Assembly (NCBI GenBank): GCA_964408425.1
Contig: CAYOZI010000001.1
Location: 8,861-72,860, forward strand
Length of the DNA: 64,000 nt
Source of the DNA: Candidatus Micrarchaeota archaeon
GTDB taxonomy: Archaea > Micrarchaeota > Micrarchaeia > Norongarragalinales > Norongarragalinaceae
Direction: 5' to 3'
Shown: one piece after another, positions 1 through 64,000 of the stretch
How positions within the stretch are numbered: position 1 is the stretch's first letter
How the letters are laid out: each line of letters starts with the position of its first letter
Made by a program: the position numbers and the translations under genes
Notes under the pieces: generated by a model
Told to the model about the DNA's origin: nothing
The model's input: the letters and a program-made list of their open reading frames with translations, nothing else
Databases searched by the model: none

Positions 1-140
1 ATGACTATTTGATGAACATTCAAGTATATAAAGAATACGCATTGAAATCAGCTCTAGGAGGAATGAAGCAAAAGTGTGTTGGGTCCACAAAGTCACCTAA
101 CAGGTAAAAAGTAGGCATAATGTCCACAAGCAAGCTTGAG

Positions 141-214
141 CGGGCCTTAGGGGATTCGAACCCCTGTCTGCGGCTTCGGAAGCCACCATTCTATCCAGGC
201 TATACTAAAGGCCC
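141..214 (-). tRNA. tRNA-Arg (anticodon CCG)
   Basis: The reverse complement folds as a cloverleaf: acceptor GGGCCTT/AAGGCCC, anticodon stem GTGGC/GCCGC with loop TTCCGAA, T-arm AGGGG-TTCGAAT-CCCCT. No CCA is encoded. Confidence 0.8.
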
Positions 215-240
215 TCCAGATAGAAATGGGGCTGAAGAAG

Positions 241-250
241 AATAAAAAAG
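241..250 (-). promoter_or_regulatory. Candidate TATA box (CTTTTTTATT on the minus strand), about 27-36 nt upstream of the tRNA-Arg 5' end
   Basis: AT-rich element at the archaeal spacing for a TATA box; inference only. Confidence 0.3.
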
Positions 251-273
251 AAGGGTGTGCAAAGTTTTTGAAA

Positions 274-2172
274 TCACGTGTTAATGCAAAGCGACTTCAT
301 CACCGAATATTCATAGTTGTTGCCGGGAGTGCTGTACTGAAAACGGGTCACGCTGCAGCCGGCAAGCGTGAAACCCGAACTGCAAGAGGGCGTTTTGTCT
401 ATCCACTTTGCCACGCCGCCGCAAGCGTTGTGGCCGTTGCAGTAAGCCCAGCAGTGCGGAATTGTCCAGTCTATGTTCGGATAACCGCTAAAATCGAAAG
501 TCGGACCCCACTCCACGGCGTTGGTCCAACCAGTCACGATAGCCGCCATCGGAAGCACGTAAATCTTGTACTGCGTGTCAGGACCCCCGCCTCCGGCCGG
601 GCAGTTCGTCCCGTCTTCCAGGCAAACGTCCTTGCCGCCCACCTTAGCAGTCGTCCCCCTTACGGACAAAGAACCAACTGAAGCCGAACCGCTTGTTCCC
701 GACCCGACCGTCAAAGGACCGTTTAAAACGTTCAACCCGCTCGAACTGCCTACGCCCAAGCCGGTAGTTATATACACTGGAATATCCGCGCCGCTAGCCA
801 AATTCCTGCCCCGGATTTGAGACGAAGACAAGCCCGAGTGCAAAGTCAAACCGGCGAAAGACCCGCCGTCCGCAGGCAGCAACCCGCCTTCAACCTGAAT
901 GTATTTCGGAATGCTCCCGGCAGCTTGCGTAAGCTTCAGGAAAGGATAATTAGAATTGCCGGTCCTTCCGAGGGTAATATCCCCGCTGGAAGGCTGGACT
1001 GTCGTTGCGGTTACCGAATCTGAAATTATTCCTGAAGTGAATTCCAAAGGAATGATCACGCCGGAAGAAAGCCTCATCCCGCGGATTAAAACGGTGTTTC
1101 CAACGTAATTGCTGCCCAAAGTCAAGCCTCCAAACCCTGTGTCCGAGCCGTACAACGGCCCCCGCAATTCGGCATAACGCCTCGAGTAAAGCGAGTCTCC
1201 CGAGGGAACCAGGTTCAAAGACGGGTAAGTTGACAACGCCACTTCACCAATGCGGATGGACCCGCGGTTTTGGCTCGTGTCGGCAACGCGAACGTTCGGA
1301 GTATAAACGGTCGGAGTTTGCAAAGCGCCCTGCATCACTTCCGTTCCAGAAGGATTGTCCTTTCGCACGTAATTCCCTCCGGACGAGCCCGAACCGCAAT
1401 TCCCGTTCTTCATGCAAACTTCGTAAGTCGTAGTGCCGTTTTTAACGTACAACCTTCCCGCAGCAGCCACTTCAACAGTCACGCTGGTTCCTGCAGCTCC
1501 GGAAGCAGGCTGAATCACATTCGTTTTCACAGGACCTGGAGAAACGGTCAAAGCGCCTTGAACTGCAACGCCCGACTCGAACGTAACGGGGTCTTGAAAA
1601 GTGGCGTCAGACTGGAATATGGCGTTCGCGGAGAAATAACTCGGAACCCTGAACCAAGCCCAGGAGTACTGCGACTGCGGGTCGTTGGGAATGCCGAAAA
1701 TAGAGTTTCCCCTGAAAATCGACAAGAACGGGTAGGAACTGCCGGAATAATAATAAAATTTCAGGATACTGTCGCCGCCAAAACCGCCGACCAGCAAACG
1801 CCCGGAAGCATTTGCGTTTACAGCCTCAAAGTCGGTTGGAACGGCAACACCGCTTTGAATCTGCGTTGGGTAGAAAACCTGGCACTGGAAGTTAGTCGAG
1901 CTGAACGACAGTCTCAGCGAATAATCGGCGTTTGAAGAAAACAAACCCCCGTCGAAAGCCAGGTCGAAAACACCGTTCGAGCTTGTAGAGTCGGATTTGG
2001 TCATCAAAACGGAACCGGAACAATCGGCAGTGGAATAAACGTTTCCAACGACGTTTCCAGACTGCGGGCTTCCAGTGGCGTTAATAATCCTTCCTTGAAC
2101 GTTCAAAACCGGCAGGGCGAAAACGAAACCCATCGCGAAAAACAAGCCCAAAACGAAAAACAAGCCCTTCAT
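274..2172 (-). CDS. Large secreted surface protein (paralog 0); signal peptide MKGLFFVLGLFFAMGFVFALPVLNVQGRI; C-terminal DVCLEDGTNC region shared with the 5735..7615 protein
   Basis: 633-aa ORF. The ORF track starts at 2184 with 4 extra codons; start chosen at MKGLFF. The N-terminal 30 aa and the coding nucleotides are identical to those of the 5735..7615 gene. Confidence 0.7.
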   Translation of the reverse strand: MKGLFFVLGLFFAMGFVFALPVLNVQGRIINATGSPQSGNVVGNVYSTADCSGSVLMTKSDSTSSNGVFDLAFDGGLFSSNADYSLRLSFSSTNFQCQVFYPTQIQSGVAVPTDFEAVNANASGRLLVGGFGGDSILKFYYYSGSSYPFLSIFRGNSIFGIPNDPQSQYSWAWFRVPSYFSANAIFQSDATFQDPVTFESGVAVQGALTVSPGPVKTNVIQPASGAAGTSVTVEVAAAGRLYVKNGTTTYEVCMKNGNCGSGSSGGNYVRKDNPSGTEVMQGALQTPTVYTPNVRVADTSQNRGSIRIGEVALSTYPSLNLVPSGDSLYSRRYAELRGPLYGSDTGFGGLTLGSNYVGNTVLIRGMRLSSGVIIPLEFTSGIISDSVTATTVQPSSGDITLGRTGNSNYPFLKLTQAAGSIPKYIQVEGGLLPADGGSFAGLTLHSGLSSSQIRGRNLASGADIPVYITTGLGVGSSSGLNVLNGPLTVGSGTSGSASVGSLSVRGTTAKVGGKDVCLEDGTNCPAGGGGPDTQYKIYVLPMAAIVTGWTNAVEWGPTFDFSGYPNIDWTIPHCWAYCNGHNACGGVAKWIDKTPSCSSGFTLAGCSVTRFQYSTPGNNYEYSVMKSLCINT

Positions 2173-2178
2173 TTCAAC
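2087..2178 (-). repeat. ~92-nt exact repeat (signal-peptide coding region plus upstream), copy A; copy B at 7528..7619
   Basis: An identical nucleotide stretch encoding MKGLFFVLGLFFAMGFVFALPVLNVQGRI in two paralogous genes. Confidence 0.8.
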
Positions 2179-2201
2179 GCCCACCCCGCTTTAATGCAAA
2201 C

Positions 2202-3305
2202 TCAGCCCAAGGTTTTTTTCAATCCGAACAAAAACCCTAGCGCCAAAAGCTGAACGAAAAACCCTGCGAAACCCGCTATTACTGCCGCCATCGCTCCCGA
2301 AAACAACGCGAAGCGGTTGTACACCAACCGGAATTCGGGAATGGCGTAAAGCTGTTGTTTCAACAACCCCCCCTGGCTTCCGGCCGCGCTTATTATGGCA
2401 GTATTGACGCCTTGGGCTATCCGCCCGGAGTTTTCCTTGAAAGCGTCGTAAGTGTAATCCACGGCTTTAACGTGAAAAGCTGCGACCAACGAATCCTGCT
2501 CCGCTTGAGACAATGTAGTATAACCGGGATAGTTTTCCACGAGAAAATCCCTGGACAAATCCTGAGTCACGATGGAAGCAAAATCCTCTTTCGTGATCGA
2601 CGAGGAAATGGAATTCGAGTCTATGTTAATCCCTCCCGTCGCAGCCCTCGCCAAAAGCGAGTCCAAAAGCAAGTTCACGTGCGCATCCTTGTTTTCCGCG
2701 ACCTTGTAGAAAACCACGAAAAACGCCAACAGCGCGAAAAGCATCATTCCGGCGCTGAGAATGGCGAACGCGCGCGGCAGGGAAAAACGGGGCGATATGG
2801 AGGAGACTATCGCGCAGAATGAAATAACGGCTGCAAAAGTCAAGAACGGGGTTAAAAGCCAAGGGTAGAATGCAAAGCCCATTACCGCCGAAACCATGAA
2901 AGCCAGTATTGTCACTAGCACGCCCGACACTACGCCCAAGCCCAACGAGTAATACATTGCCAGCGCTATGCAAGCTGCAAACAACAGGACGAAAATGATG
3001 AACGAAACGCTGTACAGCTTCGTGATGGTGAACGAAGCCCTCTGGAGGTCGAACAAGTCCATCGTCTTGAAATTGCTCTTGTCGAACATTACGAGCGAGA
3101 AGGTGAAGAAGCAAAGAAGAGCTATGAGAAAAGGCAGTTTCGAGTAAAAATCCTTGCCGATTTTGATCGTGAGGGGAATGACTATCTGACGTTCGGCAGG
3201 AGGAACGTTCTGCTTTGGGCTCGGCTTGGGCTTGGAAGCCTTCAGCTCCTCGTCCGACTCCGGCATTATCAACGACAATGGGTCTTTGGAAGCTTTCACG
3301 GGCAT
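2202..3305 (-). CDS. Polytopic membrane protein (~7 TM helices plus a ~130-aa soluble insert), function unknown
   Basis: The ORF track extends to 3617 and overlaps the divergent pyrB start. Trimmed to MPVKASK (ATG at 3305), which leaves a 52-nt divergent intergenic region. Confidence 0.5.
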   Translation of the reverse strand: MPVKASKDPLSLIMPESDEELKASKPKPSPKQNVPPAERQIVIPLTIKIGKDFYSKLPFLIALLCFFTFSLVMFDKSNFKTMDLFDLQRASFTITKLYSVSFIIFVLLFAACIALAMYYSLGLGVVSGVLVTILAFMVSAVMGFAFYPWLLTPFLTFAAVISFCAIVSSISPRFSLPRAFAILSAGMMLFALLAFFVVFYKVAENKDAHVNLLLDSLLARAATGGINIDSNSISSSITKEDFASIVTQDLSRDFLVENYPGYTTLSQAEQDSLVAAFHVKAVDYTYDAFKENSGRIAQGVNTAIISAAGSQGGLLKQQLYAIPEFRLVYNRFALFSGAMAAVIAGFAGFFVQLLALGFLFGLKKTLG

Positions 3306-3357
3306 GACAATTACCAACGCAAAAGAAAATAAAAACCTAACAGGCTGAAGAATAAGG

Positions 3358-4287
3358 GTGGGAAACATGGGTTTGAAGGGAAGGGACTTCATTTCAGTAA
3401 ACGATTTCAGCAATTCGGAGATCCAAGCGGTTTTCGACACCGCTTCGGAAATGGAAAAATTCGTGAAAAAAGGAACCGACTCATGCAAGGGAAGGGTTTT
3501 AGCCACCCTCTTTTTCGAGCCTTCCACGCGCACGCAATTCTCTTTCCAAACCGCCATGCTCCGCCTGGGCGGAGGGGCTATAGGGTTTTCGGACACGAGC
3601 GGAACTTCAGTATCCAAGGGGGAAACGCTTCAAGACACGATTCGCATCATAGAAGGATACTCGGACGTAATCGCAATGCGCAGTTCCCAACCCAATTCGC
3701 TTTCTTTTGCTGCGGAATACGCGTCCATTCCGGTCATAAGCGGGGGGGAAGGGAAGGGAGAACATCCCACTCAAACGCTTCTCGATTTGTACACGATAAA
3801 AAAAGAGTTGGGAAGGCTGGACGTGAAGATAGGGTTTTACGGAGATTTGAAGTACGGAAGGACGAACCATTCCTTAATGCTCGGCGCCTCGAGATTCGGG
3901 GCTGATTTTCACTGCATTGCGCCTCAAGAACTGCAAATGCCCGAGGAATACGTGAAGAAAGCAGAGGAAAACGGGGCCAGGGTGGAGTTCGAGGATAGTA
4001 TTGAAAGCGTCCTGCCGGAACTCGACGTTCTGTACGTCTCGCGATTGCAAAAAGAACGTTTGCCTCCTGAAGCGGATTACGAAACGATGAAGAAAGCGTA
4101 TCACGTCGACAATTCCTTGATGGAAAAAATGAAGGAAAACTCGCTGTTGATGCACCCTCTGCCCAGGGTGGGGGAAATAGAAGATTCCGTTGATTCCGAC
4201 CCGAGGGCGGCGTATTTCCGCCAGGCTGCGAACGGAGTGCCGATAAGAATGGCGTTGATAGCTCTTTTGCTGGGAGCGGTGGAATAA
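3358..4287 (+). CDS. pyrB: Aspartate carbamoyltransferase catalytic subunit
   Basis: FFEPSTRT carbamoyl-phosphate motif, HPLPRVGEI motif (ATCase, not OTCase), ~309 aa. GTG at 3358 or ATG at 3367 (the latter has GGTGG 7 nt upstream). Confidence 0.85.
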   Translation: MGNMGLKGRDFISVNDFSNSEIQAVFDTASEMEKFVKKGTDSCKGRVLATLFFEPSTRTQFSFQTAMLRLGGGAIGFSDTSGTSVSKGETLQDTIRIIEGYSDVIAMRSSQPNSLSFAAEYASIPVISGGEGKGEHPTQTLLDLYTIKKELGRLDVKIGFYGDLKYGRTNHSLMLGASRFGADFHCIAPQELQMPEEYVKKAEENGARVEFEDSIESVLPELDVLYVSRLQKERLPPEADYETMKKAYHVDNSLMEKMKENSLLMHPLPRVGEIEDSVDSDPRAAYFRQAANGVPIRMALIALLLGAVE

Positions 4288-4305
4288 AATAAAAAAGAAA
4301 AAAAT

Positions 4306-5193
4306 TCAAACCAGTATTTTCACCGAATCCTTTTCCACGATCACGGTGGATTCCGCCTGCGAAACCAAGCCTTTGTCCTCGTCCAGCAAAACCGAATAAC
4401 CGTGCATTATTCCCTGCTTCTGCAAATCGCGAAGCGTGAATTCGATCATCTTCTCCTTCGCATACCACCGTTTTGCGAAAGGAAGCATCTGCCTTTCCGC
4501 AAAAACCTTTTCCAAAAACGCTCGGCTTGAAGGCATTCTCACGTTCTTAGGAAACAAAAACGAGAAAATCTCTGGCGGTTTGGGGGAATCCACGACGAAA
4601 CCCGCGCCTGTAGAGGCGAAGGGCTCTACTGCGAAAACCTCGCCTTCCTCGAAAACGTGTCCCTCCCCGCCTTTCCCGACATTAGGAACTTCTATCCCCG
4701 CGTGCAAGTCATACGGCTCGAGCAAGTGTCCGCACAGATTCTCGACGGGCTTGAATCCCTTGGAAACGATCGTTTTTTCGATCGTCTCGCCGATTTTCTT
4801 TGCTGAAACGCCGGCTTTCATCACGCTCAATGCATCTTGAAGAGCCTGTTTCGAAGCTTCGACTAGCTTTCCGTTCTCCCCGCTCAAATCAACCGTGAAA
4901 CCCGCGTCGATAATGCAACCCTCAATATGAACGCCGATATCGACTTTCACTACCTCTTTTCCGAAAACCCTTTCCTCGCCAAAGGCGGGAGTGTTGTGCG
5001 CGGCTTCGAAATCGAACGAAATGTTCACGGGAAAGGCGATTTTCCCGCCCGAATCAACGATTTCCTTTTCAATCTCCTCGGCAGCCTTCAAAACGCCTTC
5101 TCCGGTTTTCACCACGCTTGCCGCCGTTTCCTGCGCGGCAGCGTGCACCCTGGCAGCTTGCAGGTAATTCTTCGACTCCTCTTCCGAAACCAT
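4306..5193 (-). CDS. map: Methionine aminopeptidase, archaeal type 2
   Basis: 295 aa, pita-bread fold motifs (..NLCGHLLEPYDLHAG..), the length typical of archaeal MetAP. Confidence 0.8.
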   Translation of the reverse strand: MVSEEESKNYLQAARVHAAAQETAASVVKTGEGVLKAAEEIEKEIVDSGGKIAFPVNISFDFEAAHNTPAFGEERVFGKEVVKVDIGVHIEGCIIDAGFTVDLSGENGKLVEASKQALQDALSVMKAGVSAKKIGETIEKTIVSKGFKPVENLCGHLLEPYDLHAGIEVPNVGKGGEGHVFEEGEVFAVEPFASTGAGFVVDSPKPPEIFSFLFPKNVRMPSSRAFLEKVFAERQMLPFAKRWYAKEKMIEFTLRDLQKQGIMHGYSVLLDEDKGLVSQAESTVIVEKDSVKILV

Positions 5194-5271
5194 GCTTTAA
5201 GCCCACCTGAAACGAAACTAAAAAATAAACGGAAAATAATTGGGACGGGAAGGAATAAAAAACGCGGTTTT

Positions 5272-5718
5272 TCAGCCTATCGAAGAAAGGCATTGTTGCT
5301 TCAATTCTTCAGGCAGCCCGTCGCAAGGAACCGCTTCTGAGGGGGAAAAACCGTCTGAAGCCGCAGGCTGGTTTTCCATAGACTGAAGGCACGCGGTTTT
5401 CAATTCATCCGGCAAACCGTCGCAAGGCTGCGGTTCCGTGGAAGAAGCCGAAGCGGCTTCAACCGAATTCAAACACTCTTGCGTCAATTCTTCCGGCAAG
5501 CCCGAACACGGGGTTTCTTCGTCGGGGTTTAAAGAAGGCGAGGGACTCGCTCCTCCGACTACGTTCACCGCCACGACTCCCGTCGCAGGAGGCTGAGGCG
5601 CGACAGGCACGGGATTCTGGGACGGCAGCTGCAAAACCCAGGAAAAGAAAACCAGAGCCAAAGCCAAGACTCCCAACGCCACAAGCAAAACCGCGTTTTT
5701 ATCCAACTTGAAACCCAT
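5272..5718 (-). CDS. Small secreted/anchored protein with three Cys-bracketed repeats (PC[SD]GLP[ED]ELxxxCL)
   Basis: N-terminal hydrophobic anchor/signal (AVLLVALGVLALALVFFSWVLQL), a Pro-rich linker, and 3 repeats each with two Cys 11 residues apart. It is a paralog of 9088..9558. Confidence 0.65.
   Translation of the reverse strand: MGFKLDKNAVLLVALGVLALALVFFSWVLQLPSQNPVPVAPQPPATGVVAVNVVGGASPSPSLNPDEETPCSGLPEELTQECLNSVEAASASSTEPQPCDGLPDELKTACLQSMENQPAASDGFSPSEAVPCDGLPEELKQQCLSSIG
5286..5370 (-). repeat. ~85-nt identical segment shared with 9102..9187 (3' end of the Cys-repeat genes)
   Basis: Direct sequence comparison: gaaaggcattgttgcttcaattcttcaggcagcccgtcgcaaggaaccgcttctgagggggaaaaaccgtctgaagccgcaggctgg. 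Confidence 0.75.
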
Positions 5719-5734
5719 TTTTCACACCCCTAGT

Positions 5735-7615
5735 TTACACTTTCCCGCACAACGACGTTACGACCCTGCCCATAGTGTTCGGACAATTAATCAGGCCAAT
5801 CGAACCGCCGCACATTTCGTCGGTATAGCTGCATCCTTTCAACACAGGATAATCGCCAGGGCAAGCTGGGGTAACATCCACCAGAGGCCCCACTCCGATG
5901 ACAAAACCGAAGTCCGAACACGTATCGGAGCCAGAACCATCATTGCACCTCGCTATGCAAAGGGGAGGCTTGTCGTAAACATTTTGAAAGTCAAGCACGT
6001 AGAACTGGAGATCATTCCTGTCCACTCCGATGAACTCCCCAATCTGGAAATAATTGAAGGTAACAGGAGAACTGCTTCCGGACCTGGTCTCCAAGAATCT
6101 TGAAACGTACTTCACTGAATAATCCGTCTGGGCTTTGCAATTAGTCCCGTCTTCCAGGCAAACGTCCTTGCCGTTGACAGTCGCGGAAGAACTCCGTACT
6201 GCAAGAGAACCCACTGAAGCGGAACCGCCCGTTCCCGAACCCACGGTCAACGGACCGTTTAAAACGTTCAACCCGTTCGAACCGCCTACGGTCAAACGCC
6301 CGTCCACAGCAGCATCTCCGCTTACGTCCAAGCTATCATCAATATTGACTGCAGAAGCACCTTGAGCGGAAATCAAAGTGTTCAACAAGGTCAACTTCGA
6401 CGCAACGCCGGCAGCGCCGATGGTGATTTCCGGAACGTTTGTGCTAGCCTCTTGCACCTTAAACATCACGGTGGTTCCCGTTTGAACGGTGAAGGGAAGA
6501 TAGCTGTTGAGGAATACGGCCACGCCCTGCTGCCCCCACAGGCTGACGGCATTGGCTTTAGGAAAAGAAGAACCAGGAACGGCCACGTTCGGGTATTTGA
6601 TAGCGTTTGCAACCAATTCCGAACCGGTTCCGCTCAAAACCACGTCCCCGTTGAAAGTGGAAGTTCTCGGCGTTGAAGAAGAGCCGACAGCGAAATTGTT
6701 CAAAACCGCAACTGGATTGTTGACCGTCTGGGTCCCGTAACCGGAAGGCTTGACGACGTAATTCACGTTGTCAACACCCCCTCCGCTTGGACAGCCGGTC
6801 CCGTCTTTCAAGCAAACTTCCTGCGCAACGCCACTGCCTTTCTTCACCACCGCCTTTCCCGATTGCCCCACTTGCAAGGTCAAGTCGTTCGCTCCCGTAG
6901 TGGCCGTAGTGCTTACAGAATTGGTTTTAACGCCGCCGGCGCCCGAAACCGTAAGCCCGCCGCTTCCCGAAACGCTCAAATCATCCCCAATCCTCACAGG
7001 ATTCGCACCCGGACTGTAAATCGACCCGTAAACATTGAGCGCCCCGTAAGCGTTCAAACTAGGCTGGTTTGAATCACCCACAGGCAAATTCAAGTCCCAA
7101 ACGAAAACGTTGTTCCTAAACCAAGAGAACGTGCCATTATTGTAAGGATAGCCGAAAATCGAGTGTCCGTTCAAAACCGAAATCGGCGAGTACTGATTGT
7201 AATAATAATTCGCCCAGAAATCGCCCTTGAAATCGCCAACCACGAGTTTTGACGTGGCATTCGCATTAAGCGGAACCACCGTTCCACCCTGCACTTGAGT
7301 CGGGTAAAACGCCTGGCATGAAACCAGCGTTACGCTGCCGTAAACCAAGCGCAAGTAGTAAGGAGTGTTGGAAGCAAGCAATCCGGACGGGTAATTCAAA
7401 GTAACGTCGAAAATGCCGTTAGTCAGAGAAGTGTCCTGCCCGCTGAACAAAGCTGTTCCAGAACAAGTTGAAGACGCGAAAACCGACGCGGTGACGCTCC
7501 CGGAAGAAACCGGATTCCCCCCGTTCAAAATCCTTCCTTGAACGTTCAAAACCGGCAGGGCGAAAACGAAACCCATCGCGAAAAACAAGCCCAAAACGAA
7601 AAACAAGCCCTTCAT
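5735..7615 (-). CDS. Large secreted surface protein (paralog 1), same signal peptide as 274..2172
   Basis: 626 aa. The MKGLFFVLGLFFAMGFVFALPVLNVQGRI start is identical, the YYLRLVY motif and the C-terminal DVCLEDGTNC block are shared, and the middle is rich in G/S/T/N/V. Confidence 0.75.
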   Translation of the reverse strand: MKGLFFVLGLFFAMGFVFALPVLNVQGRILNGGNPVSSGSVTASVFASSTCSGTALFSGQDTSLTNGIFDVTLNYPSGLLASNTPYYLRLVYGSVTLVSCQAFYPTQVQGGTVVPLNANATSKLVVGDFKGDFWANYYYNQYSPISVLNGHSIFGYPYNNGTFSWFRNNVFVWDLNLPVGDSNQPSLNAYGALNVYGSIYSPGANPVRIGDDLSVSGSGGLTVSGAGGVKTNSVSTTATTGANDLTLQVGQSGKAVVKKGSGVAQEVCLKDGTGCPSGGGVDNVNYVVKPSGYGTQTVNNPVAVLNNFAVGSSSTPRTSTFNGDVVLSGTGSELVANAIKYPNVAVPGSSFPKANAVSLWGQQGVAVFLNSYLPFTVQTGTTVMFKVQEASTNVPEITIGAAGVASKLTLLNTLISAQGASAVNIDDSLDVSGDAAVDGRLTVGGSNGLNVLNGPLTVGSGTGGSASVGSLAVRSSSATVNGKDVCLEDGTNCKAQTDYSVKYVSRFLETRSGSSSPVTFNYFQIGEFIGVDRNDLQFYVLDFQNVYDKPPLCIARCNDGSGSDTCSDFGFVIGVGPLVDVTPACPGDYPVLKGCSYTDEMCGGSIGLINCPNTMGRVVTSLCGKV

Positions 7616-7619
7616 TTCA
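7528..7619 (-). repeat. ~92-nt exact repeat, copy B (see 2087..2178)
   Basis: Identical to copy A by direct comparison of the two stretches. Confidence 0.8.
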
Positions 7620-8984
7620 ACTTCGCCCCCTGCCCCTGACGCGCATGAACAACAACGACATCAAAACCAACGCCAAAACCGCAATCAAATCCGTTTCCGG
7701 CAAAGCCTTCCTTTCCGTAACCAAAATCAAAGCCGGGTTTTCCGCATCTTCATACTTAGTCCCGCCGAAAACCACCCACGCTTCGGCCCTCAAGTTTTTC
7801 CTGTCGAAAACCTCTCCCTCCGCCAAATCGATTTTCGCCTGGAAAACGCCGGGCTTGACAAACTCAATCGGAAGAGTAACGACCTGGTCTCCGCTGTCGG
7901 CGTCAAAAACGCTCAACGCTATGCCTGGATCCGAGACTACAGCCAAACCAGTTTCAGGGTCGTTCAGCAAAATCGTTATCACTGCCTTTTCCTCGAAATC
8001 CGGAATTCCCGTTCCAGAAACCACCTTCCCCCCTTCTATCCTCAAAATATTCCCTTCCCCGCCACCTCCTGTCGGAACGCACTGGCAGGCTTGGCAGGCG
8101 AACCCCTCGCTGCAAGTCAAACCCCTTTCCCCGCACTCTTCCCCGAAATCCGTAGCGTCATTCCCATCACAGAACGAACCTCCTTGTGAAATGACGAATT
8201 GCGTGGGGTTGGGAGTGCACGTTATGAGATTCCCTCCGACAGTTCCGTTAGCCCGGATTAATTTCGTTCCTACAGTCGTGTAAGAACAGGTTCTCGTGAA
8301 AACCAAGCCGTTTTGCGTGAAAGACTGCCTGTTGCCCGTATCGCAATAACCTTGGAAATTAGTCACAGGCCCTTGGGAAAACGTTACAGTAACGTCGGTC
8401 GTTTCAGGGGAAGGCGGAATTGCGCCTGAAGAAGGGTTGATGGAAATCGAGCACGTCGGAAGGCTGACGACTTCAATGGGCTTGAACGGGCAGTTGAACG
8501 CAGGGTTGGAGAAATTGGCGTAAATTGCTTTCGACCCGACGCTCGTTCCGGTGAACTGGGTCGGGTTGGCGTTGTTCGGGTTGAAAGAAACGCCGGTCGC
8601 ATTCGCGCTCCAGGATATAGTCATGACGCCCGTAGGGCAGGAGGATGGAGAGCCGTTGTTAGTGCATTGAGCGGTGAGGGCAACTGGAACGTTTACAGTC
8701 ACCGTATCCGGCCCTGAAACTCCCGTGCAATTCCAACCCGAAGGAACGGTGGTTGCGGCAGGGCATATTCCCCCGTAACACGGGCCCACTTCTGCAGCGT
8801 AACTCCCGCTTGAAAAACTTCCCACTGGAGGGGTTGTGATGACGTATTGCACTTCGTAAGAGCCGGAAGTTTGCTGCAAGCCGGAAGTTCCAATGTGGTA
8901 GTTGGCGGTGTAAGAGCCGGAAGAAGCTTCGAAAGCGAAAGCGAAAACCGAAAACAAAAGCAATGCCGCCAAGACTTTCCGCAA
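7617..8984 (-). CDS. Secreted Cys-rich protein with a C-terminal LPETD motif + TM helix + Arg-rich tail (sortase/archaeosortase-substrate-like tripartite signal)
   Basis: 455 aa; signal peptide; Cys-rich middle; GGGGEG linker; conserved ~150-aa C-terminal domain ending ..RKALPETDLIAVLALVLMSLLFMRVRGRGRS. The stop codon abuts the start of 5735..7615. Confidence 0.7.
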   Translation of the reverse strand: MRKVLAALLLFSVFAFAFEASSGSYTANYHIGTSGLQQTSGSYEVQYVITTPPVGSFSSGSYAAEVGPCYGGICPAATTVPSGWNCTGVSGPDTVTVNVPVALTAQCTNNGSPSSCPTGVMTISWSANATGVSFNPNNANPTQFTGTSVGSKAIYANFSNPAFNCPFKPIEVVSLPTCSISINPSSGAIPPSPETTDVTVTFSQGPVTNFQGYCDTGNRQSFTQNGLVFTRTCSYTTVGTKLIRANGTVGGNLITCTPNPTQFVISQGGSFCDGNDATDFGEECGERGLTCSEGFACQACQCVPTGGGGEGNILRIEGGKVVSGTGIPDFEEKAVITILLNDPETGLAVVSDPGIALSVFDADSGDQVVTLPIEFVKPGVFQAKIDLAEGEVFDRKNLRAEAWVVFGGTKYEDAENPALILVTERKALPETDLIAVLALVLMSLLFMRVRGRGRS

Positions 8985-9087
8985 CCCGACCCAGCCCCCT
9001 GTTCAAGAAACAAATTCTAAACGCAAGAACGATATTTAAACGTTCTAGAATTCACGAGTAAAAACGTCTTTCAAAAAAAGAAGGAAT

Positions 9088-9558
9088 TCAACCTAAGGAG
9101 GAAAGGCATTGTTGCTTCAATTCTTCAGGCAGCCCGTCGCAAGGAACCGCTTCTGAGGGGGAAAAACCGTCTGAAGCCGCAGGCTGGACGTCCTGCAAGC
9201 ACTGCGCTTTCAGCCCTTCTGGCACGCCTTCGCACGGGGAAGAAGGTTCCAAAAGCGAAGGCGGAACTTCGTTTGAAGAGAAAGGCTGAACCGATTGCAG
9301 ACAATCTTGCTTCAAACCACTACCGTCAGGCAAGCCCGAACACGGTTCAACGGAAGTCTCGTCCAAAACAGGCGCGGCTTCCTGGGTAGGCGGGGAAACC
9401 ACGTTTACGGCAACCACTCCCGTCGCAGGAGGCTGAGGCGCGACAGGCGCGGGATTCTGGGACGGCAGCTGCAAAACCCAGCTGAAAAAAACCAGCGCCA
9501 ACGCCAGAACCGCCCAAGCGGCAAGCATTACAATCCTTTGGTCCAAAATCCCTTTCAT
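9088..9558 (-). CDS. Small Cys-repeat secreted protein (paralog 2)
   Basis: Start taken at MKGILDQ (the ORF track begins 8 codons earlier and would overlap the upstream gene). The N-terminal anchor and the C-terminal PCDGLPEELKQQCLSSLG are nearly identical to 5272..5718, including ~85 nt of identical DNA. Confidence 0.65.
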   Translation of the reverse strand: MKGILDQRIVMLAAWAVLALALVFFSWVLQLPSQNPAPVAPQPPATGVVAVNVVSPPTQEAAPVLDETSVEPCSGLPDGSGLKQDCLQSVQPFSSNEVPPSLLEPSSPCEGVPEGLKAQCLQDVQPAASDGFSPSEAVPCDGLPEELKQQCLSSLG

Positions 9559-9560
9559 TT

Positions 9561-10676
9561 TCAACACGCTTCCTGAACGCACAATTGAATTCCGTTCACT
9601 TTCAAGCCTCTGGGAACGAACGGTAAAACACAGTTTCCGCTTGACAACTGCGCATCAACCAAAACGCATTTTCCGGTTAGCTTAGAGAAAATGTTTTTGT
9701 TCACCACGAGATTGTCGTCAACGATAACGTCGTTTCCTGAACTTGAAATCGGGCTGGTGCCTTCAAGCACGATGCTGCCGTAAACGAGCAAGTTCGAAGG
9801 CCTTTTTTCACCTCCGTAGTTTGAAGAGCCGAAGGCAACAGTCGGGCTGAGGAACCTTGCATAAAGGCTGTAGAAAGTCGGCAGGCTGTACTTTCCGAAA
9901 AGAAGGTGGGTGAAAGTCTGGATTTTTTGCTCGTAGAAATAATCCTGCTGGTAGCCGGTCAGCGCGCCTCCAATCACGAAATAATTCGGGGGAAAAGCAG
10001 AAAACAGGGTGTTCACAGGCAACCGAACGCTGTAAGCCTGGCTGAAATCCGCACTCTCTCCGGCGTAAACGTCTTTAGCCGACACTACGCCCTTGGTCAA
10101 AACATTATCAGCATAAACGTTGTTCAGCCAAGCGCTTCCGCCCACGGCTTGCGAATAGTAAAACCTCTTGCGTTCCTTAAGCAATTCCTTCTCACCGCTT
10201 GAATCCACGTAAACCAGGCGCAGGTAATAAGCCGTGTTTATCCTCAGCAAAGGAGGGGCTACCGGAGTGGGCGAAGGGCACGGATAGCCTGCAACGCAAG
10301 CGTAAACTCGGTTAACTTGGGTTTTGGAGAAAGTCAAGTCGAAAACCGAGTCTGCATTCAACTCGTCCGTCTGCGTGAGCAACGGAGTTCCGCCCGTTGA
10401 AGCAGTGTAAACCTCGCCCCTCACGCTTCCCGAAACCGCCTTTCCCAGCGAGTCTTTAATCTTTCCCTGCACGTTCAACACAGGGTATGAAGAGCCTACA
10501 ATTGCGGTAGGAGTCTCGTAAGTATTCAAGTCGAAATCCGTTCTAATGTCCACGGAAACCGAACCATCCGATGGAGCGGTAATGCCAGTAACGTCAATAG
10601 GATCGCTGATTTCCTGCGCGAAAACCAAGCTTGAAACAAACAAAACCGCTAAAACCGAAGCTAAAAATTTTTTCAT
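9561..10676 (-). CDS. Secreted surface protein (shorter paralog of the large surface proteins)
   Basis: Signal peptide MKKFLASVLAVLFVSSLVFA; it shares the PVLNVQGKI and YYLRLVY motifs with the 274.. and 5735.. proteins. Confidence 0.6.
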   Translation of the reverse strand: MKKFLASVLAVLFVSSLVFAQEISDPIDVTGITAPSDGSVSVDIRTDFDLNTYETPTAIVGSSYPVLNVQGKIKDSLGKAVSGSVRGEVYTASTGGTPLLTQTDELNADSVFDLTFSKTQVNRVYACVAGYPCPSPTPVAPPLLRINTAYYLRLVYVDSSGEKELLKERKRFYYSQAVGGSAWLNNVYADNVLTKGVVSAKDVYAGESADFSQAYSVRLPVNTLFSAFPPNYFVIGGALTGYQQDYFYEQKIQTFTHLLFGKYSLPTFYSLYARFLSPTVAFGSSNYGGEKRPSNLLVYGSIVLEGTSPISSSGNDVIVDDNLVVNKNIFSKLTGKCVLVDAQLSSGNCVLPFVPRGLKVNGIQLCVQEAC

Positions 10677-10706
10677 TTCCCAAACCACCCCGTTAATGCA
10701 AAAAAA

Positions 10707-11951
10707 TTATTTCCTTTTCCTCTCAGCTTTTGTTTTGCTTAAGCGAAGGTACAGCAACGCGGTGAAAACCAACGCCAAAACCGCAATCAAATCCGTTTCC
10801 GGCAAAGCCTTCCTTTCCGTAACCAAAAGCAACGCCTTGTCCTCGACATCAGCGTACTCGACGCCGTCAACTTCAACCCACGCTTCAACCCTCAACGTTT
10901 TCTTTTCAAACTCCGCATTGGATAACGAAAGCGTCGCTTCAAAAACACCCGGCTTGCCAGTGTAAGAAACGGACACGGGAATTTCCTCGTCGCTCCCGTC
11001 ATCGAAAACCTTCACGTTCAAGCCGGGGTCGCTAGTCAAAGCCAACCCGGTTTTCGGGTCGTTCAACAAAATAATTACTTTCGCGTTTTCCGAAAAGTCT
11101 TCAGCCGAAGAGCCGGAAAAAACCTTTCCCGCTTCAATCCTCAAAACGCTTCCCACTCTCGAAGAATCGACGCAAGCGCTGCAAGCCACGCAAACCTGGC
11201 TTAAAACGCAGCCGTCATTCAAATCGCAAGTTTCTCCGAACTCGCGAACTCCGTTCCCGCAAACCGCTCCGCCCCCGCCCCCATCGTCAGGAGGAAGGAT
11301 GTCTTCCCTGGCCCTGAAAACCGGGTAGGAATTGGGTTGCGCAGGCGGCGAACGGGCAAAACACTCCACGAACTCTCCGTTTACCACTCCGCTGGAAATT
11401 ACCGTTGAAGTGAAAGGCGGGCTTCCTTGATAAAAGCAAACTCCCTCGAACTCCAAGCCAGTAGGGTCCGGAGAAAACTGGGTGGTGATTTCGCCGTTGT
11501 ACCCGCAATCGGCTTCGACCGAATCCTCTTCAGGAACGCCGGAAAACGACAGGGTCACCGCAACGTAAGTGGAACTAGAACCCGAATCCGGTTCAAGGAA
11601 AGCAATGCAGGATTTGCCCCCGCCCGGAGGGGTTACGGTAGGAGACGGAATTGGGGTGGGAGTGGCGGAAGGCGTGGGCGACGGGGTTGCGGTCGCCGCC
11701 GCTGAAACGAAAGGACAGGTTTGCCCGTAACACGGGCCCAAGTCCGTGTTCAACTCGCCGTCGTTCGACCCTATCGGCGGCAGGACTATCGAATATTCGA
11801 CGGAATAACCGTCTATTGCAGAAGGTCCTTCGAAACCCGCTGGTCCGATGTGAAAGCTCGTGTAAAAATCGTTGAAATTCGAATCGTAAGAAAAAGCCAG
11901 AGATGAAAAAACAATCAGGAAAAAGAAAAATGCGCTTGGTTTTCCCTTCAA
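10707..11951 (-). CDS. Secreted protein with a C-terminal LPETD + TM + Lys/Arg tail (paralog of 7617..8984)
   Basis: 414 aa; signal peptide; Pro/Thr/Ser-rich linker; GPCYGQTCP and Cys-rich region. The C-terminal domain and the ..RKALPETDLIAVLALVFTALLYLRLSKTKAERKRK are conserved, with ~65 nt of DNA identical to the 7617.. copy. Confidence 0.7.
   Translation of the reverse strand: MKGKPSAFFFFLIVFSSLAFSYDSNFNDFYTSFHIGPAGFEGPSAIDGYSVEYSIVLPPIGSNDGELNTDLGPCYGQTCPFVSAAATATPSPTPSATPTPIPSPTVTPPGGGKSCIAFLEPDSGSSSTYVAVTLSFSGVPEEDSVEADCGYNGEITTQFSPDPTGLEFEGVCFYQGSPPFTSTVISSGVVNGEFVECFARSPPAQPNSYPVFRAREDILPPDDGGGGGAVCGNGVREFGETCDLNDGCVLSQVCVACSACVDSSRVGSVLRIEAGKVFSGSSAEDFSENAKVIILLNDPKTGLALTSDPGLNVKVFDDGSDEEIPVSVSYTGKPGVFEATLSLSNAEFEKKTLRVEAWVEVDGVEYADVEDKALLLVTERKALPETDLIAVLALVFTALLYLRLSKTKAERKRK
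10765..10829 (-). repeat. ~65-nt identical segment shared with 7663..7727 (coding for the ..ALPETDLIAVLALV.. anchor)
   Basis: Direct comparison: aaaaccaacgccaaaaccgcaatcaaatccgtttccggcaaagccttcctttccgtaaccaaaa in both LPETD genes. Confidence 0.75.
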
Positions 11952-12003
11952 AATAAAAACCCTGCCCGTTGTTTTTTCCTACGAACAACTTACGAAGAGA
12001 GTG

Positions 12004-12885
12004 TTATTTAAACGTTTTTTCCGAAAGCAACGGATTCGCTAAAGGCGAGACGACCGGCGACGGTTGAGCAAAAGGAGAAGGGGAAAGGGAGGGCAGGCTT
12101 GAAGACCGCATAGGAATTTCGGCAATTTTCATTACGCTCGGAACTTGAAAAGTTTGCTTTGATAAAGAAAAAGCGCCGATGTCGGTTGAAACTAGGGAGA
12201 AAGGCGACGAGGTATTCCCAGAAGGAGGCAAAACAGGCTGCACTGCAACCAAAACCTGCGAAAACTGCAAGCCGGGCAAGGAAAAAGGCCGAATCGAAGG
12301 AGTTTCAACTGCAGAACCGTACGGCGGCAAAAACCCCCCGCTTTCGAGCCTGCAACGCAATTTCACGTAGTTGTCCAACTGCCTTCGGTAGATTACCTTG
12401 TTTCTGGAGTCTTTCACAACCACCTCCCGCACGCCGCACGAGAAAGGAGCGAAAAGAACCGCGTTCGGAACGGTTACGCTTGATTCTCGTCCAACGCAGC
12501 CGCCACTGCCGCCGTCAAGAACTCCGCTCGCGCTTCCGAAACACTCGGGAGAGTCGGACAAAACCGTTTTGGTGAAAGAAAATTTGGCGGAAAAAACCGG
12601 TTGTTTCCTCGAATTCCTCAATTCCATCGTGAAATCCCCCGAACCCCCCTGTTTTTGCAAGAACGAGTCGTACAACACCACCCGGTCGACCGAAACCCGC
12701 CCTCCCTCGTTGGAAAACCTGAATGCGAAAACGGGCTTGAGGAAATCTTTCGCAACCGTGAAAAGCCGCTCGCCGCCAGCCTTGCTCAAATCACCTTCCG
12801 AACTTCCGCCGCCCGCCATAGAAAAGCCGCTTGCGCTTGCGCCCAGGATTACGGCGAAAAACAATGCAAACAGCAGTTTATTCAA
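12004..12885 (-). CDS. Secreted hypothetical protein
   Basis: Signal peptide MNKLLFALFFAVILGASASG, Ser/Pro-rich C-terminus; overlaps the upstream metalloprotease gene by 4 nt (operon-like). Confidence 0.5.
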   Translation of the reverse strand: MNKLLFALFFAVILGASASGFSMAGGGSSEGDLSKAGGERLFTVAKDFLKPVFAFRFSNEGGRVSVDRVVLYDSFLQKQGGSGDFTMELRNSRKQPVFSAKFSFTKTVLSDSPECFGSASGVLDGGSGGCVGRESSVTVPNAVLFAPFSCGVREVVVKDSRNKVIYRRQLDNYVKLRCRLESGGFLPPYGSAVETPSIRPFSLPGLQFSQVLVAVQPVLPPSGNTSSPFSLVSTDIGAFSLSKQTFQVPSVMKIAEIPMRSSSLPSLSPSPFAQPSPVVSPLANPLLSEKTFK

Positions 12886-15881
12886 GAAAATCCCTCCAAC
12901 GACTGGTTCAACGACCGTTGGTTCACTTTCCCGAAAGCATCACGCCAAGCGTAATCGCTATCCGTGACAAACCCGGGAGACCAAAACAATACAGGCGAAA
13001 AATCCAGGTAGTAATGGAACAAGACGAACGAAAACCAGTCCCCGCCGCTGCTCATCATCGACCTCACCGTCGGCCTCGCCCCGCTCTCCCCGTCCGTACA
13101 ACCCGGAGGAGTGTAAGACAAGATGCGCGTGTAGTTAACGCAACTCACGTCCCCGTAAATGCAATGCCAGTAATCATCATCAAGAGGCTGTTCGGAACTC
13201 TCGCTATGCAAATAATCCAATTCGGGCTCGCTCAGGATTTTCAACGCGCCCTTGCCCCCGCCAACCAAATCCCCCCACCATTCCATTGCTGTTGAAGAAT
13301 TCGGAGCGCAGCTCGGCATTCCCTCCGTGTTCCCAGGCCACTCGTCTTTCAACCAGCTTAAAGCATGCCCGAACTCGTGCACAACCGCGGCCGTTTCCCA
13401 CCGGTCGTACTCGAACCTAGTCGTAACCATGAAAAACATCGGATAAGCCATCCCCCCGTTTCCGCCAATGTTGTTTGTCGTCAAAACCCCGCGCAAGTCC
13501 GCAGGACAGGACAATACAGCCGCAGTCCAATCGCCCGAACCACCGCTGCAAAACCGCCAGTTCGCCTCGCAGTAATCACCCATGCGGCTGAAGCGCAAAA
13601 AGTTTATCTTCTGCTCTTGGGAGTGCAACGGTTCTATCAACGAAAGCCCTGTGAGAGAAAAGTTGCTGTCGTTGTCGAAACTCGCTTGCCGGTAGTGCCA
13701 CTCCTGCTCGTCGTAAGAATAATTCATCCCGTCCCCGAACAACGCCACGTCCAGCTTAGTCTCTGGGTTGCCGCTGTAATCCCACACGATGCAAGCGTCG
13801 GTATACAAAACAGGCGTGCCAGCCGCGGTGAGGTTGTTGTTCGAATAATCCGGCTCGAAACCCTGCTGGAACGGGTTTGCATTGGCGAAAACCGAGAAGT
13901 CGCTCTCGCCGAAAAACTCTTCAGGAGGAGTCCAGTTGAAAACAACCGTCGAGTTGCCCAAAGCGTTCCACGCCCCCTCGCCCGGCTGGATTTCAAAAGT
14001 GCCGAGCGTCACCGGCTCGGTCCAAAAACCGCTTTCGTTCGCAGGCGTGTAATACTCGAAATGCGTTTCGTTCAAAACCACGCTGATGACCGAAAAAGTC
14101 CCGTTCGGAAAAGGCGCGTTCCCCAAGTTTTTCACTACGACGACAACCTGCCCCGCGTGATTAATGTCAGGCTGCGTCGGGAAGCTTATTTCGTCTACCG
14201 CCAAGTCCGGAACGTTAACAAAAACATTTTGAGAGCGGTTGTTGTTTCCCTCGCTTTCCTCCAAACCGGCAATGTTCGGCTCGTCGGAAACGAACGCCTT
14301 GAGCGAATGGCTTCCGCCCACGCTCGGCGTCCAGTCGAACTGCACCAGGGCAGAAGCGCTTCCGTTCCATAACCCCTCGCTCTTGCTAACGTTCTTGATT
14401 CCTATGAAACGCGCGTCGCTCTGGTTGAGAGTGAAAATATCTCGCGTCAAAACCACGAAAATGTTCGTGGTGTTGGAAGGAAACGGCGCGTTGCGCAAGT
14501 TCGCTATCGTAATGTTGATCGTGGAAGGCTGCAATATTCGCAGAGTTGGGGTGGAAATGCTTTGAACCGCCAAATCCGGCCTATCCACGTTCACGCTCAA
14601 GTTCAAAACGTTGTTCGACTCGCTCTCCTCCACGCCGTTCGCATCCGGAACGTCGTCAACTTCCAAGGTCAAATTGCGCAGCCCCCCGCTTTGCGGAGTC
14701 CAGTCGAAAACAAAACTGTTTTTGCCCCAAGCGAGCCAAACGCCAGCGTTTTTGGAAACGTTCACTTCCTCTACCACGGTGTTCGCGTCTTTCAGCCTAA
14801 CGAAAACATTCCGAGTAGAAGCCGGAATGGAAGCGTTGTTGGCGTTAGAAACGTTGACTTCCACCCGGACTTTCTTCCAAATCGACGGGCTTTGCAAAAC
14901 CCGGATGCTCTGCGCGACCAAATCCGGCTTTGTGATTCCAACCGAAACGTTCATCGCTGCAATATTGTTGTTCTCGCTAACCTCCCTGCCGTAAGGCTCT
15001 CCGAATTCCGGATAATCATCCGCATAAACGTAAACCGGATAATTGCCGCTCTTCATTGGAATCCAGTCGAAAGAAACCCTGCTTTCCCCGTTCGCATTCC
15101 ACGCTCCAGAGTTTTTCGGAATCAAAACCATTCTAGCGCAGCCGTTCGTTTGCATGCACGATTGGAATTCAGCCTGGTCCTGCTCGTCCCAGAACACCCC
15201 GTCGCCGTCAAACCAAACGAAAATCTTTTCAGCAGGATTGCGGCTTGAATCGAAAACGCCGAACCCCACGTTTTTCGAATTACGCACGGTAACATTCACC
15301 CTCTCAAGCTGAAACGCCTCGAAAGGAAGATAGCCTACAGCAAGCCCGCTCAAAGTCAAATCCGGCCTTGCCCCGACGAAAGCCTTCCAATTCACCAAAA
15401 CCCCGTACTCATCCTCGACATTAACAATCCCGTCCTTGTTCCCATCCAACAAGGAACAGGAAACCGTTTCCCCACCAACAACGCAGTTTTCCGAAGAGTT
15501 TTTCCCCGCATTCCCTTCAACCGCAACCAAATCCGGATTGCTCACGTAAAAATCGTCGTTGTAATCGTAAAAAGAAACCGGGCTGCACGAAGAGCCGTAG
15601 TCATACCCCAACGCTGCGTTATCCCTCTCGTCCACAACCCCGTCGCGATTCGCGTCGAACGCTTTGCAAACGATTCCCGTATTCAAATTCCAAGAGCAAG
15701 AGTTTTGCGAAGAGCTTTTCCCGAAATTCTCCCTCAACGGACCCTGGTCCGCATCATTCACAATCCCGTCGTAATTGACGTCCGAATAGCAGGAAGAAGA
15801 ATAGGCGGACGCGAATAGGGAAAAGCCCGCAACTAGGAGCACGAACGCTATGGCAACAAAGGCAAAAATTCGGCGTTTCAT
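12882..15881 (-). CDS. Large secreted zinc metalloprotease (HEFGH) with 3 N-terminal dockerin/EF-hand-like Ca-binding repeats and ~4 CARDB-like repeats
   Basis: ~1000 aa; signal peptide MKRRIFAFVAIAFVLLVAG (ORF track starts 9 codons earlier); DVNYDGIVNDAD, DANRDGVVDERD and DGNKDGIVNVED repeats; four PDL(V/A/T)..S..-type repeats; HExxH at ~13365..13379. Confidence 0.7.
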   Translation of the reverse strand: MKRRIFAFVAIAFVLLVAGFSLFASAYSSSCYSDVNYDGIVNDADQGPLRENFGKSSSQNSCSWNLNTGIVCKAFDANRDGVVDERDNAALGYDYGSSCSPVSFYDYNDDFYVSNPDLVAVEGNAGKNSSENCVVGGETVSCSLLDGNKDGIVNVEDEYGVLVNWKAFVGARPDLTLSGLAVGYLPFEAFQLERVNVTVRNSKNVGFGVFDSSRNPAEKIFVWFDGDGVFWDEQDQAEFQSCMQTNGCARMVLIPKNSGAWNANGESRVSFDWIPMKSGNYPVYVYADDYPEFGEPYGREVSENNNIAAMNVSVGITKPDLVAQSIRVLQSPSIWKKVRVEVNVSNANNASIPASTRNVFVRLKDANTVVEEVNVSKNAGVWLAWGKNSFVFDWTPQSGGLRNLTLEVDDVPDANGVEESESNNVLNLSVNVDRPDLAVQSISTPTLRILQPSTINITIANLRNAPFPSNTTNIFVVLTRDIFTLNQSDARFIGIKNVSKSEGLWNGSASALVQFDWTPSVGGSHSLKAFVSDEPNIAGLEESEGNNNRSQNVFVNVPDLAVDEISFPTQPDINHAGQVVVVVKNLGNAPFPNGTFSVISVVLNETHFEYYTPANESGFWTEPVTLGTFEIQPGEGAWNALGNSTVVFNWTPPEEFFGESDFSVFANANPFQQGFEPDYSNNNLTAAGTPVLYTDACIVWDYSGNPETKLDVALFGDGMNYSYDEQEWHYRQASFDNDSNFSLTGLSLIEPLHSQEQKINFLRFSRMGDYCEANWRFCSGGSGDWTAAVLSCPADLRGVLTTNNIGGNGGMAYPMFFMVTTRFEYDRWETAAVVHEFGHALSWLKDEWPGNTEGMPSCAPNSSTAMEWWGDLVGGGKGALKILSEPELDYLHSESSEQPLDDDYWHCIYGDVSCVNYTRILSYTPPGCTDGESGARPTVRSMMSSGGDWFSFVLFHYYLDFSPVLFWSPGFVTDSDYAWRDAFGKVNQRSLNQSLEGFS

Positions 15882-15996
15882 TGCGTTAAAATATGACGAA
15901 AACAACATTAAAAACTATTATTTTAACCACTAAACAGTTTATAACAAAACGAGTTTTTGATTGCTCGAACGCTACAAGTGGCGTTTTGAAATAAGG

Positions 15997-18456
15997 CTAA
16001 CCCCACGAACCTAATCCCGTCTGCTTTCCCTTGTTTTTCAACGCGTCCTCGTCGAAACCCAGTGACCCCAGGATCCTCAAAACGGCAGGCAAAACCTGGT
16101 GGTTCACGTAATAATCCGCATCGTAATCCTTAGCCAGTTCAACAACCCTCGACTGCAAATAAATCTTCTGCTTGCTCTTCGAAGTTTCCTTCCCTTCCGT
16201 CGTAATGACGAATCCGATTACGGAATTCTCCGGAATGCGCATTCCCTGTTTTATAGCGTTTTGCACAGCCCCCAATTCCGGCGACTGCACTGCATAAGAA
16301 GAAGCGCTTTTCCTCAATTGCGTGTAAATAACGCAATCCTCGAGAGGGATTTTCCCGGCCTTCAAATCCTCGACCGTTTTCATCACCAACGCCGCGGCTT
16401 TTTCCACATCCCCTTCCTTCAACAGTATTTCCAGAACTTTTCTCTGCGTTTCCTTCGCGATCTTGCTCCAATCCCTTCTCACCAATTCAAAGCCCCTTAT
16501 CTTGATTTTTCCCTTCTCGTCTATCAAAGCATACTTCTTTTTCGCGCCCTGCTCCTCCGCTCCCTTGACTTTCCTGGAAACGAATATTCCCCGCGGATAA
16601 AACCCTTCCAACTCCAGCTGCATTGCCTCGGGAAGGCCGGCGTTAATCTTTTTTTGAAAAGCAACGACCTTTTCCTTGCTCGAGTAAAGCAAAAACGCGG
16701 AATCCGTATCCGCGTACAAAGGCTTCAACCCGAATTCCTCCGCCTTCTGGAGCGTTTGCTGTATATAGTGCCTCCCCCAAGCGGTAGTCGCCTCCCCTCC
16801 CTCTCGCGTATACCACCGTGAACGCGCGTAGAGAAGATATCCGTAAGTGGAATTCGCCAGGATTTTCAACGACCACTGCCTTGCATCGAGAATCTTGTAC
16901 TCCTCGGACTTTTCATCCACGCTTTTCATCTGTTTTTTTATCTTCGCCCTTTCCTTCAAAACCTCCTCCAGCATTTCCGGAATGATTCCCTTCCGTTTTT
17001 TGCAGAAGTGATGGCCTTGAGGAGAAACGAAACCGTCTCCCTTGCAACAATCGCAATTGAGCGTCGTAGAGTCGATGTTATGGGAAATGATTATGGACGG
17101 ATACAGGGACCGGAAATCGAGGACTGCGATATTTTCGTAAACCCCGGCATCCGGCGTTTTGACGAACGCCCCTTCCACCATCCCCTGCCTCGCGTCGATA
17201 TCTTCGGAAGAAGGCTTGTTGGGAGCCAATTCGTTTCTTTCAAACGCCTTGCTTAAAAGAAAAGTCTCGACCAATTGCGATGAAGTGGCGCGCGAAACTT
17301 CGATCAAAGGCATTTTGACGAGTTTTCCCAATTCCAGCTGCAGCGGAAGAAAGCGTTTAGCCAAGCCCAGGCAGGCGACCGCATCAACAAGGCAGTATTC
17401 CGCAAGGAAATCCCGCTCTTTTTGAGAGCCGGAATCCCAAATCTTGTGGATGTCCTGTTTTTTCACGCCCAGCTTCTTTCCCCCGAGAACCGTGGCGTAA
17501 ACCTCTTCGAGAGTCAAACGCGAAACCTTGATCGTTCCCGTGAAATTCAGGAACGAAGCGACGGGAAAAACATCGTAGTGGATCCTTCCGGAAATCTCGG
17601 AAATGTTCCTCAAGCCTATCCTTCTTGTTTTGACAGGGTTTTTGTCCCTGCCCAAGCGGAAGTCGGCACTAAGCTTTTTCGCCCTGGTTTGAAGATAAGG
17701 CAAATCGAACTGGTCCCCGTTGTAAGTGCATATAACGTCAACGTGTTTTTCCCTCAGCAAATCGCAATACGCTTCGATCATTTTCCTTTCCGAATCGAAG
17801 CTCTTAACGAATTTTTCCGAAAAGTGCTTGTCGTAAGAATAAACGCCCTTCGCCTCGCCGTCGAACCCGATCATCAAAGCAGGATCTTTCTCCGCGTTAG
17901 GGATGGTTTCCGGATTGTAAGTTTCAATATCCAGCGAAAGAAAACGCAGCTTTGGAATCTCGTCGGAATCCACAGTCTTTATTTTTCTGATTGAAAGCCC
18001 CGCGTGCTCCACTTCCTGCAAGGCGTTGGGCTTCAGGCTCTTATCCAGCAGATAACGCCGCGTGTAGGGAATGTCGAATTCGAAAGGCTCGCCGTATTTC
18101 TTCGCCCCTTCCCTCAGCGAAGGGACGTCCGACGCTTTAAAGCCAAATACTTTCAGCAAAACCACGTTTTTGTTTCGGAAGGAAAGCGAGGTTTCCTCAA
18201 CCCTCTTCACCCTGCAGTCTCCGAATTTCGACGAAACAACCATGCTCTCTAGCTTTCCCTTAGCCTCCTTCAGGCTCTCCTTGGGTTTCAGCAAAAAGTA
18301 GGGCTCGAAATTATCATACAGCCGGATGGTTTTTCCGGAAAGCGTTTTGAGCGTCAGGCGTATGGCGCTTTCCTTGTTTTTCAAAACGTGGTCTACATCC
18401 AGCAGAAACGCTTTCACCACGCCGTTCTTGTTCTTTGCCTTCACGATCAAACCCAC
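15997..18456 (-). CDS. polB: DNA polymerase, family B
   Basis: 819 aa; exonuclease and polymerase motifs including YGDTDS-like PLYADTDS and YNGDQFDLPYL; no intein. Confidence 0.9.
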   Translation of the reverse strand: MGLIVKAKNKNGVVKAFLLDVDHVLKNKESAIRLTLKTLSGKTIRLYDNFEPYFLLKPKESLKEAKGKLESMVVSSKFGDCRVKRVEETSLSFRNKNVVLLKVFGFKASDVPSLREGAKKYGEPFEFDIPYTRRYLLDKSLKPNALQEVEHAGLSIRKIKTVDSDEIPKLRFLSLDIETYNPETIPNAEKDPALMIGFDGEAKGVYSYDKHFSEKFVKSFDSERKMIEAYCDLLREKHVDVICTYNGDQFDLPYLQTRAKKLSADFRLGRDKNPVKTRRIGLRNISEISGRIHYDVFPVASFLNFTGTIKVSRLTLEEVYATVLGGKKLGVKKQDIHKIWDSGSQKERDFLAEYCLVDAVACLGLAKRFLPLQLELGKLVKMPLIEVSRATSSQLVETFLLSKAFERNELAPNKPSSEDIDARQGMVEGAFVKTPDAGVYENIAVLDFRSLYPSIIISHNIDSTTLNCDCCKGDGFVSPQGHHFCKKRKGIIPEMLEEVLKERAKIKKQMKSVDEKSEEYKILDARQWSLKILANSTYGYLLYARSRWYTREGGEATTAWGRHYIQQTLQKAEEFGLKPLYADTDSAFLLYSSKEKVVAFQKKINAGLPEAMQLELEGFYPRGIFVSRKVKGAEEQGAKKKYALIDEKGKIKIRGFELVRRDWSKIAKETQRKVLEILLKEGDVEKAAALVMKTVEDLKAGKIPLEDCVIYTQLRKSASSYAVQSPELGAVQNAIKQGMRIPENSVIGFVITTEGKETSKSKQKIYLQSRVVELAKDYDADYYVNHQVLPAVLRILGSLGFDEDALKNKGKQTGLGSWG

Positions 18457-18593
18457 CTTTCAAAATATAGAACAGGAGTATCAGGGAAAAAGCGTTTTTA
18501 TTGCTTGGCTGGAGGACAGGAAAAAAGGAAGGTTATTTAACGCCTTTTCGAGTAAACCGTTTTAATACACTAGAAAAAGGGGTGTTTTTCAGA

Positions 18594-18938
18594 ATGCCAA
18601 CTCCTCAGAGAGGCAGGGAAACCGCCGAAGGCATCATCTCCCAAATGCAAACGCTTGAATCCAAATTAAACCTCATCGCCCAGAGGATAAAAACGATGGA
18701 AAAGAACGAGGAAATCCTCGGAAGGACGTTAATAACCTTGAACGACAAGCTCGACAAGGTTTCCAAAGAAGGCTTTACCACTTCATCCAAGGGAGAGAAG
18801 GTTGACGAGGCGAAATACGCCACGAAGCAAGAAGTGCGCGAACTCAAAGCTTTGCTAGATGCGATTAATCCCCTCGAATTCGCGACCGTCGACCAGGTCA
18901 AGGAATTGATGGACGACGCTTTGAAAAAAAGAAAGTGA
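18594..18938 (+). CDS. Hypothetical coiled-coil protein
   Basis: ATG at 18594 preceded by AAAAGGGGTG; predicted charged helical protein; the ORF track begins at an earlier in-frame M at 18501. Confidence 0.4.
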   Translation: MPTPQRGRETAEGIISQMQTLESKLNLIAQRIKTMEKNEEILGRTLITLNDKLDKVSKEGFTTSSKGEKVDEAKYATKQEVRELKALLDAINPLEFATVDQVKELMDDALKKRK

Positions 18939-19279
18939 TTCTATTGCCAGGCGCGAAAAGCCATTCCCAACTCACGGCCAAAGTCCACGCCAGGCCCCAC
19001 GGCGGCATGAGCAGGGTAGTAGTGGCGTTGTGCGATTCGGAATTGCTTGGAAAAATATACACCCAGGGCGAGAGGGTTTTGGACCTGAAGAACTACAGGG
19101 GTTTTTACGAAGGTGCTGCGGTTACGGAAATCGAAGCCATAGAACTTTTGAGGATGGCGGACAACGCGAACATAGTGGGCGAAAAAAGCGTGGCAATAGC
19201 GAAAAAAGCGTTCGGCGTTTCCTCAACCGAAACGAAAACGATAAAGAAAATCCCGCACTTGCAATACTACAAAATCTAA
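18935..19279 (+). CDS. Hypothetical protein
   Basis: 114 aa, ATGA overlap with the upstream ORF; no recognisable motif. Confidence 0.4.
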   Translation: MILLPGAKSHSQLTAKVHARPHGGMSRVVVALCDSELLGKIYTQGERVLDLKNYRGFYEGAAVTEIEAIELLRMADNANIVGEKSVAIAKKAFGVSSTETKTIKKIPHLQYYKI

Positions 19280-19410
19280 GAAGATAAGACTGCAATAATT
19301 TTTTGTTTCTATAACAAAAACGCCAGTAGGCCCTATTACAACATGATCCAACTGACGCCCAGAAGGCAACTTAAAATCAGCTGCTAGATAAAATTCGTCG
19401 TTCAAATTTT

Positions 19411-19638
19411 TTAGACTATTATCAACTTCCACTTCTCCAGCCACATCAGATAATGAGTTCCTTTAGAAAAAAATCCAGCACTAATAATGAACGAAAGAAC
19501 GGAAAACCACACCAAAAAACTAGCATAAGAACTAATCCAGTATAAAATCAGAGAAGAAAAAAAGAGAACAAAACTATATTTAAAATAATGGCCAGAGGTA
19601 TCGGATAAGTAGGAACTACGTGGCTTGATTAGTTTCAC
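19411..19638 (-). CDS. Small hydrophobic ORF inside an AT-rich tract
   Basis: 75 aa, 2 predicted TM helices; the GC content is far below that of the surroundings. Confidence 0.2.
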   Translation of the reverse strand: MKLIKPRSSYLSDTSGHYFKYSFVLFFSSLILYWISSYASFLVWFSVLSFIISAGFFSKGTHYLMWLEKWKLIIV

Positions 19639-19683
19639 AACACATGAAAAACGAACTACATAAAAAACATTTTGAAAAAGAGA

Positions 19684-19797
19684 GTGCGGCGACCGGGAAT
19701 CGAACCCGGGCTACCAGCTTTCTGCTCTTTCTTTGGTCAAGCTTTCTTTCGCAAAGAAAGGTTGGAAGGCTGGAATCATACCATTAGACCATCGCCG
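19684..19797 (-). tRNA. tRNA-Gly (anticodon UCC) with a ~43-nt intron at the canonical 37/38 position
   Basis: Acceptor GCGGCGA/TCGCCGC, anticodon stem CCAGC/GCTGG, loop CTTCCA|intron|A, T-arm CCGGG-TTCGATT-CCCGG. The intron (~19719..19761) carries the hairpin TTTCTTTGCGAAAGAAA. Confidence 0.75.
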
Positions 19798-19815
19798 CGC
19801 GAATAATACTGGAGC

Positions 19816-19831
19816 ATAATTAAATTTAAAG
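19816..19831 (-). promoter_or_regulatory. Candidate TATA box (TTTAAATTTAA) ~25 nt upstream of tRNA-Gly
   Basis: AT-rich palindromic element at archaeal -26 spacing relative to the tRNA 5' end. Confidence 0.35.
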
Positions 19832-19977
19832 CAAATGCGCAGGTTTGAAGTCCTCGATTTGGCCCAGCGCTATGTCTTTAAGTGAAGCTCGAATTTGCTT
19901 CATCAAATTCGTGTCTTCCAAAACATCACGCGTTTCTTTGTCAAACAATTAGGCATCTCCTCCTCAAAAAAAGGTAG

Positions 19978-20081
19978 TGGGGTCGCTGAGATTCGGACTC
20001 AGGTCTCCAGCCCCCCAGGCTGGAAGGATGCGTCGCCGAACAAATACGAACGTATTTGCTCTCAGGCTACCCCACGACCCC
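19978..20081 (-). tRNA. tRNA-Pro (anticodon GGG) with a ~28-nt insertion (putative non-canonical intron) in the D-loop
   Basis: Acceptor GGGGTCG/CGACCCC, D-stem GGGT/ATCC separated by a 39-nt loop containing the hairpin CAAATACGTTCGTATTTG, anticodon stem CCAGC/GCTGG with loop CTGGGGG, T-arm CTGAG-TCCGAAT-CTCAG. Confidence 0.65.
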
Positions 20082-20083
20082 AG

Positions 20084-21247
20084 TTACAATTTATGGTTGG
20101 TTATGCTTAAAAACGCTTTAAGATTTTCAGGATCATCGCTTATCCAGGCTGGAATAGCATCGGTTGAATTTCTCGAAGGAAAACCGTTCGCTTTAAGCCA
20201 CCGTCCAACAGCCACGCAGGAAACAAAACATTGGTAACTCTTTAGACTCTTTTTCCTGGCGTAAGGAACGGGCAAATTGAATTTTAGCAACACTATTCGC
20301 GCAAAATCCAGGATCAATTCTGTCGAGGAGGAAATGATGTAAAACTGCTTCAGGTTTTTGGATAAGCCGCCATATCTAAGCAGATAAGCGAAAAGCTTTG
20401 CTAGATCGACATCAAGTGAGTTGGGAAGGACAGCCCTTCGCTTGTCGTACAGGAACTCGAGGGCGTTTTTGTCAATCCAAAACGCGTTATCCCAAGCCTG
20501 AACCTTCCGCTCAGCCACCAAAGCGGCTTTTTCCAAAACAAGGTTTTTTCTATTATCAAGCCCAAACCGTATTTCTTTTTGAAACAATGAATTCGAACGA
20601 GTACGTACACCGAATATCATAGATTTGGTCCGATGCCCGTCTTTCCTGAGGTTGGCGTTTTGAATAATGACGTTGGAAGTTTTAATCCCAAAATTCAACA
20701 GCATTTCCTTCAGATCGTTTATGAACGAAATCCCATCATCCAGAAGCAGTTCGTCCTTGTTTAGGTGGAAAGAAACAAGGTATGAATTGAAAGAAGTGGA
20801 TTTGCTAATCCAACCCTCGCACTGAAACGCAATTGAAAGGTAAGCCTTGGAAAAAACGCGGTTTGTTTTTATCCACGCTGGAACCCTAAAAGGCACGAGC
20901 ATCTTGTCGCCTTTCGGAACTCCGGCTTCAAAAAGAAGCTTAGCTACTTTTGAACTATAAAACCTGCACTTATAGCTAAAACCAAAACCAGTTCCCTGTT
21001 CATAGTGGGGTTTCAAACCGAATTTGCTTACAACGATTTTTTCAAAGTCTTTAAGAAAAACAAAGTTTGACGAAGACAGGTAAAAACGACTCAAATTCTT
21101 TCCAAGATGGCCGTCGAACGTCAGGTAACTAACGAGTTTAGCCAAATCCTCGTCTAAAACTAGAGTGTCGGCTGTCATGCGTTCTACCTGCGGGTTAATG
21201 CAAACACTCGCAAGTAAACAGAATTTAAAAACTTGGGCAGACACCAC
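20084..21247 (-). CDS. Double-motif LAGLIDADG-like homing-endonuclease-like protein, free-standing
   Basis: 387 aa with a clear internal duplication: DLAKLVSYLTFDGHLGKNLSRFYLSSS.. and DLAKLFAYLLRYGGLSKNLKQFYIISS... The first motif keeps the acidic residue; the second is degenerate. The stop codon lies 2 nt from the tRNA-Pro 5' end. The likely true start is MTADTL at 21178. Confidence 0.5.
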   Translation of the reverse strand: MVSAQVFKFCLLASVCINPQVERMTADTLVLDEDLAKLVSYLTFDGHLGKNLSRFYLSSSNFVFLKDFEKIVVSKFGLKPHYEQGTGFGFSYKCRFYSSKVAKLLFEAGVPKGDKMLVPFRVPAWIKTNRVFSKAYLSIAFQCEGWISKSTSFNSYLVSFHLNKDELLLDDGISFINDLKEMLLNFGIKTSNVIIQNANLRKDGHRTKSMIFGVRTRSNSLFQKEIRFGLDNRKNLVLEKAALVAERKVQAWDNAFWIDKNALEFLYDKRRAVLPNSLDVDLAKLFAYLLRYGGLSKNLKQFYIISSSTELILDFARIVLLKFNLPVPYARKKSLKSYQCFVSCVAVGRWLKANGFPSRNSTDAIPAWISDDPENLKAFLSITNHKL

Positions 21248-21277
21248 CTTGCCGGTGGCGCTATTTCTGCCGGTGGC

Positions 21278-21475
21278 TTAAAATCTTTGGTAGGGGATGA
21301 TTTCCTCGACCAAATCAACTTGTCCGAGAAACATTCTCCTGCAGCAGTATCTGTTAAAACCGAGTTCGTCCAAAACCTTTCCAGCATCCTCTCCCGAAGT
21401 GGTGCGCTGCTTGAACTCCTCCCAATTCTCGGCAATGGGCTTTCCGCACGTGAAACAACGGACTGGAACCAACAT
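21278..21475 (-). CDS. rpoN: DNA-directed RNA polymerase subunit N (Rpb10)
   Basis: 65 aa, MLVPVRCFTCGK...YCCRRM zinc-binding signature. Confidence 0.9.
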   Translation of the reverse strand: MLVPVRCFTCGKPIAENWEEFKQRTTSGEDAGKVLDELGFNRYCCRRMFLGQVDLVEEIIPYQRF

Positions 21476-21490
21476 TTTTCCTTCACCCTC

Positions 21491-21934
21491 TTAACGATAA
21501 GATTTCGTAAACCTTGCCCTTGCTTTGGGCCCCTTGAATTTTTTAGGTTCAACCCTTCGGGCGTCCTCGACGTACAAGCTCCTGTCGAACTCGAGAAACT
21601 GCTTCTTCAGCTCTTCGCCATCCTTCCTGAACTCGATCAAAGCGCGGGCGATTGCCGTTCTGGCCGCTTGCGCCTGGCCCATTATTCCACCGCCGTTGGT
21701 GGTTATGGAAATGTCGAAATCGTAAGGCTCCTGCAAGAACGATAACGGCTCTGCGATTATTTGCCGTGCAAAAGGGTTGGCGTAAGAATTCAACGAAAGC
21801 CCGTTAATGCGTATAATGCCTTTTCCGGCCTTGATGTAAGCCCGAGCTATTGCCTCTTTCCGCTTTCCGCGGGTTACTATCTGCTTTTTCTTTCGCGTTT
21901 TCTTCTTCTTTTCAACTTTAACTTCATCAGCCAT
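21491..21934 (-). CDS. rps9: 30S ribosomal protein S9 (uS9)
   Basis: GGGIMGQAQAARTAIARAL signature; 147 aa. Confidence 0.9.
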   Translation of the reverse strand: MADEVKVEKKKKTRKKKQIVTRGKRKEAIARAYIKAGKGIIRINGLSLNSYANPFARQIIAEPLSFLQEPYDFDISITTNGGGIMGQAQAARTAIARALIEFRKDGEELKKQFLEFDRSLYVEDARRVEPKKFKGPKARARFTKSYR

Positions 21935-21946
21935 TTTTTATCACTT

Positions 21947-22378
21947 TCAACCGTTTTTCCATCCCAAGCGAGAGCAAACCTCGCCCAGAGAAACGAACGC
22001 TATTTTCAAATCATCCGAAGTCTTGTAGAATTTTTGCGCCTTGCCCTCGAATTCCTTCGGCATTCCCAAAAATGCCTTGAATAATTCCCTCGCCTTTTTC
22101 CCGCTCGCTTTCTTCTTTGGAAGCATTCCCCTCAAAACGTACTTCAAAAACATATCCGGACGAACGGGATATTTAGGCGAGTGTTCGGGATTGCTCTTGT
22201 TCTGGATGTTGCGCTTGTCGCGATAACGCGATACGATGAAGTCGGAATTGCCGGAAAAAACTATTTTTTCCGCGTTTACGACTACTACCTGCTCGCCCTC
22301 CTGAAGCTTTTTTGAGGCGAAGGCCAAGACTCTCCCGAAAATCGCCTTGTCCCCGTTAATTACAAACATTTCAACCAC
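21947..22378 (-). CDS. rpl13: 50S ribosomal protein L13 (uL13)
   Basis: 143 aa, uL13-like sequence; conserved S9-L13 adjacency. Confidence 0.8.
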   Translation of the reverse strand: MVEMFVINGDKAIFGRVLAFASKKLQEGEQVVVVNAEKIVFSGNSDFIVSRYRDKRNIQNKSNPEHSPKYPVRPDMFLKYVLRGMLPKKKASGKKARELFKAFLGMPKEFEGKAQKFYKTSDDLKIAFVSLGEVCSRLGWKNG

Positions 22379-22379
22379 A

Positions 22380-22748
22380 TTATCCGAAAATCCTTATTTT
22401 CTTTCCTTCGGGGTTCTTTTCAGCCAATGCCCTCAAAGAGATGAGGCTCGAACCCAATTTTGCTTTCGCACTAGCGCTCGCCTTGAACGCTGCAACCGTG
22501 ATCTTTTTCTTCAATTCTCCCTGCCCCAGCAAAACGCCCGGAACTACGATTACGTCCCCGTCTTTCGCGAATTTCTCGAGCTTGAATAAATTGACAACCT
22601 TCCCCTTTTTCCTTCTAGCGGGCTTCAGCATAAACTCCGCAATAACCCGCCATGCGCCCGACTTGTTTTTCCGTGCGGTCTTCTCCAGAAAGCCCAGGAG
22701 CTTTATCGTTTCCAGGCTTTCCGGACCTCTGAACTTCGATTTCTTCAT
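22380..22748 (-). CDS. rpl18e: 50S ribosomal protein L18e (eL18)
   Basis: 122 aa basic protein; its position between L13 and rpoD matches the conserved archaeal cluster. Confidence 0.75.
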   Translation of the reverse strand: MKKSKFRGPESLETIKLLGFLEKTARKNKSGAWRVIAEFMLKPARRKKGKVVNLFKLEKFAKDGDVIVVPGVLLGQGELKKKITVAAFKASASAKAKLGSSLISLRALAEKNPEGKKIRIFG

Positions 22749-22777
22749 TTTTCTTCAACACCAATTAAGCGAAAACG

Positions 22778-22862
22778 TGCAGGGGCTGGGATTTGAACCC
22801 AGGCACTCCTAAGAGACTGACACCTCAAGCCAGCGCATTTGACCAGGCTCTGCCACCCCTGC
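22778..22862 (-). tRNA. tRNA-Leu (anticodon GAG)
   Basis: Acceptor GCAGGGG/CCCCTGC, anticodon stem CTGGC/GTCAG with loop TTGAGGT, long variable arm, T-arm CCTGG-GTTCAAAT-CCCAG. Confidence 0.8.
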
Positions 22863-22872
22863 TTGCGCGCAA

Positions 22873-23133
22873 TTAAACTCGGCTTGGCAGGGAATTAACC
22901 TTTTGCACGACCTCCGAATCACTCAAACCTTCAATCAAAATTTCCTTTTTCCTTGACTTGAATCCTTTCGTTATCTTCACTTTTTTTCCCAAAAACTTCG
23001 AGAGCGACTTTTCCAATTCCCCGTTCGCCCTGCCTCCCTCGGCAGGGGCGCGGACGCGTATTTTCAGAATCCCGTTTTCAAACGCAACCCCGAAATTCTT
23101 CGCGTTGGGAACCGCCCTCACATGCATTTTCAC
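22873..23133 (-). CDS. Small conserved protein (YggU/DUF167-like)
   Basis: 86 aa; sits between rpoD and tRNA-Leu; weak family resemblance only. Confidence 0.4.
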   Translation of the reverse strand: MKMHVRAVPNAKNFGVAFENGILKIRVRAPAEGGRANGELEKSLSKFLGKKVKITKGFKSRKKEILIEGLSDSEVVQKVNSLPSRV

Positions 23134-23844
23134 TCACTTGAATTCCTTGTCCAAAGCCTTTGCTTTCCCTTCCAAAACTTTCAACGCCCTTTCGTACTGC
23201 TCTTTTGCGGAAAGGTTGTTGAACGACTCTACTATAAACAGAAAATCCTTGCTTTGCTCGCCTTGCTTTTCGCAGTTTCCGCACAAGTACGAGTTTTCAT
23301 GAAGGTCTTTCTTTCCCTCCAACGGTGCGAAAGGCTTCATGGGGGAAGAGCATTTCTTGCATTTCGAAGAAGCTTTGAATTCGGAAGAATGGCCGTACGA
23401 AGCGACGGCGCTCTGGAAGCGCGCGTGGATTTTTGCAGTGCCTTTTTCCGCAAACGCTTCCAAACGCAGTTTTTGGCCCTTGTTCAAAACGGCAATCTGA
23501 ATGTTTTCCGAGAAAACGCGTATTTTTTCATCGGCTGAAACGAGATCCCGGCTGTAAACAGTCTTCGGCTCTTCCACCGCCTCGGCGTTCAGCGAAAACG
23601 ATATCTTTGCATCATCAGCAATCCCGCTCTCCCACGTCAACGGTATAAGCCCCATCCGGTTTGAAAGATATTCGTTGAAAAACGCCGAGTTGTTCTCGTA
23701 AAAATCAATGCTCGAGATAGCCATGCACGGGATTTCTGAAATCACAGCCCTCCTTATGGCGTTCAGCAGCGCGGGCGATTCCTTTTCGGAACGCAACACG
23801 AGAGTCTTTTCGTCTTCGCTTACAATTTTCATCAACACATGCAC
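23134..23844 (-). CDS. rpoD: DNA-directed RNA polymerase subunit D (Rpb3)
   Basis: 236 aa; LLNAIRRAVISEIP dimerisation-domain signature; Cys cluster (CKKCSSP..CGNC). Confidence 0.85.
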   Translation of the reverse strand: MHVLMKIVSEDEKTLVLRSEKESPALLNAIRRAVISEIPCMAISSIDFYENNSAFFNEYLSNRMGLIPLTWESGIADDAKISFSLNAEAVEEPKTVYSRDLVSADEKIRVFSENIQIAVLNKGQKLRLEAFAEKGTAKIHARFQSAVASYGHSSEFKASSKCKKCSSPMKPFAPLEGKKDLHENSYLCGNCEKQGEQSKDFLFIVESFNNLSAKEQYERALKVLEGKAKALDKEFK

Positions 23845-23876
23845 CCGAACGATTGTATTTCAATTTTTTGAAAAAC

Positions 23877-24407
23877 TTAAACTCTCCTACCCCTCTTTCC
23901 GCCGGGCCTCTTGGTTGTGTCGGTAGGCAAGGGGGTAACGTCTTCGATTTTACCAATGCGTAACCCGCTTCGAGCTAACGCACGAATTGCAGCCTGCGCG
24001 CCCGAACCCGGGGTTTTAGAATGATGTCCGCCCGGAGCGCGCACCCTGACGTGCACTCCGATTATGCCCCGTTCCTTCGCCTTTTCCGAAGCGCGGAAAG
24101 CCGCTTGCATAGCAGCGTAAGGCCCTCCCTCTTCCCTGTCGCTTTTGACCATCATTCCGCCGCTTCCGACGGAAATGGTTTCCGCTCCGCTCAAATCCGT
24201 AATCGTAATGATCGTGTCGTTCTTGGACGAGAAAATATGGGCGACACCCCATTTTCCTTCCAGGTTGAATATCCTGCGGTCGTCCCTCCTGAATCCGGAC
24301 GGGGCGTGGGCTGAAACGGGGGCTGAAACCGGCGCTTGGGCCACGGGCTTGGCAGTAGACTCAACCGGCTTTTCGTTTTCAACAATTTCTTCAGTAACCA
24401 TTTTCAA
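23877..24407 (-). CDS. rps11: 30S ribosomal protein S11 (uS11)
   Basis: uS11 C-terminal signature ..[11 protein letters not shown]...[30 protein letters not shown]..; N-terminal Ala/Pro-rich extension. Confidence 0.9.
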
Positions 24408-24410
24408 TCA

Positions 24411-24965
24411 TCAACCCGACGCGGCAACCGGCTCCGTTTTTTCGGTAATGACAACTGCCGGCTTTTCATCCATTTTTTCGAACGAACCCAACGGCTTTCC
24501 CGACCAGTTGACGTTCGCCTCTTCAGCAAAAGAAACCAGGTAAGAAGGAGAAGAAACGTGCATTCCGTTGATGCTCACGTGCCCGTGCGTAATGAACTGC
24601 CTAGCCTGATGCATTGTTTTTGCCAGGCGTTTTTTCACGACAATGCTTTGCAAACGCCTTTGCAACACGTCCTTCACGCTCAAAGAAAGCAAGTCGTCGA
24701 GAGTCAAATCCTCTTTCTGGACGAAAAACTTTTTCGACCTCGCCAGAAGCTGGGTTGAACGGATTTCGGCGTTAGCGCCCTTTCCGCTTAGCAAGCGTCT
24801 AGCCTCGCGCCTTATTCGCCTCAAAATCGTCTGCATTATCCACAATTCTCGGGAGTTCTTGAGTCCGAACTCGGTCTTCAAAGCCCCTTCCTCTTCTATC
24901 CTCTTCTTGTCCCAGAGCTTTTTCGGACGCTCGTACTTCTTTGATTTCCTAACAGGATCTCCCAC
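24411..24965 (-). CDS. rps4: 30S ribosomal protein S4 (uS4)
   Basis: 184 aa; S4 domain ..QARQFITHGHVSINGMHVSSPSYLV.. Confidence 0.85.
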   Translation of the reverse strand: MGDPVRKSKKYERPKKLWDKKRIEEEGALKTEFGLKNSRELWIMQTILRRIRREARRLLSGKGANAEIRSTQLLARSKKFFVQKEDLTLDDLLSLSVKDVLQRRLQSIVVKKRLAKTMHQARQFITHGHVSINGMHVSSPSYLVSFAEEANVNWSGKPLGSFEKMDEKPAVVITEKTEPVAASG

Positions 24966-24988
24966 TCAAAAACACCGTTATGCAATCA

Positions 24989-25672
24989 TTACTTCTTTTC
25001 CTTCTCGCCGCCCGATTTTTCCTGCGCTCCGGTTGCGGCTGCGGCCTTCGCTGCCTTTACTGCCTTCTTCAGCACTCCGACGGTCATTCCGGTCCTTCCG
25101 GTGGTGCGCGTGTGCTGTCCCCTGGTTTTCTGGCCTATCGAATGCCTCCAACCCCTGTACGAACGTGAATCCCTCTCGCGAGTAATATCTTGCCTTTTCG
25201 CGAAAGCCAATTCCGCCATGAGCAAGTGCTTCGCTTCTCCCGAATCGATATCCTGCTGCCGGTTTAGCATGAAATTCTTGACCCCGAATTTTTGCGGGAA
25301 TTTCACTATCCCCTCCAATTCCGTAGTCTGCTCTTCGCTCAAATTCCCTATCAACTCGCTCAAGCTGACGTTCAGTTTGGTTGTAACCGGAATAGCCAGG
25401 TTTGAAGCCAAATTATGCCCTATTCCCTTGACTTTCCTCAAAGCTTCAGCAACGGTAAAATGCCCGTCCACATCCTGGCCTACGATACGGAGTATTCCGC
25501 GAAACTCCTTGTTTTCCAAATGCTTTCTCTTGGCGAATTTCTGGGATTGCGTGGTGGAACCGACAGGCTGGGACTGTGGTTTTGCAGGCTCCTGGTTTTT
25601 CGCCTGCTTGCCGCTAAAGCCGCCAGAACCTTTCTTCGTTTCATCAGCCAATTTTCCGCACCTTAAACCCAA
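24989..25672 (-). CDS. rps13: 30S ribosomal protein S13 (uS13) with N- and C-terminal low-complexity extensions
   Basis: Core EFRGILRIVGQDVDGH..KGIGHNLA.. = uS13, but the ORF is 227 aa versus ~150. It has a ~50-aa K/Q/G-rich N-terminal extension and an A/K-rich C-terminal extension. Confidence 0.8.
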   Translation of the reverse strand: MGLRCGKLADETKKGSGGFSGKQAKNQEPAKPQSQPVGSTTQSQKFAKRKHLENKEFRGILRIVGQDVDGHFTVAEALRKVKGIGHNLASNLAIPVTTKLNVSLSELIGNLSEEQTTELEGIVKFPQKFGVKNFMLNRQQDIDSGEAKHLLMAELAFAKRQDITRERDSRSYRGWRHSIGQKTRGQHTRTTGRTGMTVGVLKKAVKAAKAAAATGAQEKSGGEKEKK

Positions 25673-25697
25673 AAACAGCTTTTATCGAAAAATAAAA

Positions 25698-25880
25698 GCG
25701 CCGGGACTGAGATTTCCGTTTTCCTTCCTTACCAAAATTTTTTTGGAAAGAAAAGCTTTTCGAACTCAGGAGGCCTTTCGGCCACACGCTTTGAAGGAAA
25801 GTTGCCGGTGCGCTCCGAACGGAGCAACCAGAAACAGTTTCTTTCCAGGCGTGCGCATTACCGCTCTGCCATCCCGGCGC
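25698..25880 (+). ncRNA. Candidate structured non-coding RNA (~183 nt) closed by a perfect 9-bp terminal helix GCGCCGGGA/TCCCGGCGC
   Basis: Nested complementary segments (CTGAG/CTCAG, CCAAAA/TTTTGG, GGCC-TTTC-GGCC, GTTGC..GCAAC, CTCCG-AA-CGGAG), followed by TTGCTTTTTCGCGG on the plus strand. It lies in a 340-nt gap with no credible ORF. The strand is uncertain. Confidence 0.35.
25703..25713 (-). promoter_or_regulatory. Candidate TATA box (CTTTTATTTTT) ~30 nt upstream of the rps13 start; possibly a leaderless transcript
   Basis: AT-rich element at archaeal spacing upstream of the first gene of the S13-S4-S11-rpoD cluster. Confidence 0.35.
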
Positions 25881-26012
25881 GAAAAACAATTTGCTTTTTC
25901 GCGGTTAAAAACACTTCGGGAAAAAAGCCGAGCGAAGCTCCAAAGAGCTTTAATCTCAACTCTACAATAATGCAAAAACGCGTTTAAAAAGCATTCCGTT
26001 GGCTTGCAAACG

Positions 26013-26432
26013 CTAACCACGATGCTCTTCTGACGCCGTAATCCCTTTTTCTTCCAAAAACGCCTTCAAGCCCTTCAAAAACCCGAGGTGGCTGGAGATA
26101 GCGCCCCTAACGGCTTCATCGCTTTTGAAACCGGCGTAGTGAGAAAGATTGTGCCAAACCCTCACTTGGATTTCCCTAGAGTCGGGATTGAAACCGAAAG
26201 CAACCCTCTGTTCGCTCGTGTAAAGCAGCGGGTTGTGCAGGTACTCCAGATCTTCAACGCGTTGCAGTGAATTCAAAAAAGCCTTAGCCTGCGACGGAGC
26301 TACATTATGCTTGGAATTTGCCAGAACCCAGTCGAAAAGCCCCGGAACCTGGTCGAAATGCTTTTCATGAAATGAAAAGACCACGGTCTTTTTGAACAAT
26401 TCCGAACCCTGAACGCGTTCAGCCATGCACAA
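26013..26432 (-). CDS. Hypothetical protein
   Basis: 139 aa, balanced composition, no motif recognised; 14-nt overlap with the cbf5 3' end. Confidence 0.45.
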   Translation of the reverse strand: MCMAERVQGSELFKKTVVFSFHEKHFDQVPGLFDWVLANSKHNVAPSQAKAFLNSLQRVEDLEYLHNPLLYTSEQRVAFGFNPDSREIQVRVWHNLSHYAGFKSDEAVRGAISSHLGFLKGLKAFLEEKGITASEEHRG

Positions 26433-27351
26433 CCCTCTCCACGTCGAAAGCCAAGCCGCCTTTCCCGGATTGCGCCCTCGAAACGATTTCCTTCGAATCT
26501 ATCAACGCTTTGGCAAAACAGATTATTTCCCCCATGCCGTTTAAAACCTGCACGCTCTCGTTTTTTTCAATAGATTCATCCAGCGAAACTATTCCCGGAA
26601 TAGCCAGATTCGCTCCGGTGGTGATGGGTTTTATCGCCCCGTCATCCACGACAACCTTTTTCAGCTTCCCTTCCAACGCTTCCTCGAGAGTCAGCACCAT
26701 TTTTTGCAGTTCTTTGTCTTCCCCTTTTTCCGTCCACAGCCAAAACGCGTCGCTCAAATCCTGAAGAGAATGGGCTTCTTTTTCAGTGAAACCGGCGGCG
26801 TAAACCCTCCTCAATTCCGCCATTTCCCCGCCGCACCCTAAAACTTCTCCAACATCGAAACAGATTTTTCTCACGTAAAACCCGCCTTCCACGTCGCACT
26901 CGAACAAAACGTATTTCCCCTCCGCTTCTAAAACCGCCAGTTCAAAAACCTCGCGAACGCGCATTTTCTTGACTACAGCGCTCTCGAGAGGCGGCTTCTG
27001 GAAGATTTTTCCCTTGAAATGCGAAAACGCATCTTCGATTTCTTTTTTGCTTTTGTTTTCCCCCAGACGCAGCACGCAAACGTACTTTTTCCTCGAGCCA
27101 AGCAAATACTTAGCCGCTTTCGTGCTTTCCTCCAGCAGAACGGGCAAAACGCCGGAAACGTTCGCGTCCAAAGTTCCCGAATGCCCGGCTTTCGACTGCC
27201 CCAAGATTTTTTTCACGAAAGCCGCAGCCTCGTGGCTTGAAGGCCCCGAAGGCTTGTCGAGAATGAAAACCCCCTTCCTTATTTTTTCTTCAAGCGAACG
27301 CTCGGAAGGAGGCTCCCCTACCTTGCACTCGATTTCTTGCAGGCGAATCAT
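26419..27351 (-). CDS. cbf5: H/ACA RNP pseudouridine synthase Cbf5 (TruB family) with PUA domain
   Basis: ILDKPSGPSSHE and GHSGTLD catalytic motifs; 310 aa. Confidence 0.85.
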   Translation of the reverse strand: MIRLQEIECKVGEPPSERSLEEKIRKGVFILDKPSGPSSHEAAAFVKKILGQSKAGHSGTLDANVSGVLPVLLEESTKAAKYLLGSRKKYVCVLRLGENKSKKEIEDAFSHFKGKIFQKPPLESAVVKKMRVREVFELAVLEAEGKYVLFECDVEGGFYVRKICFDVGEVLGCGGEMAELRRVYAAGFTEKEAHSLQDLSDAFWLWTEKGEDKELQKMVLTLEEALEGKLKKVVVDDGAIKPITTGANLAIPGIVSLDESIEKNESVQVLNGMGEIICFAKALIDSKEIVSRAQSGKGGLAFDVERVVHG

Positions 27352-27385
27352 GATTTAAAATAGAGTGGAACGATAGATTAAGCAT

Positions 27386-28504
27386 ATGGGAAAGACGCGA
27401 CGTGAAAAGCCGGAAAATTCGAGAGCAACACCGAAAGATACGGTCGAACAACAAAAGCCGCCAGCCCCTAAGCTCAGGTTGTTGTTTCACTACGGGCCCC
27501 ATGCCACGGCAGAAGATGCTAGACACATCCGAGCGGTATTGAAGGAATTCAAGCCGCACTTTTACGCGAAAGAGCAGATGATCTTTGACCCCGAGGATTT
27601 GGTGCCGTTCAATAGAGAACTGCAAAAAATCAGGAAGGATGCTGCAAGGAGAATAAGCTTTCTTCAAGGTTTTGAAAGGCGGCAGTATGGAGAATTCGAT
27701 CGTAAAGAAGTCGAGGAAATGCTCGACGCATACAAAGTTCGAATGTGCGGCCTAGAATCATTTGTGCCAAATGAAGCTCAATTGCTCGAAGAGTCTGCGA
27801 ACTATTCCAAGGATTCGAGGTTAGCGTTTGTAACAGGAGAGTTTGAAAAAGCACTAAAAAGCCGGCATGAACACGTCCTGCTTGAAAATAAACACCAACG
27901 AATCAGAGACGAAAATATCGTCCAGAATGCTGAAAAGCTTGTTCAGCAGTTTACAACAGCCTATCCGGAGTTACGTAACGAGAAGGAGATACGAGTTTAC
28001 GCTAGACTGGGGCACATGCACTCTCCGCCATATCATGAACTGGCTAGACGCGGAAGCACGGAGGTAGGACGGATTTTCGATAGTAGACCGGTAGTACATG
28101 GCTACACATCGGAAGCCAAGAGAATGAACCAAAAGGAAACGCATAATATTTCAGAGCCGCGGTATAGACAGGTACTAGCAAGATCTCTTCTCGAAAGTCC
28201 CCTGAGAAGGACACTGAGAGAAAAAGGCGTCAAATCGACTCTGGTTACGGAAATAGCGTCACGGGTTATCTCCGAAAAATTCCATGAGGACGAAATTAGA
28301 GGAATATCGGAAGAGATAGCCAAAGAACAGGAAGCGAAACCACTGGCCAAAACAGCCGAGATAGTAGAAATGGTTTTGGGAAAGCGCGTAAGGGAAAAGG
28401 GCTTGAAACTACCGCAGAACGAGGATGAAGCCGAAGCTTTAATCAAAAAAGCGTATCCCAAGATAGACTTTTCAAAACCTTGGTGGCTAGGAAGAAGAAA
28501 ATAG
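27386..28504 (+). CDS. Hypothetical charged protein (orphan ORF between cbf5 and rpl14e)
   Basis: 372 aa, K/E/R-rich, no recognisable domain; oriented opposite to its neighbours; only 34 nt from the divergent cbf5 start. Confidence 0.45.
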   Translation: MGKTRREKPENSRATPKDTVEQQKPPAPKLRLLFHYGPHATAEDARHIRAVLKEFKPHFYAKEQMIFDPEDLVPFNRELQKIRKDAARRISFLQGFERRQYGEFDRKEVEEMLDAYKVRMCGLESFVPNEAQLLEESANYSKDSRLAFVTGEFEKALKSRHEHVLLENKHQRIRDENIVQNAEKLVQQFTTAYPELRNEKEIRVYARLGHMHSPPYHELARRGSTEVGRIFDSRPVVHGYTSEAKRMNQKETHNISEPRYRQVLARSLLESPLRRTLREKGVKSTLVTEIASRVISEKFHEDEIRGISEEIAKEQEAKPLAKTAEIVEMVLGKRVREKGLKLPQNEDEAEALIKKAYPKIDFSKPWWLGRRK

Positions 28505-28506
28505 GC

Positions 28507-28671
28507 TTATGCGGGCATCAGGTGCTTGACGTTCATCTTCCTCTCTTTTCCCTTCGCAAGCTTGACTTTCACGAAAGCGTTGTCCACCACTTCCGTCACT
28601 TCGACAGGCTGCCCTTTTCTCCTTCCCTTGAGAACGATTGCTTTCACGCCCTTCTGAAAAACCCTGGTCAT
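28507..28671 (-). CDS. rpl14e: 50S ribosomal protein L14e (eL14), KOW domain
   Basis: 54-aa ORF found by hand (too short for the ORF track): MTRVFQKGVKAIVLKGRRKGQPVEVTEVVDNAFVKVKLAKGKERKMNVKHLMPA; lies immediately downstream of cmk, as in other archaea. Confidence 0.65.
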   Translation of the reverse strand: MTRVFQKGVKAIVLKGRRKGQPVEVTEVVDNAFVKVKLAKGKERKMNVKHLMPA

Positions 28672-28677
28672 AGAAAA

Positions 28678-29292
28678 TCACCGTTTCGCTCTTGTTCTCT
28701 TTGTTTTCCCGCCTTTTCTGCCTTTCGGTTTTTTCTTCCGCATTTTCCTCTTCAGTTTTTCAGCCGCGTCGGCAATCGCCTTCGCGGTTTGCAGCGCATC
28801 CAGCTTTTCGTTGTCTATAACCAAACATCCTTTCGGCGGGTCGTAATGCAATTTATACAACGCCCAATACCGTTTTTTGTTGGAATCGTCCCTATACACT
28901 ACCTCCCTAACCGCCTGTTCGAAACTCCTCGAATCCCTTTCGGCCAACCGCTTTGCACGCACATGCAAAGGCGCTTTCAGCCAAACTTTCAAATCAAAAC
29001 GAGGTTTTTTCAGTTTCAGCCTCGGCGCAATCTCGCCCAAAAAAACGGCAAGGCGCGTCCCCACAACACAATCCTTTTCCTTCAATGCGAACTCTATCTG
29101 CTTTTTGTCCAGCAAGTAATCGTACTTCGGGTTTTTTTCCGCAAACTCATGAAGCCTGTCGAAAGGCATCCCCAAATCCTCGGCGAGATTATGAAAGGTA
29201 TAATTGAATTTCTTCAGCTTCAAAGAATGCGAGACTAGCGTTGAGGCGGTGGAATTCCCGCATCCGGTCAAGCCCGAAATGGCGATTCTCAT
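28678..29292 (-). CDS. cmk: Cytidylate kinase, archaeal type, with a Lys/Arg-rich C-terminal tail
   Basis: N-terminal ISGLTGCGNST P-loop-like motif; ~180-aa kinase core plus a 25-aa tail KRKMRKKKPKGRKGGKTKRTRAKR. Confidence 0.7.
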   Translation of the reverse strand: MRIAISGLTGCGNSTASTLVSHSLKLKKFNYTFHNLAEDLGMPFDRLHEFAEKNPKYDYLLDKKQIEFALKEKDCVVGTRLAVFLGEIAPRLKLKKPRFDLKVWLKAPLHVRAKRLAERDSRSFEQAVREVVYRDDSNKKRYWALYKLHYDPPKGCLVIDNEKLDALQTAKAIADAAEKLKRKMRKKKPKGRKGGKTKRTRAKR

Positions 29293-29345
29293 ATTGGAAC
29301 GATTAACGGTTTTGCGCTTAAAAGAGCTTTGCGGGGTTTAAATGC

Positions 29346-29813
29346 CTATTCGAATTTTCCCATTGACTTGAGCTTTTGCAGGTAATTCTCGCAAGAGGAT
29401 TTTATCAAAACCCGGTCTTTCTCCGTCGTTGAACGCAGTATTTTCGCCGGAACGCCCGCAACCACGCTGTACGCCGGAACAATCATTCGCTCCGTAACTA
29501 CCGCCCCAGCTGCGATTATGCTCCACTCTCCGATCTCGCAGCCGCTCAACAGAGTGGAATTCATCCCGACGAGAACGTTGTCCCCCACCTTGCACCCGTG
29601 CACCACCGCAGCATGCCCGACCGTAACGTTATTCCCTATTGAAACGTTTTTTCCGTGCACAACGCAAGACTCCTGAATGCTCGTGTTGTTACCGATGCCA
29701 ATGCTGCCCTCGTCCGCGCGAATGCAGGCGAAAGCCGCAACGTAAACGTTCTTCCCGATCTCGGCTTTAGGATCGACTTCAGCCTTGGGATGAACGAAAC
29801 CCAATTCCACCAC
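29346..29813 (-). CDS. Hexapeptide-repeat protein (gamma-carbonic anhydrase / ferripyochelin-binding-like left-handed beta-helix)
   Basis: 155 aa with repeated [LIV]G.N..[IV] hexapeptides, conserved H residues, C-terminal helix. Confidence 0.7.
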   Translation of the reverse strand: MVELGFVHPKAEVDPKAEIGKNVYVAAFACIRADEGSIGIGNNTSIQESCVVHGKNVSIGNNVTVGHAAVVHGCKVGDNVLVGMNSTLLSGCEIGEWSIIAAGAVVTERMIVPAYSVVAGVPAKILRSTTEKDRVLIKSSCENYLQKLKSMGKFE

Positions 29814-29829
29814 TCACCGTAAATAGCAA

Positions 29830-30336
29830 TTATTGCTTTGCCGGCCATAGTCTCGAGCCTATGGGCTCGAGCAAAAGCCCGAAGACAATCGCGCAAACGA
29901 TGAAGAACCCCGTCGTCCCGTAAGCGGCCGTATGCAGGATGTTCGAATAGAAAGTCAGCGAGAGGATGGCGGAAGTATGGATGTCGAACGGAAGCAGGAT
30001 TACGAAACCCGGGTACAACGGCGGCAAAACCCAAGCGATCAGAATCCACGCTATCGGAAGGATGATGATGCTCGCCTTCCAAGGCATCAAAACCATCTGC
30101 ATCATCTTGTCGTTGAACTCCTTGTCGTGCTTCTTCAATTCCTCGAGCTTCTTCGAGTCGTTCGCCTTCAACGCCTTCTGCATTTCATTCTGGTATTCCT
30201 TCACTTCCTTCTGGAAAGCCTTCACCTTATCCCTCTGTCCCAGCGTCTTGTTCGCCGCATAGCTGACGAGCGAAAACACTAGCGAAATGAGAGCGATCTC
30301 CACCAGCGGATCAAAACCCAACACCATGCCGTTCAC
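29830..30336 (-). CDS. DUF106-type membrane protein (archaeal YidC/Oxa1/EMC3-like insertase candidate)
   Basis: 168 aa: TM1, a charged coiled-coil (KEVKEYQNEMQKALKANDSKKLEELKK), then two further TM helices. Confidence 0.5.
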   Translation of the reverse strand: MNGMVLGFDPLVEIALISLVFSLVSYAANKTLGQRDKVKAFQKEVKEYQNEMQKALKANDSKKLEELKKHDKEFNDKMMQMVLMPWKASIIILPIAWILIAWVLPPLYPGFVILLPFDIHTSAILSLTFYSNILHTAAYGTTGFFIVCAIVFGLLLEPIGSRLWPAKQ

Positions 30337-30378
30337 TGAAAAAATTTTTGGAAAACGGTTATAGGTAGAGCGTCTTTT

Positions 30379-31743
30379 TTAACGTTTTCCATCTTGTCCC
30401 CCCACGCCGTCGTCCTGCCTCTTGCAGTCGTCCAAAAACCTTTGCACGTGGTGCTTCCAACCCAAAGCGTACAGGGGTTGCACCAGCCCGCGGCAGGAAA
30501 CGAAGAGGTGCTTCAAGCCCCTTCGCGACGACGGGCGCGATTCCAGGAAAGCTACGAACAAAACCAGGAAATTAAAGACGAAGACGAAGAGGAAAACCGC
30601 CGAATCCAGGTACTCAAGGAAAACCCTTGAATTCAAGGAAGCGTACAGACGCGTGAGCGAAAGGTAGAACAGGAAAATCGTGATCGGAAGCTCGTACAGG
30701 ATAAGCATTAAAACGTTCGCCGCCAAGCCAATGGTCAACACGGCGTTGTAAAACAAAATATACCGTTTTTTAATCTCGGTCTTGAAAACAGAGTGGAACG
30801 GGCGCCCTCCGGACAGGTGCGAGGCGACGAAACGCAGGTTTCGCAGCGACTCGCCGTGCAAATCCTCAATCCCCCACAGGTTTTCCAAAACGTAGTACAA
30901 ATCCGTCCTCAGGAAAAGCATCGTCTGCCACACCAGCCCGAAAATTTCCATGAGAACCACGAACTTCAGAAATTTCACTAGCCACAGCGGAAGTGCCAAA
31001 ACGCCCGCACCGCCAGCCCACACCAAGCTCGCAGCTATGGAAAGCACCAGCCCGTCGAAAACCATTCCCGACAGGAAGACTGCATATCTCTTCCATCTTT
31101 CCAGCAGGTACAAGTCCGAAAGTTCGGTGAAGGCAATCACGTACTGCAGCCTCACAGTCAGCCCGAATTTCGGCTTCGCGCCGAAATGCAAACCAGCAGT
31201 GTAATGCGCCAGCTCGTGCAAAGCCACCAGAATCCACGACGACACTAGGGAGGAAAGCAAAAGCAACGCCAGCGAGTCGGTGAAAATAAAATTGCGGAAG
31301 TTTAAGAAATAAGAAAAGTCGCTTGCAACCACCGACGCCCCCGCTCCCAAAACCAGCAGGCAAGCGAAAAGCGCTCGTTTTGAAAACAAAAAGCCGATTT
31401 TTTCGCGCTTTAACGGAATGCGCGAGCTCAAGTCCGTGAAACTCTCTTTACTGACGGGCAAAGGCTTTCCGTCGACTTTTTCAACCATTCCGTTGGAAGC
31501 CAGTTTCGAAACAAACCCCTTTACGTCGTAATCCTCCCCGAACTTCCTTCGCACCGCGCGTTCCGCCTCTGCAATAGTCTTTCCTTTTTTCAGCAAAAGG
31601 ATTATTTCAAAACCCACCCTGGAAACGTCGAGGTAATCAGACGTTCCCCTCCGCCCCACGACAAACCAGCCGCCAGGCTCTTGGCGCTTGTGAGCCAAAG
31701 AAAACAACTTCACCCTGCTGTCGCCGCGGAGGGAAAAGCGCAT
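30379..31743 (-). CDS. Polytopic membrane protein with HELAH (HExxH) motif: putative intramembrane zinc metalloprotease
   Basis: 454 aa, ~8 TM helices, LVALHELAHYTAG in a TM segment; the family (M50-like?) is uncertain. Confidence 0.45.
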   Translation of the reverse strand: MRFSLRGDSRVKLFSLAHKRQEPGGWFVVGRRGTSDYLDVSRVGFEIILLLKKGKTIAEAERAVRRKFGEDYDVKGFVSKLASNGMVEKVDGKPLPVSKESFTDLSSRIPLKREKIGFLFSKRALFACLLVLGAGASVVASDFSYFLNFRNFIFTDSLALLLLSSLVSSWILVALHELAHYTAGLHFGAKPKFGLTVRLQYVIAFTELSDLYLLERWKRYAVFLSGMVFDGLVLSIAASLVWAGGAGVLALPLWLVKFLKFVVLMEIFGLVWQTMLFLRTDLYYVLENLWGIEDLHGESLRNLRFVASHLSGGRPFHSVFKTEIKKRYILFYNAVLTIGLAANVLMLILYELPITIFLFYLSLTRLYASLNSRVFLEYLDSAVFLFVFVFNFLVLFVAFLESRPSSRRGLKHLFVSCRGLVQPLYALGWKHHVQRFLDDCKRQDDGVGGQDGKR

Positions 31744-31819
31744 TAAAAGAAAAAACAGTCCGGATTAAAGAACTTGTTTGCTTTCCGTGAAAAAACGCGT
31801 GCAAACAGGCGTGAAGGGA

Positions 31820-33325
31820 TTACTCCCTGCGCTTTCCTCCCCGCGACTGGCGCTCGTGCTGGTACAGCCAAGGTGACAGCCCCAAATCCTTCCGATACTC
31901 GTTGAACTGCTGGTACTTGTAATTCAGCCAGCGTGACCGCGAGTCGTACTCCCGCTTGAACTCGTTATACTCCTTTTGGAAGTACGTCAAATCGTTTTTC
32001 AACTGTGACAGCCTGTTCCTGAAAATTTTCTTTTCATACGCCACCGTCTGGGTTTTTGAAAACCTGCCGTAACCCCTGAACGCCCGCAGGTAATCCCTTT
32101 TCGCCATTATTTTTTCCTCGTCGGACAAAAACGCCGCGTGGTCGTCCTCCAGCGTCTTAATCTGCCCGCGGATGGACTGGAGGTTGCCTGAAACGTCTTC
32201 CATCCTCGCCTGAATCCGCCCTACATATCTCCCCAGTATTTGCGGAAAATGGTCTACGAACCACCTTGCGGATTCGAACGCAAAATCCCCGTGCGAACCC
32301 GCCTTTCTGGCTACTTCAAGCAAGTAAGGCTTCGGGGTTCTAGAAGCGCGCTTGTACTCGCGTTTGGACGTCATCACGTCGAAAACGTCCACCAGTTTCC
32401 CGATCGTATCGCCGATAGTCAAGTCAGGCTCCATTTTTCCTAACGGATACCCCTTTCCGCTGGGCATTTCATGATGGCCTATAGCTATCCCTTCAGTCGG
32501 CTCCACCCCTTCAGCGAGCCCGATCCCGTGAACGACCAGCTTTCTTGTTTCCACCATGTGCCCCCTGGTCATCAGCCTCCACTCTTTCTGGGTGTAAGGC
32601 TTTTTCGTAGTGTCGCGAGTGAGAATATCGTCGGGAATCCCTATTTTCCCCAAATCGTGGACAAGGGCGTACAACTGCACCAAGCTCAACTGCCGGCGGT
32701 CCAAAAGCTTTACCATCTGCGGGTTGGTAACGTTCGGAAACCGGTGCCTGAAAGCATCAGCCAAGTTTCGCGCTTTCTCGTCTTCCCTGCCCAGCTGGTC
32801 GTGCAGTTCCGCGAAAGCGGCGACTCCCAAGTCAGCCTGCCTTTGAACGTGAGCTCCCGAAACCGCGTGCCTGCTTGCCAAGCTTCGCTGCAAACTGCGC
32901 AAAAAATCCTGCTGAATCTTCCCGGCCGTTTCAAAAGCGGTTTTTTCAACTTCAGTTGCCGGAATGGTGATAGAGGATAAAACGTGAAACGCGGGTTTTT
33001 TGCCGAGCCGATAGGTTTTTCCTACAGTGTGAATCAAATCGTATTTCTGTTGTTCCCCAGCCGCAAGCCGTCTGCCGATTTCGCTAAAAGGCGCGCCTTC
33101 TGCAAGCAGCTTCCTTATTTTTTTTGTTATCTCCCACTCTTCGTTAAGATCCGCGAGAATATGCTTTTTCCTAAGCGTTTCAAGCGTGTCTTCCGGATAT
33201 TGGCCGAGATAAGTGTCGTTCGCGTGGACAATTTTGCCGGTCTTGGGGTCGATTATGAGAATGCGCTCTGGCGAATCGTTAAAGGAAGACCTCAAGGTTT
33301 CTAACAGCTGCCTGGGCGAGGACAT
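31820..33325 (-). CDS. PAS-like sensor + HD-GYP domain phosphohydrolase + C-terminal coiled-coil
   Basis: HD at residues 223-224 (YALVHDLGKIG), HHE at 284-286, GKGYP at 290-294 (IAIGHHEMPSGKGYPLG). N-terminal ILIIDPKTGKIVHANDTYL is PAS-like. Confidence 0.65.
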   Translation of the reverse strand: MSSPRQLLETLRSSFNDSPERILIIDPKTGKIVHANDTYLGQYPEDTLETLRKKHILADLNEEWEITKKIRKLLAEGAPFSEIGRRLAAGEQQKYDLIHTVGKTYRLGKKPAFHVLSSITIPATEVEKTAFETAGKIQQDFLRSLQRSLASRHAVSGAHVQRQADLGVAAFAELHDQLGREDEKARNLADAFRHRFPNVTNPQMVKLLDRRQLSLVQLYALVHDLGKIGIPDDILTRDTTKKPYTQKEWRLMTRGHMVETRKLVVHGIGLAEGVEPTEGIAIGHHEMPSGKGYPLGKMEPDLTIGDTIGKLVDVFDVMTSKREYKRASRTPKPYLLEVARKAGSHGDFAFESARWFVDHFPQILGRYVGRIQARMEDVSGNLQSIRGQIKTLEDDHAAFLSDEEKIMAKRDYLRAFRGYGRFSKTQTVAYEKKIFRNRLSQLKNDLTYFQKEYNEFKREYDSRSRWLNYKYQQFNEYRKDLGLSPWLYQHERQSRGGKRRE

Positions 33326-33601
33326 GAGAAAAATATGCGGGAAAAGGGAAATAAAATAAACAGTTTATAGCCTTCCAGTGCTTTCTCCTGGAGCGCTCAT
33401 AATCCTGGACAAAACGCGGGTTGTCCTGACGCTCTCTTTTCTTCTCGCGCGGACTTTCTTTTTCTTGCTACCCTTTCTTTTCTTAGCCATCTTCCACACC
33501 ACCCTCTTGCCAAGTGAAGCAACCGCATTAGCCGCTCGGGGTTTTAAAGGCTATGCAACCCGAAACGCGTTTATAAAAAAAGAAGTGCGGAAAAAAAGCA
33601 A

Positions 33602-33645
33602 AGTGGGAAAAAAGAAAGAAAAAAAAGGAAGCCGGAAAAGCCGGC
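33602..33645 (-). terminator. Hairpin GCCGGCTTTTCCGGC followed by a long T-rich tract, immediately after the stop of the 33646..33837 ORF
   Basis: Perfect 6-bp GC stem, then ~28 nt of T/C-rich sequence on the minus strand; archaeal oligo-T terminator-like. Confidence 0.45.
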
Positions 33646-33837
33646 TTACATTTTCATGAATGCGGACAAGCCCCACAGGGCGAAGAACGCGCCGAAAATC
33701 GTGGTGAAGTTGAACCACGAAGCGGTGAAAAAGCCCAGCCCCTCTACGAGGAACAGGATTCCGAACAGCAAGATCAACGGGCTGCACTTTCCGCACAAGT
33801 GCATTCCGCACGCACACACCGATTCCATTTTCGCCAT
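33646..33837 (-). CDS. Small membrane protein with an N-terminal CxCGxHxCGKC cluster
   Basis: 63 aa; MAKMESVCACGMHLCGKC, then 2 TM helices; directly downstream of rpoA. Confidence 0.4.
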   Translation of the reverse strand: MAKMESVCACGMHLCGKCSPLILLFGILFLVEGLGFFTASWFNFTTIFGAFFALWGLSAFMKM

Positions 33838-33939
33838 TGTTTACCCCTCCTTCTCTTACAACGCTTTTTTGAAAAGCGCAGAGTTGAAACTGATTAACCG
33901 AATAGGGTATAAAAACAAGGCGTTTAAGTAAAGAGGGTT

Positions 33940-36900
33940 TTAATCGAACTTCATTTCCAAACGCACTTTGCCCGTTCCCGCCGGAATCGTCTGGCCGATG
34001 ATTATATTCTCGGCTACTCCCTGCAGCGTATCCTCTTCCCCGTAAATGCACGCGTTCAGCAAATGCTTCGCCGTCTCCTCGAAAGCCGCCCTCGCGAGAA
34101 CGCTCTTCTTCTGCCCCGCCAAACCGTGCCTTCCAACGCTCTTCACCGCGCCCAAAAACGTCATCGCATCTGCAATGAGCATTATATGACGCGGGTCGAC
34201 AGTCAAATCCTGCATTTCCAAAACCTTGTTGATCTCCTGGATTATGGCGTTTCTCGCAGCATCAACTCCCAGCACTTCGTTGATTTCCATGATGTCGTTC
34301 GTAATGGTCCTGGAACCGTCGACCGCCTCTATCTTGAAAACTTCCTTCAAGTTCGAACCGTCCGAAGCAATCGTATACTCGCTCCCCCGTTCTCCCTTCT
34401 TTTCGACGATAATCGCCTTTCGTATTCCCTTTATTCCGCCCAAGTGGATTTCGCGGAAGCGGTTCGTCATCCTGCGAATGCTCTTCAAAGAATCTTCCTT
34501 GGTTTTGATCGTCAGTTCATGCCCTTCCTGCTTGAATTGGGGGGAAACTTTCGCTATTTCCGCAATCGCGTCCTTCTCCTTCACGTTGGAATCCTTGAAT
34601 TTCTGCGGGTCGAAAACGATATGCACGATCTTCCGGTCGAAATTCTCCTTGATTTCCGCAACGTCGTCAAGCGAAACCTCTTCAATGCCCGCCGCGATTT
34701 GTTTTACTTTCTCGAAATCGCCCGAAACGCTTTTCTTCAGGAAGATTTCCATGACCGGCTTTTTGGGCGATTTCCGCGCGTCAACCAATTCCACTAGCCG
34801 CGTAAACCCGAATTGCGCGAGAGAAGCGACTCCCGCGTAGTGGAAAGTCCTGAGAGTCATTTGCGTGCCCGGTTCCCCGATGCTTTGCGCTGCGACTACG
34901 CCGACAGGCTCTCCGTAAGCAATCGGTTTTCCGGTGGAAGGATCCAAACCGTCCCCGCCGTACTTGAATTGAATCAATTTTCCTTCGCTGTCTCGGACGC
35001 TCTGGTCTTCCCAAACAACGAAATCCTGAAGCGCGTTGATCAGCCTGCGCTGCATATAACCGGTCTTGGCCGGGTTGACTCCCTTGTCCACGACACTGTC
35101 ACGCCCTCCGGCAGCGTGGAAGAAGTATTCAACGACGCTCAACCCGCTCTTGTAATTGGAGCTGACGAAACCGCGGGCGTAATCGCTCAAATCCCCTCTC
35201 TTGAAATGAGTCAACAGCCTTCCCCTGTAACCCGATGCGGGGCGTTTTCCGCGAACCGCCTGCTGTCCTACGAGAGCCGCCATCTGGACTACGTTTATGG
35301 GCTTGTTCTTCACTCCCGCGGCGGCCATCAGCAAAGACGAATTGTTTTCCAAAATCTTTCCGTTGATGTTAACGGGCGTTTTCGAGATTTTTTCCTTTAC
35401 GATGCTCCAGCAGTGGAAGCGGATCAATTCGACGATGTTCATTACCTGCTCTTCAAGCGTTTCCTTCAAAGTCTTGCCCGGCAATCTTTCGAGTTTTTTT
35501 GTCTTGTATTTCTTCACGAGCTCTTCCAGCTTCCTCTTGCCCTCTTCGTACAAGGCGTTTATCTGGTCCACCGCCTCTCGAGGCAGGTAATAATCCTTTA
35601 AACTTAGTGAAAACCCGTAATCGTAAACCACTTGCACCGAAAGCTTCGCCGCCTTGTCTATATATTCTCTCGCAGCATCGCTTCCCAATTTCATAAAGAT
35701 TTCCTTCACGACCTTCCTGCTCGCGCTTGCATCTATAAACCCTTCAACCAGCCTTCCGTCCTTTATTTTAACGGCATTGTGCTTGCTCTCGATCTTGAAG
35801 TCGAATTCCTTCGGCAATATCAAAGAGTAAATTTCCTTTCCCGAAACCGTGTTCTTGTCGAAATCCGTCACCACGCCCGCCGAATTCAGCAAGTCGCAAG
35901 CTTCCTTCTTCGAAATGACGAAATCGTCCATAGAAAGCAAATACAATCCCGTAATCTGGTCCAGATCCGGCGTAACGAGCGGAGAGCCGTTGCGCGGCGA
36001 GAGGATGTTTTCCTGAACGCTCATCAGCAATTTCGCTTCAGTCTGAGCTTCCTCGGTCTGGGGAACGTGAATGTTCATTTCGTCCCCGTCGAAATCGGCG
36101 TTGTAAGGGTTGCAAACGGCAACGTTAAACCTGAAAGTCCTTCCGGGCAATACTTTTACCTCATGGCACATCATCGACACGCGGTGCAACGAAGGCTGCC
36201 GGTTGAACACGACGACATCGCCGTTCAACAACTGCCTTTCGAGAGTATAGCCCGGCGTGATTTCCGCCAAAACCTCTTCGATGTTCGTATCGGTCAGTTT
36301 CTTCCTTCTTCCGTCGGGGCGGATTACGTAATTGATCTTGTCCGAATGGGTTTTGATCATTTCCTTTACAGCTTCGAGATTCCACAATGTCACGCTAACC
36401 GGAAGAGTCAGTTCTGCGGCGATTTCTTCCGGAACTCCCAACTCATTTATTCCCAGCGTTGGATCGGGCGAAATGACCGTTCTCGCGGAAAAATTAACCC
36501 TCTTTCCGCTCAGGTTATAACGGAATCTCCCTTCCTTTCCTTTGAGCCTTTGGAATAAGGTTTTCAACTGCCTTCCCGAACGGTGGCGTGCCGGAGGAAT
36601 TCCGGCGCTTTCGTTATCAAAATAGGTAGTAACGTGATACTGCAGCAACTCCCACAAATCCTCGATGATCAGCTGCGGCGCTCCCGCTTCGATGTTTTCC
36701 TCAAGGCGTTGGTTTATGCGGAGGATATCCACCAGCTTATGCGTAAGGTCGTCTTCGCTTCTCTCTCCTGTTTCAAGCGTGATGGAAGGGCGGACGGTAA
36801 CCGGAGGAACGATCAAAACAGTCATTACAACCCATTCCGGGCGGATTGTTATTCTCGCTACTTTCAAATCCTCGTCCGGAATGTGCTCTAATCTTTCGCG

Positions 36901-37344
36901 TATTTCGTTCGGCAAAAGCTTCCTGTCCTCCTCGTAATAGCTCGTCGGCTTGGTGAATTTTATTTTATACTGCTTCTCCCCGCAATGCGGGCATTCAGAC
37001 GACCTTTTCATCTCGTCAAGTTCGCTGGACAAATGCATTATCCTCCCGCACTTCCTGCAGGAAGCTTTCAAAAGCTGGTAAACCAACTTCGCAAACCCGA
37101 CGTGAACAACCGGCCTGACCAATTCTATATGCCCGCTGTGCCCCGGACAGTCTTTCATCCTCCCTGCGCAAGTGCGGCACTTCAAACCCGGATCCACGAC
37201 TCCCAGCTTCTGGTCGGCCAACCCGCCGCCTATGGGATAGCCGTCCTCGTCGTAAGTGTCGGGAACGGTTATCTTGACCGCGCTCATCTTCCTGATGTTG
37301 TCAGGGGAAAAAATCGAAAACCCGATGCTTCCAACTATTTTCAT
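33940..37344 (-). CDS. rpoA: DNA-directed RNA polymerase subunit A: A' and A'' regions encoded in one continuous 1134-aa ORF (unsplit)
   Basis: N-terminal zinc-binding region, NADFDGDEMNIHVP catalytic loop, then without a stop ..QFKYGGDGLDPSTGKPIAYGEPVGVVAAQSIGEPGTQMTLRTFHYAGVAS (trigger loop, normally in A'') and the A'' C-terminus ..GQTIPAGTGKVRLEMKFD. Confidence 0.85.
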   Translation of the reverse strand: MKIVGSIGFSIFSPDNIRKMSAVKITVPDTYDEDGYPIGGGLADQKLGVVDPGLKCRTCAGRMKDCPGHSGHIELVRPVVHVGFAKLVYQLLKASCRKCGRIMHLSSELDEMKRSSECPHCGEKQYKIKFTKPTSYYEEDRKLLPNEIRERLEHIPDEDLKVARITIRPEWVVMTVLIVPPVTVRPSITLETGERSEDDLTHKLVDILRINQRLEENIEAGAPQLIIEDLWELLQYHVTTYFDNESAGIPPARHRSGRQLKTLFQRLKGKEGRFRYNLSGKRVNFSARTVISPDPTLGINELGVPEEIAAELTLPVSVTLWNLEAVKEMIKTHSDKINYVIRPDGRRKKLTDTNIEEVLAEITPGYTLERQLLNGDVVVFNRQPSLHRVSMMCHEVKVLPGRTFRFNVAVCNPYNADFDGDEMNIHVPQTEEAQTEAKLLMSVQENILSPRNGSPLVTPDLDQITGLYLLSMDDFVISKKEACDLLNSAGVVTDFDKNTVSGKEIYSLILPKEFDFKIESKHNAVKIKDGRLVEGFIDASASRKVVKEIFMKLGSDAAREYIDKAAKLSVQVVYDYGFSLSLKDYYLPREAVDQINALYEEGKRKLEELVKKYKTKKLERLPGKTLKETLEEQVMNIVELIRFHCWSIVKEKISKTPVNINGKILENNSSLLMAAAGVKNKPINVVQMAALVGQQAVRGKRPASGYRGRLLTHFKRGDLSDYARGFVSSNYKSGLSVVEYFFHAAGGRDSVVDKGVNPAKTGYMQRRLINALQDFVVWEDQSVRDSEGKLIQFKYGGDGLDPSTGKPIAYGEPVGVVAAQSIGEPGTQMTLRTFHYAGVASLAQFGFTRLVELVDARKSPKKPVMEIFLKKSVSGDFEKVKQIAAGIEEVSLDDVAEIKENFDRKIVHIVFDPQKFKDSNVKEKDAIAEIAKVSPQFKQEGHELTIKTKEDSLKSIRRMTNRFREIHLGGIKGIRKAIIVEKKGERGSEYTIASDGSNLKEVFKIEAVDGSRTITNDIMEINEVLGVDAARNAIIQEINKVLEMQDLTVDPRHIMLIADAMTFLGAVKSVGRHGLAGQKKSVLARAAFEETAKHLLNACIYGEEDTLQGVAENIIIGQTIPAGTGKVRLEMKFD

Positions 37345-37368
37345 TCAACAAACACCTTTTCTATTTTC

Positions 37369-39189
37369 TCAAGCCCTGTCCGTAAGCTTCAGCTTCGGAA
37401 ATATCCCTATGCTCCGCATCTCGTCCAACAACAATTTGAAGGCGTAACTCATTTCCACAGGCTCGACGTCCGTGCTTTCGCACAACGCGCAGAAACTCTT
37501 GTTCTTCTGGCGGTCGGTGAAAGCGAGCGAACCGCAATTCGCGCAAACCAATTCCACCGTCTTATCGCTCGAGTCCATCATTCTTTCCTTCAACAAAAGC
37601 GCAGCCCCGAAGCCGATGAAACAATCCCTTTCCATCTCTCCCAGCCTCAATCCTCCTTCGCGAGCCCTTCCTTCGGTAGGCTGGTGCGTCAGCATCTGCA
37701 CCGGACCCCTCGAGCGGGCGTGAAGCTTTAATGAAACCAAGTGGTGCAAACGCTGATAGTAAATCACTCCGACGAAAATGGTGGCGTACAAGCGCAACCC
37801 CGTCCTCCCGTCGTACAAAACCTCTTGCCCTGCGGGCGAAAACCCGTTTTCAGCCAGCATTTTCTCGAAATCCTGCTGTTTATCGCCCGTAAACGCGGTC
37901 GCGTCTTTCAATTGCCCTTCAAGCGACGCCGCTTTCCCCCCGAGCATTTCAAGCAGATGCCCCGCGGTCATTCTTCCCGGAATGGCGTGCGGGTTGATGA
38001 TCAGATCGGGAACTACGCCATCCTTTGTGAAAGGCATGTCCTCCTGAGGCAAAAGCAAAGAAACGACTCCCTTCTGCCCGTGGCGCGAAGCGAATTTGTC
38101 GCCGACCTCGGGAACATTCGTTTTCCTAACGCGGATTTTAACGAACTTGTTGCCTGCCGGGGTTTCAGTCAAAATGACGGCATCAACAGTCCCTTCCTCA
38201 TTACCCCGGACTGCAACGCTCGACTCCCTCCTCCTCTCCCCTTCCACATCCAACGCCGAAATTTCCTTCAAAAACCTGGGAGGCGAAGATTTTCCAACGA
38301 GCACGGAGTTCCCTTTCACCAGAGTTTCGGGCGAAGCGAAACCGTCCTCGTCCAAATGGGCGTATTCCTCTTCCCCGCGGTATCCCTGGACGTATTCCTC
38401 GGGAATGCCGAACGAATCCCTCTGGCCGCCCGGATAACGCCTTTCAACTGCGGAGTAAGAGCGGAAGAAAGCGCTTCTGCCCATTCCCCTCTCGACGCTA
38501 GTCTTATTCAGAACGATAGCGTCGTTCATGTTGAAACCCTTGTAAGACAAAACCGCGACCACGAAATTCTGCCCTGCACTCCTGTTTTTCAAGTTCAGTT
38601 CCTTGTAAGCTCTAGTCTGAAGCAAAGGCTGTTGGGAATAGAACAAAAGATGCGAGCGCGTGTCGCTCCTCAAATTGAAGTTGGAAGCGTACAAGCCCAA
38701 ACTCTGTTTGGCGTGCTGCGCCGCCATCAAAACCCTGGGAGCCATGTTGTACTCGGGGTAAGGCAATTGCGAAGAGGCGAAACCTAGAATCATCAGAGGG
38801 TCGATTTCCAAGTGAGTATGCTCGGAAGTCAAGGTTTCGGTGTTCAAAGCTACGAACGCGTTTTCCTCTTCCTCCGCATCCAAAAATTCTACGATTCCTT
38901 TTTCCAAAAGGTCCTTCCAATGCATTTCCCCGTTCTTCAGCTTCTCCGACAGTTCCGCGGTAAGCAAAGGTTTTCCCTGCTTCACTACGAGCAAAGGCCT
39001 TCTCGCCCTGCCTTCGTCGCTGTTCACGAAAACCTCGTTCGTCTTGTGGAAGTACGCTGCGTTGACTCCGTTGTTCAACCCGCCGCCCCTGCGCATTTTG
39101 CGCAGTTCGTCAACGAGCTTATGCCCGTTGTCCACGAATCCCACGAACTTCCCGTCCAGAAAAACGCTAGCTTGCTTCATTTTTTTCAA
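37369..39189 (-). CDS. rpoB1: DNA-directed RNA polymerase subunit B' (C-terminal portion of split Rpb2)
   Basis: 606 aa, Rpb2 C-terminal motifs (..GQKGV.., Zn-binding CANCG..CALC); 4-nt overlap with rpoB''. Confidence 0.9.
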   Translation of the reverse strand: MKKMKQASVFLDGKFVGFVDNGHKLVDELRKMRRGGGLNNGVNAAYFHKTNEVFVNSDEGRARRPLLVVKQGKPLLTAELSEKLKNGEMHWKDLLEKGIVEFLDAEEEENAFVALNTETLTSEHTHLEIDPLMILGFASSQLPYPEYNMAPRVLMAAQHAKQSLGLYASNFNLRSDTRSHLLFYSQQPLLQTRAYKELNLKNRSAGQNFVVAVLSYKGFNMNDAIVLNKTSVERGMGRSAFFRSYSAVERRYPGGQRDSFGIPEEYVQGYRGEEEYAHLDEDGFASPETLVKGNSVLVGKSSPPRFLKEISALDVEGERRRESSVAVRGNEEGTVDAVILTETPAGNKFVKIRVRKTNVPEVGDKFASRHGQKGVVSLLLPQEDMPFTKDGVVPDLIINPHAIPGRMTAGHLLEMLGGKAASLEGQLKDATAFTGDKQQDFEKMLAENGFSPAGQEVLYDGRTGLRLYATIFVGVIYYQRLHHLVSLKLHARSRGPVQMLTHQPTEGRAREGGLRLGEMERDCFIGFGAALLLKERMMDSSDKTVELVCANCGSLAFTDRQKNKSFCALCESTDVEPVEMSYAFKLLLDEMRSIGIFPKLKLTDRA

Positions 39190-40655
39190 ACCCTCATCGT
39201 CACGCCCATTTTCTTGAGCGTCGATTCAACATCTTCCTTGCAGCCTACGGTAACCTGCGAGAACAAAGACAAATTGCGAACCAAACCACAATTAGGCCCT
39301 TCTGGAGTTTCGTTCGGATCCAGACGGCCCCAGTGGGTTCCGTGCAAATCCCTCGCCTTGTAGTGAGGATGCTTTTTCGCCAAAGGCGAAGTAACCCTCT
39401 TCAAGAACGAAGAGGCTGAAACGAAATTATAACGGTCGAGAGGCTGCGAAACGCCCGTATGCCCTCCAACCCAGTTGCCCGTAGCCATGGAATACTTTAT
39501 CCTGTCCGAAAGAGCATCCGGCCTTACGATGGCGAACATGCTCATTCGCCTTCCGCGAACGTTAGCCCTTTCCAGCTGGTAGGCGACGTCTTTCACGAGA
39601 AATTGGAATGCATAGCGGAAAACCTCTTCCATCAATTTTCCGGAAATCTTCAATCGTTTATTCGAGTAATGGTCCTTGTCGTCGACAGGCCTTTTCTTGT
39701 AGGAAACGAGAACCGCCCTTTCGGACATGCGGCATAAGAAATACGCTTTCGCCAAACGGTTTTTCTCCTCAATCCCAATGTGCGGCAATAAGTAACGGTC
39801 TACGAGCAATTCGGCCCTTTTTACTTGGTAGTCGACCGGCTGTCCGGGCGCCGCGCGTTTTCCTATCGCCTCAAGAGCATCCCGCTTGCTCTTGATTTCA
39901 GTCTCTCCCTCCAAGTTAAGAAGAATGTCGTTCCTCACTTCGGGGTCGCTGGAAAAGACTTCCAAAATCCTTTCCGAATCAACCAAACCCAAAGCTCTCA
40001 AAAGCAAAACCAATTCGAGGGATTTGTTGTAAGAAGGCATTGTCACGCTCAACAGCCCTTCCTTCGTCCTATCGACAGTACAACGCCCCCTGAAACCCGA
40101 GCGCGTCGAAAAGATTTTCGCCTGCACGGTTCCCGTTTCCTTTTCCTTTGAAACCAGAATCCGGTTGGGCGCCAAGTCCTCGAGAATCATGAGCGTTTTT
40201 TCCGTTCCATTTATCACGAAATACCCGCCGGGATCCTGCGAGTCCTCGCCCATCTGGCGTAACTCTTGCTTGTTTCGTCCGTGCAAATAGCATAACTTGG
40301 ATTTCAGCATAACCGGCAAGTCGCCGATGTAAACATCCTCGGTCCTCTTCTCCACGCCCTTGGAAACCTGCGTCATTTCCAAAAACAGCGGGGAAGAGTA
40401 ATTCAAATCGCGCAATCGCGCTTCCATCGGGTATAATCTTCGCCTTGACCCGTCCGGCTCGGTGATCATGGGCTTTTCCGCGCGTATTTTCCCCAGTTTG
40501 ACGCTCAACCCTTCTATCTGGGGTTCGATCACGCTTTGGGCATCAACGATTTCCTGCATCACGCTTTCAACGAAATTGTTGAACGATTCGAGATGCTGGT
40601 CTACGATAGTGTTGTCCCTCAAGAAAGACGCGGTCACTTCGAAAAACTTCGCCAT
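39186..40655 (-). CDS. rpoB2: DNA-directed RNA polymerase subunit B'' (N-terminal portion of split Rpb2)
   Basis: Start chosen at MAKFFEV (the ORF track extends to 40721 through a T-rich hairpin-containing leader). Conserved ..IVDQHLESFNNFV.. N-terminus. Confidence 0.85.
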   Translation of the reverse strand: MAKFFEVTASFLRDNTIVDQHLESFNNFVESVMQEIVDAQSVIEPQIEGLSVKLGKIRAEKPMITEPDGSRRRLYPMEARLRDLNYSSPLFLEMTQVSKGVEKRTEDVYIGDLPVMLKSKLCYLHGRNKQELRQMGEDSQDPGGYFVINGTEKTLMILEDLAPNRILVSKEKETGTVQAKIFSTRSGFRGRCTVDRTKEGLLSVTMPSYNKSLELVLLLRALGLVDSERILEVFSSDPEVRNDILLNLEGETEIKSKRDALEAIGKRAAPGQPVDYQVKRAELLVDRYLLPHIGIEEKNRLAKAYFLCRMSERAVLVSYKKRPVDDKDHYSNKRLKISGKLMEEVFRYAFQFLVKDVAYQLERANVRGRRMSMFAIVRPDALSDRIKYSMATGNWVGGHTGVSQPLDRYNFVSASSFLKRVTSPLAKKHPHYKARDLHGTHWGRLDPNETPEGPNCGLVRNLSLFSQVTVGCKEDVESTLKKMGVTMRV

Positions 40656-40755
40656 TTTCCAACCACACTCTTTTTGATTTTTTGCGTTTTCCGTTTTGAA
40701 ACGCAAAAACAACCCACGCACGCCCCCCGCTCCAAAGGGGCAGAAACAATACCGT

Positions 40756-40986
40756 TCAGTCTTCGGTTACTACCCGGTAGTAAACGTCCTTTATTCCGCC
40801 TATATCCCGATGGATCTTGATTACATCCCCAGGCGCCACTTCGGTTCCGACCAAACCCGGGTCTGAAAGCTCTATCAAAGGCAGCTCTTCCTTCACGCAA
40901 TGCATGCCTGACAGTAGAGCTGAAACATCGCTTTCGCTCATTTTCTCTATTTTTGGCACCAGATAATGGCTGAAGGCAGAATCCAT
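40756..40986 (-). CDS. rpoH: DNA-directed RNA polymerase subunit H (Rpb5)
   Basis: 76 aa, HYLVPKIEKMSESDV...GDVIKIHRD..YYRVV signature, upstream of rpoB. Confidence 0.85.
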   Translation of the reverse strand: MDSAFSHYLVPKIEKMSESDVSALLSGMHCVKEELPLIELSDPGLVGTEVAPGDVIKIHRDIGGIKDVYYRVVTED

Positions 40987-41066
40987 TCTCTAACCGAAAA
41001 TTCGTTAACCCCGACTTTTATATTTAGAAACCAATGGTTTAAAAACGTTATTAAAACGAAGGCGTG

Positions 41067-41504
41067 TCAGCGCTTTCTCCCTTTTCTACCCGTTTTCGGC
41101 TTTACCGAAGAATCGTTTTTCAGCACGTGCTTCATCCTGAAGTAAAAAGCGCCTATGAAAACCAGCATGGAAAGCATGTTTATCCCTATCGAAACCCGCT
41201 CTCCGAAAGGAGAATCGTAGAGCTTGCTCGAAGCTAGAATCAAGTTCCCAAGCACGAGCATGCCGATGCCTAAATAGAAAACCATGGACATCCACCAGTC
41301 TTTCCTAGCCACTCCACGCTTCAGCTGGTTCCAAAGCATCAGCGAGTATGAAAGCCAAAAAACGAGGACTACCGCGCTCAAAACCAGGGTAACCTCGTGC
41401 GCCAAAATGTCTAAGCTTACCAACCCCAACACCACCTTTCGCGAAAAATCTATTACGGAAAAGCCGCTTAAAAACGTTGGGAGAAAACGCAGGGGAAGAG
41501 GCAC
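41067..41504 (-). CDS. Hypothetical membrane protein with a basic C-terminal tail
   Basis: 145 aa, 4 predicted TM helices, ends KPKTGRKGRKR. Confidence 0.4.
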   Translation of the reverse strand: MPLPLRFLPTFLSGFSVIDFSRKVVLGLVSLDILAHEVTLVLSAVVLVFWLSYSLMLWNQLKRGVARKDWWMSMVFYLGIGMLVLGNLILASSKLYDSPFGERVSIGINMLSMLVFIGAFYFRMKHVLKNDSSVKPKTGRKGRKR

Positions 41505-41735
41505 GGTTAAAACAGGAGAATCAAAAATTCAAGTATCCTTCCGTGGCGAGAAACAGAAACACTCCCACCGCCGTAATCCAAAAGCCAGTTTCGAAATAGC
41601 CCAGCGCCAGCAAAACCAGGCCTAGCACTATGAGCAGCTCGTCCCACTCCATTATTTTCGTCCAGTCGAAATCCATTTTCCAAGCGCCCGTTAAACTCTT
41701 GAAGCCCGCGGAATAAAAGCGTAAAAAACGGCTTT

Positions 41736-42356
41736 TCACTTCAAAACTTTGCCCGTCTTCGAAAACCACAGGAACAAGTCCAGTTCCGCCTGGTTCAAGC
41801 CCGTTTTCCTGCACAGCGCTTCCAGCTTTTCTTCAATCTCCAGGTATTTTTTCGGAGAGAGCTTTAATTCAAGGATAACCCCGCGCTCTTTCAAAACGCC
41901 CAACACATGCCGGTCGAGAATCGCCAGGTTTTTGAAGCCCACGTTCCTCAAAAAGTGGCTCGATTCCTTCCACCCCAAGCCCTTCACGTTTTCAACAAGC
42001 CACGCCCTCGCCCGAAACCCGTTTTCAAAACCCTTCACGGTTTTCTCGAGCTTCTTCGAATCAAGCTTCCCCCTCGCTTCCGCGATAAACCGCGCCTTGT
42101 TGTTGTAAAAACGGCATCCGCTTTCCTTCAACCATTCTCCCAACTGCCTTTCGCTCGCATTCCGCAGTTTTCCCCTTGATTTTTCCTGAAAACGCAATCC
42201 GGCCTCGGAGGAAGCGTTTGCGGTCGAAATGCAAAAGCACAATTCCGAAAACCAGTCGGGATTTCTCCCAAACTCCTTCAAGCGCCGTTCCACCAGCCTG
42301 GCGACCGGAGATTTCTTCAACGCGACGACATCCCGTTCAAGACCGCCCGAACCCAC
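41736..42356 (-). CDS. ogg: 8-oxoguanine DNA glycosylase, archaeal Ogg2-type (HhH-GPD)
   Basis: 206 aa; ..GLGWKESSHFLRNVGFKNLAILDRHV.. helix-hairpin-helix plus catalytic Lys/Asp region. Confidence 0.7.
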   Translation of the reverse strand: MGSGGLERDVVALKKSPVARLVERRLKEFGRNPDWFSELCFCISTANASSEAGLRFQEKSRGKLRNASERQLGEWLKESGCRFYNNKARFIAEARGKLDSKKLEKTVKGFENGFRARAWLVENVKGLGWKESSHFLRNVGFKNLAILDRHVLGVLKERGVILELKLSPKKYLEIEEKLEALCRKTGLNQAELDLFLWFSKTGKVLK

Positions 42357-42459
42357 AAGCCCACCCCTTAGAAAACGGGTTTAAACCCTCGCCTAATTTA
42401 AAGCCTTTTACAGTTAAACACAATAAAGAAAACGATTTGCGCTGAAAATAAATTAGTGG

Positions 42460-43398
42460 TTGCCAATGGCGGAAAAACTCTACGACTTGATAATCATCGG
42501 GGGAGGTGTGACTGGGTTGGGCAGCGCCATGTACGCCGGTCGCCTCAACCTCAAGACTCTCGTCCTGGCGGGAACGAGATATGGAACGATTGCATTGACG
42601 GACGTTGTCGAAAATTACCCGGGCTTCAAAAGGCTTACGGGATTGGAACTGGCGGAAAAACTGGAAGAACACGCGCTCGATTACAAGAAATTCGTCGAAA
42701 TCGAGGATTTGAAAGCCGGGAAAATCGCGAAGAGCGGGAAAAACTGGAAAATAAAAACCGATGAAGGAAAGGAATTCGAAACGAGAACGGTCTTGATAGC
42801 GACCGGAACTGAAATCAAAAAACTCGGCATTCCGGGGGAAAAAGAATATTGGAACAGGGGCGTGCACAGCTGCGCCTTGTGCGACGGGCCCATCTACCAA
42901 GACAAGAGCATAGCCGTGGTAGGAGGGGGCGACAGCGCAGCTAAAGAAGCTCTGCTCTTGACGCAATTCGGAAGGAAAGTGTTCATTTTCGTCCGCGGCG
43001 GCGAACTCAAGCCCGAACCGATAAACGGCGAGAGGGTAAAGAAAAACAAGAAAATCTCCGTATTCACGAACGTCAGTATTGATGAAATCAAGGGAGACAG
43101 AAAGAAAATGACGGCGTTGGTTTTGGACAAGCCCGTCGAAGGGAAAAAAGAATTTCCAGCAGACGCTCTGTTTCTGGAAATAGGGCACATTCCGCTAAGC
43201 TCCATTGCAAAAGCAATCGGCGTGAAAACCAACGAGAAGGGCGAGATTGTGATAAACCGCAATTCCGAAACCAATGTGCCGGGCGTTTACGCGGCCGGCG
43301 ACGTGGGCGACACGAGATTCAAACAGGCGATTACCGGCGTTGCAGAAGGGGTTTTGGCGGTATACAGCGCTTTCAGGTACATCGGGGAAAACGAATAA
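42460..43398 (+). CDS. trxB: Thioredoxin-disulfide reductase
   Basis: FAD motif DLIIIGGGVTG, redox-active CALCDG, NADPH motif VVGGGDSAAKEA; 312 aa. Confidence 0.85.
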   Translation: MPMAEKLYDLIIIGGGVTGLGSAMYAGRLNLKTLVLAGTRYGTIALTDVVENYPGFKRLTGLELAEKLEEHALDYKKFVEIEDLKAGKIAKSGKNWKIKTDEGKEFETRTVLIATGTEIKKLGIPGEKEYWNRGVHSCALCDGPIYQDKSIAVVGGGDSAAKEALLLTQFGRKVFIFVRGGELKPEPINGERVKKNKKISVFTNVSIDEIKGDRKKMTALVLDKPVEGKKEFPADALFLEIGHIPLSSIAKAIGVKTNEKGEIVINRNSETNVPGVYAAGDVGDTRFKQAITGVAEGVLAVYSAFRYIGENE

Positions 43399-43408
43399 AG
43401 CCGTCAAA

Positions 43409-43990
43409 TCAGAGTTTAATCACGTTGAACTTCAAAGCCCCCAAAACCAACAGCGCTATTACGATTACCGCCTGCAAAAGCTGGTTGTTCAAAACCAGTA
43501 AGCCCACGTTGAACGAGTGGAGCAAAACGAGAACCAGAACAAGATAAACCAGCCGCTGCACGTTCTTCCAATTCCTGCTGCCCAAAGCCCTTATCGCAAA
43601 ATCGTTCGAAGTGGAGGATATTACGGCTAGGGTAAGGAACGCAAGAAGCCCGAAAACCAGGAAAACGCTGTTCGGAAGGGTGAAAATGATTCCGAAATTC
43701 CAGTTGAAGAAAAAGTTGTATACTAGCAAAACGTGCACTAACGCGAAGAAAAACACGTACAGCCCTATCCAACGCTGTTGCGTGAAAAGAAAGCGGGTTA
43801 GTGGAACGTTTTTCACCCTCACCAGAAGAGGCGTGAGCAAAACGAGAATCAACGTCGCCAAAGCCAGGATTCCGAAGGAACTGACTAAAAACATGATTTG
43901 CGCCGGTCCTGCATAAAAGAGCGACCCGAGCAGGTAAACCAAAAGCGCGATTGCTATCCCGAACGCATTAACCCAGTATTTCCCTTCCAA
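43409..43990 (-). CDS. Membrane protein, ferric-reductase-like/MsrQ-like transmembrane domain (paralog A)
   Basis: 193 aa, 6 TM helices with conserved His in TM helices; paralogous to 44046..44699. Confidence 0.4.
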   Translation of the reverse strand: MEGKYWVNAFGIAIALLVYLLGSLFYAGPAQIMFLVSSFGILALATLILVLLTPLLVRVKNVPLTRFLFTQQRWIGLYVFFFALVHVLLVYNFFFNWNFGIIFTLPNSVFLVFGLLAFLTLAVISSTSNDFAIRALGSRNWKNVQRLVYLVLVLVLLHSFNVGLLVLNNQLLQAVIVIALLVLGALKFNVIKL

Positions 43991-44045
43991 GAAAACATCA
44001 CCGTTTGAAAAGCTAAAAGCAGAATGAAGAATTTAATGTTTGAGT

Positions 44046-44699
44046 TTAAGGCTTTTGCTTTGCCTTAGGCGGAGGGAGGATATGCTCTTCGAAGGACTGT
44101 TTTTCAGGCATTCCCACGAAAATGACCGCAAACCTCGCTAAAAGCACTAGAACCGCGAAAACCAGTATCGCCCATCCGGCAGGCCTTACGTTGAAAACCC
44201 CTTGCTTGGTTTCGATCAAAACGAAATGCACGATCACCAAAAGCAAGGCGAAATAACCCGTCCTCAAGACCGAACGCCATTTTTCATATCCTAGCTTATC
44301 CACCCACTCTTTCGAAGAAATTGCGGTCATAACCCCGAAAACGAACAGGGCGACGGCACCGGTCAACAGGGCGAAAAGCTTGAACGAATCAAAGCCGAGA
44401 ATGGCCATGAAATCCCATTTGTAGTAAACGTGCAGGGAAATCGCTGTGTGGGCCACCGCAAAAACAAATCCCCACAAGCCGATGTTCTTCCTCCACGGCA
44501 GGTAAAAGCCGAACGTTTTCGGGAAAAAGCGCGTTAAAGGGCCGAGCAGGAAAGACAAGCCGATCAATACGACCGCTCCCAACGCCAGCATCTTGTTTAG
44601 CATTGAAACCGAAAAAGAAAGGTAGGCGTAGAAGACGAACAGCAAAAGCAGGACTAACGCAGGAACGAGATGGGATTTGTTCAACTCCCAGAACTTCAT
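44046..44699 (-). CDS. Membrane protein, ferric-reductase-like/MsrQ-like transmembrane domain (paralog B)
   Basis: 217 aa, same architecture (..VAHTAISLHVYY.. ..VIVHFVL..), tandem to paralog A. Confidence 0.4.
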   Translation of the reverse strand: MKFWELNKSHLVPALVLLLLFVFYAYLSFSVSMLNKMLALGAVVLIGLSFLLGPLTRFFPKTFGFYLPWRKNIGLWGFVFAVAHTAISLHVYYKWDFMAILGFDSFKLFALLTGAVALFVFGVMTAISSKEWVDKLGYEKWRSVLRTGYFALLLVIVHFVLIETKQGVFNVRPAGWAILVFAVLVLLARFAVIFVGMPEKQSFEEHILPPPKAKQKP

Positions 44700-44756
44700 T
44701 AAAACCTGAAAGAAAGGGCGGAATTAAAACTTTCGCTAGGGAAAAGGAAAGAAAGG

Positions 44757-44829
44757 CGCCTTGGCCGGGATTCGGACCCGGGTCTCCAGCGTGACAGGCT
44801 GGAATGCTAGGCCACTACACTACCAAGGC
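44757..44829 (-). tRNA. tRNA-Asp (anticodon GUC)
   Basis: Acceptor GCCTTGG/CCAAGGC, D-arm TAGTGTAGTGGCCTAGCAT, anticodon stem CCAGC/GCTGG with loop CTGTCAC, T-arm CCGGG-TCCGAAT-CCCGG. Confidence 0.85.
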
Positions 44830-44883
44830 ACGACTCTAAAATCTTTTTTTCGGACGCTTTTAATTCTTCTTAAAAAACTTAAA

Positions 44884-45022
44884 GTCCCGCCGGCCGGATT
44901 TGAACCGGCAACCCTCCGATTTCCGCGAACGTTCTCGCGCTTTTTCTTTAACGAACTTTTCTTTTGGAAAAAGAAAAGTTCCAGGCTACAGTCGGATGCT
45001 CAGCCAGGTTGAGCTACAGCGG
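44884..45022 (-). tRNA. tRNA-Tyr (anticodon GUA) with a 65-nt intron at the canonical 37/38 position
   Basis: Exon 1 is CCCGCTG-TA-GCTC..GAGC-A-TCCGA-CTGTAG, exon 2 is A-TCGGA-GGGTT-GCCGG-TTCAAAT-CCGGC-CGGCGGG-A. The intron (44920..44984) carries hairpins GGAACTTTTCTTTT/AAAAGAAAAGTTCC and CGCGAGAAC/GTTCGCG. Confidence 0.75.
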
Positions 45023-45041
45023 GACAAGCCTTTAAAATTTC

Positions 45042-46496
45042 ATGGTTCAACTCATTAAAAACAGTTTCTTACTCGCGCTCGCCGCAATCCTTTTTGCATC
45101 AACCGCTTTCGCCTTCACGGCGCAGGAACACGCGGAGTTTTTCGCCAGGGAAGGCGAAACCGCGAACGCCACTCAATTCGACTCTTACTACATGGTTTTG
45201 GTAAACGGGGTGGAACAGGCGGTTTTGAAGAAAAGCGGAAACGATTTCGTGGTAGTCGAATCTGAAAGTGAATTGGAAACCGCGGTGGTAAAATACTCGC
45301 AAGCTGTTTTCGAGGACGAGTTGAAACCCGCAATAGCCCAAATCGGAATTGCTTTCGACGCGTTGAACGCAACGGTCGACACGTGCATTTACGGCTCGAA
45401 AAGGTATTCGTCGAAAACCAGGGGCGGGATTTACGCTTATTACAACATCCGCAACGACGCAATCCACTTTCCGGCGCAATACTCTGCAATAAAGTACATC
45501 GACACGAACATCGCCCAGTACGAGGAAGACTGGGAGGCGGCAAAGGAAGGCGTTGGCGTGCTGAAAAACTCCGCTTCAAACGCCGACTCCGCTTTGGAAG
45601 CGGCTGCAAACGCGCGAAACGGCTTGACGCCCGTCAAAAACGGATATGCAAAGTTTTACGAAGCCTACAAGAATGCAACCGAACTGGACGAGTATGCATA
45701 CAACTGGCAGACGATAGAATACCCGTGCGAGCCGACTTCCGACTTCAACTTGAAAATGGACGCCGTGCTGGGCGCCATATCCTCAAGCAAATTCAATTCG
45801 AAAGACAGGCTGGTTTCCCAAATCAAAACCCAAATGGCGGAAAGGCTGGTGGAATACAACCAGAACAAACAGGAGGAAGGCGCGACGCTCGTTGCCGGAG
45901 AATTGAACGACGAGGCGCAGGCGGTGAAAAGCAAGTTTTCGGTGTTCGGGGTTGAATTGACCGGATTGAGCAACGAGATAACCAACGTGGCGAACAGCGT
46001 CGGCACCCCGGCGTTCGACAACGCTTCGAAAAACCTCGAACAGCACATCACCAAATACGAAGCGGTTTATGGGGATTACAACCTCACGAAATTCGCCATA
46101 ACTCAAGCGGAACAGTTTTTGAGGCAGGATACGGAGAAATACGGATCCACCGACGACAGGATCACCGACTTGAACAGGCAGCTGAACGACGTTAAAATCT
46201 CGTTGAGGGAAAACGAGAACACGCTCAAGGCGGGAAACGTCGACGCCGTCAACCTTTCTGCCCTAAGCCAGAACGCCACTAAAATCATGCTTTCCGCCCA
46301 AAACCTCCCGCCGAAAGAAGGGCAGCTTGATTTGGTCACGATAGGAGGAATACTCATGCTTATACTCGTAGGCGCTGGCGCCGTTTGGTATTTCAAGAGA
46401 AAACAATCGGGCGCAGGGCCTTTGATCCAACCGCCTTCGTTCAGCCTTCCGAAGAGGGAAAGCGTTTCTCTCGAAGACATCGAGAAAATGGATTGA
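45042..46496 (+). CDS. Secreted protein with N-terminal signal peptide and C-terminal TM anchor, function unknown
   Basis: 484 aa; signal LLALAAILFASTAFAF; long Asn/Ala/Glu-rich helical ectodomain; C-terminal LVTIGGILMLILVGAGAVWYFKRKQ. Confidence 0.55.
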   Translation: MVQLIKNSFLLALAAILFASTAFAFTAQEHAEFFAREGETANATQFDSYYMVLVNGVEQAVLKKSGNDFVVVESESELETAVVKYSQAVFEDELKPAIAQIGIAFDALNATVDTCIYGSKRYSSKTRGGIYAYYNIRNDAIHFPAQYSAIKYIDTNIAQYEEDWEAAKEGVGVLKNSASNADSALEAAANARNGLTPVKNGYAKFYEAYKNATELDEYAYNWQTIEYPCEPTSDFNLKMDAVLGAISSSKFNSKDRLVSQIKTQMAERLVEYNQNKQEEGATLVAGELNDEAQAVKSKFSVFGVELTGLSNEITNVANSVGTPAFDNASKNLEQHITKYEAVYGDYNLTKFAITQAEQFLRQDTEKYGSTDDRITDLNRQLNDVKISLRENENTLKAGNVDAVNLSALSQNATKIMLSAQNLPPKEGQLDLVTIGGILMLILVGAGAVWYFKRKQSGAGPLIQPPSFSLPKRESVSLEDIEKMD

Positions 46497-46725
46497 GCTG
46501 GAGAAACTAAAACACTATTTTTAACCAGCTGCGGCCAATAGTTTAAAAGAGGGGGATTGGGGTAGCCTGGCATCCTTCCAGCTTTGGGGCACTTTTTTGC
46601 CGCGGGCAAAAACCTGCACTAAAAAGGGCAAAACAGCTGGAGACCTGAGTTCGAAAGCTTTTCTTTCAAGGAAAGGAAAAACCGAATCTCTCAGATCCCC
46701 CACTCGCCAAAAAGGTTTTGGAAAA

Positions 46726-47352
46726 ATGGAGTTCAAGCCAGCCTCTTACGGAAAATGCCCCCTGCCCGACAAGGGAAAGCTTTTGGACAGGCTCAAGCCG
46801 GGCGTGCTCAACCGCGTCGCCATACGCCGCCATGCCATAGTGACCACCGCCCTTTCTTTCGGCATAGCGGGCGAGTTGGAAAAACGGGGCTTTAAGCTGA
46901 ACGGGAAAATGCTGGAAACCGCCCACATTGCAAGGGCGTTGTCCCTAAGGCTCCGCAAGGTCACGGGATTCGAAAGGGAGAAGGCAATCCTCGCCGCTGG
47001 AGAGCTTATGAAACGCCAAGGGCATCCCGAACTGGCTGAAATGGTTTCCAAATACTATTCGCTCCACGAGCCCGGAATAATCCGGAAACTCAAGCTGGAA
47101 GACGTGCCTTTCCTCATGGCGGGGTATATGACGAGAGAGGTTGAAACCGGGGCCGGAAAAACCCACAGGATAATGCACCCGGAAAGGGCGTTCGAAATAC
47201 TCTGCGAGCAACAGCCGGAAAGAAGGGAGTTTCTGGAAAAAGAGTACGAAAACGTGAAGATTCTCACGAAATGGCTTGAGAAAAACGGCGTAAACTTGAA
47301 AGTAATCGCGAGAAAAATAAACTTCGAACTCACTCGCGGGGACTACGGCTGA
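46726..47352 (+). CDS. Hypothetical protein
   Basis: Start chosen at MEFKPAS (the ORF track begins at 46597 with a low-complexity basic leader); no motif recognised. Confidence 0.4.
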   Translation: MEFKPASYGKCPLPDKGKLLDRLKPGVLNRVAIRRHAIVTTALSFGIAGELEKRGFKLNGKMLETAHIARALSLRLRKVTGFEREKAILAAGELMKRQGHPELAEMVSKYYSLHEPGIIRKLKLEDVPFLMAGYMTREVETGAGKTHRIMHPERAFEILCEQQPERREFLEKEYENVKILTKWLEKNGVNLKVIARKINFELTRGDYG

Positions 47353-47356
47353 AAAA

Positions 47357-48244
47357 TCACTTTTTTTTCTTTTTCCCGCCGAAATTGCCGCGGGGCTTCG
47401 GGATCTTCAAATCAGGATAGACGCCCGCAATCGATTCGAGCGTTACGAACGGGGGAAAACCGGCGTGTTCGAAACAGCGCAAATACAAAGCTTCCCTTAA
47501 AACCTCTTTTCCCTCGGAAGTCGATGAGAATTCCGCAATCCCAGGCTCTATTTTCGAAGCTTCGCCCAAAAGGGCCGGCAGTTTCGCAAAGCTCTTCCTC
47601 ACCTGAAAAGAATTCAATAGGGCGGAAACCGCGTTTTCGAAACCATCGTCGTTCGAGGAATACAAAGACGGGAGCTTTTGGTTGGTTGAAGAGAAGATTC
47701 CCGCCAAGCCTAGCAAAACCTCCTTCTTCTCGGTCTTTTCCAAATCCACTTTTTTCACAGCAACCCAATCCCCGTAATTGGCCGCCAGCCTCACTTCCCT
47801 TTTGGAAGGATTTCCCTTTTGCGAAAACGCAAGGCTCGATGGAAAGATTTTTTTCCACATGCAGAAAACGAAATAGGAAAAAGCGAAATCGACAGGGTCT
47901 CCCTTGGGTTTTTTGAAATTCACGTCGCTCGCGTCCAAAGGCTCCATTTGAAGTTTGAGCGTGACGCACTCCCTCAGCCTTCCCTCCAAAACCCCGGGCT
48001 TTATAGGGGATAAGATCGAGCAAACGTCTGAAATGGTTTTGGGGTTTCCGTAAGAAGAAGCGATAGCCTCGATTTTCTTTAATTCCAAGGGCGCGAAGTC
48101 GAACATTTTTATCCAAGCTATGCTTCGCGCGTTGAAAACAAGCTTGGCGACCGAACTCTTGTCGAAAGCGCCCTGCAACTTCTCGTCGCATTTAGCGCCT
48201 TCTAAAGCGGAAGAAAACCAGAGGAAATCCAATGCGCTTCTCAC
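47357..48244 (-). CDS. Hypothetical protein with a poly-Lys C-terminus
   Basis: 295 aa; ends ..PRGNFGGKKKKK. Confidence 0.4.
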   Translation of the reverse strand: MRSALDFLWFSSALEGAKCDEKLQGAFDKSSVAKLVFNARSIAWIKMFDFAPLELKKIEAIASSYGNPKTISDVCSILSPIKPGVLEGRLRECVTLKLQMEPLDASDVNFKKPKGDPVDFAFSYFVFCMWKKIFPSSLAFSQKGNPSKREVRLAANYGDWVAVKKVDLEKTEKKEVLLGLAGIFSSTNQKLPSLYSSNDDGFENAVSALLNSFQVRKSFAKLPALLGEASKIEPGIAEFSSTSEGKEVLREALYLRCFEHAGFPPFVTLESIAGVYPDLKIPKPRGNFGGKKKKK

Positions 48245-48247
48245 CGC

Positions 48248-48469
48248 TTAAAACGAAGAAATCAGTTTCTTCGCGGCTGCACCCACGCTGGTTTCCGGCT
48301 CGTAAGCCCCGCCCGCGAACAAAGCGCCGCAAGCCCTGCACTCCCAGCGCGCGAAACCCTTTCTCTTCACCTTCTTCTTTCCGCACTTGGGGCAAGCGTA
48401 CTTCAAAGACTGTTTTCTCTTGACTTCTTTGTACTTCTTGCGAAGCTTCACGCCATACCTGGAAACCAT
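48248..48469 (-). CDS. rpl37ae: 50S ribosomal protein L37Ae (eL43)
   Basis: 73 aa; zinc ribbon CPKCGKKKV..CRACG. Confidence 0.85.
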   Translation of the reverse strand: MVSRYGVKLRKKYKEVKRKQSLKYACPKCGKKKVKRKGFARWECRACGALFAGGAYEPETSVGAAAKKLISSF

Positions 48470-48503
48470 TTTTCAAAACACCCTTTTTTGGAATTAAACG
48501 GAA

Positions 48504-49280
48504 TCAAATCGCGTTGAACAACGCCTTCGATTTTTCGAAAGCCAAGTCCATCAAACCCATGATTTCCTGCTTTGAAAAACCCGCTGACCCGGACTTTTGC
48601 CCGCAGCACACCATACCGTCGTCCGTAACGCCGATAGTCAGCCTTCCGTTGCTCGCAACTTCCTCGCTGTCGCTCGCGTCGACGATCAGCTTCCCGCCGA
48701 TTTTTTCGAACGAGCACGTCAACGCACTTCGTTTCAAAGGCATTTCGCCGACGAATTCATCCCGAATGAGCTTTCCAGTTTCCTTGTCGATTTTCGGCAC
48801 TCTAGCGCTTTTCAAAGCGGCCATAGCCGCCAAAGCTGCGGTATCCGTCAGATTCCCGCAATGGTCGAGAACTTGCAAGTCGATGAAAACAGCCATTACC
48901 TTCTCTTCAGACCGGTCGAAAGCCGAAGAGTCGATGCAATCCGCACTGCGAATCGCCCTGTCCACAACCCTTGCGAGTTCGATCGAATTCGCGTCAGGCG
49001 GGCCCGGCTCGAAATCATCGTGCGCCATGGGCGAAAACTCGCAGCCCACCATCACGACAGCCTCGTCGGGCCTGTCGGGAAAAGGAGTCATCAAGTCGAA
49101 CTTCACTCCGCACAACACTTTGGTATTGCCAATCTGCGCCAACGCCGAACCCTCGGCATTCTGCACGAAGCCTTTCGCTACGGATGCGGTCCGGTATTCG
49201 TCGAAATTCCTTCCGTCCTCTCTCTTTCCGCTCTTCACCAAATCGGAAATGAAAGCGGCAGTAACTTCCTTAATCAACAT
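48504..49280 (-). CDS. rrp42: Exosome complex component Rrp42 (RNase PH-like, non-catalytic)
   Basis: 258 aa; RNase PH fold; follows rrp41 in the conserved operon. Confidence 0.8.
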   Translation of the reverse strand: MLIKEVTAAFISDLVKSGKREDGRNFDEYRTASVAKGFVQNAEGSALAQIGNTKVLCGVKFDLMTPFPDRPDEAVVMVGCEFSPMAHDDFEPGPPDANSIELARVVDRAIRSADCIDSSAFDRSEEKVMAVFIDLQVLDHCGNLTDTAALAAMAALKSARVPKIDKETGKLIRDEFVGEMPLKRSALTCSFEKIGGKLIVDASDSEEVASNGRLTIGVTDDGMVCCGQKSGSAGFSKQEIMGLMDLAFEKSKALFNAI

Positions 49281-49283
49281 TTT

Positions 49284-50054
49284 TCATTCACCCGTTTTTT
49301 CATCGTTTGGCGAGCTTTCGATTTCCTCGAAAACCGCCTGGTATTTTTCCTTCAACGCTTTTTCCTGAAGCTCACGAATTTTCTTTGACGCCTTCCAACC
49401 CATGTCGAAAGCCCGTTCCAATTCCTCTTTCGAAAGCAACCCGTCCATTTGATACAATAATATCTCGCCGTTCCTCGGGGCGAAAACCATGGGAATGTCG
49501 CTGCTTCCCAGATTGTCCTCGTACTTGTCTAGATCCAGCACCAATTCGCCTGCAACCTTCCCTACGCTCACTCCGGCGACCAGATCGCGCATGGGAATGC
49601 CGGCGTCCGCAAGAGCAACGCTCGCGGCGGTTAGGGAGGCTATCCTCGTCCCGCCGTCGCTTTGCACGACTTCCATGTGAACGTCAATCATTGTTTTAGG
49701 AAACAGGTTCGTGAGAACGACGTTTTCAAAAACGTGCTTCACGACCTTCGAAATCTCGATGCTCCGCCTGTTGGGCCCGCTTCTCCCGTGGTCTTCCAAA
49801 CCAGAGAACGGCGTCATGATGTAACGAGCATTTATCAGCGCCTTGTAATTGTTCGTCAAGTGCTTGGGAAAAACCTCGTGAGGCCCGTAAACCGCGGCAA
49901 AAACCTTGTTTTTGCCCCACTCGACAAAAGCGCTTCCGCGCGCTTGCTTGAAAACGCCCGCCTTGATTTTTATCTCGCGCAAATCCTCGAACCCGCGCCC
50001 GTCGTACCTCTTCCCGTTCTTAATCAAATCCTCTTCTTTCAAAACTACAGTCAT
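49284..50054 (-). CDS. rrp41: Exosome complex exonuclease Rrp41 (RNase PH)
   Basis: 256 aa; ..KRYDGRGFEDLREIKIKAGVFKQARGSAFVEWGKNKV.. and phosphate-binding GSSD region. Confidence 0.85.
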   Translation of the reverse strand: MTVVLKEEDLIKNGKRYDGRGFEDLREIKIKAGVFKQARGSAFVEWGKNKVFAAVYGPHEVFPKHLTNNYKALINARYIMTPFSGLEDHGRSGPNRRSIEISKVVKHVFENVVLTNLFPKTMIDVHMEVVQSDGGTRIASLTAASVALADAGIPMRDLVAGVSVGKVAGELVLDLDKYEDNLGSSDIPMVFAPRNGEILLYQMDGLLSKEELERAFDMGWKASKKIRELQEKALKEKYQAVFEEIESSPNDEKTGE

Positions 50055-50662
50055 TCTTTACCACCATGTTGCAAAAATGCAGTCATCCTGTCCGTCAGCC
50101 CCGAAACGTGGGCTTCCCTGCAAATTTTTAAAATCGCTATTACCGCCAACGCCGTATTCCCCCCCTTCAAATACAACCTTCCGTTCTGCCCTACGAAAAT
50201 CTCGGATTGCGCATGTTGTTTGATGAGGGAAATCATCGAAGCGTTCTTTCCTATCACTCTCGGGACTTTGACAGGCTCGATTTCCAAAACCTCGCCGTCC
50301 CAAAACCTTCTCGGTTCCGAAAGCAACGCCTCCCCTATTTCGTCAACGCTGAATACTTTAGAAGAAACCACGTCGCCGATCTTGAACTTTTCCCGCGTAT
50401 CTCTCGCAGAGATTTTCCCTTCGAACGGGGAGTTCAAGTCGACCATCCAGCCGTAAAAACCCTCTTCCTTTACCACTCCGATGATGTAATCCCCCCTTTT
50501 CGGGAAGTACTGCCCCTTCAGGGGAATCAAGCGTTCGCTGTCAACCATTCCCATTACGGCGGAATAGGTCTTTCCATCTTCCACGTAAACCCCTTCACCC
50601 CGATACGCTTTCTCGGAAACCAAAGCGCCGGGCACTACCAAATTCTTCAAATTCATTTTCAC
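50051..50662 (-). CDS. rrp4: Exosome RNA-binding subunit Rrp4 (S1 + KH)
   Basis: 203 aa; S1 fold followed by a KH GxxG (VIGKNASMI); 4-nt overlap with rrp41. Confidence 0.7.
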   Translation of the reverse strand: MKMNLKNLVVPGALVSEKAYRGEGVYVEDGKTYSAVMGMVDSERLIPLKGQYFPKRGDYIIGVVKEEGFYGWMVDLNSPFEGKISARDTREKFKIGDVVSSKVFSVDEIGEALLSEPRRFWDGEVLEIEPVKVPRVIGKNASMISLIKQHAQSEIFVGQNGRLYLKGGNTALAVIAILKICREAHVSGLTDRMTAFLQHGGKE

Positions 50663-50685
50663 CCGTTTTTCTCAAAAACAAAATT

Positions 50686-51378
50686 TCATTTCAACTGTTT
50701 CGTCTGCACGCTTCCGCCAGTCATTTTGTTCAGCTTGTCGAAAAACTCCCCTTGCATTCCAGCGGGAATTTCGCAAACGCAAACCAAATCCCCTTCCTTA
50801 GTCCATTCTTCTTTTTGCAATCCGTATTCCTTCAAAGTCCCGTAAGCCCTGCCTGAATGCTCGGCGGGAATCTTGATTGCAATCTTGATTTTCTCCAGCG
50901 AAATGGGGATTATTTCCCTTATCGACTCGATCGCTTCCAGCATCTGCTCTTCCGCGCTTTTGAAGGCGTCGAACGAAAACTTCGCCTGGTCCAAAGCGTT
51001 CTGGATTCGAATCACGGGAATGGGCGTTTTCGCCCTCGGGTCAATCGCGTTCTTCGCTATTAATGCGATGACCCTAGTTTTCTTTTCCTCCAGCAATTTC
51101 CGCCTCTGGTCGGTCGTTAACTGCAATTCCCCATCCTTGAAAATCATCTTGGCGACGTCGAGAACGTTTTCAGTCCCGAACGCCTTTTTCAAAGCGGCTC
51201 CGGTCTGCCTCTCGCCTTTGTTCGCGTCCTTGAAAACCTCTTCGGCCATCAAAACGTTCGCGATATCCTTTCTCACGCCCGTCTTGTAATCGAACCCGAG
51301 CTTCGGGTCGACGAGAATCTCGAACTTCTCACCGCCTTTCTCCAGGCGCGCTATGATTGTATTCTCTATTCCGCTCAT
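50686..51378 (-). CDS. sdo1: Ribosome maturation protein SBDS/Sdo1
   Basis: 230 aa; FYSH N-terminal domain (..KFEILVDPKLGFDYKTG..); its position between psmA and rrp4 matches the archaeal superoperon. Confidence 0.8.
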   Translation of the reverse strand: MSGIENTIIARLEKGGEKFEILVDPKLGFDYKTGVRKDIANVLMAEEVFKDANKGERQTGAALKKAFGTENVLDVAKMIFKDGELQLTTDQRRKLLEEKKTRVIALIAKNAIDPRAKTPIPVIRIQNALDQAKFSFDAFKSAEEQMLEAIESIREIIPISLEKIKIAIKIPAEHSGRAYGTLKEYGLQKEEWTKEGDLVCVCEIPAGMQGEFFDKLNKMTGGSVQTKQLK

Positions 51379-51384
51379 GAAACC

Positions 51385-52098
51385 TCAACTGGTTTTCAAT
51401 AACGAAGCGATTTTATCGGCGTTCAAAAACTCCACTTTCTTTACGCCCGTCCTTACGAGTGCCCCGTCGACGAGTTCAGGAGCGAGTTTTCCATCTGAAA
51501 CTTTCTTCAACGCCTTCATACACAACTTCAAGCCCTCTTCCAAAGAAAGGCCTTCCTTGTACTCCTTTTCGAACAATTCTTCAACCACTTTCTTTCCGCT
51601 GCCGATTGCGGTAGCACGGTATTCAAACAAAGCCCCGCTCGGGTCTGTTTCGAATAACCTCAACTCCCCGTCAGCCCCGGCTATCAATAACGATACGCCG
51701 TAAGGCCTGACGCCCCCGTATTGGGTGTAAGCCTGGATGTGGTCGCCCACTTTCTTGGAAAGCATTTCCACGCTTATCGCTTCATCGTAAGTCAACCTGT
51801 GTTTTTGCGCTTCCAAGCGGGACATGTCGACGAGTTTTCTGGCATCTGCAACCAAACCTGAAGAAGCGGCTACGATGTGCGAATCGATCTGGTAAATCTT
51901 CTCGTGGCTTCCGCCTACGAGCAGTGAAGAAGAAAGGCGTTTTTGGGCGAGAAGGATGACTCCGTCCTTGCAAACCATTCCTACGCTCGTGGCGCCGGTT
52001 TTCACGGCTTCCCGCGCGTATTCCACTTGGAACAGCCTTCCGTCTGGAGAGAAAACGGTAATGGCACGATCGTAAGCAGACTGGCTCGGGGGGTACAT
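51385..52098 (-). CDS. psmA: Proteasome subunit alpha
   Basis: N-terminal YDRAITVFSPDGRLFQVEYA signature; 237 aa. Confidence 0.9.
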   Translation of the reverse strand: MYPPSQSAYDRAITVFSPDGRLFQVEYAREAVKTGATSVGMVCKDGVILLAQKRLSSSLLVGGSHEKIYQIDSHIVAASSGLVADARKLVDMSRLEAQKHRLTYDEAISVEMLSKKVGDHIQAYTQYGGVRPYGVSLLIAGADGELRLFETDPSGALFEYRATAIGSGKKVVEELFEKEYKEGLSLEEGLKLCMKALKKVSDGKLAPELVDGALVRTGVKKVEFLNADKIASLLKTS

Positions 52099-52277
52099 AA
52101 TTCAATTCACCTCAATTTTTCTTTACAAATGCCTCGAAAAAAGGCTTTGCTGTCCTAAAACCACCTTAAAACCTGAAAAAGAGTGAAGCTCGCAGGCCTC
52201 AAAAACTCGTTTTTCTTTTTCCTTTTACAGAAAGCTAAGGCGGAAAACCATATTTATAAGTTTGTTTTCGGGAGGAA

Positions 52278-52700
52278 TCAAAGTTCCTTCAAAAGCGACA
52301 GCCTGTAGAGCTTGAAACCGCGTTTTTTGTACATTTTCAAGGCCGTCTTGTTTGCAGGATGGACAGTCAGGGAAACGCTCCCGATTCCCTTGCTCCTAAG
52401 AGCGGCAAGGCATTTCTCAAACAACGCCGTTCCAACCCCTTTCTTACGCCATTTTTCAGCCACGAAAAAGCTCGCAATGTAAGAAGTGCTGGAATCGGTG
52501 AAGCTGAGCCTCTTTTCGGCAACTATGGCGCCTATGAGCTTTCCCTCGCTCTCGGCTACAAAACAAGTGCCCTGAATGCGGTTTTTGAAAGCGGCTCTGA
52601 AAACTTTCAGGCCCTGAGAGAAAGCGGTTTTGGGAAAAACTTCGGAGTCGAGCTTTGCAATGCGCAATACGTCGCTGGTTTTAGCAAGCCGAATTTTCAT
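52278..52700 (-). CDS. GNAT family N-acetyltransferase (RimI-like)
   Basis: 140 aa; acetyl-CoA motif ..WRKKGVGTALFEKCLAAL.. Confidence 0.7.
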   Translation of the reverse strand: MKIRLAKTSDVLRIAKLDSEVFPKTAFSQGLKVFRAAFKNRIQGTCFVAESEGKLIGAIVAEKRLSFTDSSTSYIASFFVAEKWRKKGVGTALFEKCLAALRSKGIGSVSLTVHPANKTALKMYKKRGFKLYRLSLLKEL

Positions 52701-52704
52701 TTAC

Positions 52705-53127
52705 TCATCTCGTTCTTTTCGAAGGAGTGAAGGAGCCTTTGACTTCCTTAACCCTCAGCGCCACGTTTTTCCCTTCGAAAAACCGCTTTAATGCAAGAGC
52801 GGCTATCGTCCTCTCCAGGAGTTTAGTCGAGCATTTGATTACTGCCTCCTGCTTTTCCGAATCGAATTGCTTGAAGGCGAAAGCCGCTTCCCCTGCCCCG
52901 GCTTCCCCCAGTATTTCAAGAACCGCTTGGGACAACAACCTTTTCGCGGAAATCTCGTCAAGCTTCTCCTCGCTTTCGACGGCAACAGTCACGTAACGTT
53001 TTTTCTCTCTCAAAACAACCCAACCCCTTCGAGAAAACCTGTTTTGTTTATTAATCCGCCAAGGCAATTTAATAGCTATGGAGAAACCCCACGTTTTCGA
53101 AAGCCTCAACCCCCAGCTCGAGCGCAT
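52705..53127 (-). CDS. RNase P protein subunit Pop5/Rpp14-like
   Basis: ..REKKRYVTVAVESEE..LSQAVLEILGEAG..KQFDSEKQEAVIKC.. resembles Pop5. The ORF track extends to 53250; start trimmed to MRSSWG. The boundary is uncertain. Confidence 0.4.
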   Translation of the reverse strand: MRSSWGLRLSKTWGFSIAIKLPWRINKQNRFSRRGWVVLREKKRYVTVAVESEEKLDEISAKRLLSQAVLEILGEAGAGEAAFAFKQFDSEKQEAVIKCSTKLLERTIAALALKRFFEGKNVALRVKEVKGSFTPSKRTR

Positions 53128-53500
53128 AATGCTCACAAAACCTTGCGTGGTAATCGACTTGACTAAACCCGCAGGCTCTAAAACCCACTTTGAAACCGAA
53201 ATGGGAAGCAAGCTCGACAGGGCTTCAGACCTACTCGTAGTCAAGGGCATTCACGACATCGGAGTGGGCGTAATCGTGGGCAGGATCAAAAGGCGGGTGA
53301 ACAGGAATCCCGACTCGCACATATTCATTTACGGCTTTCACAAGGGAATCTACGCCCTGTCGAGAAGCTTGAGGAAATACAAGCTCAGCCACGGCGTGGT
53401 CGTATCCCAGCAGCAGCTCAAGGAATTCGGCAAGCTGAAAAACCTGGGCAGGGAAGTCACGGCTAAAGAGCTAGCCGACGTTCTTAAGGAAGACCTCTAG
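53078..53500 (+). CDS. Hypothetical ORF (start uncertain; later candidate M at 53201)
   Basis: 140-aa ORF between Pop5-like and Ham1 on the opposite strand; its 5' end conflicts with the Pop5-like start, so one of the two boundaries is wrong. Confidence 0.25.
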   Translation: MEKPHVFESLNPQLERIMLTKPCVVIDLTKPAGSKTHFETEMGSKLDRASDLLVVKGIHDIGVGVIVGRIKRRVNRNPDSHIFIYGFHKGIYALSRSLRKYKLSHGVVVSQQQLKEFGKLKNLGREVTAKELADVLKEDL

Positions 53501-54031
53501 TTTTTTGAAAGCCTTCGAACGGTGGTTTTGCTCGAACAAAAACTCATTCAAATCGCTTTTTGAAAAAGCGGCTACCGGAGTTTTGAAGCCCGAAGGAATG
53601 AAAACGCTCAAGTAAGGCAAGTGCGGTATTTTCCGTTTAGCCGGCTTTTCTGCAATCCTACCCCTGCACACGCCCTTGAACAAACGCACGTTCTTACCGT
53701 CGCAATAGCCCGCAATCGTCCGGAAAAAAGCTTTCCTTCCGCCGCATTTCCTTGAGAAACCGCCCAAACCAAGCCTGTTGAAGACACCCTTGCTGTTCAA
53801 GCCTGGATATCCCTTGAACCCTTCGACGAACAGCCCCGTATCCTCTACCACCACGGGCTTCCCGGTTTTTTCGAACGCGTCCCACGCTTTCCTCACGACG
53901 AGCTGCTCATGGGAAAGCGTCTTGTCCTCGTGCAGATCAAGCGGGATTATTTTCACGTTCAGTTTCTTCATAATCCGCTTGACTTCCTTGGCTTTCCCCC
54001 TGTTGGAAGTGGCGAAAAGGACTGTTTTCAA
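53471..54031 (-). CDS. Non-canonical purine NTP pyrophosphatase (Ham1/RdgB/ITPase family)
   Basis: N-terminal VLFATSNRGKAKE signature; 186 aa. Confidence 0.8.
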   Translation of the reverse strand: MKTVLFATSNRGKAKEVKRIMKKLNVKIIPLDLHEDKTLSHEQLVVRKAWDAFEKTGKPVVVEDTGLFVEGFKGYPGLNSKGVFNRLGLGGFSRKCGGRKAFFRTIAGYCDGKNVRLFKGVCRGRIAEKPAKRKIPHLPYLSVFIPSGFKTPVAAFSKSDLNEFLFEQNHRSKAFKKLEVFLKNVG

Positions 54032-54051
54032 TCATATCCCCAGAAAAAAGC

Positions 54052-54522
54052 TCAGTAAACGACCTTGCAGTTGGATTTCAGCAGGAACGAAAGCACCTGG
54101 CGCGTCGGGATAAAATCTGGAGAAATACCCAGTTCGTACTCCCCTTGCGCAGAGCGTTTCTTTTTGAATAACAGGGAAGGCTCGACGCCGAAAAAGAATT
54201 CCAGCCACTTTTCCCTGCTCACTTCCGCCGCTTTCACGAACTCCACGTCATTCCACTTCATCGATTGCGAACCGCGCTTGTCCGAAACGGTTATTTTTTC
54301 CGAATCGATTTTCACGAACCAGTCCTGGGAATCGGCAGCGCTTCCCCAAAGCTGGCCGAAAGTATCCAAAGCAAACAATCCCGACAACACCGCCAAAACG
54401 ACTATCCAAGGGTTCGAAAGGGTTATCGGGTATAGGTACAGAGACAGCAGGAATACCGCCAGGTAAAAGAAAAACTCGGCGTAAAACCGTCCTGCAATCC
54501 TCGCCTTGAATTCCACGCTCAT
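54052..54522 (-). CDS. Hypothetical membrane-anchored protein
   Basis: 156 aa; 2 N-terminal TM helices then a soluble domain. Confidence 0.4.
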   Translation of the reverse strand: MSVEFKARIAGRFYAEFFFYLAVFLLSLYLYPITLSNPWIVVLAVLSGLFALDTFGQLWGSAADSQDWFVKIDSEKITVSDKRGSQSMKWNDVEFVKAAEVSREKWLEFFFGVEPSLLFKKKRSAQGEYELGISPDFIPTRQVLSFLLKSNCKVVY

Positions 54523-55071
54523 TTAACTCCCCCTCTTCGAACGTTTTTCCGTTCCCGGCTTGACTCTGGGCTTGTCCAGTTTTGCAAAAAACCACACCAA
54601 TACGAGTAACCCCAGAGAAACCAGGACACCATCGCTAAGGACACGAATCAAGCTAGTTTGGTAATACTGCAGCGTACCTTGAAAAACCCAGGTAAACAAG
54701 TTTTGACAAGAACTGTTTAAGTAAGCCTGAATGTCGCCGGGCAGAAATCCAAATTGCGGATTCACGCACAAATCAACATAAGTTTGGTAAGAAAAATCGA
54801 GAACGTCGGCAACAGGGGCTTTAAACAACGCCATCAACATGCCGGCAAAGGAAACCATCGCCACTTGCAGCCGCAAGTTTGAACCCCACTCCTTCGAAAA
54901 AACCTTGTGAAAAGTCCAACCAACTGCCAAAGCGAAAAGCACAATGGACAGCAAGCTAATAAAACCGCCTACCGGAATTAAAACAGAGTCAAGTAGTTGG
55001 TAAGAAAACGCTACAGCTAAAGCAAACAAAACAACCGAAAGCCACTTGTTCATTAAAGCCCAACCTCTCAA
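54523..55071 (-). CDS. Hypothetical membrane protein
   Basis: 182 aa; 4 predicted TM helices; abuts the previous ORF. Confidence 0.4.
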   Translation of the reverse strand: MRGWALMNKWLSVVLFALAVAFSYQLLDSVLIPVGGFISLLSIVLFALAVGWTFHKVFSKEWGSNLRLQVAMVSFAGMLMALFKAPVADVLDFSYQTYVDLCVNPQFGFLPGDIQAYLNSSCQNLFTWVFQGTLQYYQTSLIRVLSDGVLVSLGLLVLVWFFAKLDKPRVKPGTEKRSKRGS

Positions 55072-55089
55072 CGGATTACCAGAACCTGG

Positions 55090-55524
55090 TTATTTAAACC
55101 CAAACTCGCTTTCAAACGCCTTTTTCGCCTGCAGCGGGGTTAAGGAAAATAAAGAACCTAACCCCTGCACTTCCCGCTTTCCCTTCAGGTCGAACCTGCT
55201 CTTCGCGTAAGCATTGGTAAACAGGAATTTCGCCTTTAGCCTGAAGCAAAGCCTGAAAAACAATTTCAACTCCCTCAACAATTTCGCCCGGCTAGCGCCC
55301 TTCGAGCTTACGAGCGCGGTCAATGGAATTGCGAACGACGCCCTCCCCTCGCCAACGCTCCTTATCAAAGCGTCATCCCTGAAAAACGCCTTCACGCCCA
55401 ACGGGTTTATCAAAACATCCTTCTCCGTCGATTTCCTCAACAGGTCGCTTTTCTCCGACTCGGCAATATCCCCTTTTTTCAGCAAAGCAACGTCCTTCTG
55501 GCTCTTCAAGACAACGATTTTCAT
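55090..55524 (-). CDS. Hypothetical protein
   Basis: Start trimmed to MKIVVLK to avoid an out-of-frame overlap with the prs 3' end; no motif recognised. Confidence 0.35.
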   Translation of the reverse strand: MKIVVLKSQKDVALLKKGDIAESEKSDLLRKSTEKDVLINPLGVKAFFRDDALIRSVGEGRASFAIPLTALVSSKGASRAKLLRELKLFFRLCFRLKAKFLFTNAYAKSRFDLKGKREVQGLGSLFSLTPLQAKKAFESEFGFK

Positions 55525-55535
55525 TCCAACCACGT

Positions 55536-56444
55536 TCAAACAAATTTTTTCAAAGCCTTCGCCAAAGCAGGCGAAGCGTCGATCTGCGAAAACGAATTGG
55601 GCAGGGTGTTCGAGCAGGCTATGGAATCCAGGCCGTTTTTCCTCACCTTCCTCCCGCCTTCCTCGTCCAGCAAATGCACCACTACGCAATCCACTTTCTT
55701 AGCGCCATGCCTCTTCAATATTCCCGCAACGGAAATCAAGGTATTTCCGGTCGAGGCTATGTCGTCTATCAGCAAAACGCTTTTTCCCTTGCAATCCAAG
55801 CCTGGGGTTTCGAAGCTCTTTATCCTCGTCCCGCTAAAGCGCTTCTTCAGGAAAACATAATGCCCCGCATTCAATTCTTCCGCTATTTCCCCCGCCAGAG
55901 GCGCAGACTCCCCGTCCGGCCCGACCACTAGGACGTTTTTCCCCGACAGTTTTTTCTTTTTAGCGTAATCGGCGATTTCTTTCGAAAGGAGGACGTTCAC
56001 TGCCGGAATGCGGAAGATCTGCTTCAAAGAGGAAATGCGGTGGAGATGAGTCGTAACAGTAACGAAACCGTCCGCCCCCGCCCATTCGATCATTTTAGCG
56101 ACAATCCTGTTGCTCACGACTTCCCCTTCGTTAAACCGGTTATCCTGCCTCGCGTAAGCGAAATAAGGAACCACGGCAAAAACCTTCTTCGCCCCTAGCT
56201 CCTTGGCGGTTTTCAGCGCGAAAACCAGTTCAATCAGGGAATCGTTCGGAAACGGGTGCAGCGACTGCACTACGAAAACGGTTTTCCCCTTCAACGGAGC
56301 CGTGAAACGTATTTTCATCTCGCCGTCCGGGAATTTTTCCGCATAAAGGTCGGAATAGCCTGCGTCCAGCCTCTTTGCCAAGGCTCGCCCTAAAAGTTTT
56401 CCTTGCGAACAGCCGACAACCAGCCCCCTAGCCATGAGAGGCAT
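55536..56444 (-). CDS. prs: Ribose-phosphate pyrophosphokinase (PRPP synthetase)
   Basis: PRPP-binding loop ..GKSVLLIDDIASTGNTL..; start taken at MPLMARG. Confidence 0.85.
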   Translation of the reverse strand: MPLMARGLVVGCSQGKLLGRALAKRLDAGYSDLYAEKFPDGEMKIRFTAPLKGKTVFVVQSLHPFPNDSLIELVFALKTAKELGAKKVFAVVPYFAYARQDNRFNEGEVVSNRIVAKMIEWAGADGFVTVTTHLHRISSLKQIFRIPAVNVLLSKEIADYAKKKKLSGKNVLVVGPDGESAPLAGEIAEELNAGHYVFLKKRFSGTRIKSFETPGLDCKGKSVLLIDDIASTGNTLISVAGILKRHGAKKVDCVVVHLLDEEGGRKVRKNGLDSIACSNTLPNSFSQIDASPALAKALKKFV

Positions 56445-56480
56445 TAAAGAAAAAGGGGAATAAAAAAGGAGACTTTGCAA

Positions 56481-57074
56481 TCAAACGGCCTTTGAGGGCT
56501 GCTTTCGGGAATGGATTAGCAGGTGATGGTAAAGATCCACAGCCACTTTTAGCGAGAGCATCAAAACCGGAGGGACTCCTGCAATCAAGCCGAGAATTGC
56601 AAGGCCAACGGCAAACAGCCGTTGTAATGCAGTGATAATGTCGATTATACCGTAACCCAAGGTTTTAGAAAGCTCCAGGTACTCGCTCTGCCTCACGACG
56701 TTCAAGAAGAAAGACAAACCGTGGCTTGCAAAAAAAGTCACCGCCATATAGAATGCTTCTTGGGAACTCGACCACATGAGGGCGAAAACAAAGCCCACCC
56801 AACACAGCCAGTAAAAAAATTTGGTCGGCGAAAGCCGAAGGTCCTTCATTCTGCCGTCCTTGAGACGGCTGGCCGCATAACCAATCTTGAGATAGCCGTA
56901 CAAGAAAATGAACAGCCCTTCCGCAACGTAACCAGCAAAAATATGGCGCGGATTCCAGTTCAGGAACAAAAGCCCGTACAAAGGAAGAAGGTTGGCTGCA
57001 ACAAGGACTAAGGCGGATGTTTTAGCCTCGTCAGACAACCCGGACGGAATCCACTGCATGAAGAGTTTATGCAC
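56481..57074 (-). CDS. Hypothetical membrane protein
   Basis: 197 aa; 5-6 TM helices. Confidence 0.4.
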   Translation of the reverse strand: MHKLFMQWIPSGLSDEAKTSALVLVAANLLPLYGLLFLNWNPRHIFAGYVAEGLFIFLYGYLKIGYAASRLKDGRMKDLRLSPTKFFYWLCWVGFVFALMWSSSQEAFYMAVTFFASHGLSFFLNVVRQSEYLELSKTLGYGIIDIITALQRLFAVGLAILGLIAGVPPVLMLSLKVAVDLYHHLLIHSRKQPSKAV

Positions 57075-57486
57075 TTCGGGATTTAAGTATGACTTCGAAA
57101 TACTGGTTCGAACCGTCCTCGCCTATCCAATAGGCGTTTATCGCCTTGAAATGAGGATAGCGGCGCTGCGCCTTTTGCGTGGCAAACCACGACCAGGGCT
57201 TTCCGGGGTTTTCCTTCAGCCTGTTTTTCGCGGGTTTCCTCCCCAAATCGGGTCTTTTTCTTTTTACTTTCCCGCGGGGAGTCTTCACCCTGATGACGAT
57301 GAAATCTTTTGAGGCTTTGTAACCCAATTCCCTCGCCCTGCCCGGGTTGAACGGATTCGCAACCCTCACTACTGACGAGGTTCTCCTCCAAGCCTGAAGC
57401 CGTTTCCTGTGAAACTCGGGCTTCGTCTTGAAAGTCTTGGCAAAGCTTTCTTTAATGTACTTGAACGCACCCATTTCTCGAATCAC
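57067..57486 (-). CDS. rpl15e: 50S ribosomal protein L15e (eL15), C-terminally short
   Basis: ..LGYKASKDFIVIRVKTPRGKVKRKRP..AINAYWIGEDGSNQYFEVIL.. The ORF ends right after the EVIL block (139 aa vs ~190). Confidence 0.75.
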   Translation of the reverse strand: MIREMGAFKYIKESFAKTFKTKPEFHRKRLQAWRRTSSVVRVANPFNPGRARELGYKASKDFIVIRVKTPRGKVKRKRPDLGRKPAKNRLKENPGKPWSWFATQKAQRRYPHFKAINAYWIGEDGSNQYFEVILKSRSA

Positions 57487-57612
57487 CTTCTTTTCTGGGC
57501 CTTTCTTTCGAAAGGCGGTCCAACATCAATCCGGATTTCCGAAAACGGAAAAACCAGAAAACAACTTTGCAAAACGCGGTATTTAAGACTATTGAAATCC
57601 AACAATAAAACC

Positions 57613-57822
57613 ATGAAAATACTCGTTTCAATACTCAACCCTTTGGAGAAAAAGAAGGCGGTCAGTGCAAAGGAAAACTCCAGCTTGAGGTTTTTGCAGA
57701 AGCAATTGAAGCTGAACGGGCAGACGTTCGTTTCCAGGATAAACGGCAAGATAGCGCATCCAGAAACGATTTTGAATGAAGGCGATAAAGTAGAATTCAT
57801 AGGAGTGATTTACGGAGGCTGA
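57613..57822 (+). CDS. Ubiquitin-like small modifier / sulfur carrier (SAMP/MoaD/ThiS family) ending in Gly-Gly
   Basis: 69 aa beta-grasp-like protein ending ..KVEFIGVIYGG just before the stop; ATG at 57613. Confidence 0.6.
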   Translation: MKILVSILNPLEKKKAVSAKENSSLRFLQKQLKLNGQTFVSRINGKIAHPETILNEGDKVEFIGVIYGG

Positions 57823-57827
57823 AGAAG

Positions 57828-58085
57828 GTGATTGCACGCGACAAGATTTTGCAGGTGTTTGCGGACTTAAAGCTCAAGGGAAAATGGGACGGAAACGAGT
57901 TCAGAGCCGACTTGCCCAGTGATTTCGACAAGCCGGGCTTGCTCAAGAAAATAGAAGCGGAATTGAAAATCAAGGGTATGCAATCAAAGCACGACGAGGA
58001 GAACAGCCGGCTTATAATAAAACACGCGGGCGAAACTCACGAGATTTCACACAAACCAGGGCGACTCAGCTACTTCAGGCGCTAA
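57828..58085 (+). CDS. Hypothetical small protein
   Basis: 85 aa, charged; immediately downstream of the SAMP-like gene. Confidence 0.35.
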   Translation: MIARDKILQVFADLKLKGKWDGNEFRADLPSDFDKPGLLKKIEAELKIKGMQSKHDEENSRLIIKHAGETHEISHKPGRLSYFRR

Positions 58086-58696
58086 CGCGGTTTTTTGCCG
58101 GTTTCAAGCTTTTTCTTTGCAAACCAACCTAGTATTCCCAAAACAGCCAGTACTCCCAACACAATCCAAAACTGCGGTTTATACTGCAAAATCGAGCTGC
58201 CTATCCAAGCGAGAATAAACGCCCTCGGAATCGTCCCTATGAAAGTCATTACGACGAAAGAAGGAAAGTTGAATCTTAGAATCCCGCTTGTAATCGAGAA
58301 AACCTTGAACGGAATGAACGGGATCAAGCGCGCAATCAATACCGCAGGCGCCCCCCACTCGTGAAACTTTTTCTCGGCCTTCAACACCCGTTCAGGGGTT
58401 ATGAAAAGATAGGGCCCGATCTTGTCGATTATCGGCCTTCCCCCGTAATACCCTATTCCGTACCCGAGCATCGCCCCGAGCGTCGAGCCTATCGTCCCCC
58501 ATATTGCCACAGTCACCGGGTCGAAAAACAAGCCAGCGGTAACGAGAATCAATTCAGAAGGGATGGGAATGAAGGAAGATTCCAGAAACATTCCCGCGGC
58601 TATTCCCAAACCGCCGTACGAAACGATTATGGGCTTCAGGACAGCGAAAAAATAAGCTTCGACGCCGGCTATCCACGCCAATAATTCCGAAAGCAT
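58082..58696 (-). CDS. DedA/SNARE-associated family membrane protein
   Basis: 204 aa; ..FLESSFIPIPSELILV.. signature and G-rich re-entrant loop. Confidence 0.7.
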   Translation of the reverse strand: MLSELLAWIAGVEAYFFAVLKPIIVSYGGLGIAAGMFLESSFIPIPSELILVTAGLFFDPVTVAIWGTIGSTLGAMLGYGIGYYGGRPIIDKIGPYLFITPERVLKAEKKFHEWGAPAVLIARLIPFIPFKVFSITSGILRFNFPSFVVMTFIGTIPRAFILAWIGSSILQYKPQFWIVLGVLAVLGILGWFAKKKLETGKKPR

Positions 58697-58752
58697 TAAA
58701 GAAGAAACTACCCAGAGTTTTAAATAACAAACTGGTTCTGGGCAAGAAAAAA

Positions 58753-59703
58753 ATGGTTAAGGCTAAAATTCCTTCTTGCGGACACTGCGGAAAGAACGCG
58801 GAAATAGAGCTAGAGTACACCCGGCAAAATTTGTGCTCCTCCTGTTTTTCGAAAGTGTTCGAAAAACGCGTGCGGAAGGCGAACCACAAGTTCCAAATGT
58901 TCAAGCGAGGCGATCTGGTGGTCGTGGGCGTAAGCGGGGGGAAGGATTCGGGGGCGTTGCTATACATTTTAAGCAAAATGGCCGGGGAAATAGGCTTTGA
59001 AGTAAAGCCCGTTCTAGTGGACGAAGGCATTCACGGTTACAGGAACAAGGCTTTGAAAGAAGCGGAAAAGCTGTGCGAAAAACGGGGGTTGGAACTGGAA
59101 ATATTTTCGTACAAAAAGCTTTTCGGAAAGACGATGGATGAAGTGATGAAAGCGAGGGATGAAGGCAAAGTTAAGGGAAAGGCGTGTTCCTTCTGCGGCG
59201 TGTTCAGGAAGAAGGCGTTGAATCAAGCTGCATTGGAATTGAAGGCGACTAAAGTCGCCATAGGGCATAACGCCGACGACGTTGCGCAAACGTTCCTGAT
59301 GAACTTGCTTAGGGCGGAGGGAGAGAGGAACGAAAGATTCAGAATCGTGGACAAGCCGAAGAAAGGATTCGTCCCGCGAGTAAGGCCGCTGGTTTTCAAC
59401 ACGGAAAAGGAAACGGCGCTGTTTTGCCTTACAAACGATATCCCGTTCCACTTGGGCGAATGCCCTTACTCGAGCGAAGCCTTCCGCGCCGAAGTCAAAG
59501 GTTTTTTGAATGAAACCGAGGAAAAATACCCGGGAGTGAAATTCAACCTGTTGCATTCCTTCCTCCAAAACCAAGAGTGGCTGGACGAGAAAACCGGAAA
59601 AAGCGGAGAGGAAAAGGAAATGCGGTATTGCGAAGAATGCTCTTCCCCTTCTTCGGGAAGAAAATGCAAAGCCTGCGAGTTGAAGGAAAAGCTTGGCTCT
59701 TGA
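58753..59703 (+). CDS. PP-loop ATPase tRNA thiolation enzyme (Ncs6/NcsA/TtcA family) with N- and C-terminal zinc fingers
   Basis: SGGKDS PP-loop; CxxC..CxxC at the N-terminus and CEEC..CKAC at the C-terminus; 316 aa. Confidence 0.8.
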   Translation: MVKAKIPSCGHCGKNAEIELEYTRQNLCSSCFSKVFEKRVRKANHKFQMFKRGDLVVVGVSGGKDSGALLYILSKMAGEIGFEVKPVLVDEGIHGYRNKALKEAEKLCEKRGLELEIFSYKKLFGKTMDEVMKARDEGKVKGKACSFCGVFRKKALNQAALELKATKVAIGHNADDVAQTFLMNLLRAEGERNERFRIVDKPKKGFVPRVRPLVFNTEKETALFCLTNDIPFHLGECPYSSEAFRAEVKGFLNETEEKYPGVKFNLLHSFLQNQEWLDEKTGKSGEEKEMRYCEECSSPSSGRKCKACELKEKLGS

Positions 59704-59704
59704 A

Positions 59705-60382
59705 TTACAGGTTCAACGCGATTATCCCGCTCAAGACGAAATCCACGGCTATGCTCGCCAACAGCAACCCCATTATCCTCGAGAAAATCTCACTTCCAGT
59801 TTCGCCCATGATTTTCATCAGCCTGGGCGCCATAAGCAAAATCAAGAACGTGAGAGCAAGCGAAACGATTGCGGCAGTGGCGGTGGTTACAAACCCGACT
59901 GAGTTCACCAGGAGAATAGCGGCGGTCAAAACGCCCGGGCCGGTAATCAGCGGAACACCAATGACGACTATTCCAACATCCACCTTCTTTTGCTCTTTCG
60001 GAAAAGTTATTCCCAAAACGTATTCCAACGCTATCAAAAACAAGACTATTCCGCCTGCGATCTTGAAGTGCTCGATCTTGATTCCCAAAAACCCGAACAG
60101 CAAAGGCCCTACGACTATGAATACGAGCAACGCCCCCGCTGCGATGAAAACGGCCGTTTTCGCGGCTTGAAACTGTTTCCCGGAATCGAACCCTTTCGTA
60201 AGATGGTAGAATACGGGGGTGCTGGCGAAAGGATCCATGATCACGAAGATCGTCACGAAAGCCTGCAACAACTGCTGGAGGTTGAAGTCGAACACGCAGT
60301 TCATTAAGCAGGACGGGTTAAAAAAACGAGGGGGGAAAAAAGGCGCCAGAGAGCGTAGGAAAAGCTTTTTTAAACGCTCCAA
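59705..60382 (-). CDS. MarC family (UPF0056) integral membrane protein
   Basis: 6 TM helices; ..FVIMDPF.. and ..GVPLITGPG.. motifs. Confidence 0.65.
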   Translation of the reverse strand: MERLKKLFLRSLAPFFPPRFFNPSCLMNCVFDFNLQQLLQAFVTIFVIMDPFASTPVFYHLTKGFDSGKQFQAAKTAVFIAAGALLVFIVVGPLLFGFLGIKIEHFKIAGGIVLFLIALEYVLGITFPKEQKKVDVGIVVIGVPLITGPGVLTAAILLVNSVGFVTTATAAIVSLALTFLILLMAPRLMKIMGETGSEIFSRIMGLLLASIAVDFVLSGIIALNL

Positions 60383-60457
60383 GCATTATTTTCTTCTCGT
60401 TTTAAGGCGAGTTTTAGTCCATTCAGCAGATTTAGCGTTCGTTTTGAAAAAAGGTTT

Positions 60458-61147
60458 TTGAAAATGGGTATAAGGCCTGCAAGAGCATCTCGCGATATTC
60501 GCGGCCAGCCGTGGGCCCGCCTTTCAAAACGCAAGCCGCGCAAGAGCTACGTCAAAGGAGCCCCACAGCCGAAAGTAAGGCAGTATCAGATGGGAGTGGA
60601 CAAGCCCTACGAATTGGAAGTGGAAATGGTAGAGCAAATTCCCGTAAGAATTCGCGATAATTCGTTGGAAGCCGCACGCCAGGCTGCAAACAAGTATCTG
60701 GAAAAAAGCATTCCGGGAAATTACTTCTTCCAAATCGTTCCGTACCCCCACCTTGTTTTGAGAGAGCATAGCGCGTTGGGAGTGGCTGGAGCAGATCGTA
60801 TTTCAAAAGGAATGAAAAAAGCGTTCGGAAGGCCCAAGGGAAGGCTGGCGCAACTCGAAACCGGAAAGGCAGTAATGAGAGCCAGGATACTATCCAAGGA
60901 TTTGCCTTTGCTGAAAGAGGCATTGCATCGCGCAACCATCAAAATGCCCGGCAAAACCAAGATCGTTATTCGTGATATATCCAAAGACGCTGCAAACCTC
61001 GCCAAGAAGGCAGTCGTGTTCGCCAAGAAGGAAGAGGAAGTGGTTGCAGCCCCGACCGCCGCAGCCGAAGAAACCGCTGCCGCCGAAGGGGAGAAAGCAG
61101 CTGAAGGAAAAGGCGAAGCGAAAGAAGCCAAAGGCGGAAAGAAATAA
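60458..61147 (+). CDS. rpl10e: 50S ribosomal protein L10e (uL16) with an Ala/Glu/Lys-rich C-terminal extension
   Basis: uL16 core (..PYPHLVLREHSALGVAGADRISKGMKKAFGRPKG..) plus a ~50-aa tail ..AAPTAAAEETAAAEGEKAAEGKGEAKEAKGGKK. Confidence 0.85.
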   Translation: MKMGIRPARASRDIRGQPWARLSKRKPRKSYVKGAPQPKVRQYQMGVDKPYELEVEMVEQIPVRIRDNSLEAARQAANKYLEKSIPGNYFFQIVPYPHLVLREHSALGVAGADRISKGMKKAFGRPKGRLAQLETGKAVMRARILSKDLPLLKEALHRATIKMPGKTKIVIRDISKDAANLAKKAVVFAKKEEEVVAAPTAAAEETAAAEGEKAAEGKGEAKEAKGGKK

Positions 61148-61254
61148 CCGGCGTATCTTTTTCTCATACTTTCGCGTAATACACCAACTATTCTTATAAA
61201 CCGTTTTTCCCTCATTAACCTCACCTGCGCTTTCAGGGAAAGCGGTTTTGCAAA

Positions 61255-63651
61255 ATGAAAAACATCTATTGGCTCGACGAACTAGACAAAAACAGCTTAA
61301 GCATAGCCGGAGGGAAAGGCGCGAACCTCGCTGAAATGTACAACGCCGGCTTTAAAGTCCCTGAAGCGTTCATCGTCCCTGCCCAGTCTTACTTCGACTT
61401 CGTCAGGAAAAACGGGCTTGAAGAAATAATCGCCAGGGAAACGAAAAACCTCGACTACGAAAACACAGCCGCAGTCCAGAAAGCCTCGCAAACCATCAAA
61501 ACCGCCATCCTCAACGCCCGCATGCACCAGGAAGTCGCCGCGGACGTAACTCGTGCATATAACAAGATTTGCAATTCAAAAAGCATGATTCCATCCATGA
61601 ACGAAGAGGTTTTCGTAGCCATAAGGTCAAGCGCAACTGCCGAGGATTTGCCCACGTCGAGTTTTGCTGGAATACAGGCGACTTTCTTGAACGTCAAGGG
61701 AAGCGAAAACGTCGTGCACGCGGTAAAACAATGCTGGGCTTCGCTGTTCGAAGCGCGGGCTATTTACTACCGCCAACAGCAAGGCTTCGACCACTTGAAG
61801 GTAGGGATAGCCGACGTGGTGCAAAGAATGGTGCAAAGCGAAAAAAGCGGAATCGTCTTTACTGCAGACCCGGTTTTCCAGGATGAAAACAAGATCGTGA
61901 TCGAAGCTGGATTCGGGCTTGGAGAGGCGATAGTAAGCGGAAGCGTCACTCCAGACAAGTACGTCGTGGAAAAAGGGTCTTACCGCATTCTCGAAAAAAC
62001 GCCCGAAAAACAAGAGAGGATGATCACAAAAACAGCCAAGGGCGACGAGTGGGTGGAAGTAGAGCAGGAAATGCAGGAAGTGCAAAAGCTTTCGAACGAA
62101 GAAATACTCGCGCTGGCGAAAACCTGCTCGGAAATAGAAAGGCATTACGGCGGAAAACCGCAGGACATCGAATTCGCAATCGAAGGAAAGGACATTTACA
62201 TAGTTCAAACGCGTGCCATAACCACGCTCGGAAAGAAAGAAGAAAAAGGTGAAAGCAACTTGGGAAGCTTGTTCAACAAAACTTCAACAACACTGAAAGA
62301 AACGGAAGGCGAAGGAAAAGTTTTGCTTCAAGGACTGCCCGCATCTCCAGGAATAGCGAGCGGAACCGTGAAAATAGTTTTTGATTTGACTCAATTGAAC
62401 AAAGTGCAGAAGGGGAATATTCTCGTGACTAGAATGACCACGCCAGACTTCGTGCCTGCGATGAAACGGGCGGCGGGAATAGTCACCGACGAAGGCGGCA
62501 TGACTGCGCATGCTGCAATCGTATCGCGAGAACTCGGGATTCCGTGCATCGTCGGAAGCAGGACTGCGACGAAAGTATTGAAAGACGGGATGGAAATAAC
62601 GATCGACGCCAAAAGAGGCGTTGTTTACGAGGGGATCATCAAAATGGAACAACCCCGAACCGAAAGCCAGACGGCTTCAAACCAAGGGCACGCGGCGATA
62701 GTGACCGGAACCAAGGTGTACTGCAACATTGCCGACGCGGACGTAGCGGAAAAAGTGGCCGCCAGGGACGTGGACGGAGTCGGATTGTTGAGGGCGGAGT
62801 TCATGATCGCGGCGATAGGAGTCCACCCCCGCAAAATAATCAAGGAAGGGCGGCAGAAGGAATTCATCGGCAAGCTGTCGGGCGAATTAAGGCGCGTGTG
62901 CCAAGCTTTTTACCCTCGCCCCGTCGTGTACAGGGCTACCGACTTCAAAACGAACGAATACCGCAATCTCGAAGGGGGGGCGGAATACGAGCCCAAGGAA
63001 GAAAACCCCATGCTCGGATACCGCGGCTGTTTCCGTTACGTGAAAGAACCCGACGTTTTCAGGATGGAATTGCAGGCCATAAAGAAAGTGCGCGAGGAAT
63101 TCGGGCTGAAGAATTTGCATTTGATGATTCCGTTCGTGAGGAGAACCGGAGAGTTGAAGCACGTCAAGGATTTGATGCACCAGGAAGGCATATACCAGAC
63201 TCGAGACTTCAAGCTGTGGATAATGGTCGAAGTTCCTTCAACCGTCTTCATAATAGAAAAGTTTCTCGACTTGGGGGTTGACGGAATAAGCTTCGGGACG
63301 AACGACTTGACCCAGTTGATTCTGGGCGTCGACAGGGACAGCGGAATCGTGGCGGAAGAGTTTGATGAAAGGCACGAGGCGGTGATAAGGGCGCTGAAGC
63401 ACGTGATCAAAGAATGCAACAAGCGCGGGGTTACATCGTCATTCTGCGGGCAGGCGGTTTCGGTATATCCGGAAGTCGCCGAAGCCGTGATACGCTACGG
63501 GATAACGAGCGTGAGCGTAAACGTGGATTCGATCGAAACCGCGCGAAAACTCATCGCGGGCGTGGAAAGAAAAATAATCCTTGAAAAACTCGTCGGTTTG
63601 GACAACCCCAACTCAGAAGCTAAGCCCGACCACCATGACGATTACGGCTGA
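61255..63651 (+). CDS. ppsA: Phosphoenolpyruvate synthase (pyruvate, water dikinase)
   Basis: 798 aa; ATP-grasp N-domain, phosphohistidine domain GGMTAHAAIVSRELGIPCIVG, C-terminal PEP-utilising TIM barrel. Confidence 0.9.
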   Translation: MKNIYWLDELDKNSLSIAGGKGANLAEMYNAGFKVPEAFIVPAQSYFDFVRKNGLEEIIARETKNLDYENTAAVQKASQTIKTAILNARMHQEVAADVTRAYNKICNSKSMIPSMNEEVFVAIRSSATAEDLPTSSFAGIQATFLNVKGSENVVHAVKQCWASLFEARAIYYRQQQGFDHLKVGIADVVQRMVQSEKSGIVFTADPVFQDENKIVIEAGFGLGEAIVSGSVTPDKYVVEKGSYRILEKTPEKQERMITKTAKGDEWVEVEQEMQEVQKLSNEEILALAKTCSEIERHYGGKPQDIEFAIEGKDIYIVQTRAITTLGKKEEKGESNLGSLFNKTSTTLKETEGEGKVLLQGLPASPGIASGTVKIVFDLTQLNKVQKGNILVTRMTTPDFVPAMKRAAGIVTDEGGMTAHAAIVSRELGIPCIVGSRTATKVLKDGMEITIDAKRGVVYEGIIKMEQPRTESQTASNQGHAAIVTGTKVYCNIADADVAEKVAARDVDGVGLLRAEFMIAAIGVHPRKIIKEGRQKEFIGKLSGELRRVCQAFYPRPVVYRATDFKTNEYRNLEGGAEYEPKEENPMLGYRGCFRYVKEPDVFRMELQAIKKVREEFGLKNLHLMIPFVRRTGELKHVKDLMHQEGIYQTRDFKLWIMVEVPSTVFIIEKFLDLGVDGISFGTNDLTQLILGVDRDSGIVAEEFDERHEAVIRALKHVIKECNKRGVTSSFCGQAVSVYPEVAEAVIRYGITSVSVNVDSIETARKLIAGVERKIILEKLVGLDNPNSEAKPDHHDDYG

Positions 63652-64000
63652 TTATGCCACACCATAGTTCCGTTGGTTTTCAAGCCAGCCAAAGCTTTCT
63701 CTAAAGCGGCAGAGGCGCTTGAAACGAAAAACAACGGGATTCTGCTCCTGGCCGCCAGTTTTGAAGCCACCAAGTCGAAAACAAAATTCACTCTCGCTTT
63801 TCGCGAATCCGCCTTCGACGCCATCGCAACGAGCTTCTCGTGAGACAAACTGGAGAATTTTTTCGCGCTAGGGTTTTTGCGCGGGTCTGAATCGTATATG
63901 CCATCAACGTTCGAAACGTTCACCACTCTCTTCGCCCCGACCAATTCTGCAAACAAAACCGAAACCGAATCCGTCGTTATGCCCGGAATCATGCCTCCAG
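63642..64000 (-). CDS. pyrH: Uridylate kinase-like amino-acid-kinase family protein, 3' portion (gene continues beyond the window)
   Basis: C-terminal ..TTDSVSVLFAELVGAKRVVNVSNVDGIYDSDPRKNPSAKKF.. matches the UMP kinase C-terminus; the ORF is open to the window edge. Confidence 0.6.
   Translation of the reverse strand, partial: GGMIPGITTDSVSVLFAELVGAKRVVNVSNVDGIYDSDPRKNPSAKKFSSLSHEKLVAMASKADSRKARVNFVFDLVASKLAARSRIPLFFVSSASAALEKALAGLKTNGTMVWHNQP

Follow-up and report, generated by a model that had tools for sequence, protein, structure and literature searches.

Putative envelope operon present as two diverged units in Norongarragalinales-type Micrarchaeota

The three-gene locus described here has, in our assessment, an even chance of being a lineage-specific envelope operon of Norongarragalinales-type Micrarchaeota, carried by the 64 kb window (the whole stretch of DNA that was analysed) as two old, diverged tandem units plus an extra copy of gene B, with A and B as accessory components and B docked on A/C. 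The products may make up a disulfide-rich, lineage-specific envelope or attachment assembly, and they might form a physical complex, take part in an S-layer, or mediate attachment to a host. The host-attachment reading is weakened by the argument that Norongarragalinales are less host-dependent than other DPANN archaea (PMC12892359). DPANN cell surfaces are almost uncharacterised, including the ways in which these very small cells anchor their envelope proteins and make contact with partners or substrates. The locus yields three undescribed protein families in which the logic of export and anchoring is plain, the conserved C-terminal tail of A is a candidate for a new anchoring signal, and paralogue diversification is displayed together with gene conversion. 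Its significance is limited: only a few lineages of groundwater Micrarchaeota have these families, the trio is not obligate, and the roles of its members are putative.

Table 1. Coordinates of the genes and associated sequence features in the window
Feature	Position	Strand	Description
A2	10707..11951	-	414 aa, secreted
B2	9561..10676	-	371 aa, secreted, signal peptide, without anchor
C2	9088..9558	-	156 aa, N-terminal membrane helix
A1	7617..8984	-	455 aa, secreted, TTG start, signal peptide
B1	5735..7615	-	626 aa, secreted, signal peptide, without anchor
C1	5272..5718	-	148 aa, N-terminal membrane helix
B3	274..2172	-	third B paralogue, 632 aa counted from ATG
TATA-box-like ACGTTTAAATA	12005..12015	-	54 nt upstream of A2 start; overlaps end of preceding 293-aa gene
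ACGTTTAAATA, second copy	9033..9043	-	49 nt upstream of A1 start
T-run	~9073-9079		follows C2
T-run	~5254-5263		follows C1

The two units are adjacent on the minus strand and have the same order, A-B-C (Table 1); a first-pass annotation of this DNA had delimited the same six ORFs, all of which were recovered where it had placed them. The window comes from an uncultured archaeon of Rifle groundwater, and the same products (455, 626, and 148 aa; 371 and 156 aa) are found in the public annotation of five contigs from that groundwater. One start codon was revised: B2 had been begun at a GTG at 10688, but the ATG at 10676 is likelier, as it gives the publicly called 371-aa product, is preceded by GGGGTGG, and lies ~30 nt after the A2 stop. 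Gaps within the units are indeed tiny, although that between A1 and B1 is 1 nt (TGA-A-ATG) and not 2 nt; the others are 16 nt (B1-C1), ~30 nt (A2-B2), and 2 nt (B2-C2). An SD-like GGGGTG precedes internal starts, and the exact 11-mer ACGTTTAAATA, a putative archaeal promoter, is found only twice in the window, upstream of A1 and of A2. Taken with the T-runs that follow C, these features bear out the earlier proposal of co-transcription, which is almost certain for all three genes of either unit. All products appear exported or membrane-anchored, again as proposed: A and B carry N-terminal signal peptides, and the hydrophobic helix is C-terminal in A and N-terminal in C. The number of cysteines is even in all seven proteins (16, 12, 14, 6, 12, 6, and 6). 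Upstream of the two units, the interval between PolB and map also holds genes for a 1008-aa and a 293-aa protein.

Protein A1 consists of an N-terminal domain with an SxNY-type motif, predicted Ig-like beta-sandwich domains, a Cys-rich knot, and an Ig-like domain, and ends in KALPETD-LIAVLALVLMSLLFM-RVRGRGRS, that is, a motif, a hydrophobic helix, and a basic tail. In A2 a signal peptide is followed by an SxNY-type motif domain, a Pro/Ser/Thr linker, a Cys-rich knot (CGNGxxExGExCD), an Ig-like domain, and KALPETD with its own hydrophobic helix and basic tail. Identity between the two proteins is 47% in a C-terminal stretch of 186 aa (E 4e-49) but 28% in the N-terminal part (E 7e-14), and the conserved part of A comprises the Cys-knot, the Ig-like domain, [AV]LPE[TS]D, the helix, and the basic tail. 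We predict for A a stalk built of Ig-like domains, with the C-terminal module either keeping it in the membrane or serving for its processing; the AlphaFold model of A1 is of low confidence (mean pLDDT 46), and a stalk shape cannot be read from it. When 1.84 billion representative proteins were searched with a profile, A was placed in a few metagenomic lineages only, with 19 matches. About 12 of these have the C-terminal module, in which PE[TS]D is invariant; its named carriers are Norongarragalinales. Across 12 non-redundant proteins (A1, A2, and 10 others) [AV]LPE[TS]D is invariant despite differing flanks, and several proteins with this tail occur per genome. All 12 tails come after one same Ig-like domain, while the N-terminal parts vary widely, being Ig-like stacks, Cys-rich knots, or nothing. 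Protein P0021 has an A-type N-terminal domain but ends in a PEF-CTERM-like tail.

Curated sorting-signal models did not recognise the tail of A. Six PE[TS]D tails, A1 and A2 included, gave no match to the LPXTG_anchor model (TIGR01167), even at E<=10, and PETD tails gave none to TIGR03024, TIGR04126, TIGR02595, and related CTERM models; the only, marginal, matches came from one divergent ALAETT tail and one PEF-like tail. Neither a sortase nor an archaeosortase was detected among the 30 window proteins scanned (Pfam), and none of the window's ten multi-pass membrane proteins, which were scanned separately, nor the 367-aa protein encoded at 2202-3305, is a PF09721-type archaeosortase.

Members of the B family have only the N-terminal ~110 aa in common, at 34-52% identity; B1 and B2 are 34% identical over ~120 aa of this domain only (E 2e-10). 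PVLNVQG, which had been described as a signal-peptide element, instead opens the conserved mature N-terminal domain: it directly follows the signal peptide in B1 and B3, and is set back by another 45-60 residues in B2 and in the orthologue from L008, a divergent Micrarchaeota MAG. In B1 the middle that comes after this LNVQG domain is beta-rich and abounds in Gly, Ser, and Val, two VCLxDGTxC motifs lie within it, and the C-terminal head is Cys-rich. B2, a short type with 255 aa fewer, has an N-terminal extension, the conserved domain, and a Cys-containing C-terminal tail that resembles that of the L008 orthologue. A third paralogue, B3, had been missed in the first-pass annotation; it is 34% identical to B1 over its full length, the first 27 residues being identical. 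The AlphaFold2 model of B1 (mean pLDDT 33.8) is not interpretable, and an elongated, trimeric fibre shape cannot be read from it.

Protein C is predicted to be a small type-II membrane protein in which a Pro-rich spacer displays three C-x10-C units outside the cell. In C1 an N-terminal membrane helix, whose LALALVFFSWVLQLP core is nearly invariant among relatives, is followed by the spacer and three copies of PCxGLPxELxxxCL (C-x10-C); C2 likewise has a Pro-rich spacer after its membrane helix and three Cys-bracketed repeats, and is 63% identical to C1 over the full length (E 1e-43). The Cys-bracketed repeats noted previously number three in each protein and have the form C-x10-C, except that the first repeat of C2 is C-x12-C. 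Small N-anchored proteins with Cys-pair repeats repeatedly adjoin PE[TS]D proteins elsewhere (L011, L024, and L026), with weak profile similarity to C (hhalign probability 74%).

The trio matches no characterised system, as had been supposed: profile and sequence searches of Pfam, NCBIfam, PHROGs, and the PDB place no component in a described family. PHROGs returned nothing for B or C and one weak match of unknown function for A2, and IMG/VR contained no relatives. Neither A nor B matched an S-layer family in sequence. Pfam Cohesin and Dockerin domains were absent from A, B, and C of the window; the neighbouring 1008-aa protein matched Dockerin_1 at 15.9 bits, below the threshold of 22.9.

Homologs in relatives retain the gene order, completely in L008 and partially in L006. 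In L008 the order is A-B-C-map-pyrB (identities 35% for A, 38% for B, and 44% for C), and in L006 it is PolB-A-B, with A 53% identical; the flanking genes PolB, map, and pyrB are housekeeping genes, syntenic among relatives. Five related contigs or genomes (L015, L016, L017, L020, and L021) have C alone between PolB and map, with A and B absent from this syntenic site. At other loci (L011, L012, L022, L024, and L026) there are A-type anchor modules but no B. The trio is therefore accessory and not obligate. Every genome in which a B homolog was found has a full-length A as well, and four of the five B homologs lie directly downstream of an A gene. B is known from three genomes only, by searches narrower than those for A (a word-indexed search and local tblastn), which may have under-sampled its distribution. 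Among 5.8 billion clustered proteins there were only three A-type and two B-type clusters.

The similarity between the copies of A, B, and C greatly exceeds what chance would give. Both ends of each protein had been thought to be conserved and the middle diverged; this description fits A and C, but fails for B1 and B2, which have only the N-terminal domain in common. At the nucleotide level the copies show short patches of 88-100% identity. B1 and B3 are 100% identical in the stretch coding for the signal peptide and 88% identical where the middle region ends, against 30-50% in the rest of the gene; identity reaches up to 91% at the LPETD-helix segment of A1 and A2, and 91-100% at the helix and last repeat of C1 and C2. 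The 5' region of B3 is itself a mosaic, a B2-type leader fused to signal-peptide coding sequence identical to that of B1. This patchiness points to gene conversion, as had been suggested. The duplication itself is not a recent tandem event: units 1 and 2 are old paralogues, and each has its own counterpart in a different relative.

In the lineage-specific operon that we favour, the conserved N-terminal domain of B would dock onto membrane-anchored A, and perhaps onto C, and so keep B on the cell. The variable middle and Cys-rich C-terminal head of B would then form the exposed, ligand-binding part, whose target could be a mineral, a polymer, or the cell of a host; this part would be diversified among paralogues, and gene conversion would hold the segments for export, anchoring, and docking alike. 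A and B would represent an accessory elaboration upstream of an older resident gene, C. The retention of anchorless secreted proteins by anchored ones is reminiscent of cohesin-dockerin scaffolds, and dockerin-like Ca-binding repeats do occur in the L008 orthologue of B and in the neighbouring 1008-aa protein; unlike in those scaffolds, A and C show no cohesin domain, and B1-B3 are without a dockerin-like segment.

The PolB-map interval could instead be a variable hot spot for unrelated secreted-protein genes, duplicated as a block, in which A, B, and C are independent of each other. Its content does vary, from C only through A-B and A-B-C to the two units of the window, and C and A-type proteins are each found without the other two. 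We nevertheless regard such independence as rather unlikely: the 1-2 nt gaps and the common promoter-like box favour co-expression, the A-B-C order survives at 35-44% protein identity, B occurs only where full-length A is present, and PETD proteins are again paired with small Cys-repeat proteins at a second locus. In Sulfolobales the S-layer is made by a membrane-anchored stalk, SlaB, and an outer lattice protein, SlaA, and A and B can be likened to this pair: one is a beta-sandwich stalk protein anchored at its C-terminus, the other a large secreted protein that is beta-rich and has no anchor. DPANN S-layers are largely uncharacterised (PMC6098224). That A and B are S-layer subunits of this kind is improbable, however, given that there is no sequence similarity to S-layer families, and that A and B are patchy even between close relatives, being missing at the syntenic site in five of them, with A in few metagenomic lineages and B, in the narrower searches, in three genomes. 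A further difference from the SlaB/SlaA pair is the third, small N-anchored protein of the locus. The three strongly divergent B paralogues, of unequal length, are also unlike a lattice-forming core protein.

Substrates of sortases, exosortases, and archaeosortases are defined by a short motif, a hydrophobic helix, and a basic cluster (PMC6098224), and A, a Sec-type secreted protein, ends in just this tripartite layout. It is possible, if somewhat doubtful, that the LPETD tail serves as a genuine signal for sorting, cleaved by a dedicated sortase- or archaeosortase-like enzyme that attaches A covalently to a lipid or envelope polymer. The invariance of the motif among differing flanks, the several paralogous tailed proteins per genome, and the PEF-CTERM-like tail of P0021 argue for it; the lack of a match to any curated LPXTG, PEP-, PGF-, or PEF-CTERM model and of a processing enzyme among the 30 window proteins scanned argue against it, and cleavage of A is putative. 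Moreover, in all 12 proteins the tail stands behind the same Ig-like domain and not behind unrelated ones, and could thus be the conserved end of a domain family and a plain transmembrane anchor. A bolder version, which we think quite unlikely, makes the [AV]LPE[TS]D tail the signal of an unrecognised sortase-like pathway in Norongarragalinales, and the trio a modular appendage for attachment, with A/C as the membrane base for an exchangeable distal B adhesin, its tips shuffled between paralogues by gene conversion, in contact with cells or surfaces; if true, chimeric fibre adhesins would have their counterpart in archaea. B does resemble the Bdellovibrio MAT proteins (NF053851) and phage receptor-binding proteins in that its paralogues vary in the distal part but are constant in the N-terminal domain and where the middle region ends, with recombination footprints at module borders. 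This constancy at the N-terminus and variability at the C-terminus, the position of B3 beside a tRNA gene, and a sub-threshold match of B3 to the N-terminal domain of the Bdellovibrio chimeric fibre (E 0.074, at 12.8 bits where the cut-off is 60; none for B1 or B2) might suggest that B is a tail-fibre-like receptor-binding protein of an integrated virus or mobile element. We consider that origin extremely improbable: B has no PHROG or PDB match, IMG/VR holds no relatives, integrase, capsid, and terminase genes are absent near the units, the flanks are housekeeping and syntenic, and GC content shows no discontinuity.

The B3 gene has neither A nor C alongside and lies between tRNA-Arg (140-214) and the gene for the 367-aa protein, a conserved multi-pass membrane protein; L020 and L021 have no B3 at the corresponding position. 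The cysteines of the 367-aa protein are not retained in its orthologues.

All six genes named in the first-pass annotation are present on the minus strand in two three-gene units, and their products are matched by independent public gene calls on five contigs with identical proteins, from Rifle groundwater metagenomes (PRJNA268031). Each unit encodes a secreted protein with a PETD tail (A), a large secreted protein without an anchor (B), and a small Cys-repeat membrane protein (C); a third B gene, B3, lies outside both units and had been overlooked in an inventory of two. The tiny gaps reported within the units hold for B1-C1 (16 nt, including AGGGGTG, between stop and ATG) and B2-C2 (2 nt), but A1-B1 reads as stop, 1 nt, and ATG, and A2-B2 as about 30 nt, including GGGGTGG, between stop and ATG. 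An archaeal TATA box-like 11-mer, ACGTTTAAATA, has only two exact occurrences in the 64-kb window, one 49 nt and the other 54 nt upstream of the starts of A1 and A2, respectively, and a T-run lies 3' of each C gene. Given the tight junctions, one such box per unit, and the T-run after C, units 1 and 2 look like separate three-gene transcription units. A scan with bacterial sigma-70 and hairpin-terminator models, which are unsuited to an archaeon, gave matches at shuffle level.

Positions of the genes and loci discussed, in the window or on contigs of relatives
Feature	Sequence	Position	Strand	Length or context
A1	window	7617-8984	minus	455 aa
B1	window	5735-7615	minus	626 aa
C1	window	5272-5718	minus	148 aa
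A2	window	10707-11951	minus	414 aa
B2	window	9561-10676/10688	minus	371/375 aa
C2	window	9088-9558	minus	156 aa
B3	window	274-2172		between tRNA-Arg and conserved 367-aa multi-pass membrane protein gene
Multi-pass membrane protein	window	2202-3305	minus	
Multi-pass membrane protein	L015	9055-10167		
Multi-pass membrane protein	L016	7160-8299		
Multi-pass membrane protein	L021	7694-8815		
Exported-protein gene pair	window	12004-15908	minus	directly upstream of unit 2
B orthologue	L008	1289-3109		
Second surface-protein locus	L011	5479-10558		
Second surface-protein locus	L024	458-3392		
Second surface-protein locus	L026	668-3495		
ORF with C1-like segment	L009	149-658		
tRNA gene	window	19685-19798	minus	114 nt
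LAGLIDADG-like ORF	window	20084-21247		387 aa
tRNA gene	window	44885-45023	minus	139 nt
Six-helix membrane proteins	window	43409-43990, 44046-44699	minus	tandem paralogues

The A proteins have a Sec-type signal peptide followed directly by a ~55-residue domain that bears three SxxY/NY-type motifs and has no Pfam model. Towards their C-terminus lie a Cys knot of the CGNGxxExGExCD type, another Ig-like domain, and KALPETD followed by about 16 hydrophobic residues and a basic cluster. Beta-sandwich domains are predicted for A and are taken as a "beta-sandwich stack" at most; the AlphaFold2 model of A1, built from a three-sequence alignment, has a pLDDT of 46, and a Foldseek search with it returned only generic tandem Ig-like matches (TM-score <0.2). 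The N-terminal domain is found, too, at the start of short secreted proteins from other uncultured organisms (P0021, P0023, P0026, and P0027; loci L028/L029), of which P0021 ends in a PEF-CTERM-like tail and P0026 is located within clusters of large secreted proteins (beta-helix, CARDB, PKD).

The B proteins carry a signal peptide, a conserved N-terminal domain that opens with LNVQG, a Gly/Ser/Val-rich middle region with two VCLxDGTxC motifs, and a C-terminal head, rich in Cys, in which B1 and B3 differ; the B1 model (AlphaFold2, three-sequence alignment) has a pLDDT of 34. PVLNVQG had been taken for a signal, a reading we reject because the LNVQG domain immediately follows the signal peptide in B1 and B3 but lies 45-60 residues deeper in B2 and in the B orthologue on L008, a contig of Micrarchaeota MAG GCA_043805205.1. 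The variable middle of that orthologue includes, at residues ~405-470, a pair of dockerin-like Ca-binding repeats, DLDGNGQVGVGDI and YDADRMGEVGISDL, that are missing from the window B proteins; no Pfam match passed threshold.

In C, the best-conserved stretch is the core of the N-terminal membrane helix, LxLVF[FL]SWVLQ; after the helix come a Pro-rich spacer and three C-x10-C units of the form PCxGLPxELxxxCL. A type IV pilin-like identity was rejected by eye: the helix is not preceded by a [KR][GA] cleavage motif, and charged residues follow the candidate site. Cysteine counts are even in all seven proteins (16, 12, 14, 6, 12, 6, and 6), as would fit fully disulfide-bonded extracellular proteins. 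The NCBI calls for A1 (P0042, 335 aa) and B1 (P0036, 613 aa) on a 79.7-kb contig are N-terminally truncated: they lack the signal peptide entirely or for the most part, and the A1 call lacks the N-terminal domain as well. Surveys that rely on such annotation would miss that these proteins are secreted.

No similarity links A, B, and C to one another; resemblance runs between the copies of each. C1 and C2 are 63% identical over their full length. The conserved ends and diverged middles noted in the first-pass annotation are borne out for A1/A2, with 47% identity across the C-terminal 186 residues (E 4e-49), 28% across the N-terminal part, and an unalignable middle, but not for B1/B2, which are alike only in the N-terminal domain of about 120 residues (34%, E 2e-10), B2 being 255 residues shorter. 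From end to end, B3 shares 34% identity with B1, the first 27 residues being identical. In 60-nt windows, nucleotide identity between C1 and C2 runs 55, 78, 91, 38, 65, 43, 66, and 100%; that between A1 and A2 is mostly 26-60%, with a peak of 91% at the LPETD-helix segment; and that between B1 and B3 is 30-50% except at the signal peptide (100%) and the end of the middle region (88%). A repeat finder picks out the same high-identity patches. Moreover, the B3 leader is a B2-type intergenic sequence (TTTGCATTAA.CGGGGTGG) fused to B1-type coding sequence. This strongly mosaic identity and the hybrid leader support gene conversion between copies, as had been proposed, which would homogenise the export, anchoring, and docking segments while the remainder diverges.

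The gene order is kept in relatives, though narrowly. L008 shows A-B-C-map-pyrB in the chromosomal setting that it has in the window (identities of 35% for A, 38% for B, and 44% for C), its B having the B2 architecture; another contig, L006, has PolB-A-B, with an A 53% identical to A1 and a B of the B1 type, within which the contig stops. Since each unit thus has its counterpart in a different relative, the two window units are old paralogous types and not a fresh duplication. Only the three genomes with a full-length A yielded B homologues, and four of the five directly follow an A gene. In five further related contigs or genomes (L015, L016, L017, L020, and L021), PolB is followed by a C-like protein carrying two Cys repeats and then by map, pyrB, and the multi-pass membrane protein; A and B are absent from the PolB-map site and were not seen elsewhere on those contigs. 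On this gene order C is the ancestral resident of the PolB-map interval, and A-B are additions to it. The trio is not an obligate three-gene system and is confined to a few lineages.

Two exported-protein genes with a 4-nt overlap precede unit 2. The product of one, 1008 aa long, has a signal/anchor helix, dockerin-like repeats that score below threshold, a CARDB domain (E 5e-12), and, at its C-terminus, a zincin region (HEFGH) weakly matching Peptidase_M64; the other encodes a 293-aa protein with a signal peptide and no family. Both are missing between PolB and A in L006, so this pair is likewise a lineage-specific insertion in the interval.

PETD-tailed proteins occur in a second neighbourhood as well. 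In L011 (a 714-kb Norongarragalinales contig), L024, and L026, the order is PETD protein, small N-anchored Cys-pair-repeat protein (184-188 aa), PETD protein, and cmk, so PETD-tailed proteins are again paired, independently of B, with small N-anchored Cys-repeat proteins; L011 has an additional small N-anchored Cys-rich protein upstream. The small protein resembles C in its helix, Pro-rich spacer, and repeated C-x10-11-C units; its profile resembles that of C only weakly (hhalign probability 74%, E 2.7e-5, 60 columns), and homology is at most possible. PETD proteins are also found alone (L012 and L022). One public call, P0013 (185 aa), is a truncated version of a 623-aa ORF with a TTG start and a signal peptide.

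None of the components or their relatives scored above threshold against Pfam, NCBIfam, or PHROGs, and PDB profile searches with alignments of A, B, the B N-terminal domain, and C gave no match, in keeping with the earlier statement that no characterised system of this composition is known. Neither the Lysis_col match in B1 (21.9 vs 27 bits) nor the Bdello_MAT_N match in B3 (12.8 vs 60 bits) was kept. In word-indexed searches, 5.8 billion protein clusters yielded just three A-type, two B-type, and five C-type clusters. A profile search with the A alignment against 1.84 billion representatives found 19 proteins, about 12 of which share the C-terminal module alone (Cys knot, Ig-like domain, and PETD tail) and four the N-terminal domain alone; a GTDB scan with the same alignment found no match, the window genome apparently not being a species representative in that collection. 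Named relatives of the component proteins are "Candidatus Norongarragalinales archaeon" or "Candidatus Micrarchaeota archaeon." P0010, from low-coverage contig L009 of another sample, was rejected as a distant C relative: 40 residues that are 92.5% identical to the C-terminal part of C1 lie inside an unrelated ORF, most likely a chimeric assembly.

A, B, and C are orphan families with a familiar logic of secreted proteins, a tripartite C-terminal anchor, and paralogue diversification. We propose, at roughly even chances, that anchorless B would be kept at the surface by its conserved N-terminal domain docking on membrane-anchored A, and possibly C, leaving its distal part as the exposed, diversifying, ligand-facing portion. 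The genes are co-oriented and packed, with one promoter-like box per unit and export and anchor signals; their order is conserved in two relatives, B combines a constant N-terminus with a variable distal part, and the A anchoring module is conserved. It is rather unlikely that these are independent secreted proteins merely co-located in a variable hot spot. That A and B form the stalk and canopy of an S-layer is improbable, being disfavoured by their patchy distribution and divergent paralogues. A viral or mobile origin has very little to commend it, as there are no PHROG relatives and none in IMG/VR scans, and the flanks are housekeeping genes. A host-attachment role is weakened by the published argument that Norongarragalinales are less host-dependent than other DPANN archaea (PMC12892359). 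The locus offers archaeal envelope biology a sound lead that can be checked.

Under any of these readings, the PETD tail may be either a plain transmembrane anchor or a cleaved sorting signal, the latter being rather unlikely. The tripartite layout is that which defines sortase/archaeosortase substrates (PMC6098224), and [AST][LV]PE[TS]D is invariant in 12 of 12 non-redundant tails from all loci fetched. However, six PETD tails scanned alone matched none of the curated LPXTG, PEP-, PGF-, and PEF-CTERM models, the 30 window proteins scanned include no processing enzyme, and the tail never occurs apart from the same preceding Ig-like domain. We found no account in the literature of an LPETD sorting motif, nor any of a sortase or archaeosortase from Micrarchaeota. 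The 367-aa multi-pass neighbour of B3 was rejected as a hidden archaeosortase for want of a family match and of cysteines conserved in its orthologues.

This multi-pass protein (367-379 aa, no Pfam or NCBIfam match) lies next to pyrB in all relatives; a B-type gene 17-29 nt after it is seen in the window genome only, and in L020 and L021 a large glycosyltransferase-like membrane protein takes that position. Intron-containing tRNAs, a family-B DNA polymerase (PolB), and the general gene content show the window to be archaeal, and the named relatives given above place its source, a DPANN archaeon, in the Micrarchaeota. The two tRNA genes listed in the table were found by Rfam and missed by ARAGORN, and so presumably contain introns; some 300 nt from the 114-nt gene is the 387-aa ORF, which encodes a LAGLIDADG-like domain. 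The tandem six-helix membrane proteins, which adjoin tRNA-Asp, are ferric-reductase/MsrQ-like (PF01794).

Follow-up and report, generated by a model that had tools for sequence, protein, structure and literature searches.

Two paralogous genes and their shared C-terminal module

Throughout, "the window" denotes the whole stretch of DNA that was analysed, 64,000 nt in length. It contains two paralogous genes, here called A and B, that encode surface proteins with the same C-terminal module, and the closest named relatives of the window's proteins belong to Candidatus Norongarragalinales. The source is thus a DPANN archaeon, tiny and of the symbiotic type. Archaeal features of the window are its intron-containing tRNAs, PolB, and split RpoB. 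The features used in the analysis are listed below.

7617..8984, minus strand: gene A, a secreted type-I surface protein of 455 aa (from the ORF and its translation, homologs P0001/P0002, and a profile search)
7689..7703, minus strand: gene A motif L-P-E-T-D, residues 428-432 (PETD itself, 7689..7700)
7644..7688, minus strand: gene A hydrophobic segment of 15 residues (LIAVLALVLMSLLFM), a predicted helix (model residues 123-142)
7620..7643, minus strand: gene A cationic tail RVRGRGRS, followed by the stop codon at 7617..7619
10707..11951, minus strand: gene B, a paralog of gene A of 414 aa with the same C-terminal module (from the ORF and BLASTP)
10791..10802, 10746..10790, and 10710..10745, minus strand: PETD, hydrophobic segment, and basic tail of gene B, respectively
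7663..7726 (gene A) and 10765..10828 (gene B), minus strand: identical 64-nt stretch encoding LVTERKALPETDLIAVLALV (from pairwise comparison)
5735..7615, minus strand: gene for a large secreted protein of 626 aa that lacks an anchor (from the ORF), with paralogs at 9561..10688 and 274..2184
5272..5718, minus strand: small protein with an N-terminal anchor and three C-x-GLPEELK-x-x-CL repeats, which completes the cassette as its third member; paralog at 9088..9582

The gene A protein consists, in order, of a Sec signal peptide, an N-terminal module, a Cys-rich segment, an Ig-like membrane-proximal domain, and the PETD tail. It ends in ..LILVTERKALPETDLIAVLALVLMSLLFMRVRGRGRS, and the gene B product, which is identical to the NCBI protein P0035, ends in ..LLLVTERKALPETDLIAVLALVFTALLYLRLSKTKAERKRK. 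In both, KALPETD is followed by 15 hydrophobic residues and a basic tail at the C-terminus, so that the translations confirm the tripartite arrangement of LPETD, hydrophobic helix, and basic tail that the first-pass annotation had placed at the ends of the two paralogs. Each protein begins with a Sec-type signal peptide, as judged from its sequence, and the topology is therefore N-out, C-in. The two products share 47% identity across their C-terminal 186 aa (BLASTP), and Pfam and NCBIfam scans of genes A, B, and their neighbours assigned no family. When the window was scanned with a degenerate DNA pattern for the tail, two matches were obtained, with zero expected.

Genes A and B lie in a repeated surface-gene cassette. 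The gene for the 626-aa protein starts 1 nt past the gene A stop, and the two are probably co-transcribed. The same order recurs on a Micrarchaeota contig (L003), where a PETD gene is followed by genes for proteins of ~606 and 148 aa, an M24 peptidase, and pyrB; the ortholog of the small protein at 5272..5718 is found there at 3130..3576. At another locus (L004), the PETD genes are flanked by different small N-anchored Cys-rich proteins.

Conservation of the tail

We assembled a set of 15 distinct tails, taken from contigs of Micrarchaeota and Iainarchaeota and representing three DPANN lineages. Within the motif, Pro is present in 14/15 tails, Glu and Thr/Ser in all, and the last position is Asp in 14, Thr in one, and Gly in none, the deviant tail being that of P0009 (ALAETT). 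The residue before Pro is always hydrophobic and, in the typical motif, is L, V, or F (V in the VPETD variant of P0011 and P0012). The hydrophobic segment is exactly 15 residues long in every tail, Arg follows it directly in 14 of them, and the net charge of the tail ranges from +2 to +6. In the Ig-like domain beside the tail, identity drops to 24-35%, with many indels. Thus, the signal-like architecture that had been read from two genes is conserved well beyond the window. Another C-terminally anchored protein of the same lineage (L178, 881 aa) has 21 hydrophobic residues and no PETD.

Genomes carry the tail more than once. The window has two copies and the Norongarragalinales MAG JAWABJ01 at least three (on proteins of 651, ~620, and 171 aa), at loci around 165-170 kb and 435 kb. 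The tail-bearing proteins, at least 2-3 per genome, differ in their N-terminal architectures and have the Ig-like domain directly upstream of the tail, which holds for 14 of the 15 cases. The exception is a 313-aa protein from Iainarchaeum (L033) that ends in FPETD, 15 hydrophobic residues, and RKG, and of which only the last 46 columns align to the family profile (hhalign); its upstream region may be a very distant homolog of the Ig-like domain. Portability across proteins is a hallmark of a sorting signal, and for this tail it is not established because the same domain precedes nearly all copies and the one exception may be a distant relative. We also observed a homolog of the N-terminal module (P0014) that, judged by eye, ends in a PEF + TM + RRRK tail.

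A degenerate pattern scan of 185,579 species genomes returned 45 matches, among which the only genuine ORF-terminal archaeal tails were four, all from DPANN (L030, L033, L039, and L048). The scan also returned one bacterial PEP-like tail, VPETD + TM + RRLKKA, on a protein with sub-threshold matches to many PEP-CTERM models. A degenerate DNA scan of metagenome contigs yielded at least three true tails, all of the known family. A 41-aa tail-only profile gave no match at E <= 10, probably through filter loss on a short hydrophobic profile, and a search of genome contigs with a three-sequence alignment found no relative. Altogether, these results define a new, lineage-restricted C-terminal anchor/sorting module of Micrarchaeota (Norongarragalinales) and Iainarchaeota, composed of the Ig-like domain, a short charged linker, [L/V/F]-P-E-[T/S]-D, 15 hydrophobic residues, and an Arg/Lys tail.

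In principle, the conservation could be artefactual, produced by recent gene conversion or by an element acting at the nucleotide level (for instance an RNA structure), and the DNA of the two paralogs offers a reason to consider this. The first-pass annotation had reported 65 identical nucleotides; the identity is real, and its length is 64 nt. The 106 aligned nucleotides flanking the run are only 54% identical, and codons at shared amino acids are identical at 22/22 positions inside the run vs 27/57 outside. However, the motif and its spacing are kept in the 15 tails, in different genomes and with different codons, and this cross-genome conservation already contradicts an artefact. In addition, folding z-scores of -1.4 and -1.0 for the two strands of the 64-nt stretch give no sign of RNA structure, and Rfam yielded no match there, so that an RNA element was rejected as the cause of the identity. 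We therefore assign an artefact next to no probability.

The tails and the domains that precede them follow different patterns. The Ig-like domains cluster by orthology, with 59-72% identity between orthologs vs 42-47% between paralogs. By contrast, paralog tails within one genome are 100% (L007) or 95% (L115) identical, and orthologous tails 73-77%. Judged from these identities, the tails appear to undergo concerted evolution in two genomes, and the 64-nt identity in the window fits the same pattern. In L007, both paralogs carry PESD, and the two tails are identical in protein while 5/22 codons differ, which points to selection on the tail and not only to recent conversion.

In the AF2 model of the last 145 aa of the gene A protein, a beta-sandwich is followed by the TM helix, and RKALPETD forms a coil of low confidence (pLDDT ~54) that links the last strand to the helix. 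The sole linker from the Ig-like domain to the motif is about five charged residues; Ser/Pro-rich linkers are found N-terminal to the Ig-like domain, and no low-complexity linker directly precedes the motif. The placement of so strongly conserved a motif in what the model predicts to be a flexible linker suggests that the motif is recognised by another protein.

Processed signal or permanent anchor

Our leading interpretation, which is tentative and to which we assign a probability of roughly 0.45, is that the tail is a recognised and processed sorting signal of the exosortase/archaeosortase type, for which we use the name PETD-CTERM. Since the PETD proteins have Sec signal peptides, the tail must first act as a stop-transfer segment that keeps the ectodomain on the outer side and the basic tail on the cytoplasmic side. 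The invariant motif, in a flexible linker immediately adjoining the membrane, would then serve as the recognition site for a membrane-embedded partner, most likely a C-terminal processing enzyme with an archaeosortase- or exosortase-like mode of action. Cleavage by this enzyme at or beside P-E-T-D would release the helix and basic tail, and the protein would be transferred to a lipid or to another acceptor in the envelope. The retention of motif, spacing, and Arg across the three DPANN lineages is the behaviour expected of a recognised signal, and the position of the motif in a coil and the closer match of paralog than of ortholog tails in two genomes fit such a signal as well.

A quite plausible alternative, if somewhat short of even odds, is that the tail stays in place as a type-I membrane anchor, i.e., a stop-transfer helix that is never removed and that holds an Ig-like stalk, functionally like SlaB. 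Such an anchor may serve as the docking point for the large secreted protein that is encoded immediately downstream and has no anchor of its own. The role of PETD would in that case be that of a juxtamembrane element of one domain family (e.g., a helix N-cap, a lipid head-group or cation contact, or the place where a partner subunit docks). The general features of the proteins, namely a signal peptide, an ectodomain, a single C-terminal helix, and a positive-inside tail, are those of a plain type-I C-terminal TM anchor; they fit both leading explanations and do not separate them.

More specific observations bear on the choice. The tail is inherited with the same Ig-like domain in all but one case, and domain and motif are joined by nothing longer than the short charged linker, as would suit a fixed anchor. 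The translational coupling of the PETD genes to large secreted proteins without an anchor, together with the small N-anchored Cys-rich proteins that accompany them in two lineages, fits an anchor-plus-cargo complex. Gene conversion alone could also give identical paralog tails, but the codon differences between the identical L007 tails speak for selection on the tail sequence. Furthermore, generic anchors do not as a rule conserve a motif of four residues, a length of exactly 15 residues, and a set Arg position beside a domain that has diverged so far. Fifteen hydrophobic residues are short for a stable archaeal membrane span, unlike the longer anchor of L178, and the motif lies in a low-confidence coil and not in a structured element.

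The search for an enzyme also bears on this question. Among 20 window proteins, including every predicted membrane protein, family models detected no sortase (PF04203) and no exosortase/archaeosortase (PF09721, NCBIfam Art/Xrt), rhomboid, or CPBP match, which bears out the earlier statement that no sortase or archaeosortase gene is evident in the window. Precomputed Pfam lists for ~60 kb of JAWABJ01 and other related contigs likewise held no sortase, archaeosortase/exosortase, rhomboid, or CPBP family, and extension of the window's contig by ~2 kb added no relevant gene. The DNA inspected corresponds to ~10% of any relevant genome. As no processing enzyme was found in it, and no CTERM model matches the tails, the tail may be only a permanent membrane anchor. 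Even then, the subunit that anchors a repeated surface cassette of three genes to the membrane would have been defined.

Two membrane proteins were considered as partners. The polytopic protein at 2202..3305, which the first-pass annotation had put forward, is not supported as an archaeosortase- or sortase-like enzyme and is rejected as a Cys transpeptidase: it has no Pfam or NCBIfam match, no Cys that is invariant across seven homologs, and no PDB fold match (TM < 0.2). Its conserved neighbour in relatives is pyrB, irrespective of the presence of PETD genes nearby. The 187-aa membrane protein downstream of the Iainarchaeum gene (L033) has no family match and no homolog in the other loci.

It is also conceivable, although improbable, that PETD-CTERM is a new DPANN sorting system whose enzyme is unrelated to sortases, archaeosortases, rhombosortases, and CPBP myxosortases. 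This enzyme would be a membrane protein that has so far escaped recognition in these reduced genomes, or it might even be supplied by the host cell at the contact site.

DPANN cell surfaces mediate host attachment and are almost uncharacterised. In Micrarchaeota and Iainarchaeota, a limited group of surface proteins carries this conserved and readily searchable tail ([LVF]PE[TS]D, 15 hydrophobic residues, R), which offers a handle for phylogenetic profiling for a cognate enzyme, for proteomic tests for C-terminal cleavage or lipidation, and for the annotation of present "hypothetical proteins".

Comparison with known systems

The tail shares with LPXTG signals of sortase A the order of motif, hydrophobic segment, and cationic tail, and L-P-x-T is common to most members; LPETD itself is one position from LPETG. 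An extracellular sortase domain normally requires a spacer between motif and helix. In contrast to LPXTG signals, the PETD tails have no such spacer, have Asp at the Gly position of the scissile bond with no small residue (G/A/N) after Thr, and vary among L, V, and F at the first position. Moreover, the host is archaeal, and no sortase gene was seen in the DNA inspected (no PF04203 match in the window or related loci). Eight PETD/PESD-type tails gave no match to TIGR01167 at E <= 10, and the deviant P0009 tail, aligned in its TM and basic part only, reached 14.0 bits against a cutoff of 15.9. Because of the Asp, the variable first position, the absent spacer, and the lack of TIGR01167 matches and, in the DNA inspected, of PF04203 matches, the likeness of LPETD to LPETG is superficial. 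That the tail is a true LPXTG-class substrate, with a sortase cleaving LPET|D and linking the protein to a cell-wall polymer, is very unlikely. The original reading of a sortase/archaeosortase-substrate-like signal thus loses its LPXTG half and keeps the other, since the geometry is as in exosortase/archaeosortase (PEP/PEF-like) signals. The 15 motifs contain no Gly-Gly and no Cys, so that a rhombosortase (GlyGly-CTERM) or myxosortase (Cys-containing CTERM) signal was rejected.

Among anchors, the nearest precedent is SlaB, the C-terminal transmembrane anchor of the two-component archaeal S-layers of Sulfolobales (PMC6098224). The PETD proteins resemble it in being Sec-exported, in their beta-sandwich domain(s) and single C-terminal helix, and in having their gene beside that of a large unanchored surface protein, although the PETD anchor gene precedes the large protein; the likeness is one of layout, and no sequence relationship is expected. 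SlaB is not known to have an invariant juxtamembrane motif or a fixed helix length.

Two other systems provide leads only. VPEID-CTERM is the alphaproteobacterial exosortase E system, and VPETD (P0011, P0012) is one residue from VPEID; VPEID-CTERM was not among the NCBIfam matches for the tails. PGF-pre-PGF is a folded domain that habitually stands directly before a CTERM signal, a precedent for the Ig-like domain directly preceding the PETD tail.

The closest relatives in form would be the PEP-, PEF-, and PEFG-CTERM sorting domains, reportedly described by Haft et al. in 2006 and 2012. These are substrate domains of exosortases and archaeosortases (PMC6098224; bioRxiv 10.1101/2023.06.07.544157), and archaeosortases have been described only in a subset of Euryarchaeota (review PMC6098224). 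In the literature that we searched, C-terminal sorting systems were likewise confined to a subset of Euryarchaeota, with none found for DPANN/Micrarchaeota. The PETD tails differ from PEP, PEF, and PGF signals in their motif (P-E-[T/S]-D) and in their DPANN hosts (Micrarchaeota, Iainarchaeota). They also differ from CTERM signals, which occur on many unrelated proteins, in that nearly all of them follow a single kind of Ig-like domain, and from the PEP/PEF/PEFG systems in that no archaeosortase was found for them in the DNA inspected. The NCBIfam CTERM models (TIGR02595, TIGR03024, TIGR04126, TIGR04296, and others) gave no match to the tails at E <= 10. The tripartite layout of the CTERM class is present, with the motif flush with the TM helix, a basic cluster, and an N-terminal signal peptide. 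As in PEP-, PEF-, and PEFG-CTERM, the tail stands at the extreme C-terminus of Sec-exported surface proteins, a hydrophobic-Pro-Glu motif abuts a short hydrophobic helix without a spacer and is followed by an Arg/Lys cluster, and the spacing is fixed, with several copies per genome and a lineage-specific form.

The PETD tail of genes A and B

Translation of genes A and B confirms the tripartite tail that the first-pass annotation had described on both paralogs: each protein ends in LPETD, a hydrophobic segment and a basic end. The relevant features, all on the minus strand, are as follows.

7617..8984: gene A, 455 aa, C-terminal end ...LILVTERKALPETDLIAVLALVLMSLLFMRVRGRGRS
7689..7703: L-P-E-T-D of gene A
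7644..7688: 15-residue hydrophobic segment of gene A
7620..7643: basic tail of gene A
7617..7619: stop codon of gene A
10707..11951: gene B, 414 aa, C-terminal end ...LLLVTERKALPETDLIAVLALVFTALLYLRLSKTKAERKRK

As read from the sequence, both proteins start with Sec-type signal peptides (MRKVLAALLLFSVFAFA, followed by FE, and MKGKPSAFFFFLIVFSSLAFS, followed by YD), and the predicted topology therefore places the ectodomain outside and the basic tail inside. The two are 47% identical across their C-terminal 186 residues, and Pfam and NCBIfam scans matched neither to any family. The gene B protein is identical to P0035, a protein on a 79.7-kb NCBI contig. The N-terminal ~75 residues of A and B (8760..8984, minus strand, in A) form a separate conserved module, a signal peptide plus SSGSYxxNYxIG...GPCYG, which also occurs in other small secreted proteins (P0014, P0016, P0019 and P0020). 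By eye, P0014 ends in PEF, a TM segment and RRRK; this tail narrowly misses the LPXTG_anchor cutoff, and PEF-CTERM gave no match to it.

Conservation of the tail over 15 distinct tails
L, V or F preceding Pro: 15/15
Pro: 14/15
Glu: 15/15
Thr or Ser: 15/15
Asp: 14/15
Exactly 15 hydrophobic residues: 15/15
Arg immediately after the hydrophobic residues: 14/15
Net tail charge: +2 to +6

The adjoining domain is far more variable, with identity between the window proteins and those of the related contigs L004, L007 and L115 falling to 24-35% with many indels. The C-terminal 145 residues of gene A, modelled with AlphaFold2 from a 12-sequence alignment (mean pLDDT 75.6), fall into three parts.

Residues 1-113: beta-sandwich
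Residues 114-122: coil with RKALPETD (block pLDDT ~54)
Residues 123-142: helix

This order suggests that the motif occupies a short, flexible linker directly abutting the membrane helix. Foldseek against the PDB returned nothing more specific for the model than generic matches of Ig, filamin and FN3-like type (TM ~0.4-0.5).

Distribution, host and gene neighbourhood

Apart from the proteins themselves and the paralog, a word-indexed search with A and B recovered a single ortholog, P0002 (53% identity), which adjoins PolB on a JGI contig. When a full HMMER profile was run against 1.84 billion representative proteins, 19 of them passed E <= 0.001. Another nine proteins (P0004-P0007, P0009, P0011-P0013 and P0015) align with the C-terminal 130-170 residues; eight terminate in [L/V]PE[T/S]D plus a hydrophobic and a basic stretch, the exception being P0009 (ALAETT). 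Contig look-ups and DNA-pattern scans supplied additional tails. JAWABJ01, a Norongarragalinales MAG, carries tails on 651-aa, ~620-aa and 171-aa (P0011) proteins of one 714-kb contig; L007 and L115 hold one pair of tail-bearing paralogs each; a 'Candidatus Micrarchaeota' contig (L003/L030) is tail-bearing and syntenic with the window; and on L033, from a 'Candidatus Iainarchaeum' MAG, a protein of 313 aa ends in FPETD + 15 + RKG.

A degenerate DNA pattern for the tail matched twice in the window (0 expected) and 45 times across 185,579 species genomes, about the chance expectation. A proper ORF-terminal tail was present in only 5/45 matches, four of them in DPANN loci (Micrarchaeota, Norongarragalinales twice, and Iainarchaeum). 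The fifth, a Cellvibrionaceae protein with the end VPETDSVYLLGLGIFALIAVRRLKKA, matched many PEP-CTERM models, all below threshold. This secreted 244-aa protein (contig L054, 1969..2703, plus strand; VPETD + TM + RRLKKA) has a bacterial PEP-CTERM-like tail with PET replacing PEP. Altogether, the PETD module is real, strongly conserved, lineage-restricted and C-terminal.

The archaeal host assumed earlier was corroborated. Two tRNA genes, 19685..19798 and 44885..45023 (minus strand; 114 and 139 nt), are matched by Rfam and not by ARAGORN, and both presumably contain introns. Together with PolB, a split RpoB and a proteasome subunit, also encoded in the window, and with Norongarragalinales protein matches, one of them identical, they identify the host as a DPANN archaeon of Micrarchaeota.

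Genes A and B belong to a repeated three-gene cassette (274..11951, minus strand), in which a PETD-anchored protein is followed by a large unanchored secreted protein and a small N-anchored protein.

5735..7615, 9561..10688 and, as third copy, 274..2184, minus strand: large unanchored secreted proteins
5272..5718 and 9088..9582, minus strand: small N-anchored proteins with C-x-GLPEELK-x-x-CL repeats

The gene A stop lies 1 nt from the next gene's start. L003 keeps the cassette order, followed by an M24 peptidase and pyrB; in relatives without the insertion (L178 and L179), M24 and pyrB come almost directly after PolB. Directly downstream of PolB in the window, 12882..15908 (minus strand) encodes a 1008-aa secreted protein: its N-terminal segment is dockerin/EF-hand-like, CARDB repeats occur three times, and a weak M64 (IgA peptidase-like) metalloprotease region includes an HEFGH motif. 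Beside a tRNA-Asp gene, two ferric-reductase-like (PF01794) membrane proteins, one of 193 aa and one of 217 aa, are encoded in tandem (43409..44699, minus strand). On L004, the database gene for P0006 (185 aa) seems cut short: the frame (~8672..10558, plus strand) is open for ~620 aa upstream, starts with a signal peptide, includes long (PSPSGS)n linkers as well as Cys-rich repeats, and overlaps three small minus-strand calls without family matches. On L033, the FPETD gene is followed after 2 nt by a 187-aa polytopic membrane protein (1063..1626, minus strand) that matches no family and carries the motif GDSxxxxxGxxxG; a CDP-alcohol phosphatidyltransferase lies 4 kb away, and a nearby 836-aa ORF (3468..5978, plus strand) looks like a housekeeping enzyme with an interrupting intein.

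Concerted evolution of the tails

The identical DNA stretch reported between the two genes exists, at 64 nt and not 65: 7663..7726 equals 10765..10828, and the adjacent 106 aligned nt are 54% identical. At shared amino acids, codons are identical in 22/22 cases within the run vs 27/57 elsewhere. Norongarragalinales relatives have two paralog types (loci compared: L007 458..3392, L115 ~100..3495, L004 6143..10558). Their domains cluster by orthology (orthologs 59-72% vs paralogs 42-47% identity), whereas their tails cluster by genome, being 100% identical between the L007 paralogs, 95% between those of L115, and 73-77% between L007 and L115 orthologs. Both L007 tails have switched to PESD and carry LLVIAFFALLAFFFV, but 5/22 of their codons differ, so that they are not simply the product of very recent conversion. 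The tail protein sequence is kept alike in both paralogs, and the 64-nt identity fits the same concerted tendency; that the shared tail is merely a nucleotide-level artefact has a close to negligible probability. The concerted tails could stem from recurrent gene conversion or from co-evolution with a partner common to both, and under either cause the tail is handled as a functional unit.

Processed signal or permanent anchor

The tail certainly works as a stop-transfer anchor during export. After export, it would be recognised and then removed if it is a processed sorting signal of the archaeosortase/exosortase type, a reading to which we assign a probability of roughly 45%. Recognition is favored by the invariant motif within a flexible linker, the fixed geometry, the hydrophobic-Pro-Glu start flush with the helix (compare PEP, PEF and PEFG signals), the several copies per genome at separate loci and in different architectures, and the concerted evolution of the tails. 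In addition, the Iainarchaeum protein detectably has the tail alone in common, and the only other C-terminal anchor seen in the lineage lacks PETD and runs to 21 hydrophobic residues.

Against recognition, however, stands the negative enzyme search in the window, JAWABJ01 and other related contigs. Consistent with the earlier remark that the window shows no evident sortase or archaeosortase gene, models for sortase, exosortase/archaeosortase, rhomboid and CPBP gave 0 matches among 20 window proteins, including every predicted membrane protein; membrane proteins with matches were ferric-reductase-like, DUF6498, VTT/DedA, MarC and EMC3/YidC-like. Precomputed Pfam lists for ~60 kb of JAWABJ01 (159-199 kb and 425-446 kb) and several related contigs contain none of these enzyme families, which is weak negative evidence at a coverage of ~10% of a genome. 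Moreover, the tail is nearly always tied to one Ig-like domain, a low-complexity linker is absent directly upstream, and a tail-only profile search returned nothing. Only slightly less probable than the processed signal is a permanent anchor with a family-specific juxtamembrane motif, which might dock the large unanchored protein that is probably co-transcribed with it (SlaB-like logic).

As a sortase-like enzyme, the candidate partner proposed earlier, at 2202..3305, finds no support. This membrane protein is 100% identical to an NCBI protein of 'Candidatus Norongarragalinales archaeon' and has homologs in Norongarragalinales only, which lie divergent beside pyrB in every relative, whether PETD genes are close or not. 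An alignment of seven members contains no invariant Cys, and the AF2 model, a bundle made up entirely of helices, matches nothing in the PDB (TM < 0.2). The 625-aa neighbour of its JAWABJ01 homolog shows no relation to the large surface protein of the window.

Archaeosortases have been described for a subset of Euryarchaeota (PMC6098224), and our literature search found no paper linking them with Micrarchaeota. The PETD tail matched none of the known CTERM models, which also counts against recognition, and belongs to no curated CTERM family. With no Gly, no spacer and no model match, it does not qualify as an LPXTG signal; despite the tripartite layout, a true sortase substrate is very unlikely. 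Of the sortase/archaeosortase-type signal first proposed, the PEP/PEF-like geometry stands and the LPXTG likeness falls. The module falls outside current family libraries and belongs among tripartite C-terminal anchor/sorting signals; in its working it is most alike to PEP/PEF-type CTERM signals, and VPEID-CTERM and the PGF-pre-PGF domain, probably its nearest precedents, offer leads.

Follow-up and report, generated by a model that had tools for sequence, protein, structure and literature searches.

A gene whose product is named "hypothetical" at NCBI probably encodes an exported, acidic, multidomain zinc endopeptidase of Ca. Norongarragalinales, in which a catalytic domain of the M64/igalysin type is combined with dockerin-like and CARDB modules. 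The gene lies in a 64-kb stretch of DNA, hereafter the window, whose host lineage, as judged from the encoded proteins, is Ca. Norongarragalinales (Micrarchaeia, DPANN); proteins identical or at least 90% identical belong to Ca. Norongarragalinales archaeon from groundwater metagenomes. The reading frame of 1008 aa contains an alternative in-frame ATG at 15881 (M10, MKRRIF...), which would yield a 999-aa protein, the version also called by other gene callers; this ATG is the start chosen in an earlier, sequence-only reading of this DNA, which described an ORF of about 1000 aa.

12882..15908, minus strand: gene for the predicted secreted multidomain metalloprotease (1008 aa; stop codon at 12882..12884)
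15938..15944, minus strand: TATA-like A/T-rich element TTATAAA, read directly from the sequence within the 88 bp that follow the PolB gene
15804..15908, minus strand: putative signal peptide, aa 1-35, recognized by eye from a KRR n-region and a hydrophobic core

The TTATAAA element is a possible promoter of the protease gene's own. The host assignment is also supported by tRNA genes with introns and by a gene for a family B polymerase in the window. Judged by eye, the likely cleavage site of the signal peptide is ASA, followed by Y, and visual inspection of the protease revealed neither a lipobox nor a C-terminal anchor. The protein is acidic (D+E 124 vs. K+R 58) and contains 26 N-x-S/T sequons, compared with 11.9 +/- 3.1 in shuffles, both of which point to an extracellular protein; it is probably N-glycosylated.

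The C-terminal part of the protein is most likely a divergent member of the M64/igalysin family, for which the reference enzymes are the Thomasclavelia ramosa IgA protease IgAse/ThomasA (PDB 9QA6, 9I4Z, 9QDH, 9EKK), Bacteroides fragilis BF3526 (4DF9, 9QDI) and B. ovatus BACOVA_00663 (3P1V).

12885..13808, minus strand: M64/igalysin-like metzincin catalytic domain, aa 701-1008 (alignments, PDB profile, AF2 with Foldseek)
13338..13379, minus strand: zinc motif HEFGHALSWLKDEW, aa 844-857 (alignment with M64 structures and homologues)
13050..13061, minus strand: Met-turn S950-M951-M952-S953 (M952 falls in the column that is Met in 10/10 homologues of alignment A1)
13104..13241, minus strand: insert of ~45 aa between zinc motif and Met-turn, aa 890-935, with C916 and C923 (alignment; AF2)

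Because the window protein falls below the Pfam cut-off for Peptidase_M64 (PF09471; 20.9 bits, E 2.3e-4, cut-off 26), the assignment is drawn from homologues that bridge to M64, from profiles and from a predicted fold of only moderate similarity (TM about 0.5). An exhaustive phmmer search returned 51 relatives, and eight of the ten top relatives scanned pass this cut-off, with 26-91 bits. A profile with the window domain as its first row, compared with the PDB, matched 3p1v (3e-25), 4df9 (1e-24) and the IgA protease (5e-15), while metzincins outside M64 scored only at 0.008 or above; the window sequence by itself aligned with 4df9 and 3p1v over the zinc motif and also over the N-terminal strand motif. 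With the AF2 model of the catalytic domain (pLDDT 76.7, pTM 0.81), Foldseek ranks 1-17 were all M64 structures (best E 2e-9, TM about 0.5); adamalysin, ADAM, snapalysin and astacin came next. M64 is the MEROPS family that the sequence-only reading had left to be assigned.

Within HEFGHALSWLKDEW, the zinc ligands are assigned as H844, H848 and, third, D855, with E845 as general base and E856 as the family-specific Glu. H844, E845, H848 and D855 are in register with H311, E312, H315 and D322 of BF3526, and D855 also with D550 of IgAse; D322 and D550 are the zinc-binding Asp residues of the two enzymes (PMC12402451; PMC12237041), and the Met-turn of IgAse is C606-I-M608-R (PMC12237041). In the homologue alignment H, E, H, D, E and Met are all invariant, the Met aligned with M952 is nearly invariant in alignment A9, and the natural variants of a 10-member cluster have all motif residues intact. 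The HEFGH previously placed at about 13365..13379 corresponds exactly to aa 844-848, and the HExxH region does have a third ligand, D855, together with a Met-turn, as the zinc-protease reading requires.

The N-terminal part carries three canonical Ca loops, DVNYDGIVNDAD (aa 43), DANRDGVVDERD (aa 85) and DGNKDGIVNVED (aa 155), and a degenerate fourth, DYNDDFYVSNPD at aa 115, which had been overlooked. What had been described as three dockerin/EF-hand-like repeats appears dockerin-like; the count has to be corrected to four loops in two tandem modules.

15573..15791, minus strand: dockerin-like module A, aa 40-112 (loops aa 43-54 and 85-96, joined by a linker that contains Cys)
15369..15572, minus strand: dockerin-like module B, aa 113-180 (degenerate loop aa 115-126, canonical loop aa 155-166)

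Both modules have the two segments of a dockerin, each made of a 12-residue Ca loop and a helix. Module B is an internal duplicate of module A, and its second half is conserved in the relative P0002. Pfam Dockerin_1 just missed its cut-off on module A alone (21.7 bits, E 2.4e-4; cut-off 22.9) and gave no match for module B alone. When a three-module dockerin profile was compared with the PDB, the top 11 matches were all dockerins (best 8.2e-8), and generic EF-hand proteins first appeared at E of at least 0.045.

Four CARDB repeats, each opening with (R/K/V)PDL (aa 182, 328, 444 and 567), occupy the center of the protein, as the sequence-only reading had proposed.

14931..15368, minus strand: CARDB-like repeat 1, aa 181-326, enlarged by an insert of ~30 aa (Pfam 15 bits alone)
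14583..14930, minus strand: CARDB repeat 2, aa 327-442 (Pfam 22 bits)
14214..14582, minus strand: CARDB repeat 3, aa 443-565 (Pfam 21.2 bits)
13809..14213, minus strand: CARDB repeat 4, aa 566-700 (Pfam 20.1 bits)

Each repeat alone is slightly under the Pfam cut-off and only their sum passes, CARDB (PF07705) scoring 46.4 bits on the whole protein (E 5e-12, 3 stretches; cut-off 22.7). The sole PDB matches of a seven-repeat CARDB profile were 3IDU and 2KL6 (2e-7), which we take to represent a Pyrococcus furiosus CARDB domain. Dockerin loop, CARDB repeats and M64 domain follow one another in the same order in the distant relative P0002, encoded on another archaeal contig, with 40% identity in the CARDB part and 28% over a longer alignment that includes the M64 domain. 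Dockerin-like loops and an M64 domain are also joined in P0007 (archaeal contig), in P0035 and in several metagenomic M64 ORFs.

The protease gene heads a series of genes for secreted-looking proteins.

12004..12885, minus strand: translationally coupled downstream gene, 293 aa (signal-peptide-like N terminus, ~130-aa domain, Pro/Ser-rich tail)
10707..11951, minus strand: LPETD-tailed neighbor protein (LPETD, TM, basic tail)
7617..8984, minus strand: LPETD-tailed neighbor protein (LPETD, TM, basic tail)

The TGA stop of the protease gene (12882..12884) and the TTG start of the next secreted gene (12885..12883) share TTGA, which accounts for the 4-nt overlap reported earlier, and the array is co-oriented as claimed, since all secreted-looking ORFs from 15908 down to 274 lie on the minus strand. 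Two genes break the run, one for a methionine aminopeptidase (4306..5193) and one, on the plus strand, for a carbamoyltransferase-like protein (3358..4287; Pfam: OTCace). Co-orientation and close spacing of the array genes would fit a cellulosome-style tethering, in which a neighbor, for example an LPETD-tailed protein, would offer a cohesin-like domain to the dockerin-like modules and a protease complex would be built at the cell surface. Consistent with this, the protease is anchorless, two neighbors have LPETD, a TM and a basic tail, and the modules are closer to true dockerins than to generic EF-hands. However, the cohesin-like partner anticipated among the neighbors did not emerge: Pfam Cohesin is absent from nine neighboring proteins and from another ten ORFs for membrane or secreted proteins in the 64-kb window, and PDB-profile searches with the LPETD paralogues, the LNVQG paralogues and the downstream partner gave no cohesin. 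Many non-cellulosomal dockerins reportedly have no recognizable cohesin. On the 64 kb examined, we consider this form of tethering unlikely.

The downstream gene suggests a different arrangement, by analogy with BF3526, whose N-terminal domain limits access to the active site (PMC12402451). The product of 12004..12885 might be a dedicated partner of the catalytic domain (lid, inhibitor or chaperone), an in-trans counterpart of the N-terminal beta-sandwich of BF3526, so that the two genes would form a protease/regulator unit. The gene pair is also present at P0002, where the gene directly downstream encodes a weak homologue of the 12004..12885 product (E 6e-7), and the M64-like genes of P0004 and P0003 too have tightly coupled small secreted/TM genes downstream, in a similar strand pattern. 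Against this, apart from the comparison of the window with L030, the downstream proteins resemble one another only marginally (E 0.05) or not at all, and the partner has no Pfam or PDB match. When its profile was compared by hhalign with 19 M64 N-terminal domains, the probability was only 18.6% (P 0.0013), and since the unrelated CARDB alignment does equally well (P 0.0016), the signal is that of a generic beta-sandwich. We therefore think it improbable that the partner serves this role.

The catalytic domain departs from the family at several positions. The motif Gly (position 8 or 9, at the end of the active-site helix) is absent, S851 and W852 being found instead; because several homologues also lack it (HEFGHALFALRDEY in P0041, HEWGHALFDLRDEY in P0031), this Gly is not strict in the wider M64 family. 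The conserved "switch" Tyr after Asp-Glu (D-E-Y) is W857 here, a Trp unique among the 51 phmmer hits and 50 M64 ORFs from fetched loci. The structural zinc site of M64 enzymes is made of a Glu, the Met-turn Cys and two Cys of the C-terminal helix (PMC12237041; PMC12402451). This Cys3+Glu site is absent from the window protein, in which the Met-turn opens with S950 and the C-terminal helix (GKVNQRSL) is Cys-free, and the environmental homologues in the alignment likewise lack it. The ~45-aa insert is common only to P0002, P0004 and P0007 and is modelled as helical, with pLDDT of about 73-89. The absent motif Gly and W857 could alter or weaken catalysis, and one could imagine a metzincin domain that has lost efficient catalysis (Gly to Trp, switch Tyr to Trp, structural zinc absent) and now acts as the binding part of a dockerin/CARDB adhesin. 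The uniqueness of W857 among about 100 homologues, the score below the Pfam M64 cut-off and the nature of CARDB and dockerin as adhesion or docking modules are in line with such a pseudo-protease. Nevertheless, the four catalytic and ligand residues and the Met-turn are all preserved and do not vary within the cluster, other homologues without the motif Gly keep everything else (P0041, HEFGHALFALRDEY), and the switch Tyr of IgAse is close to the zinc yet is no ligand (PMC12237041), making this explanation doubtful. Still harder to credit is a dedicated archaeal surface protease machine made of the protease, its small coupled partner and the LPETD-tailed proteins, with the dockerin-like modules on a receptor unrelated to cohesin and the partner gating the M64 site in trans as the fused NTD of BF3526 does, which would attack the protein envelope of other cells.

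For the exported zinc endopeptidase that we favor, the following model can be proposed. The protein would be exported by Sec and lose its signal peptide, giving a three-part mature protein. Two tandem dockerin-like modules, each with paired EF-hand-type Ca2+ loops, would adopt a Ca2+-dependent fold and probably offer a protein-docking surface, and the four CARDB beta-sandwiches would form a glycosylated stalk or adhesion region. The C-terminal M64 metzincin domain would cleave extracellular polypeptides, with zinc held by H844, H848 and D855, water activated by E845 and the Met-turn with M952 beneath the site. Having no anchor of its own, the protease may be released or may be held at the surface through its dockerin/CARDB part. 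Its most likely role would be the breakdown of external proteins, from the environment or from the surface of a partner cell, for peptide scavenging or cell-cell interaction. Against this model, no cohesin, anchor partner, substrate or peptide transporter came to light in the 64-kb window. The data show which domains and catalytic residues the protein has and that one distant relative keeps its architecture and downstream gene; export, glycosylation, Ca2+ binding, enzymatic activity, substrates and tethering are inferred.

To our knowledge, M64/igalysin peptidases were first characterized in structure and biochemistry in 2025, and that work concerns just two enzymes, both of gut bacteria. The present case carries the family into the DPANN archaea, in a divergent version that lacks the structural zinc, has an additional insert and bears Trp where the switch Tyr would be; here the catalytic domain is joined to dockerin-like and CARDB modules, and the gene has a conserved partner gene downstream. 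A protein annotated as "hypothetical" becomes a predicted extracellular protease that can be tested, and it joins the few candidate surface factors that might let small-genome archaea acquire peptides or interact with other cells. This is a sound new annotation, and it reveals no new mechanism or new kind of system.

Compared with the M64 references, the archaeal protease shares the zinc motif lengthened by a residue ahead of the Asp ligand (HExxHxxxxxxD-E), the Met-turn and the Glu typical of the family, a collinear N-terminal strand motif and C-terminal helix, and a predicted fold that matches M64 structures first; like IgAse, it would be a secreted multidomain protein. Unlike IgAse, BF3526 and BACOVA_00663, it has a DPANN archaeal host rather than a gut bacterium, and IgA is an implausible substrate in groundwater. 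In place of the Cys3+Glu zinc site of IgAse and BF3526 it has two invariant Cys (C867, C937). It further differs from the references in the ~45-aa insert before the Met-turn and a second insert after it, in the absent motif Gly and the Tyr-to-Trp change, in the C-terminal position of the catalytic domain, and in having no BF3526-type N-terminal beta-sandwich, C-type lectin, wrapping domains or LPXTG-type anchor. The central repeats resemble CARDB (PF07705; 3IDU, 2KL6) in their PDL start, W-x-P and E-x-N-N motifs and ~115-145 aa beta-sandwich-sized units, and differ in the inserts borne by repeats 1 and 4. With respect to type I dockerins (PF00404; PDB 2Y3N_B, 2MTE, 1DAQ), the modules are in tandem and N-terminal, have a longer, Cys-containing inter-loop linker and one degenerate loop (Gly to Phe), and belong to a protease, not a glycoside hydrolase, with no cohesin nearby in the 64-kb window. 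They nevertheless keep the paired 12-residue DxNxDGxVNxxD Ca loops, each leading into a short helix with FGK/NWK at its end, and the two-segment internal symmetry, and, as in type I dockerins and in the non-cellulosomal dockerin-like modules of archaea and bacteria, they are fused to what is predicted to be an extracellular enzyme.

The gene at 12882..15908 encodes a predicted secreted, multidomain zinc metalloprotease of the M64 (igalysin) family from a DPANN archaeon, in which dockerin-like and CARDB accessory modules precede the catalytic domain, and the gene forms a pair with that of a small, conserved secreted protein. The sequence-only reading had described the protein correctly: in profile searches its N-terminal repeats resemble dockerin and its central repeats score as CARDB, and the HExxH region has a third ligand, D855. 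NCBI labels the protease "hypothetical protein," and an identical protein is carried by a groundwater metagenome contig of PRJNA268031 (Rifle aquifer). The names attached to cluster members and neighbors are those of Candidatus Norongarragalinales archaeon, an order of Micrarchaeia (DPANN group) whose metabolism has been argued to be unusually complete and which may depend less on a host (2025 study, PMC12892359). The gene and the features around it are as follows.

274..2184, minus strand, third "LNVQGRI" paralogue
5272..5718, minus strand, cassette copy 2, third gene, 148 aa
5735..7615, minus strand, cassette copy 2, second gene, 626 aa
7617..8984, minus strand, cassette copy 2, LPETD-tailed protein, 455 aa
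9088..9582, minus strand, cassette copy 1, third gene, 164 aa, TM and Cys-rich
9561..10688, minus strand, cassette copy 1, second gene, 375 aa
10707..11951, minus strand, cassette copy 1, LPETD-tailed protein, 414 aa
12882..15908, minus strand, protease ORF, 1008 aa
15997..18456, family B DNA polymerase gene

Translation of the protease possibly starts either at the first codon of the 1008-aa ORF or at an in-frame ATG at M10 (start 15881), where the 999-aa versions in databases begin and from which the protein opens with a textbook signal peptide (MKRRIF...LFASA/Y). The 88-bp gap between the DNA polymerase gene and the protease ORF holds A/T-rich TATA-like elements. At the other end, the 4-nt stop/start overlap with the next ORF (12004..12885) is as had been read, with the sequence TTGA and the next ORF starting at TTG. 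The neighbors of the protease are archaeal informational genes. Rfam finds five tRNAs in the window, two of them with introns. Two long tRNA matches on the minus strand (19685..19798, 114 nt; 44885..45023, 139 nt), presumably intron-bearing, are not reported by ARAGORN. Close to an intron-bearing tRNA lies a free-standing ORF of 387 aa (20084..21247, minus) with a marginal match to LAGLIDADG_3, a homing-endonuclease-like model (22.7 bits vs. a cut-off of 22.5), and at 43409..44699 (minus) are two adjacent paralogous membrane proteins, each with a Ferric_reduct-like transmembrane domain.

To assign the catalytic domain, we combined sequence, profile and structure searches. The HEFGH motif lies exactly where it had been placed, at 13365..13379, and corresponds to aa 844-848. 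With the window sequence, the Pfam Peptidase_M64 model stays below threshold (20.9 bits vs. a cut-off of 26), NCBIfam gives no match for the protease or its neighbors, and homologue searches by word index, whether started from the full-length protein, its C-terminal domain or a profile of M64 catalytic domains (A1), recover nothing beyond the protein itself or a single M64 protein. With phmmer against the PDB, two segments line up collinearly with 4DF9 and 3P1V, both M64 structures: one is the N-terminal strand "SGNxxxxxDVA" and the other the zinc motif. When aa 680-1008 are compared exhaustively by phmmer with 1.84 billion representatives, only 51 proteins reach E<=1e-3, the top match at 8e-19 and 32% identity, and 8 of the 10 top relatives scanned exceed the Pfam cut-off for M64. 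A profile whose first row is the window domain matches 3P1V (3e-25), 4DF9 (1e-24) and the IgA protease of T. ramosa (5e-15) in the PDB; the other peptidase families that we considered, snapalysin, serralysin and myroilysin, rank after M64 in this search, at E>=0.008 only. Structure prediction agrees: an AF2 model built from a 30-sequence alignment (pLDDT 76.7, pTM 0.81), used in place of a poor one from 11 sequences (pLDDT 58), retrieves exclusively M64 structures at Foldseek ranks 1-17 (E 2e-9, TM about 0.5), the next ranks being taken by adamalysin, ADAM33, snapalysin and astacin-type enzymes. The MEROPS family assignment that had been proposed as a check gives M64.

The N-terminal region had been read as carrying three calcium-loop repeats, which are indeed located there, while a fourth, degenerate loop (DYNDDFYVSNPD, at aa 115) had been overlooked. 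Two segments, aa 40-112 (module A) and aa 113-180 (module B), duplicate one another, each consisting of loop, helix, Cys-containing linker, loop and helix. Module A alone reaches 21.7 bits against the Pfam Dockerin_1 cut-off of 22.9, and a profile built from both window modules and their counterpart in P0007, an archaeal M64-like relative, ranks eleven dockerin structures first (top 2Y3N_B, 8.2e-8), with calmodulin-type EF-hands trailing at E>=0.045 only. Since dockerin structures come ahead of calmodulin-type EF-hands, we predict that these modules are dockerin-like, as had been proposed, and not generic EF-hands. The four PDL-initiated repeats also lie where they had been located and score as CARDB, at 46.4 bits with Pfam for the whole protein and 15-22 bits for single repeats; a profile of seven repeats (four from the window, three from the relative P0002) has no matches other than 3IDU and 2KL6, both CARDB-type structures, at 2e-7. 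The protein is strongly acidic and contains 26 N-x-S/T sequons vs. 11.9 +/- 3.1 in shuffles, about twice the expected number, the CARDB region being richest, which would fit a glycosylated extracellular archaeal protein.

The protease gene is the first in a series of co-oriented genes for secreted proteins, and downstream of it a three-gene cassette is present in two copies (5272..11951, minus), with identities among the paralogues of 40%, and 42% and 25%. Neither the cassette proteins nor the third paralogue (274..2184) have a match in Pfam, NCBIfam or the PDB. The C termini of the 414- and 455-aa proteins (10707..10850 and 7617..7745) carry the identical signal ...VTERKALPETDLIAVLALV, then a hydrophobic helix and a basic tail, and resemble a tripartite sorting signal of the sortase or exosortase type; the NCBIfam sorting-signal models do not match these tails, and no sortase or archaeosortase is found among the membrane proteins of the window.

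A cohesin-like binding partner had been suggested among these surface proteins. None was recovered, either by Pfam in 19 window proteins or by PDB-profile searches of the neighbor paralogue families and the downstream partner, and the additional contig flanks contained no gene of relevance. The downstream protein was also considered as a trans-encoded N-terminal lid of the type found in BF3526, the Bacteroides fragilis M64 enzyme: hhalign gives P 0.0013, a signal that is generic because an unrelated CARDB alignment scores equally (P 0.0016), leaving this role unsupported. The cohesin-type and lid-type partners are leads, not findings, and a tethered, trans-regulated surface protease machine for cell-cell interaction is a very improbable reading of the locus.

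The pairing of the protease with a small secreted protein finds a parallel in P0002, the closest relative, whose JGI contig also carries an S-layer-type gene and AsnC-type regulators. The contig end truncates P0002 at the N terminus, and what is present follows the domain order of the window protease, from the last dockerin loop through CARDB repeats to the M64 domain; identity is 40% across the CARDB region and 28% when a longer alignment takes in the M64 domain. Because the gene directly downstream of P0002 shows weak yet significant homology to ORF 12004..12885 (E 6e-7), the pairing of the two genes is conserved. Tightly coupled small secreted genes also lie downstream of the M64-like relatives P0004 and P0003, with marginal mutual sequence similarity. 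On two unrelated contigs (L056:8052-8702 and L058:7283-7960), small secreted/TM proteins follow M64-like genes by 0-4 nt and have a strand pattern in common with the downstream ORF of the window, which hints that such gene pairs may be more widespread; one of these contigs encodes a bacterial LigA near the M64-like gene.

Among other relatives, P0007, whose archaeal contig also encodes TBP, aIF5A and L15e, contains a dockerin-like module and an M64 domain as well as a CARDB-like segment and a TM anchor at the C terminus, and dockerin-like loops also occur in the relative P0035 and in a small number of M64 ORFs from metagenomes or genomes. In a genome scan, M64-like genes were mostly from Bacteroidales, with a few archaeal ones, including Methanosarcinales and Nanoarchaeota MAGs. 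A metagenome scan with patterns from the window and P0002 found nothing, and one with a pattern from a second catalytic-domain alignment (A9) found distant generic M64 genes only.

In structural work of 2025, igalysins are defined by the motif HExxHxxxGxxD, with the Asp as third ligand, a family-specific Glu with a nearby Tyr, a Met-turn and a Glu+Cys3 structural zinc site (PMC12237041, PMC12402451). H844, E845, H848, D855, E856 and M952 are invariant or nearly so in our M64 alignments, as are two cysteines, C867 and C937, and the catalytic and motif residues are unchanged in the ten natural variants of the protease's 90% cluster. The window protein retains the zinc ligands, the family-specific Glu and the Met-turn. 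The Gly of the motif, also missing from several homologues, is absent, and so are the structural-zinc cysteines, which none of the environmental homologues has; an insert of ~45 aa in its catalytic domain is common to P0002, P0004 and P0007 only. In addition, W857 (13338..13340) occupies the position of the "tyrosine switch" Tyr in D-E-Y, a substitution unique among the proteins compared: the 51 phmmer relatives and 50 M64 ORFs of the fetched loci have Tyr, rarely His, at this position, and P0002 retains the Tyr. Because the ligands, Glu and Met-turn are kept while Gly, cysteines and Tyr differ, we classify the protein as a divergent, probably active M64/igalysin member; rather than a new type of system, it is a new divergent member of a known enzyme family, with a plausible architecture.
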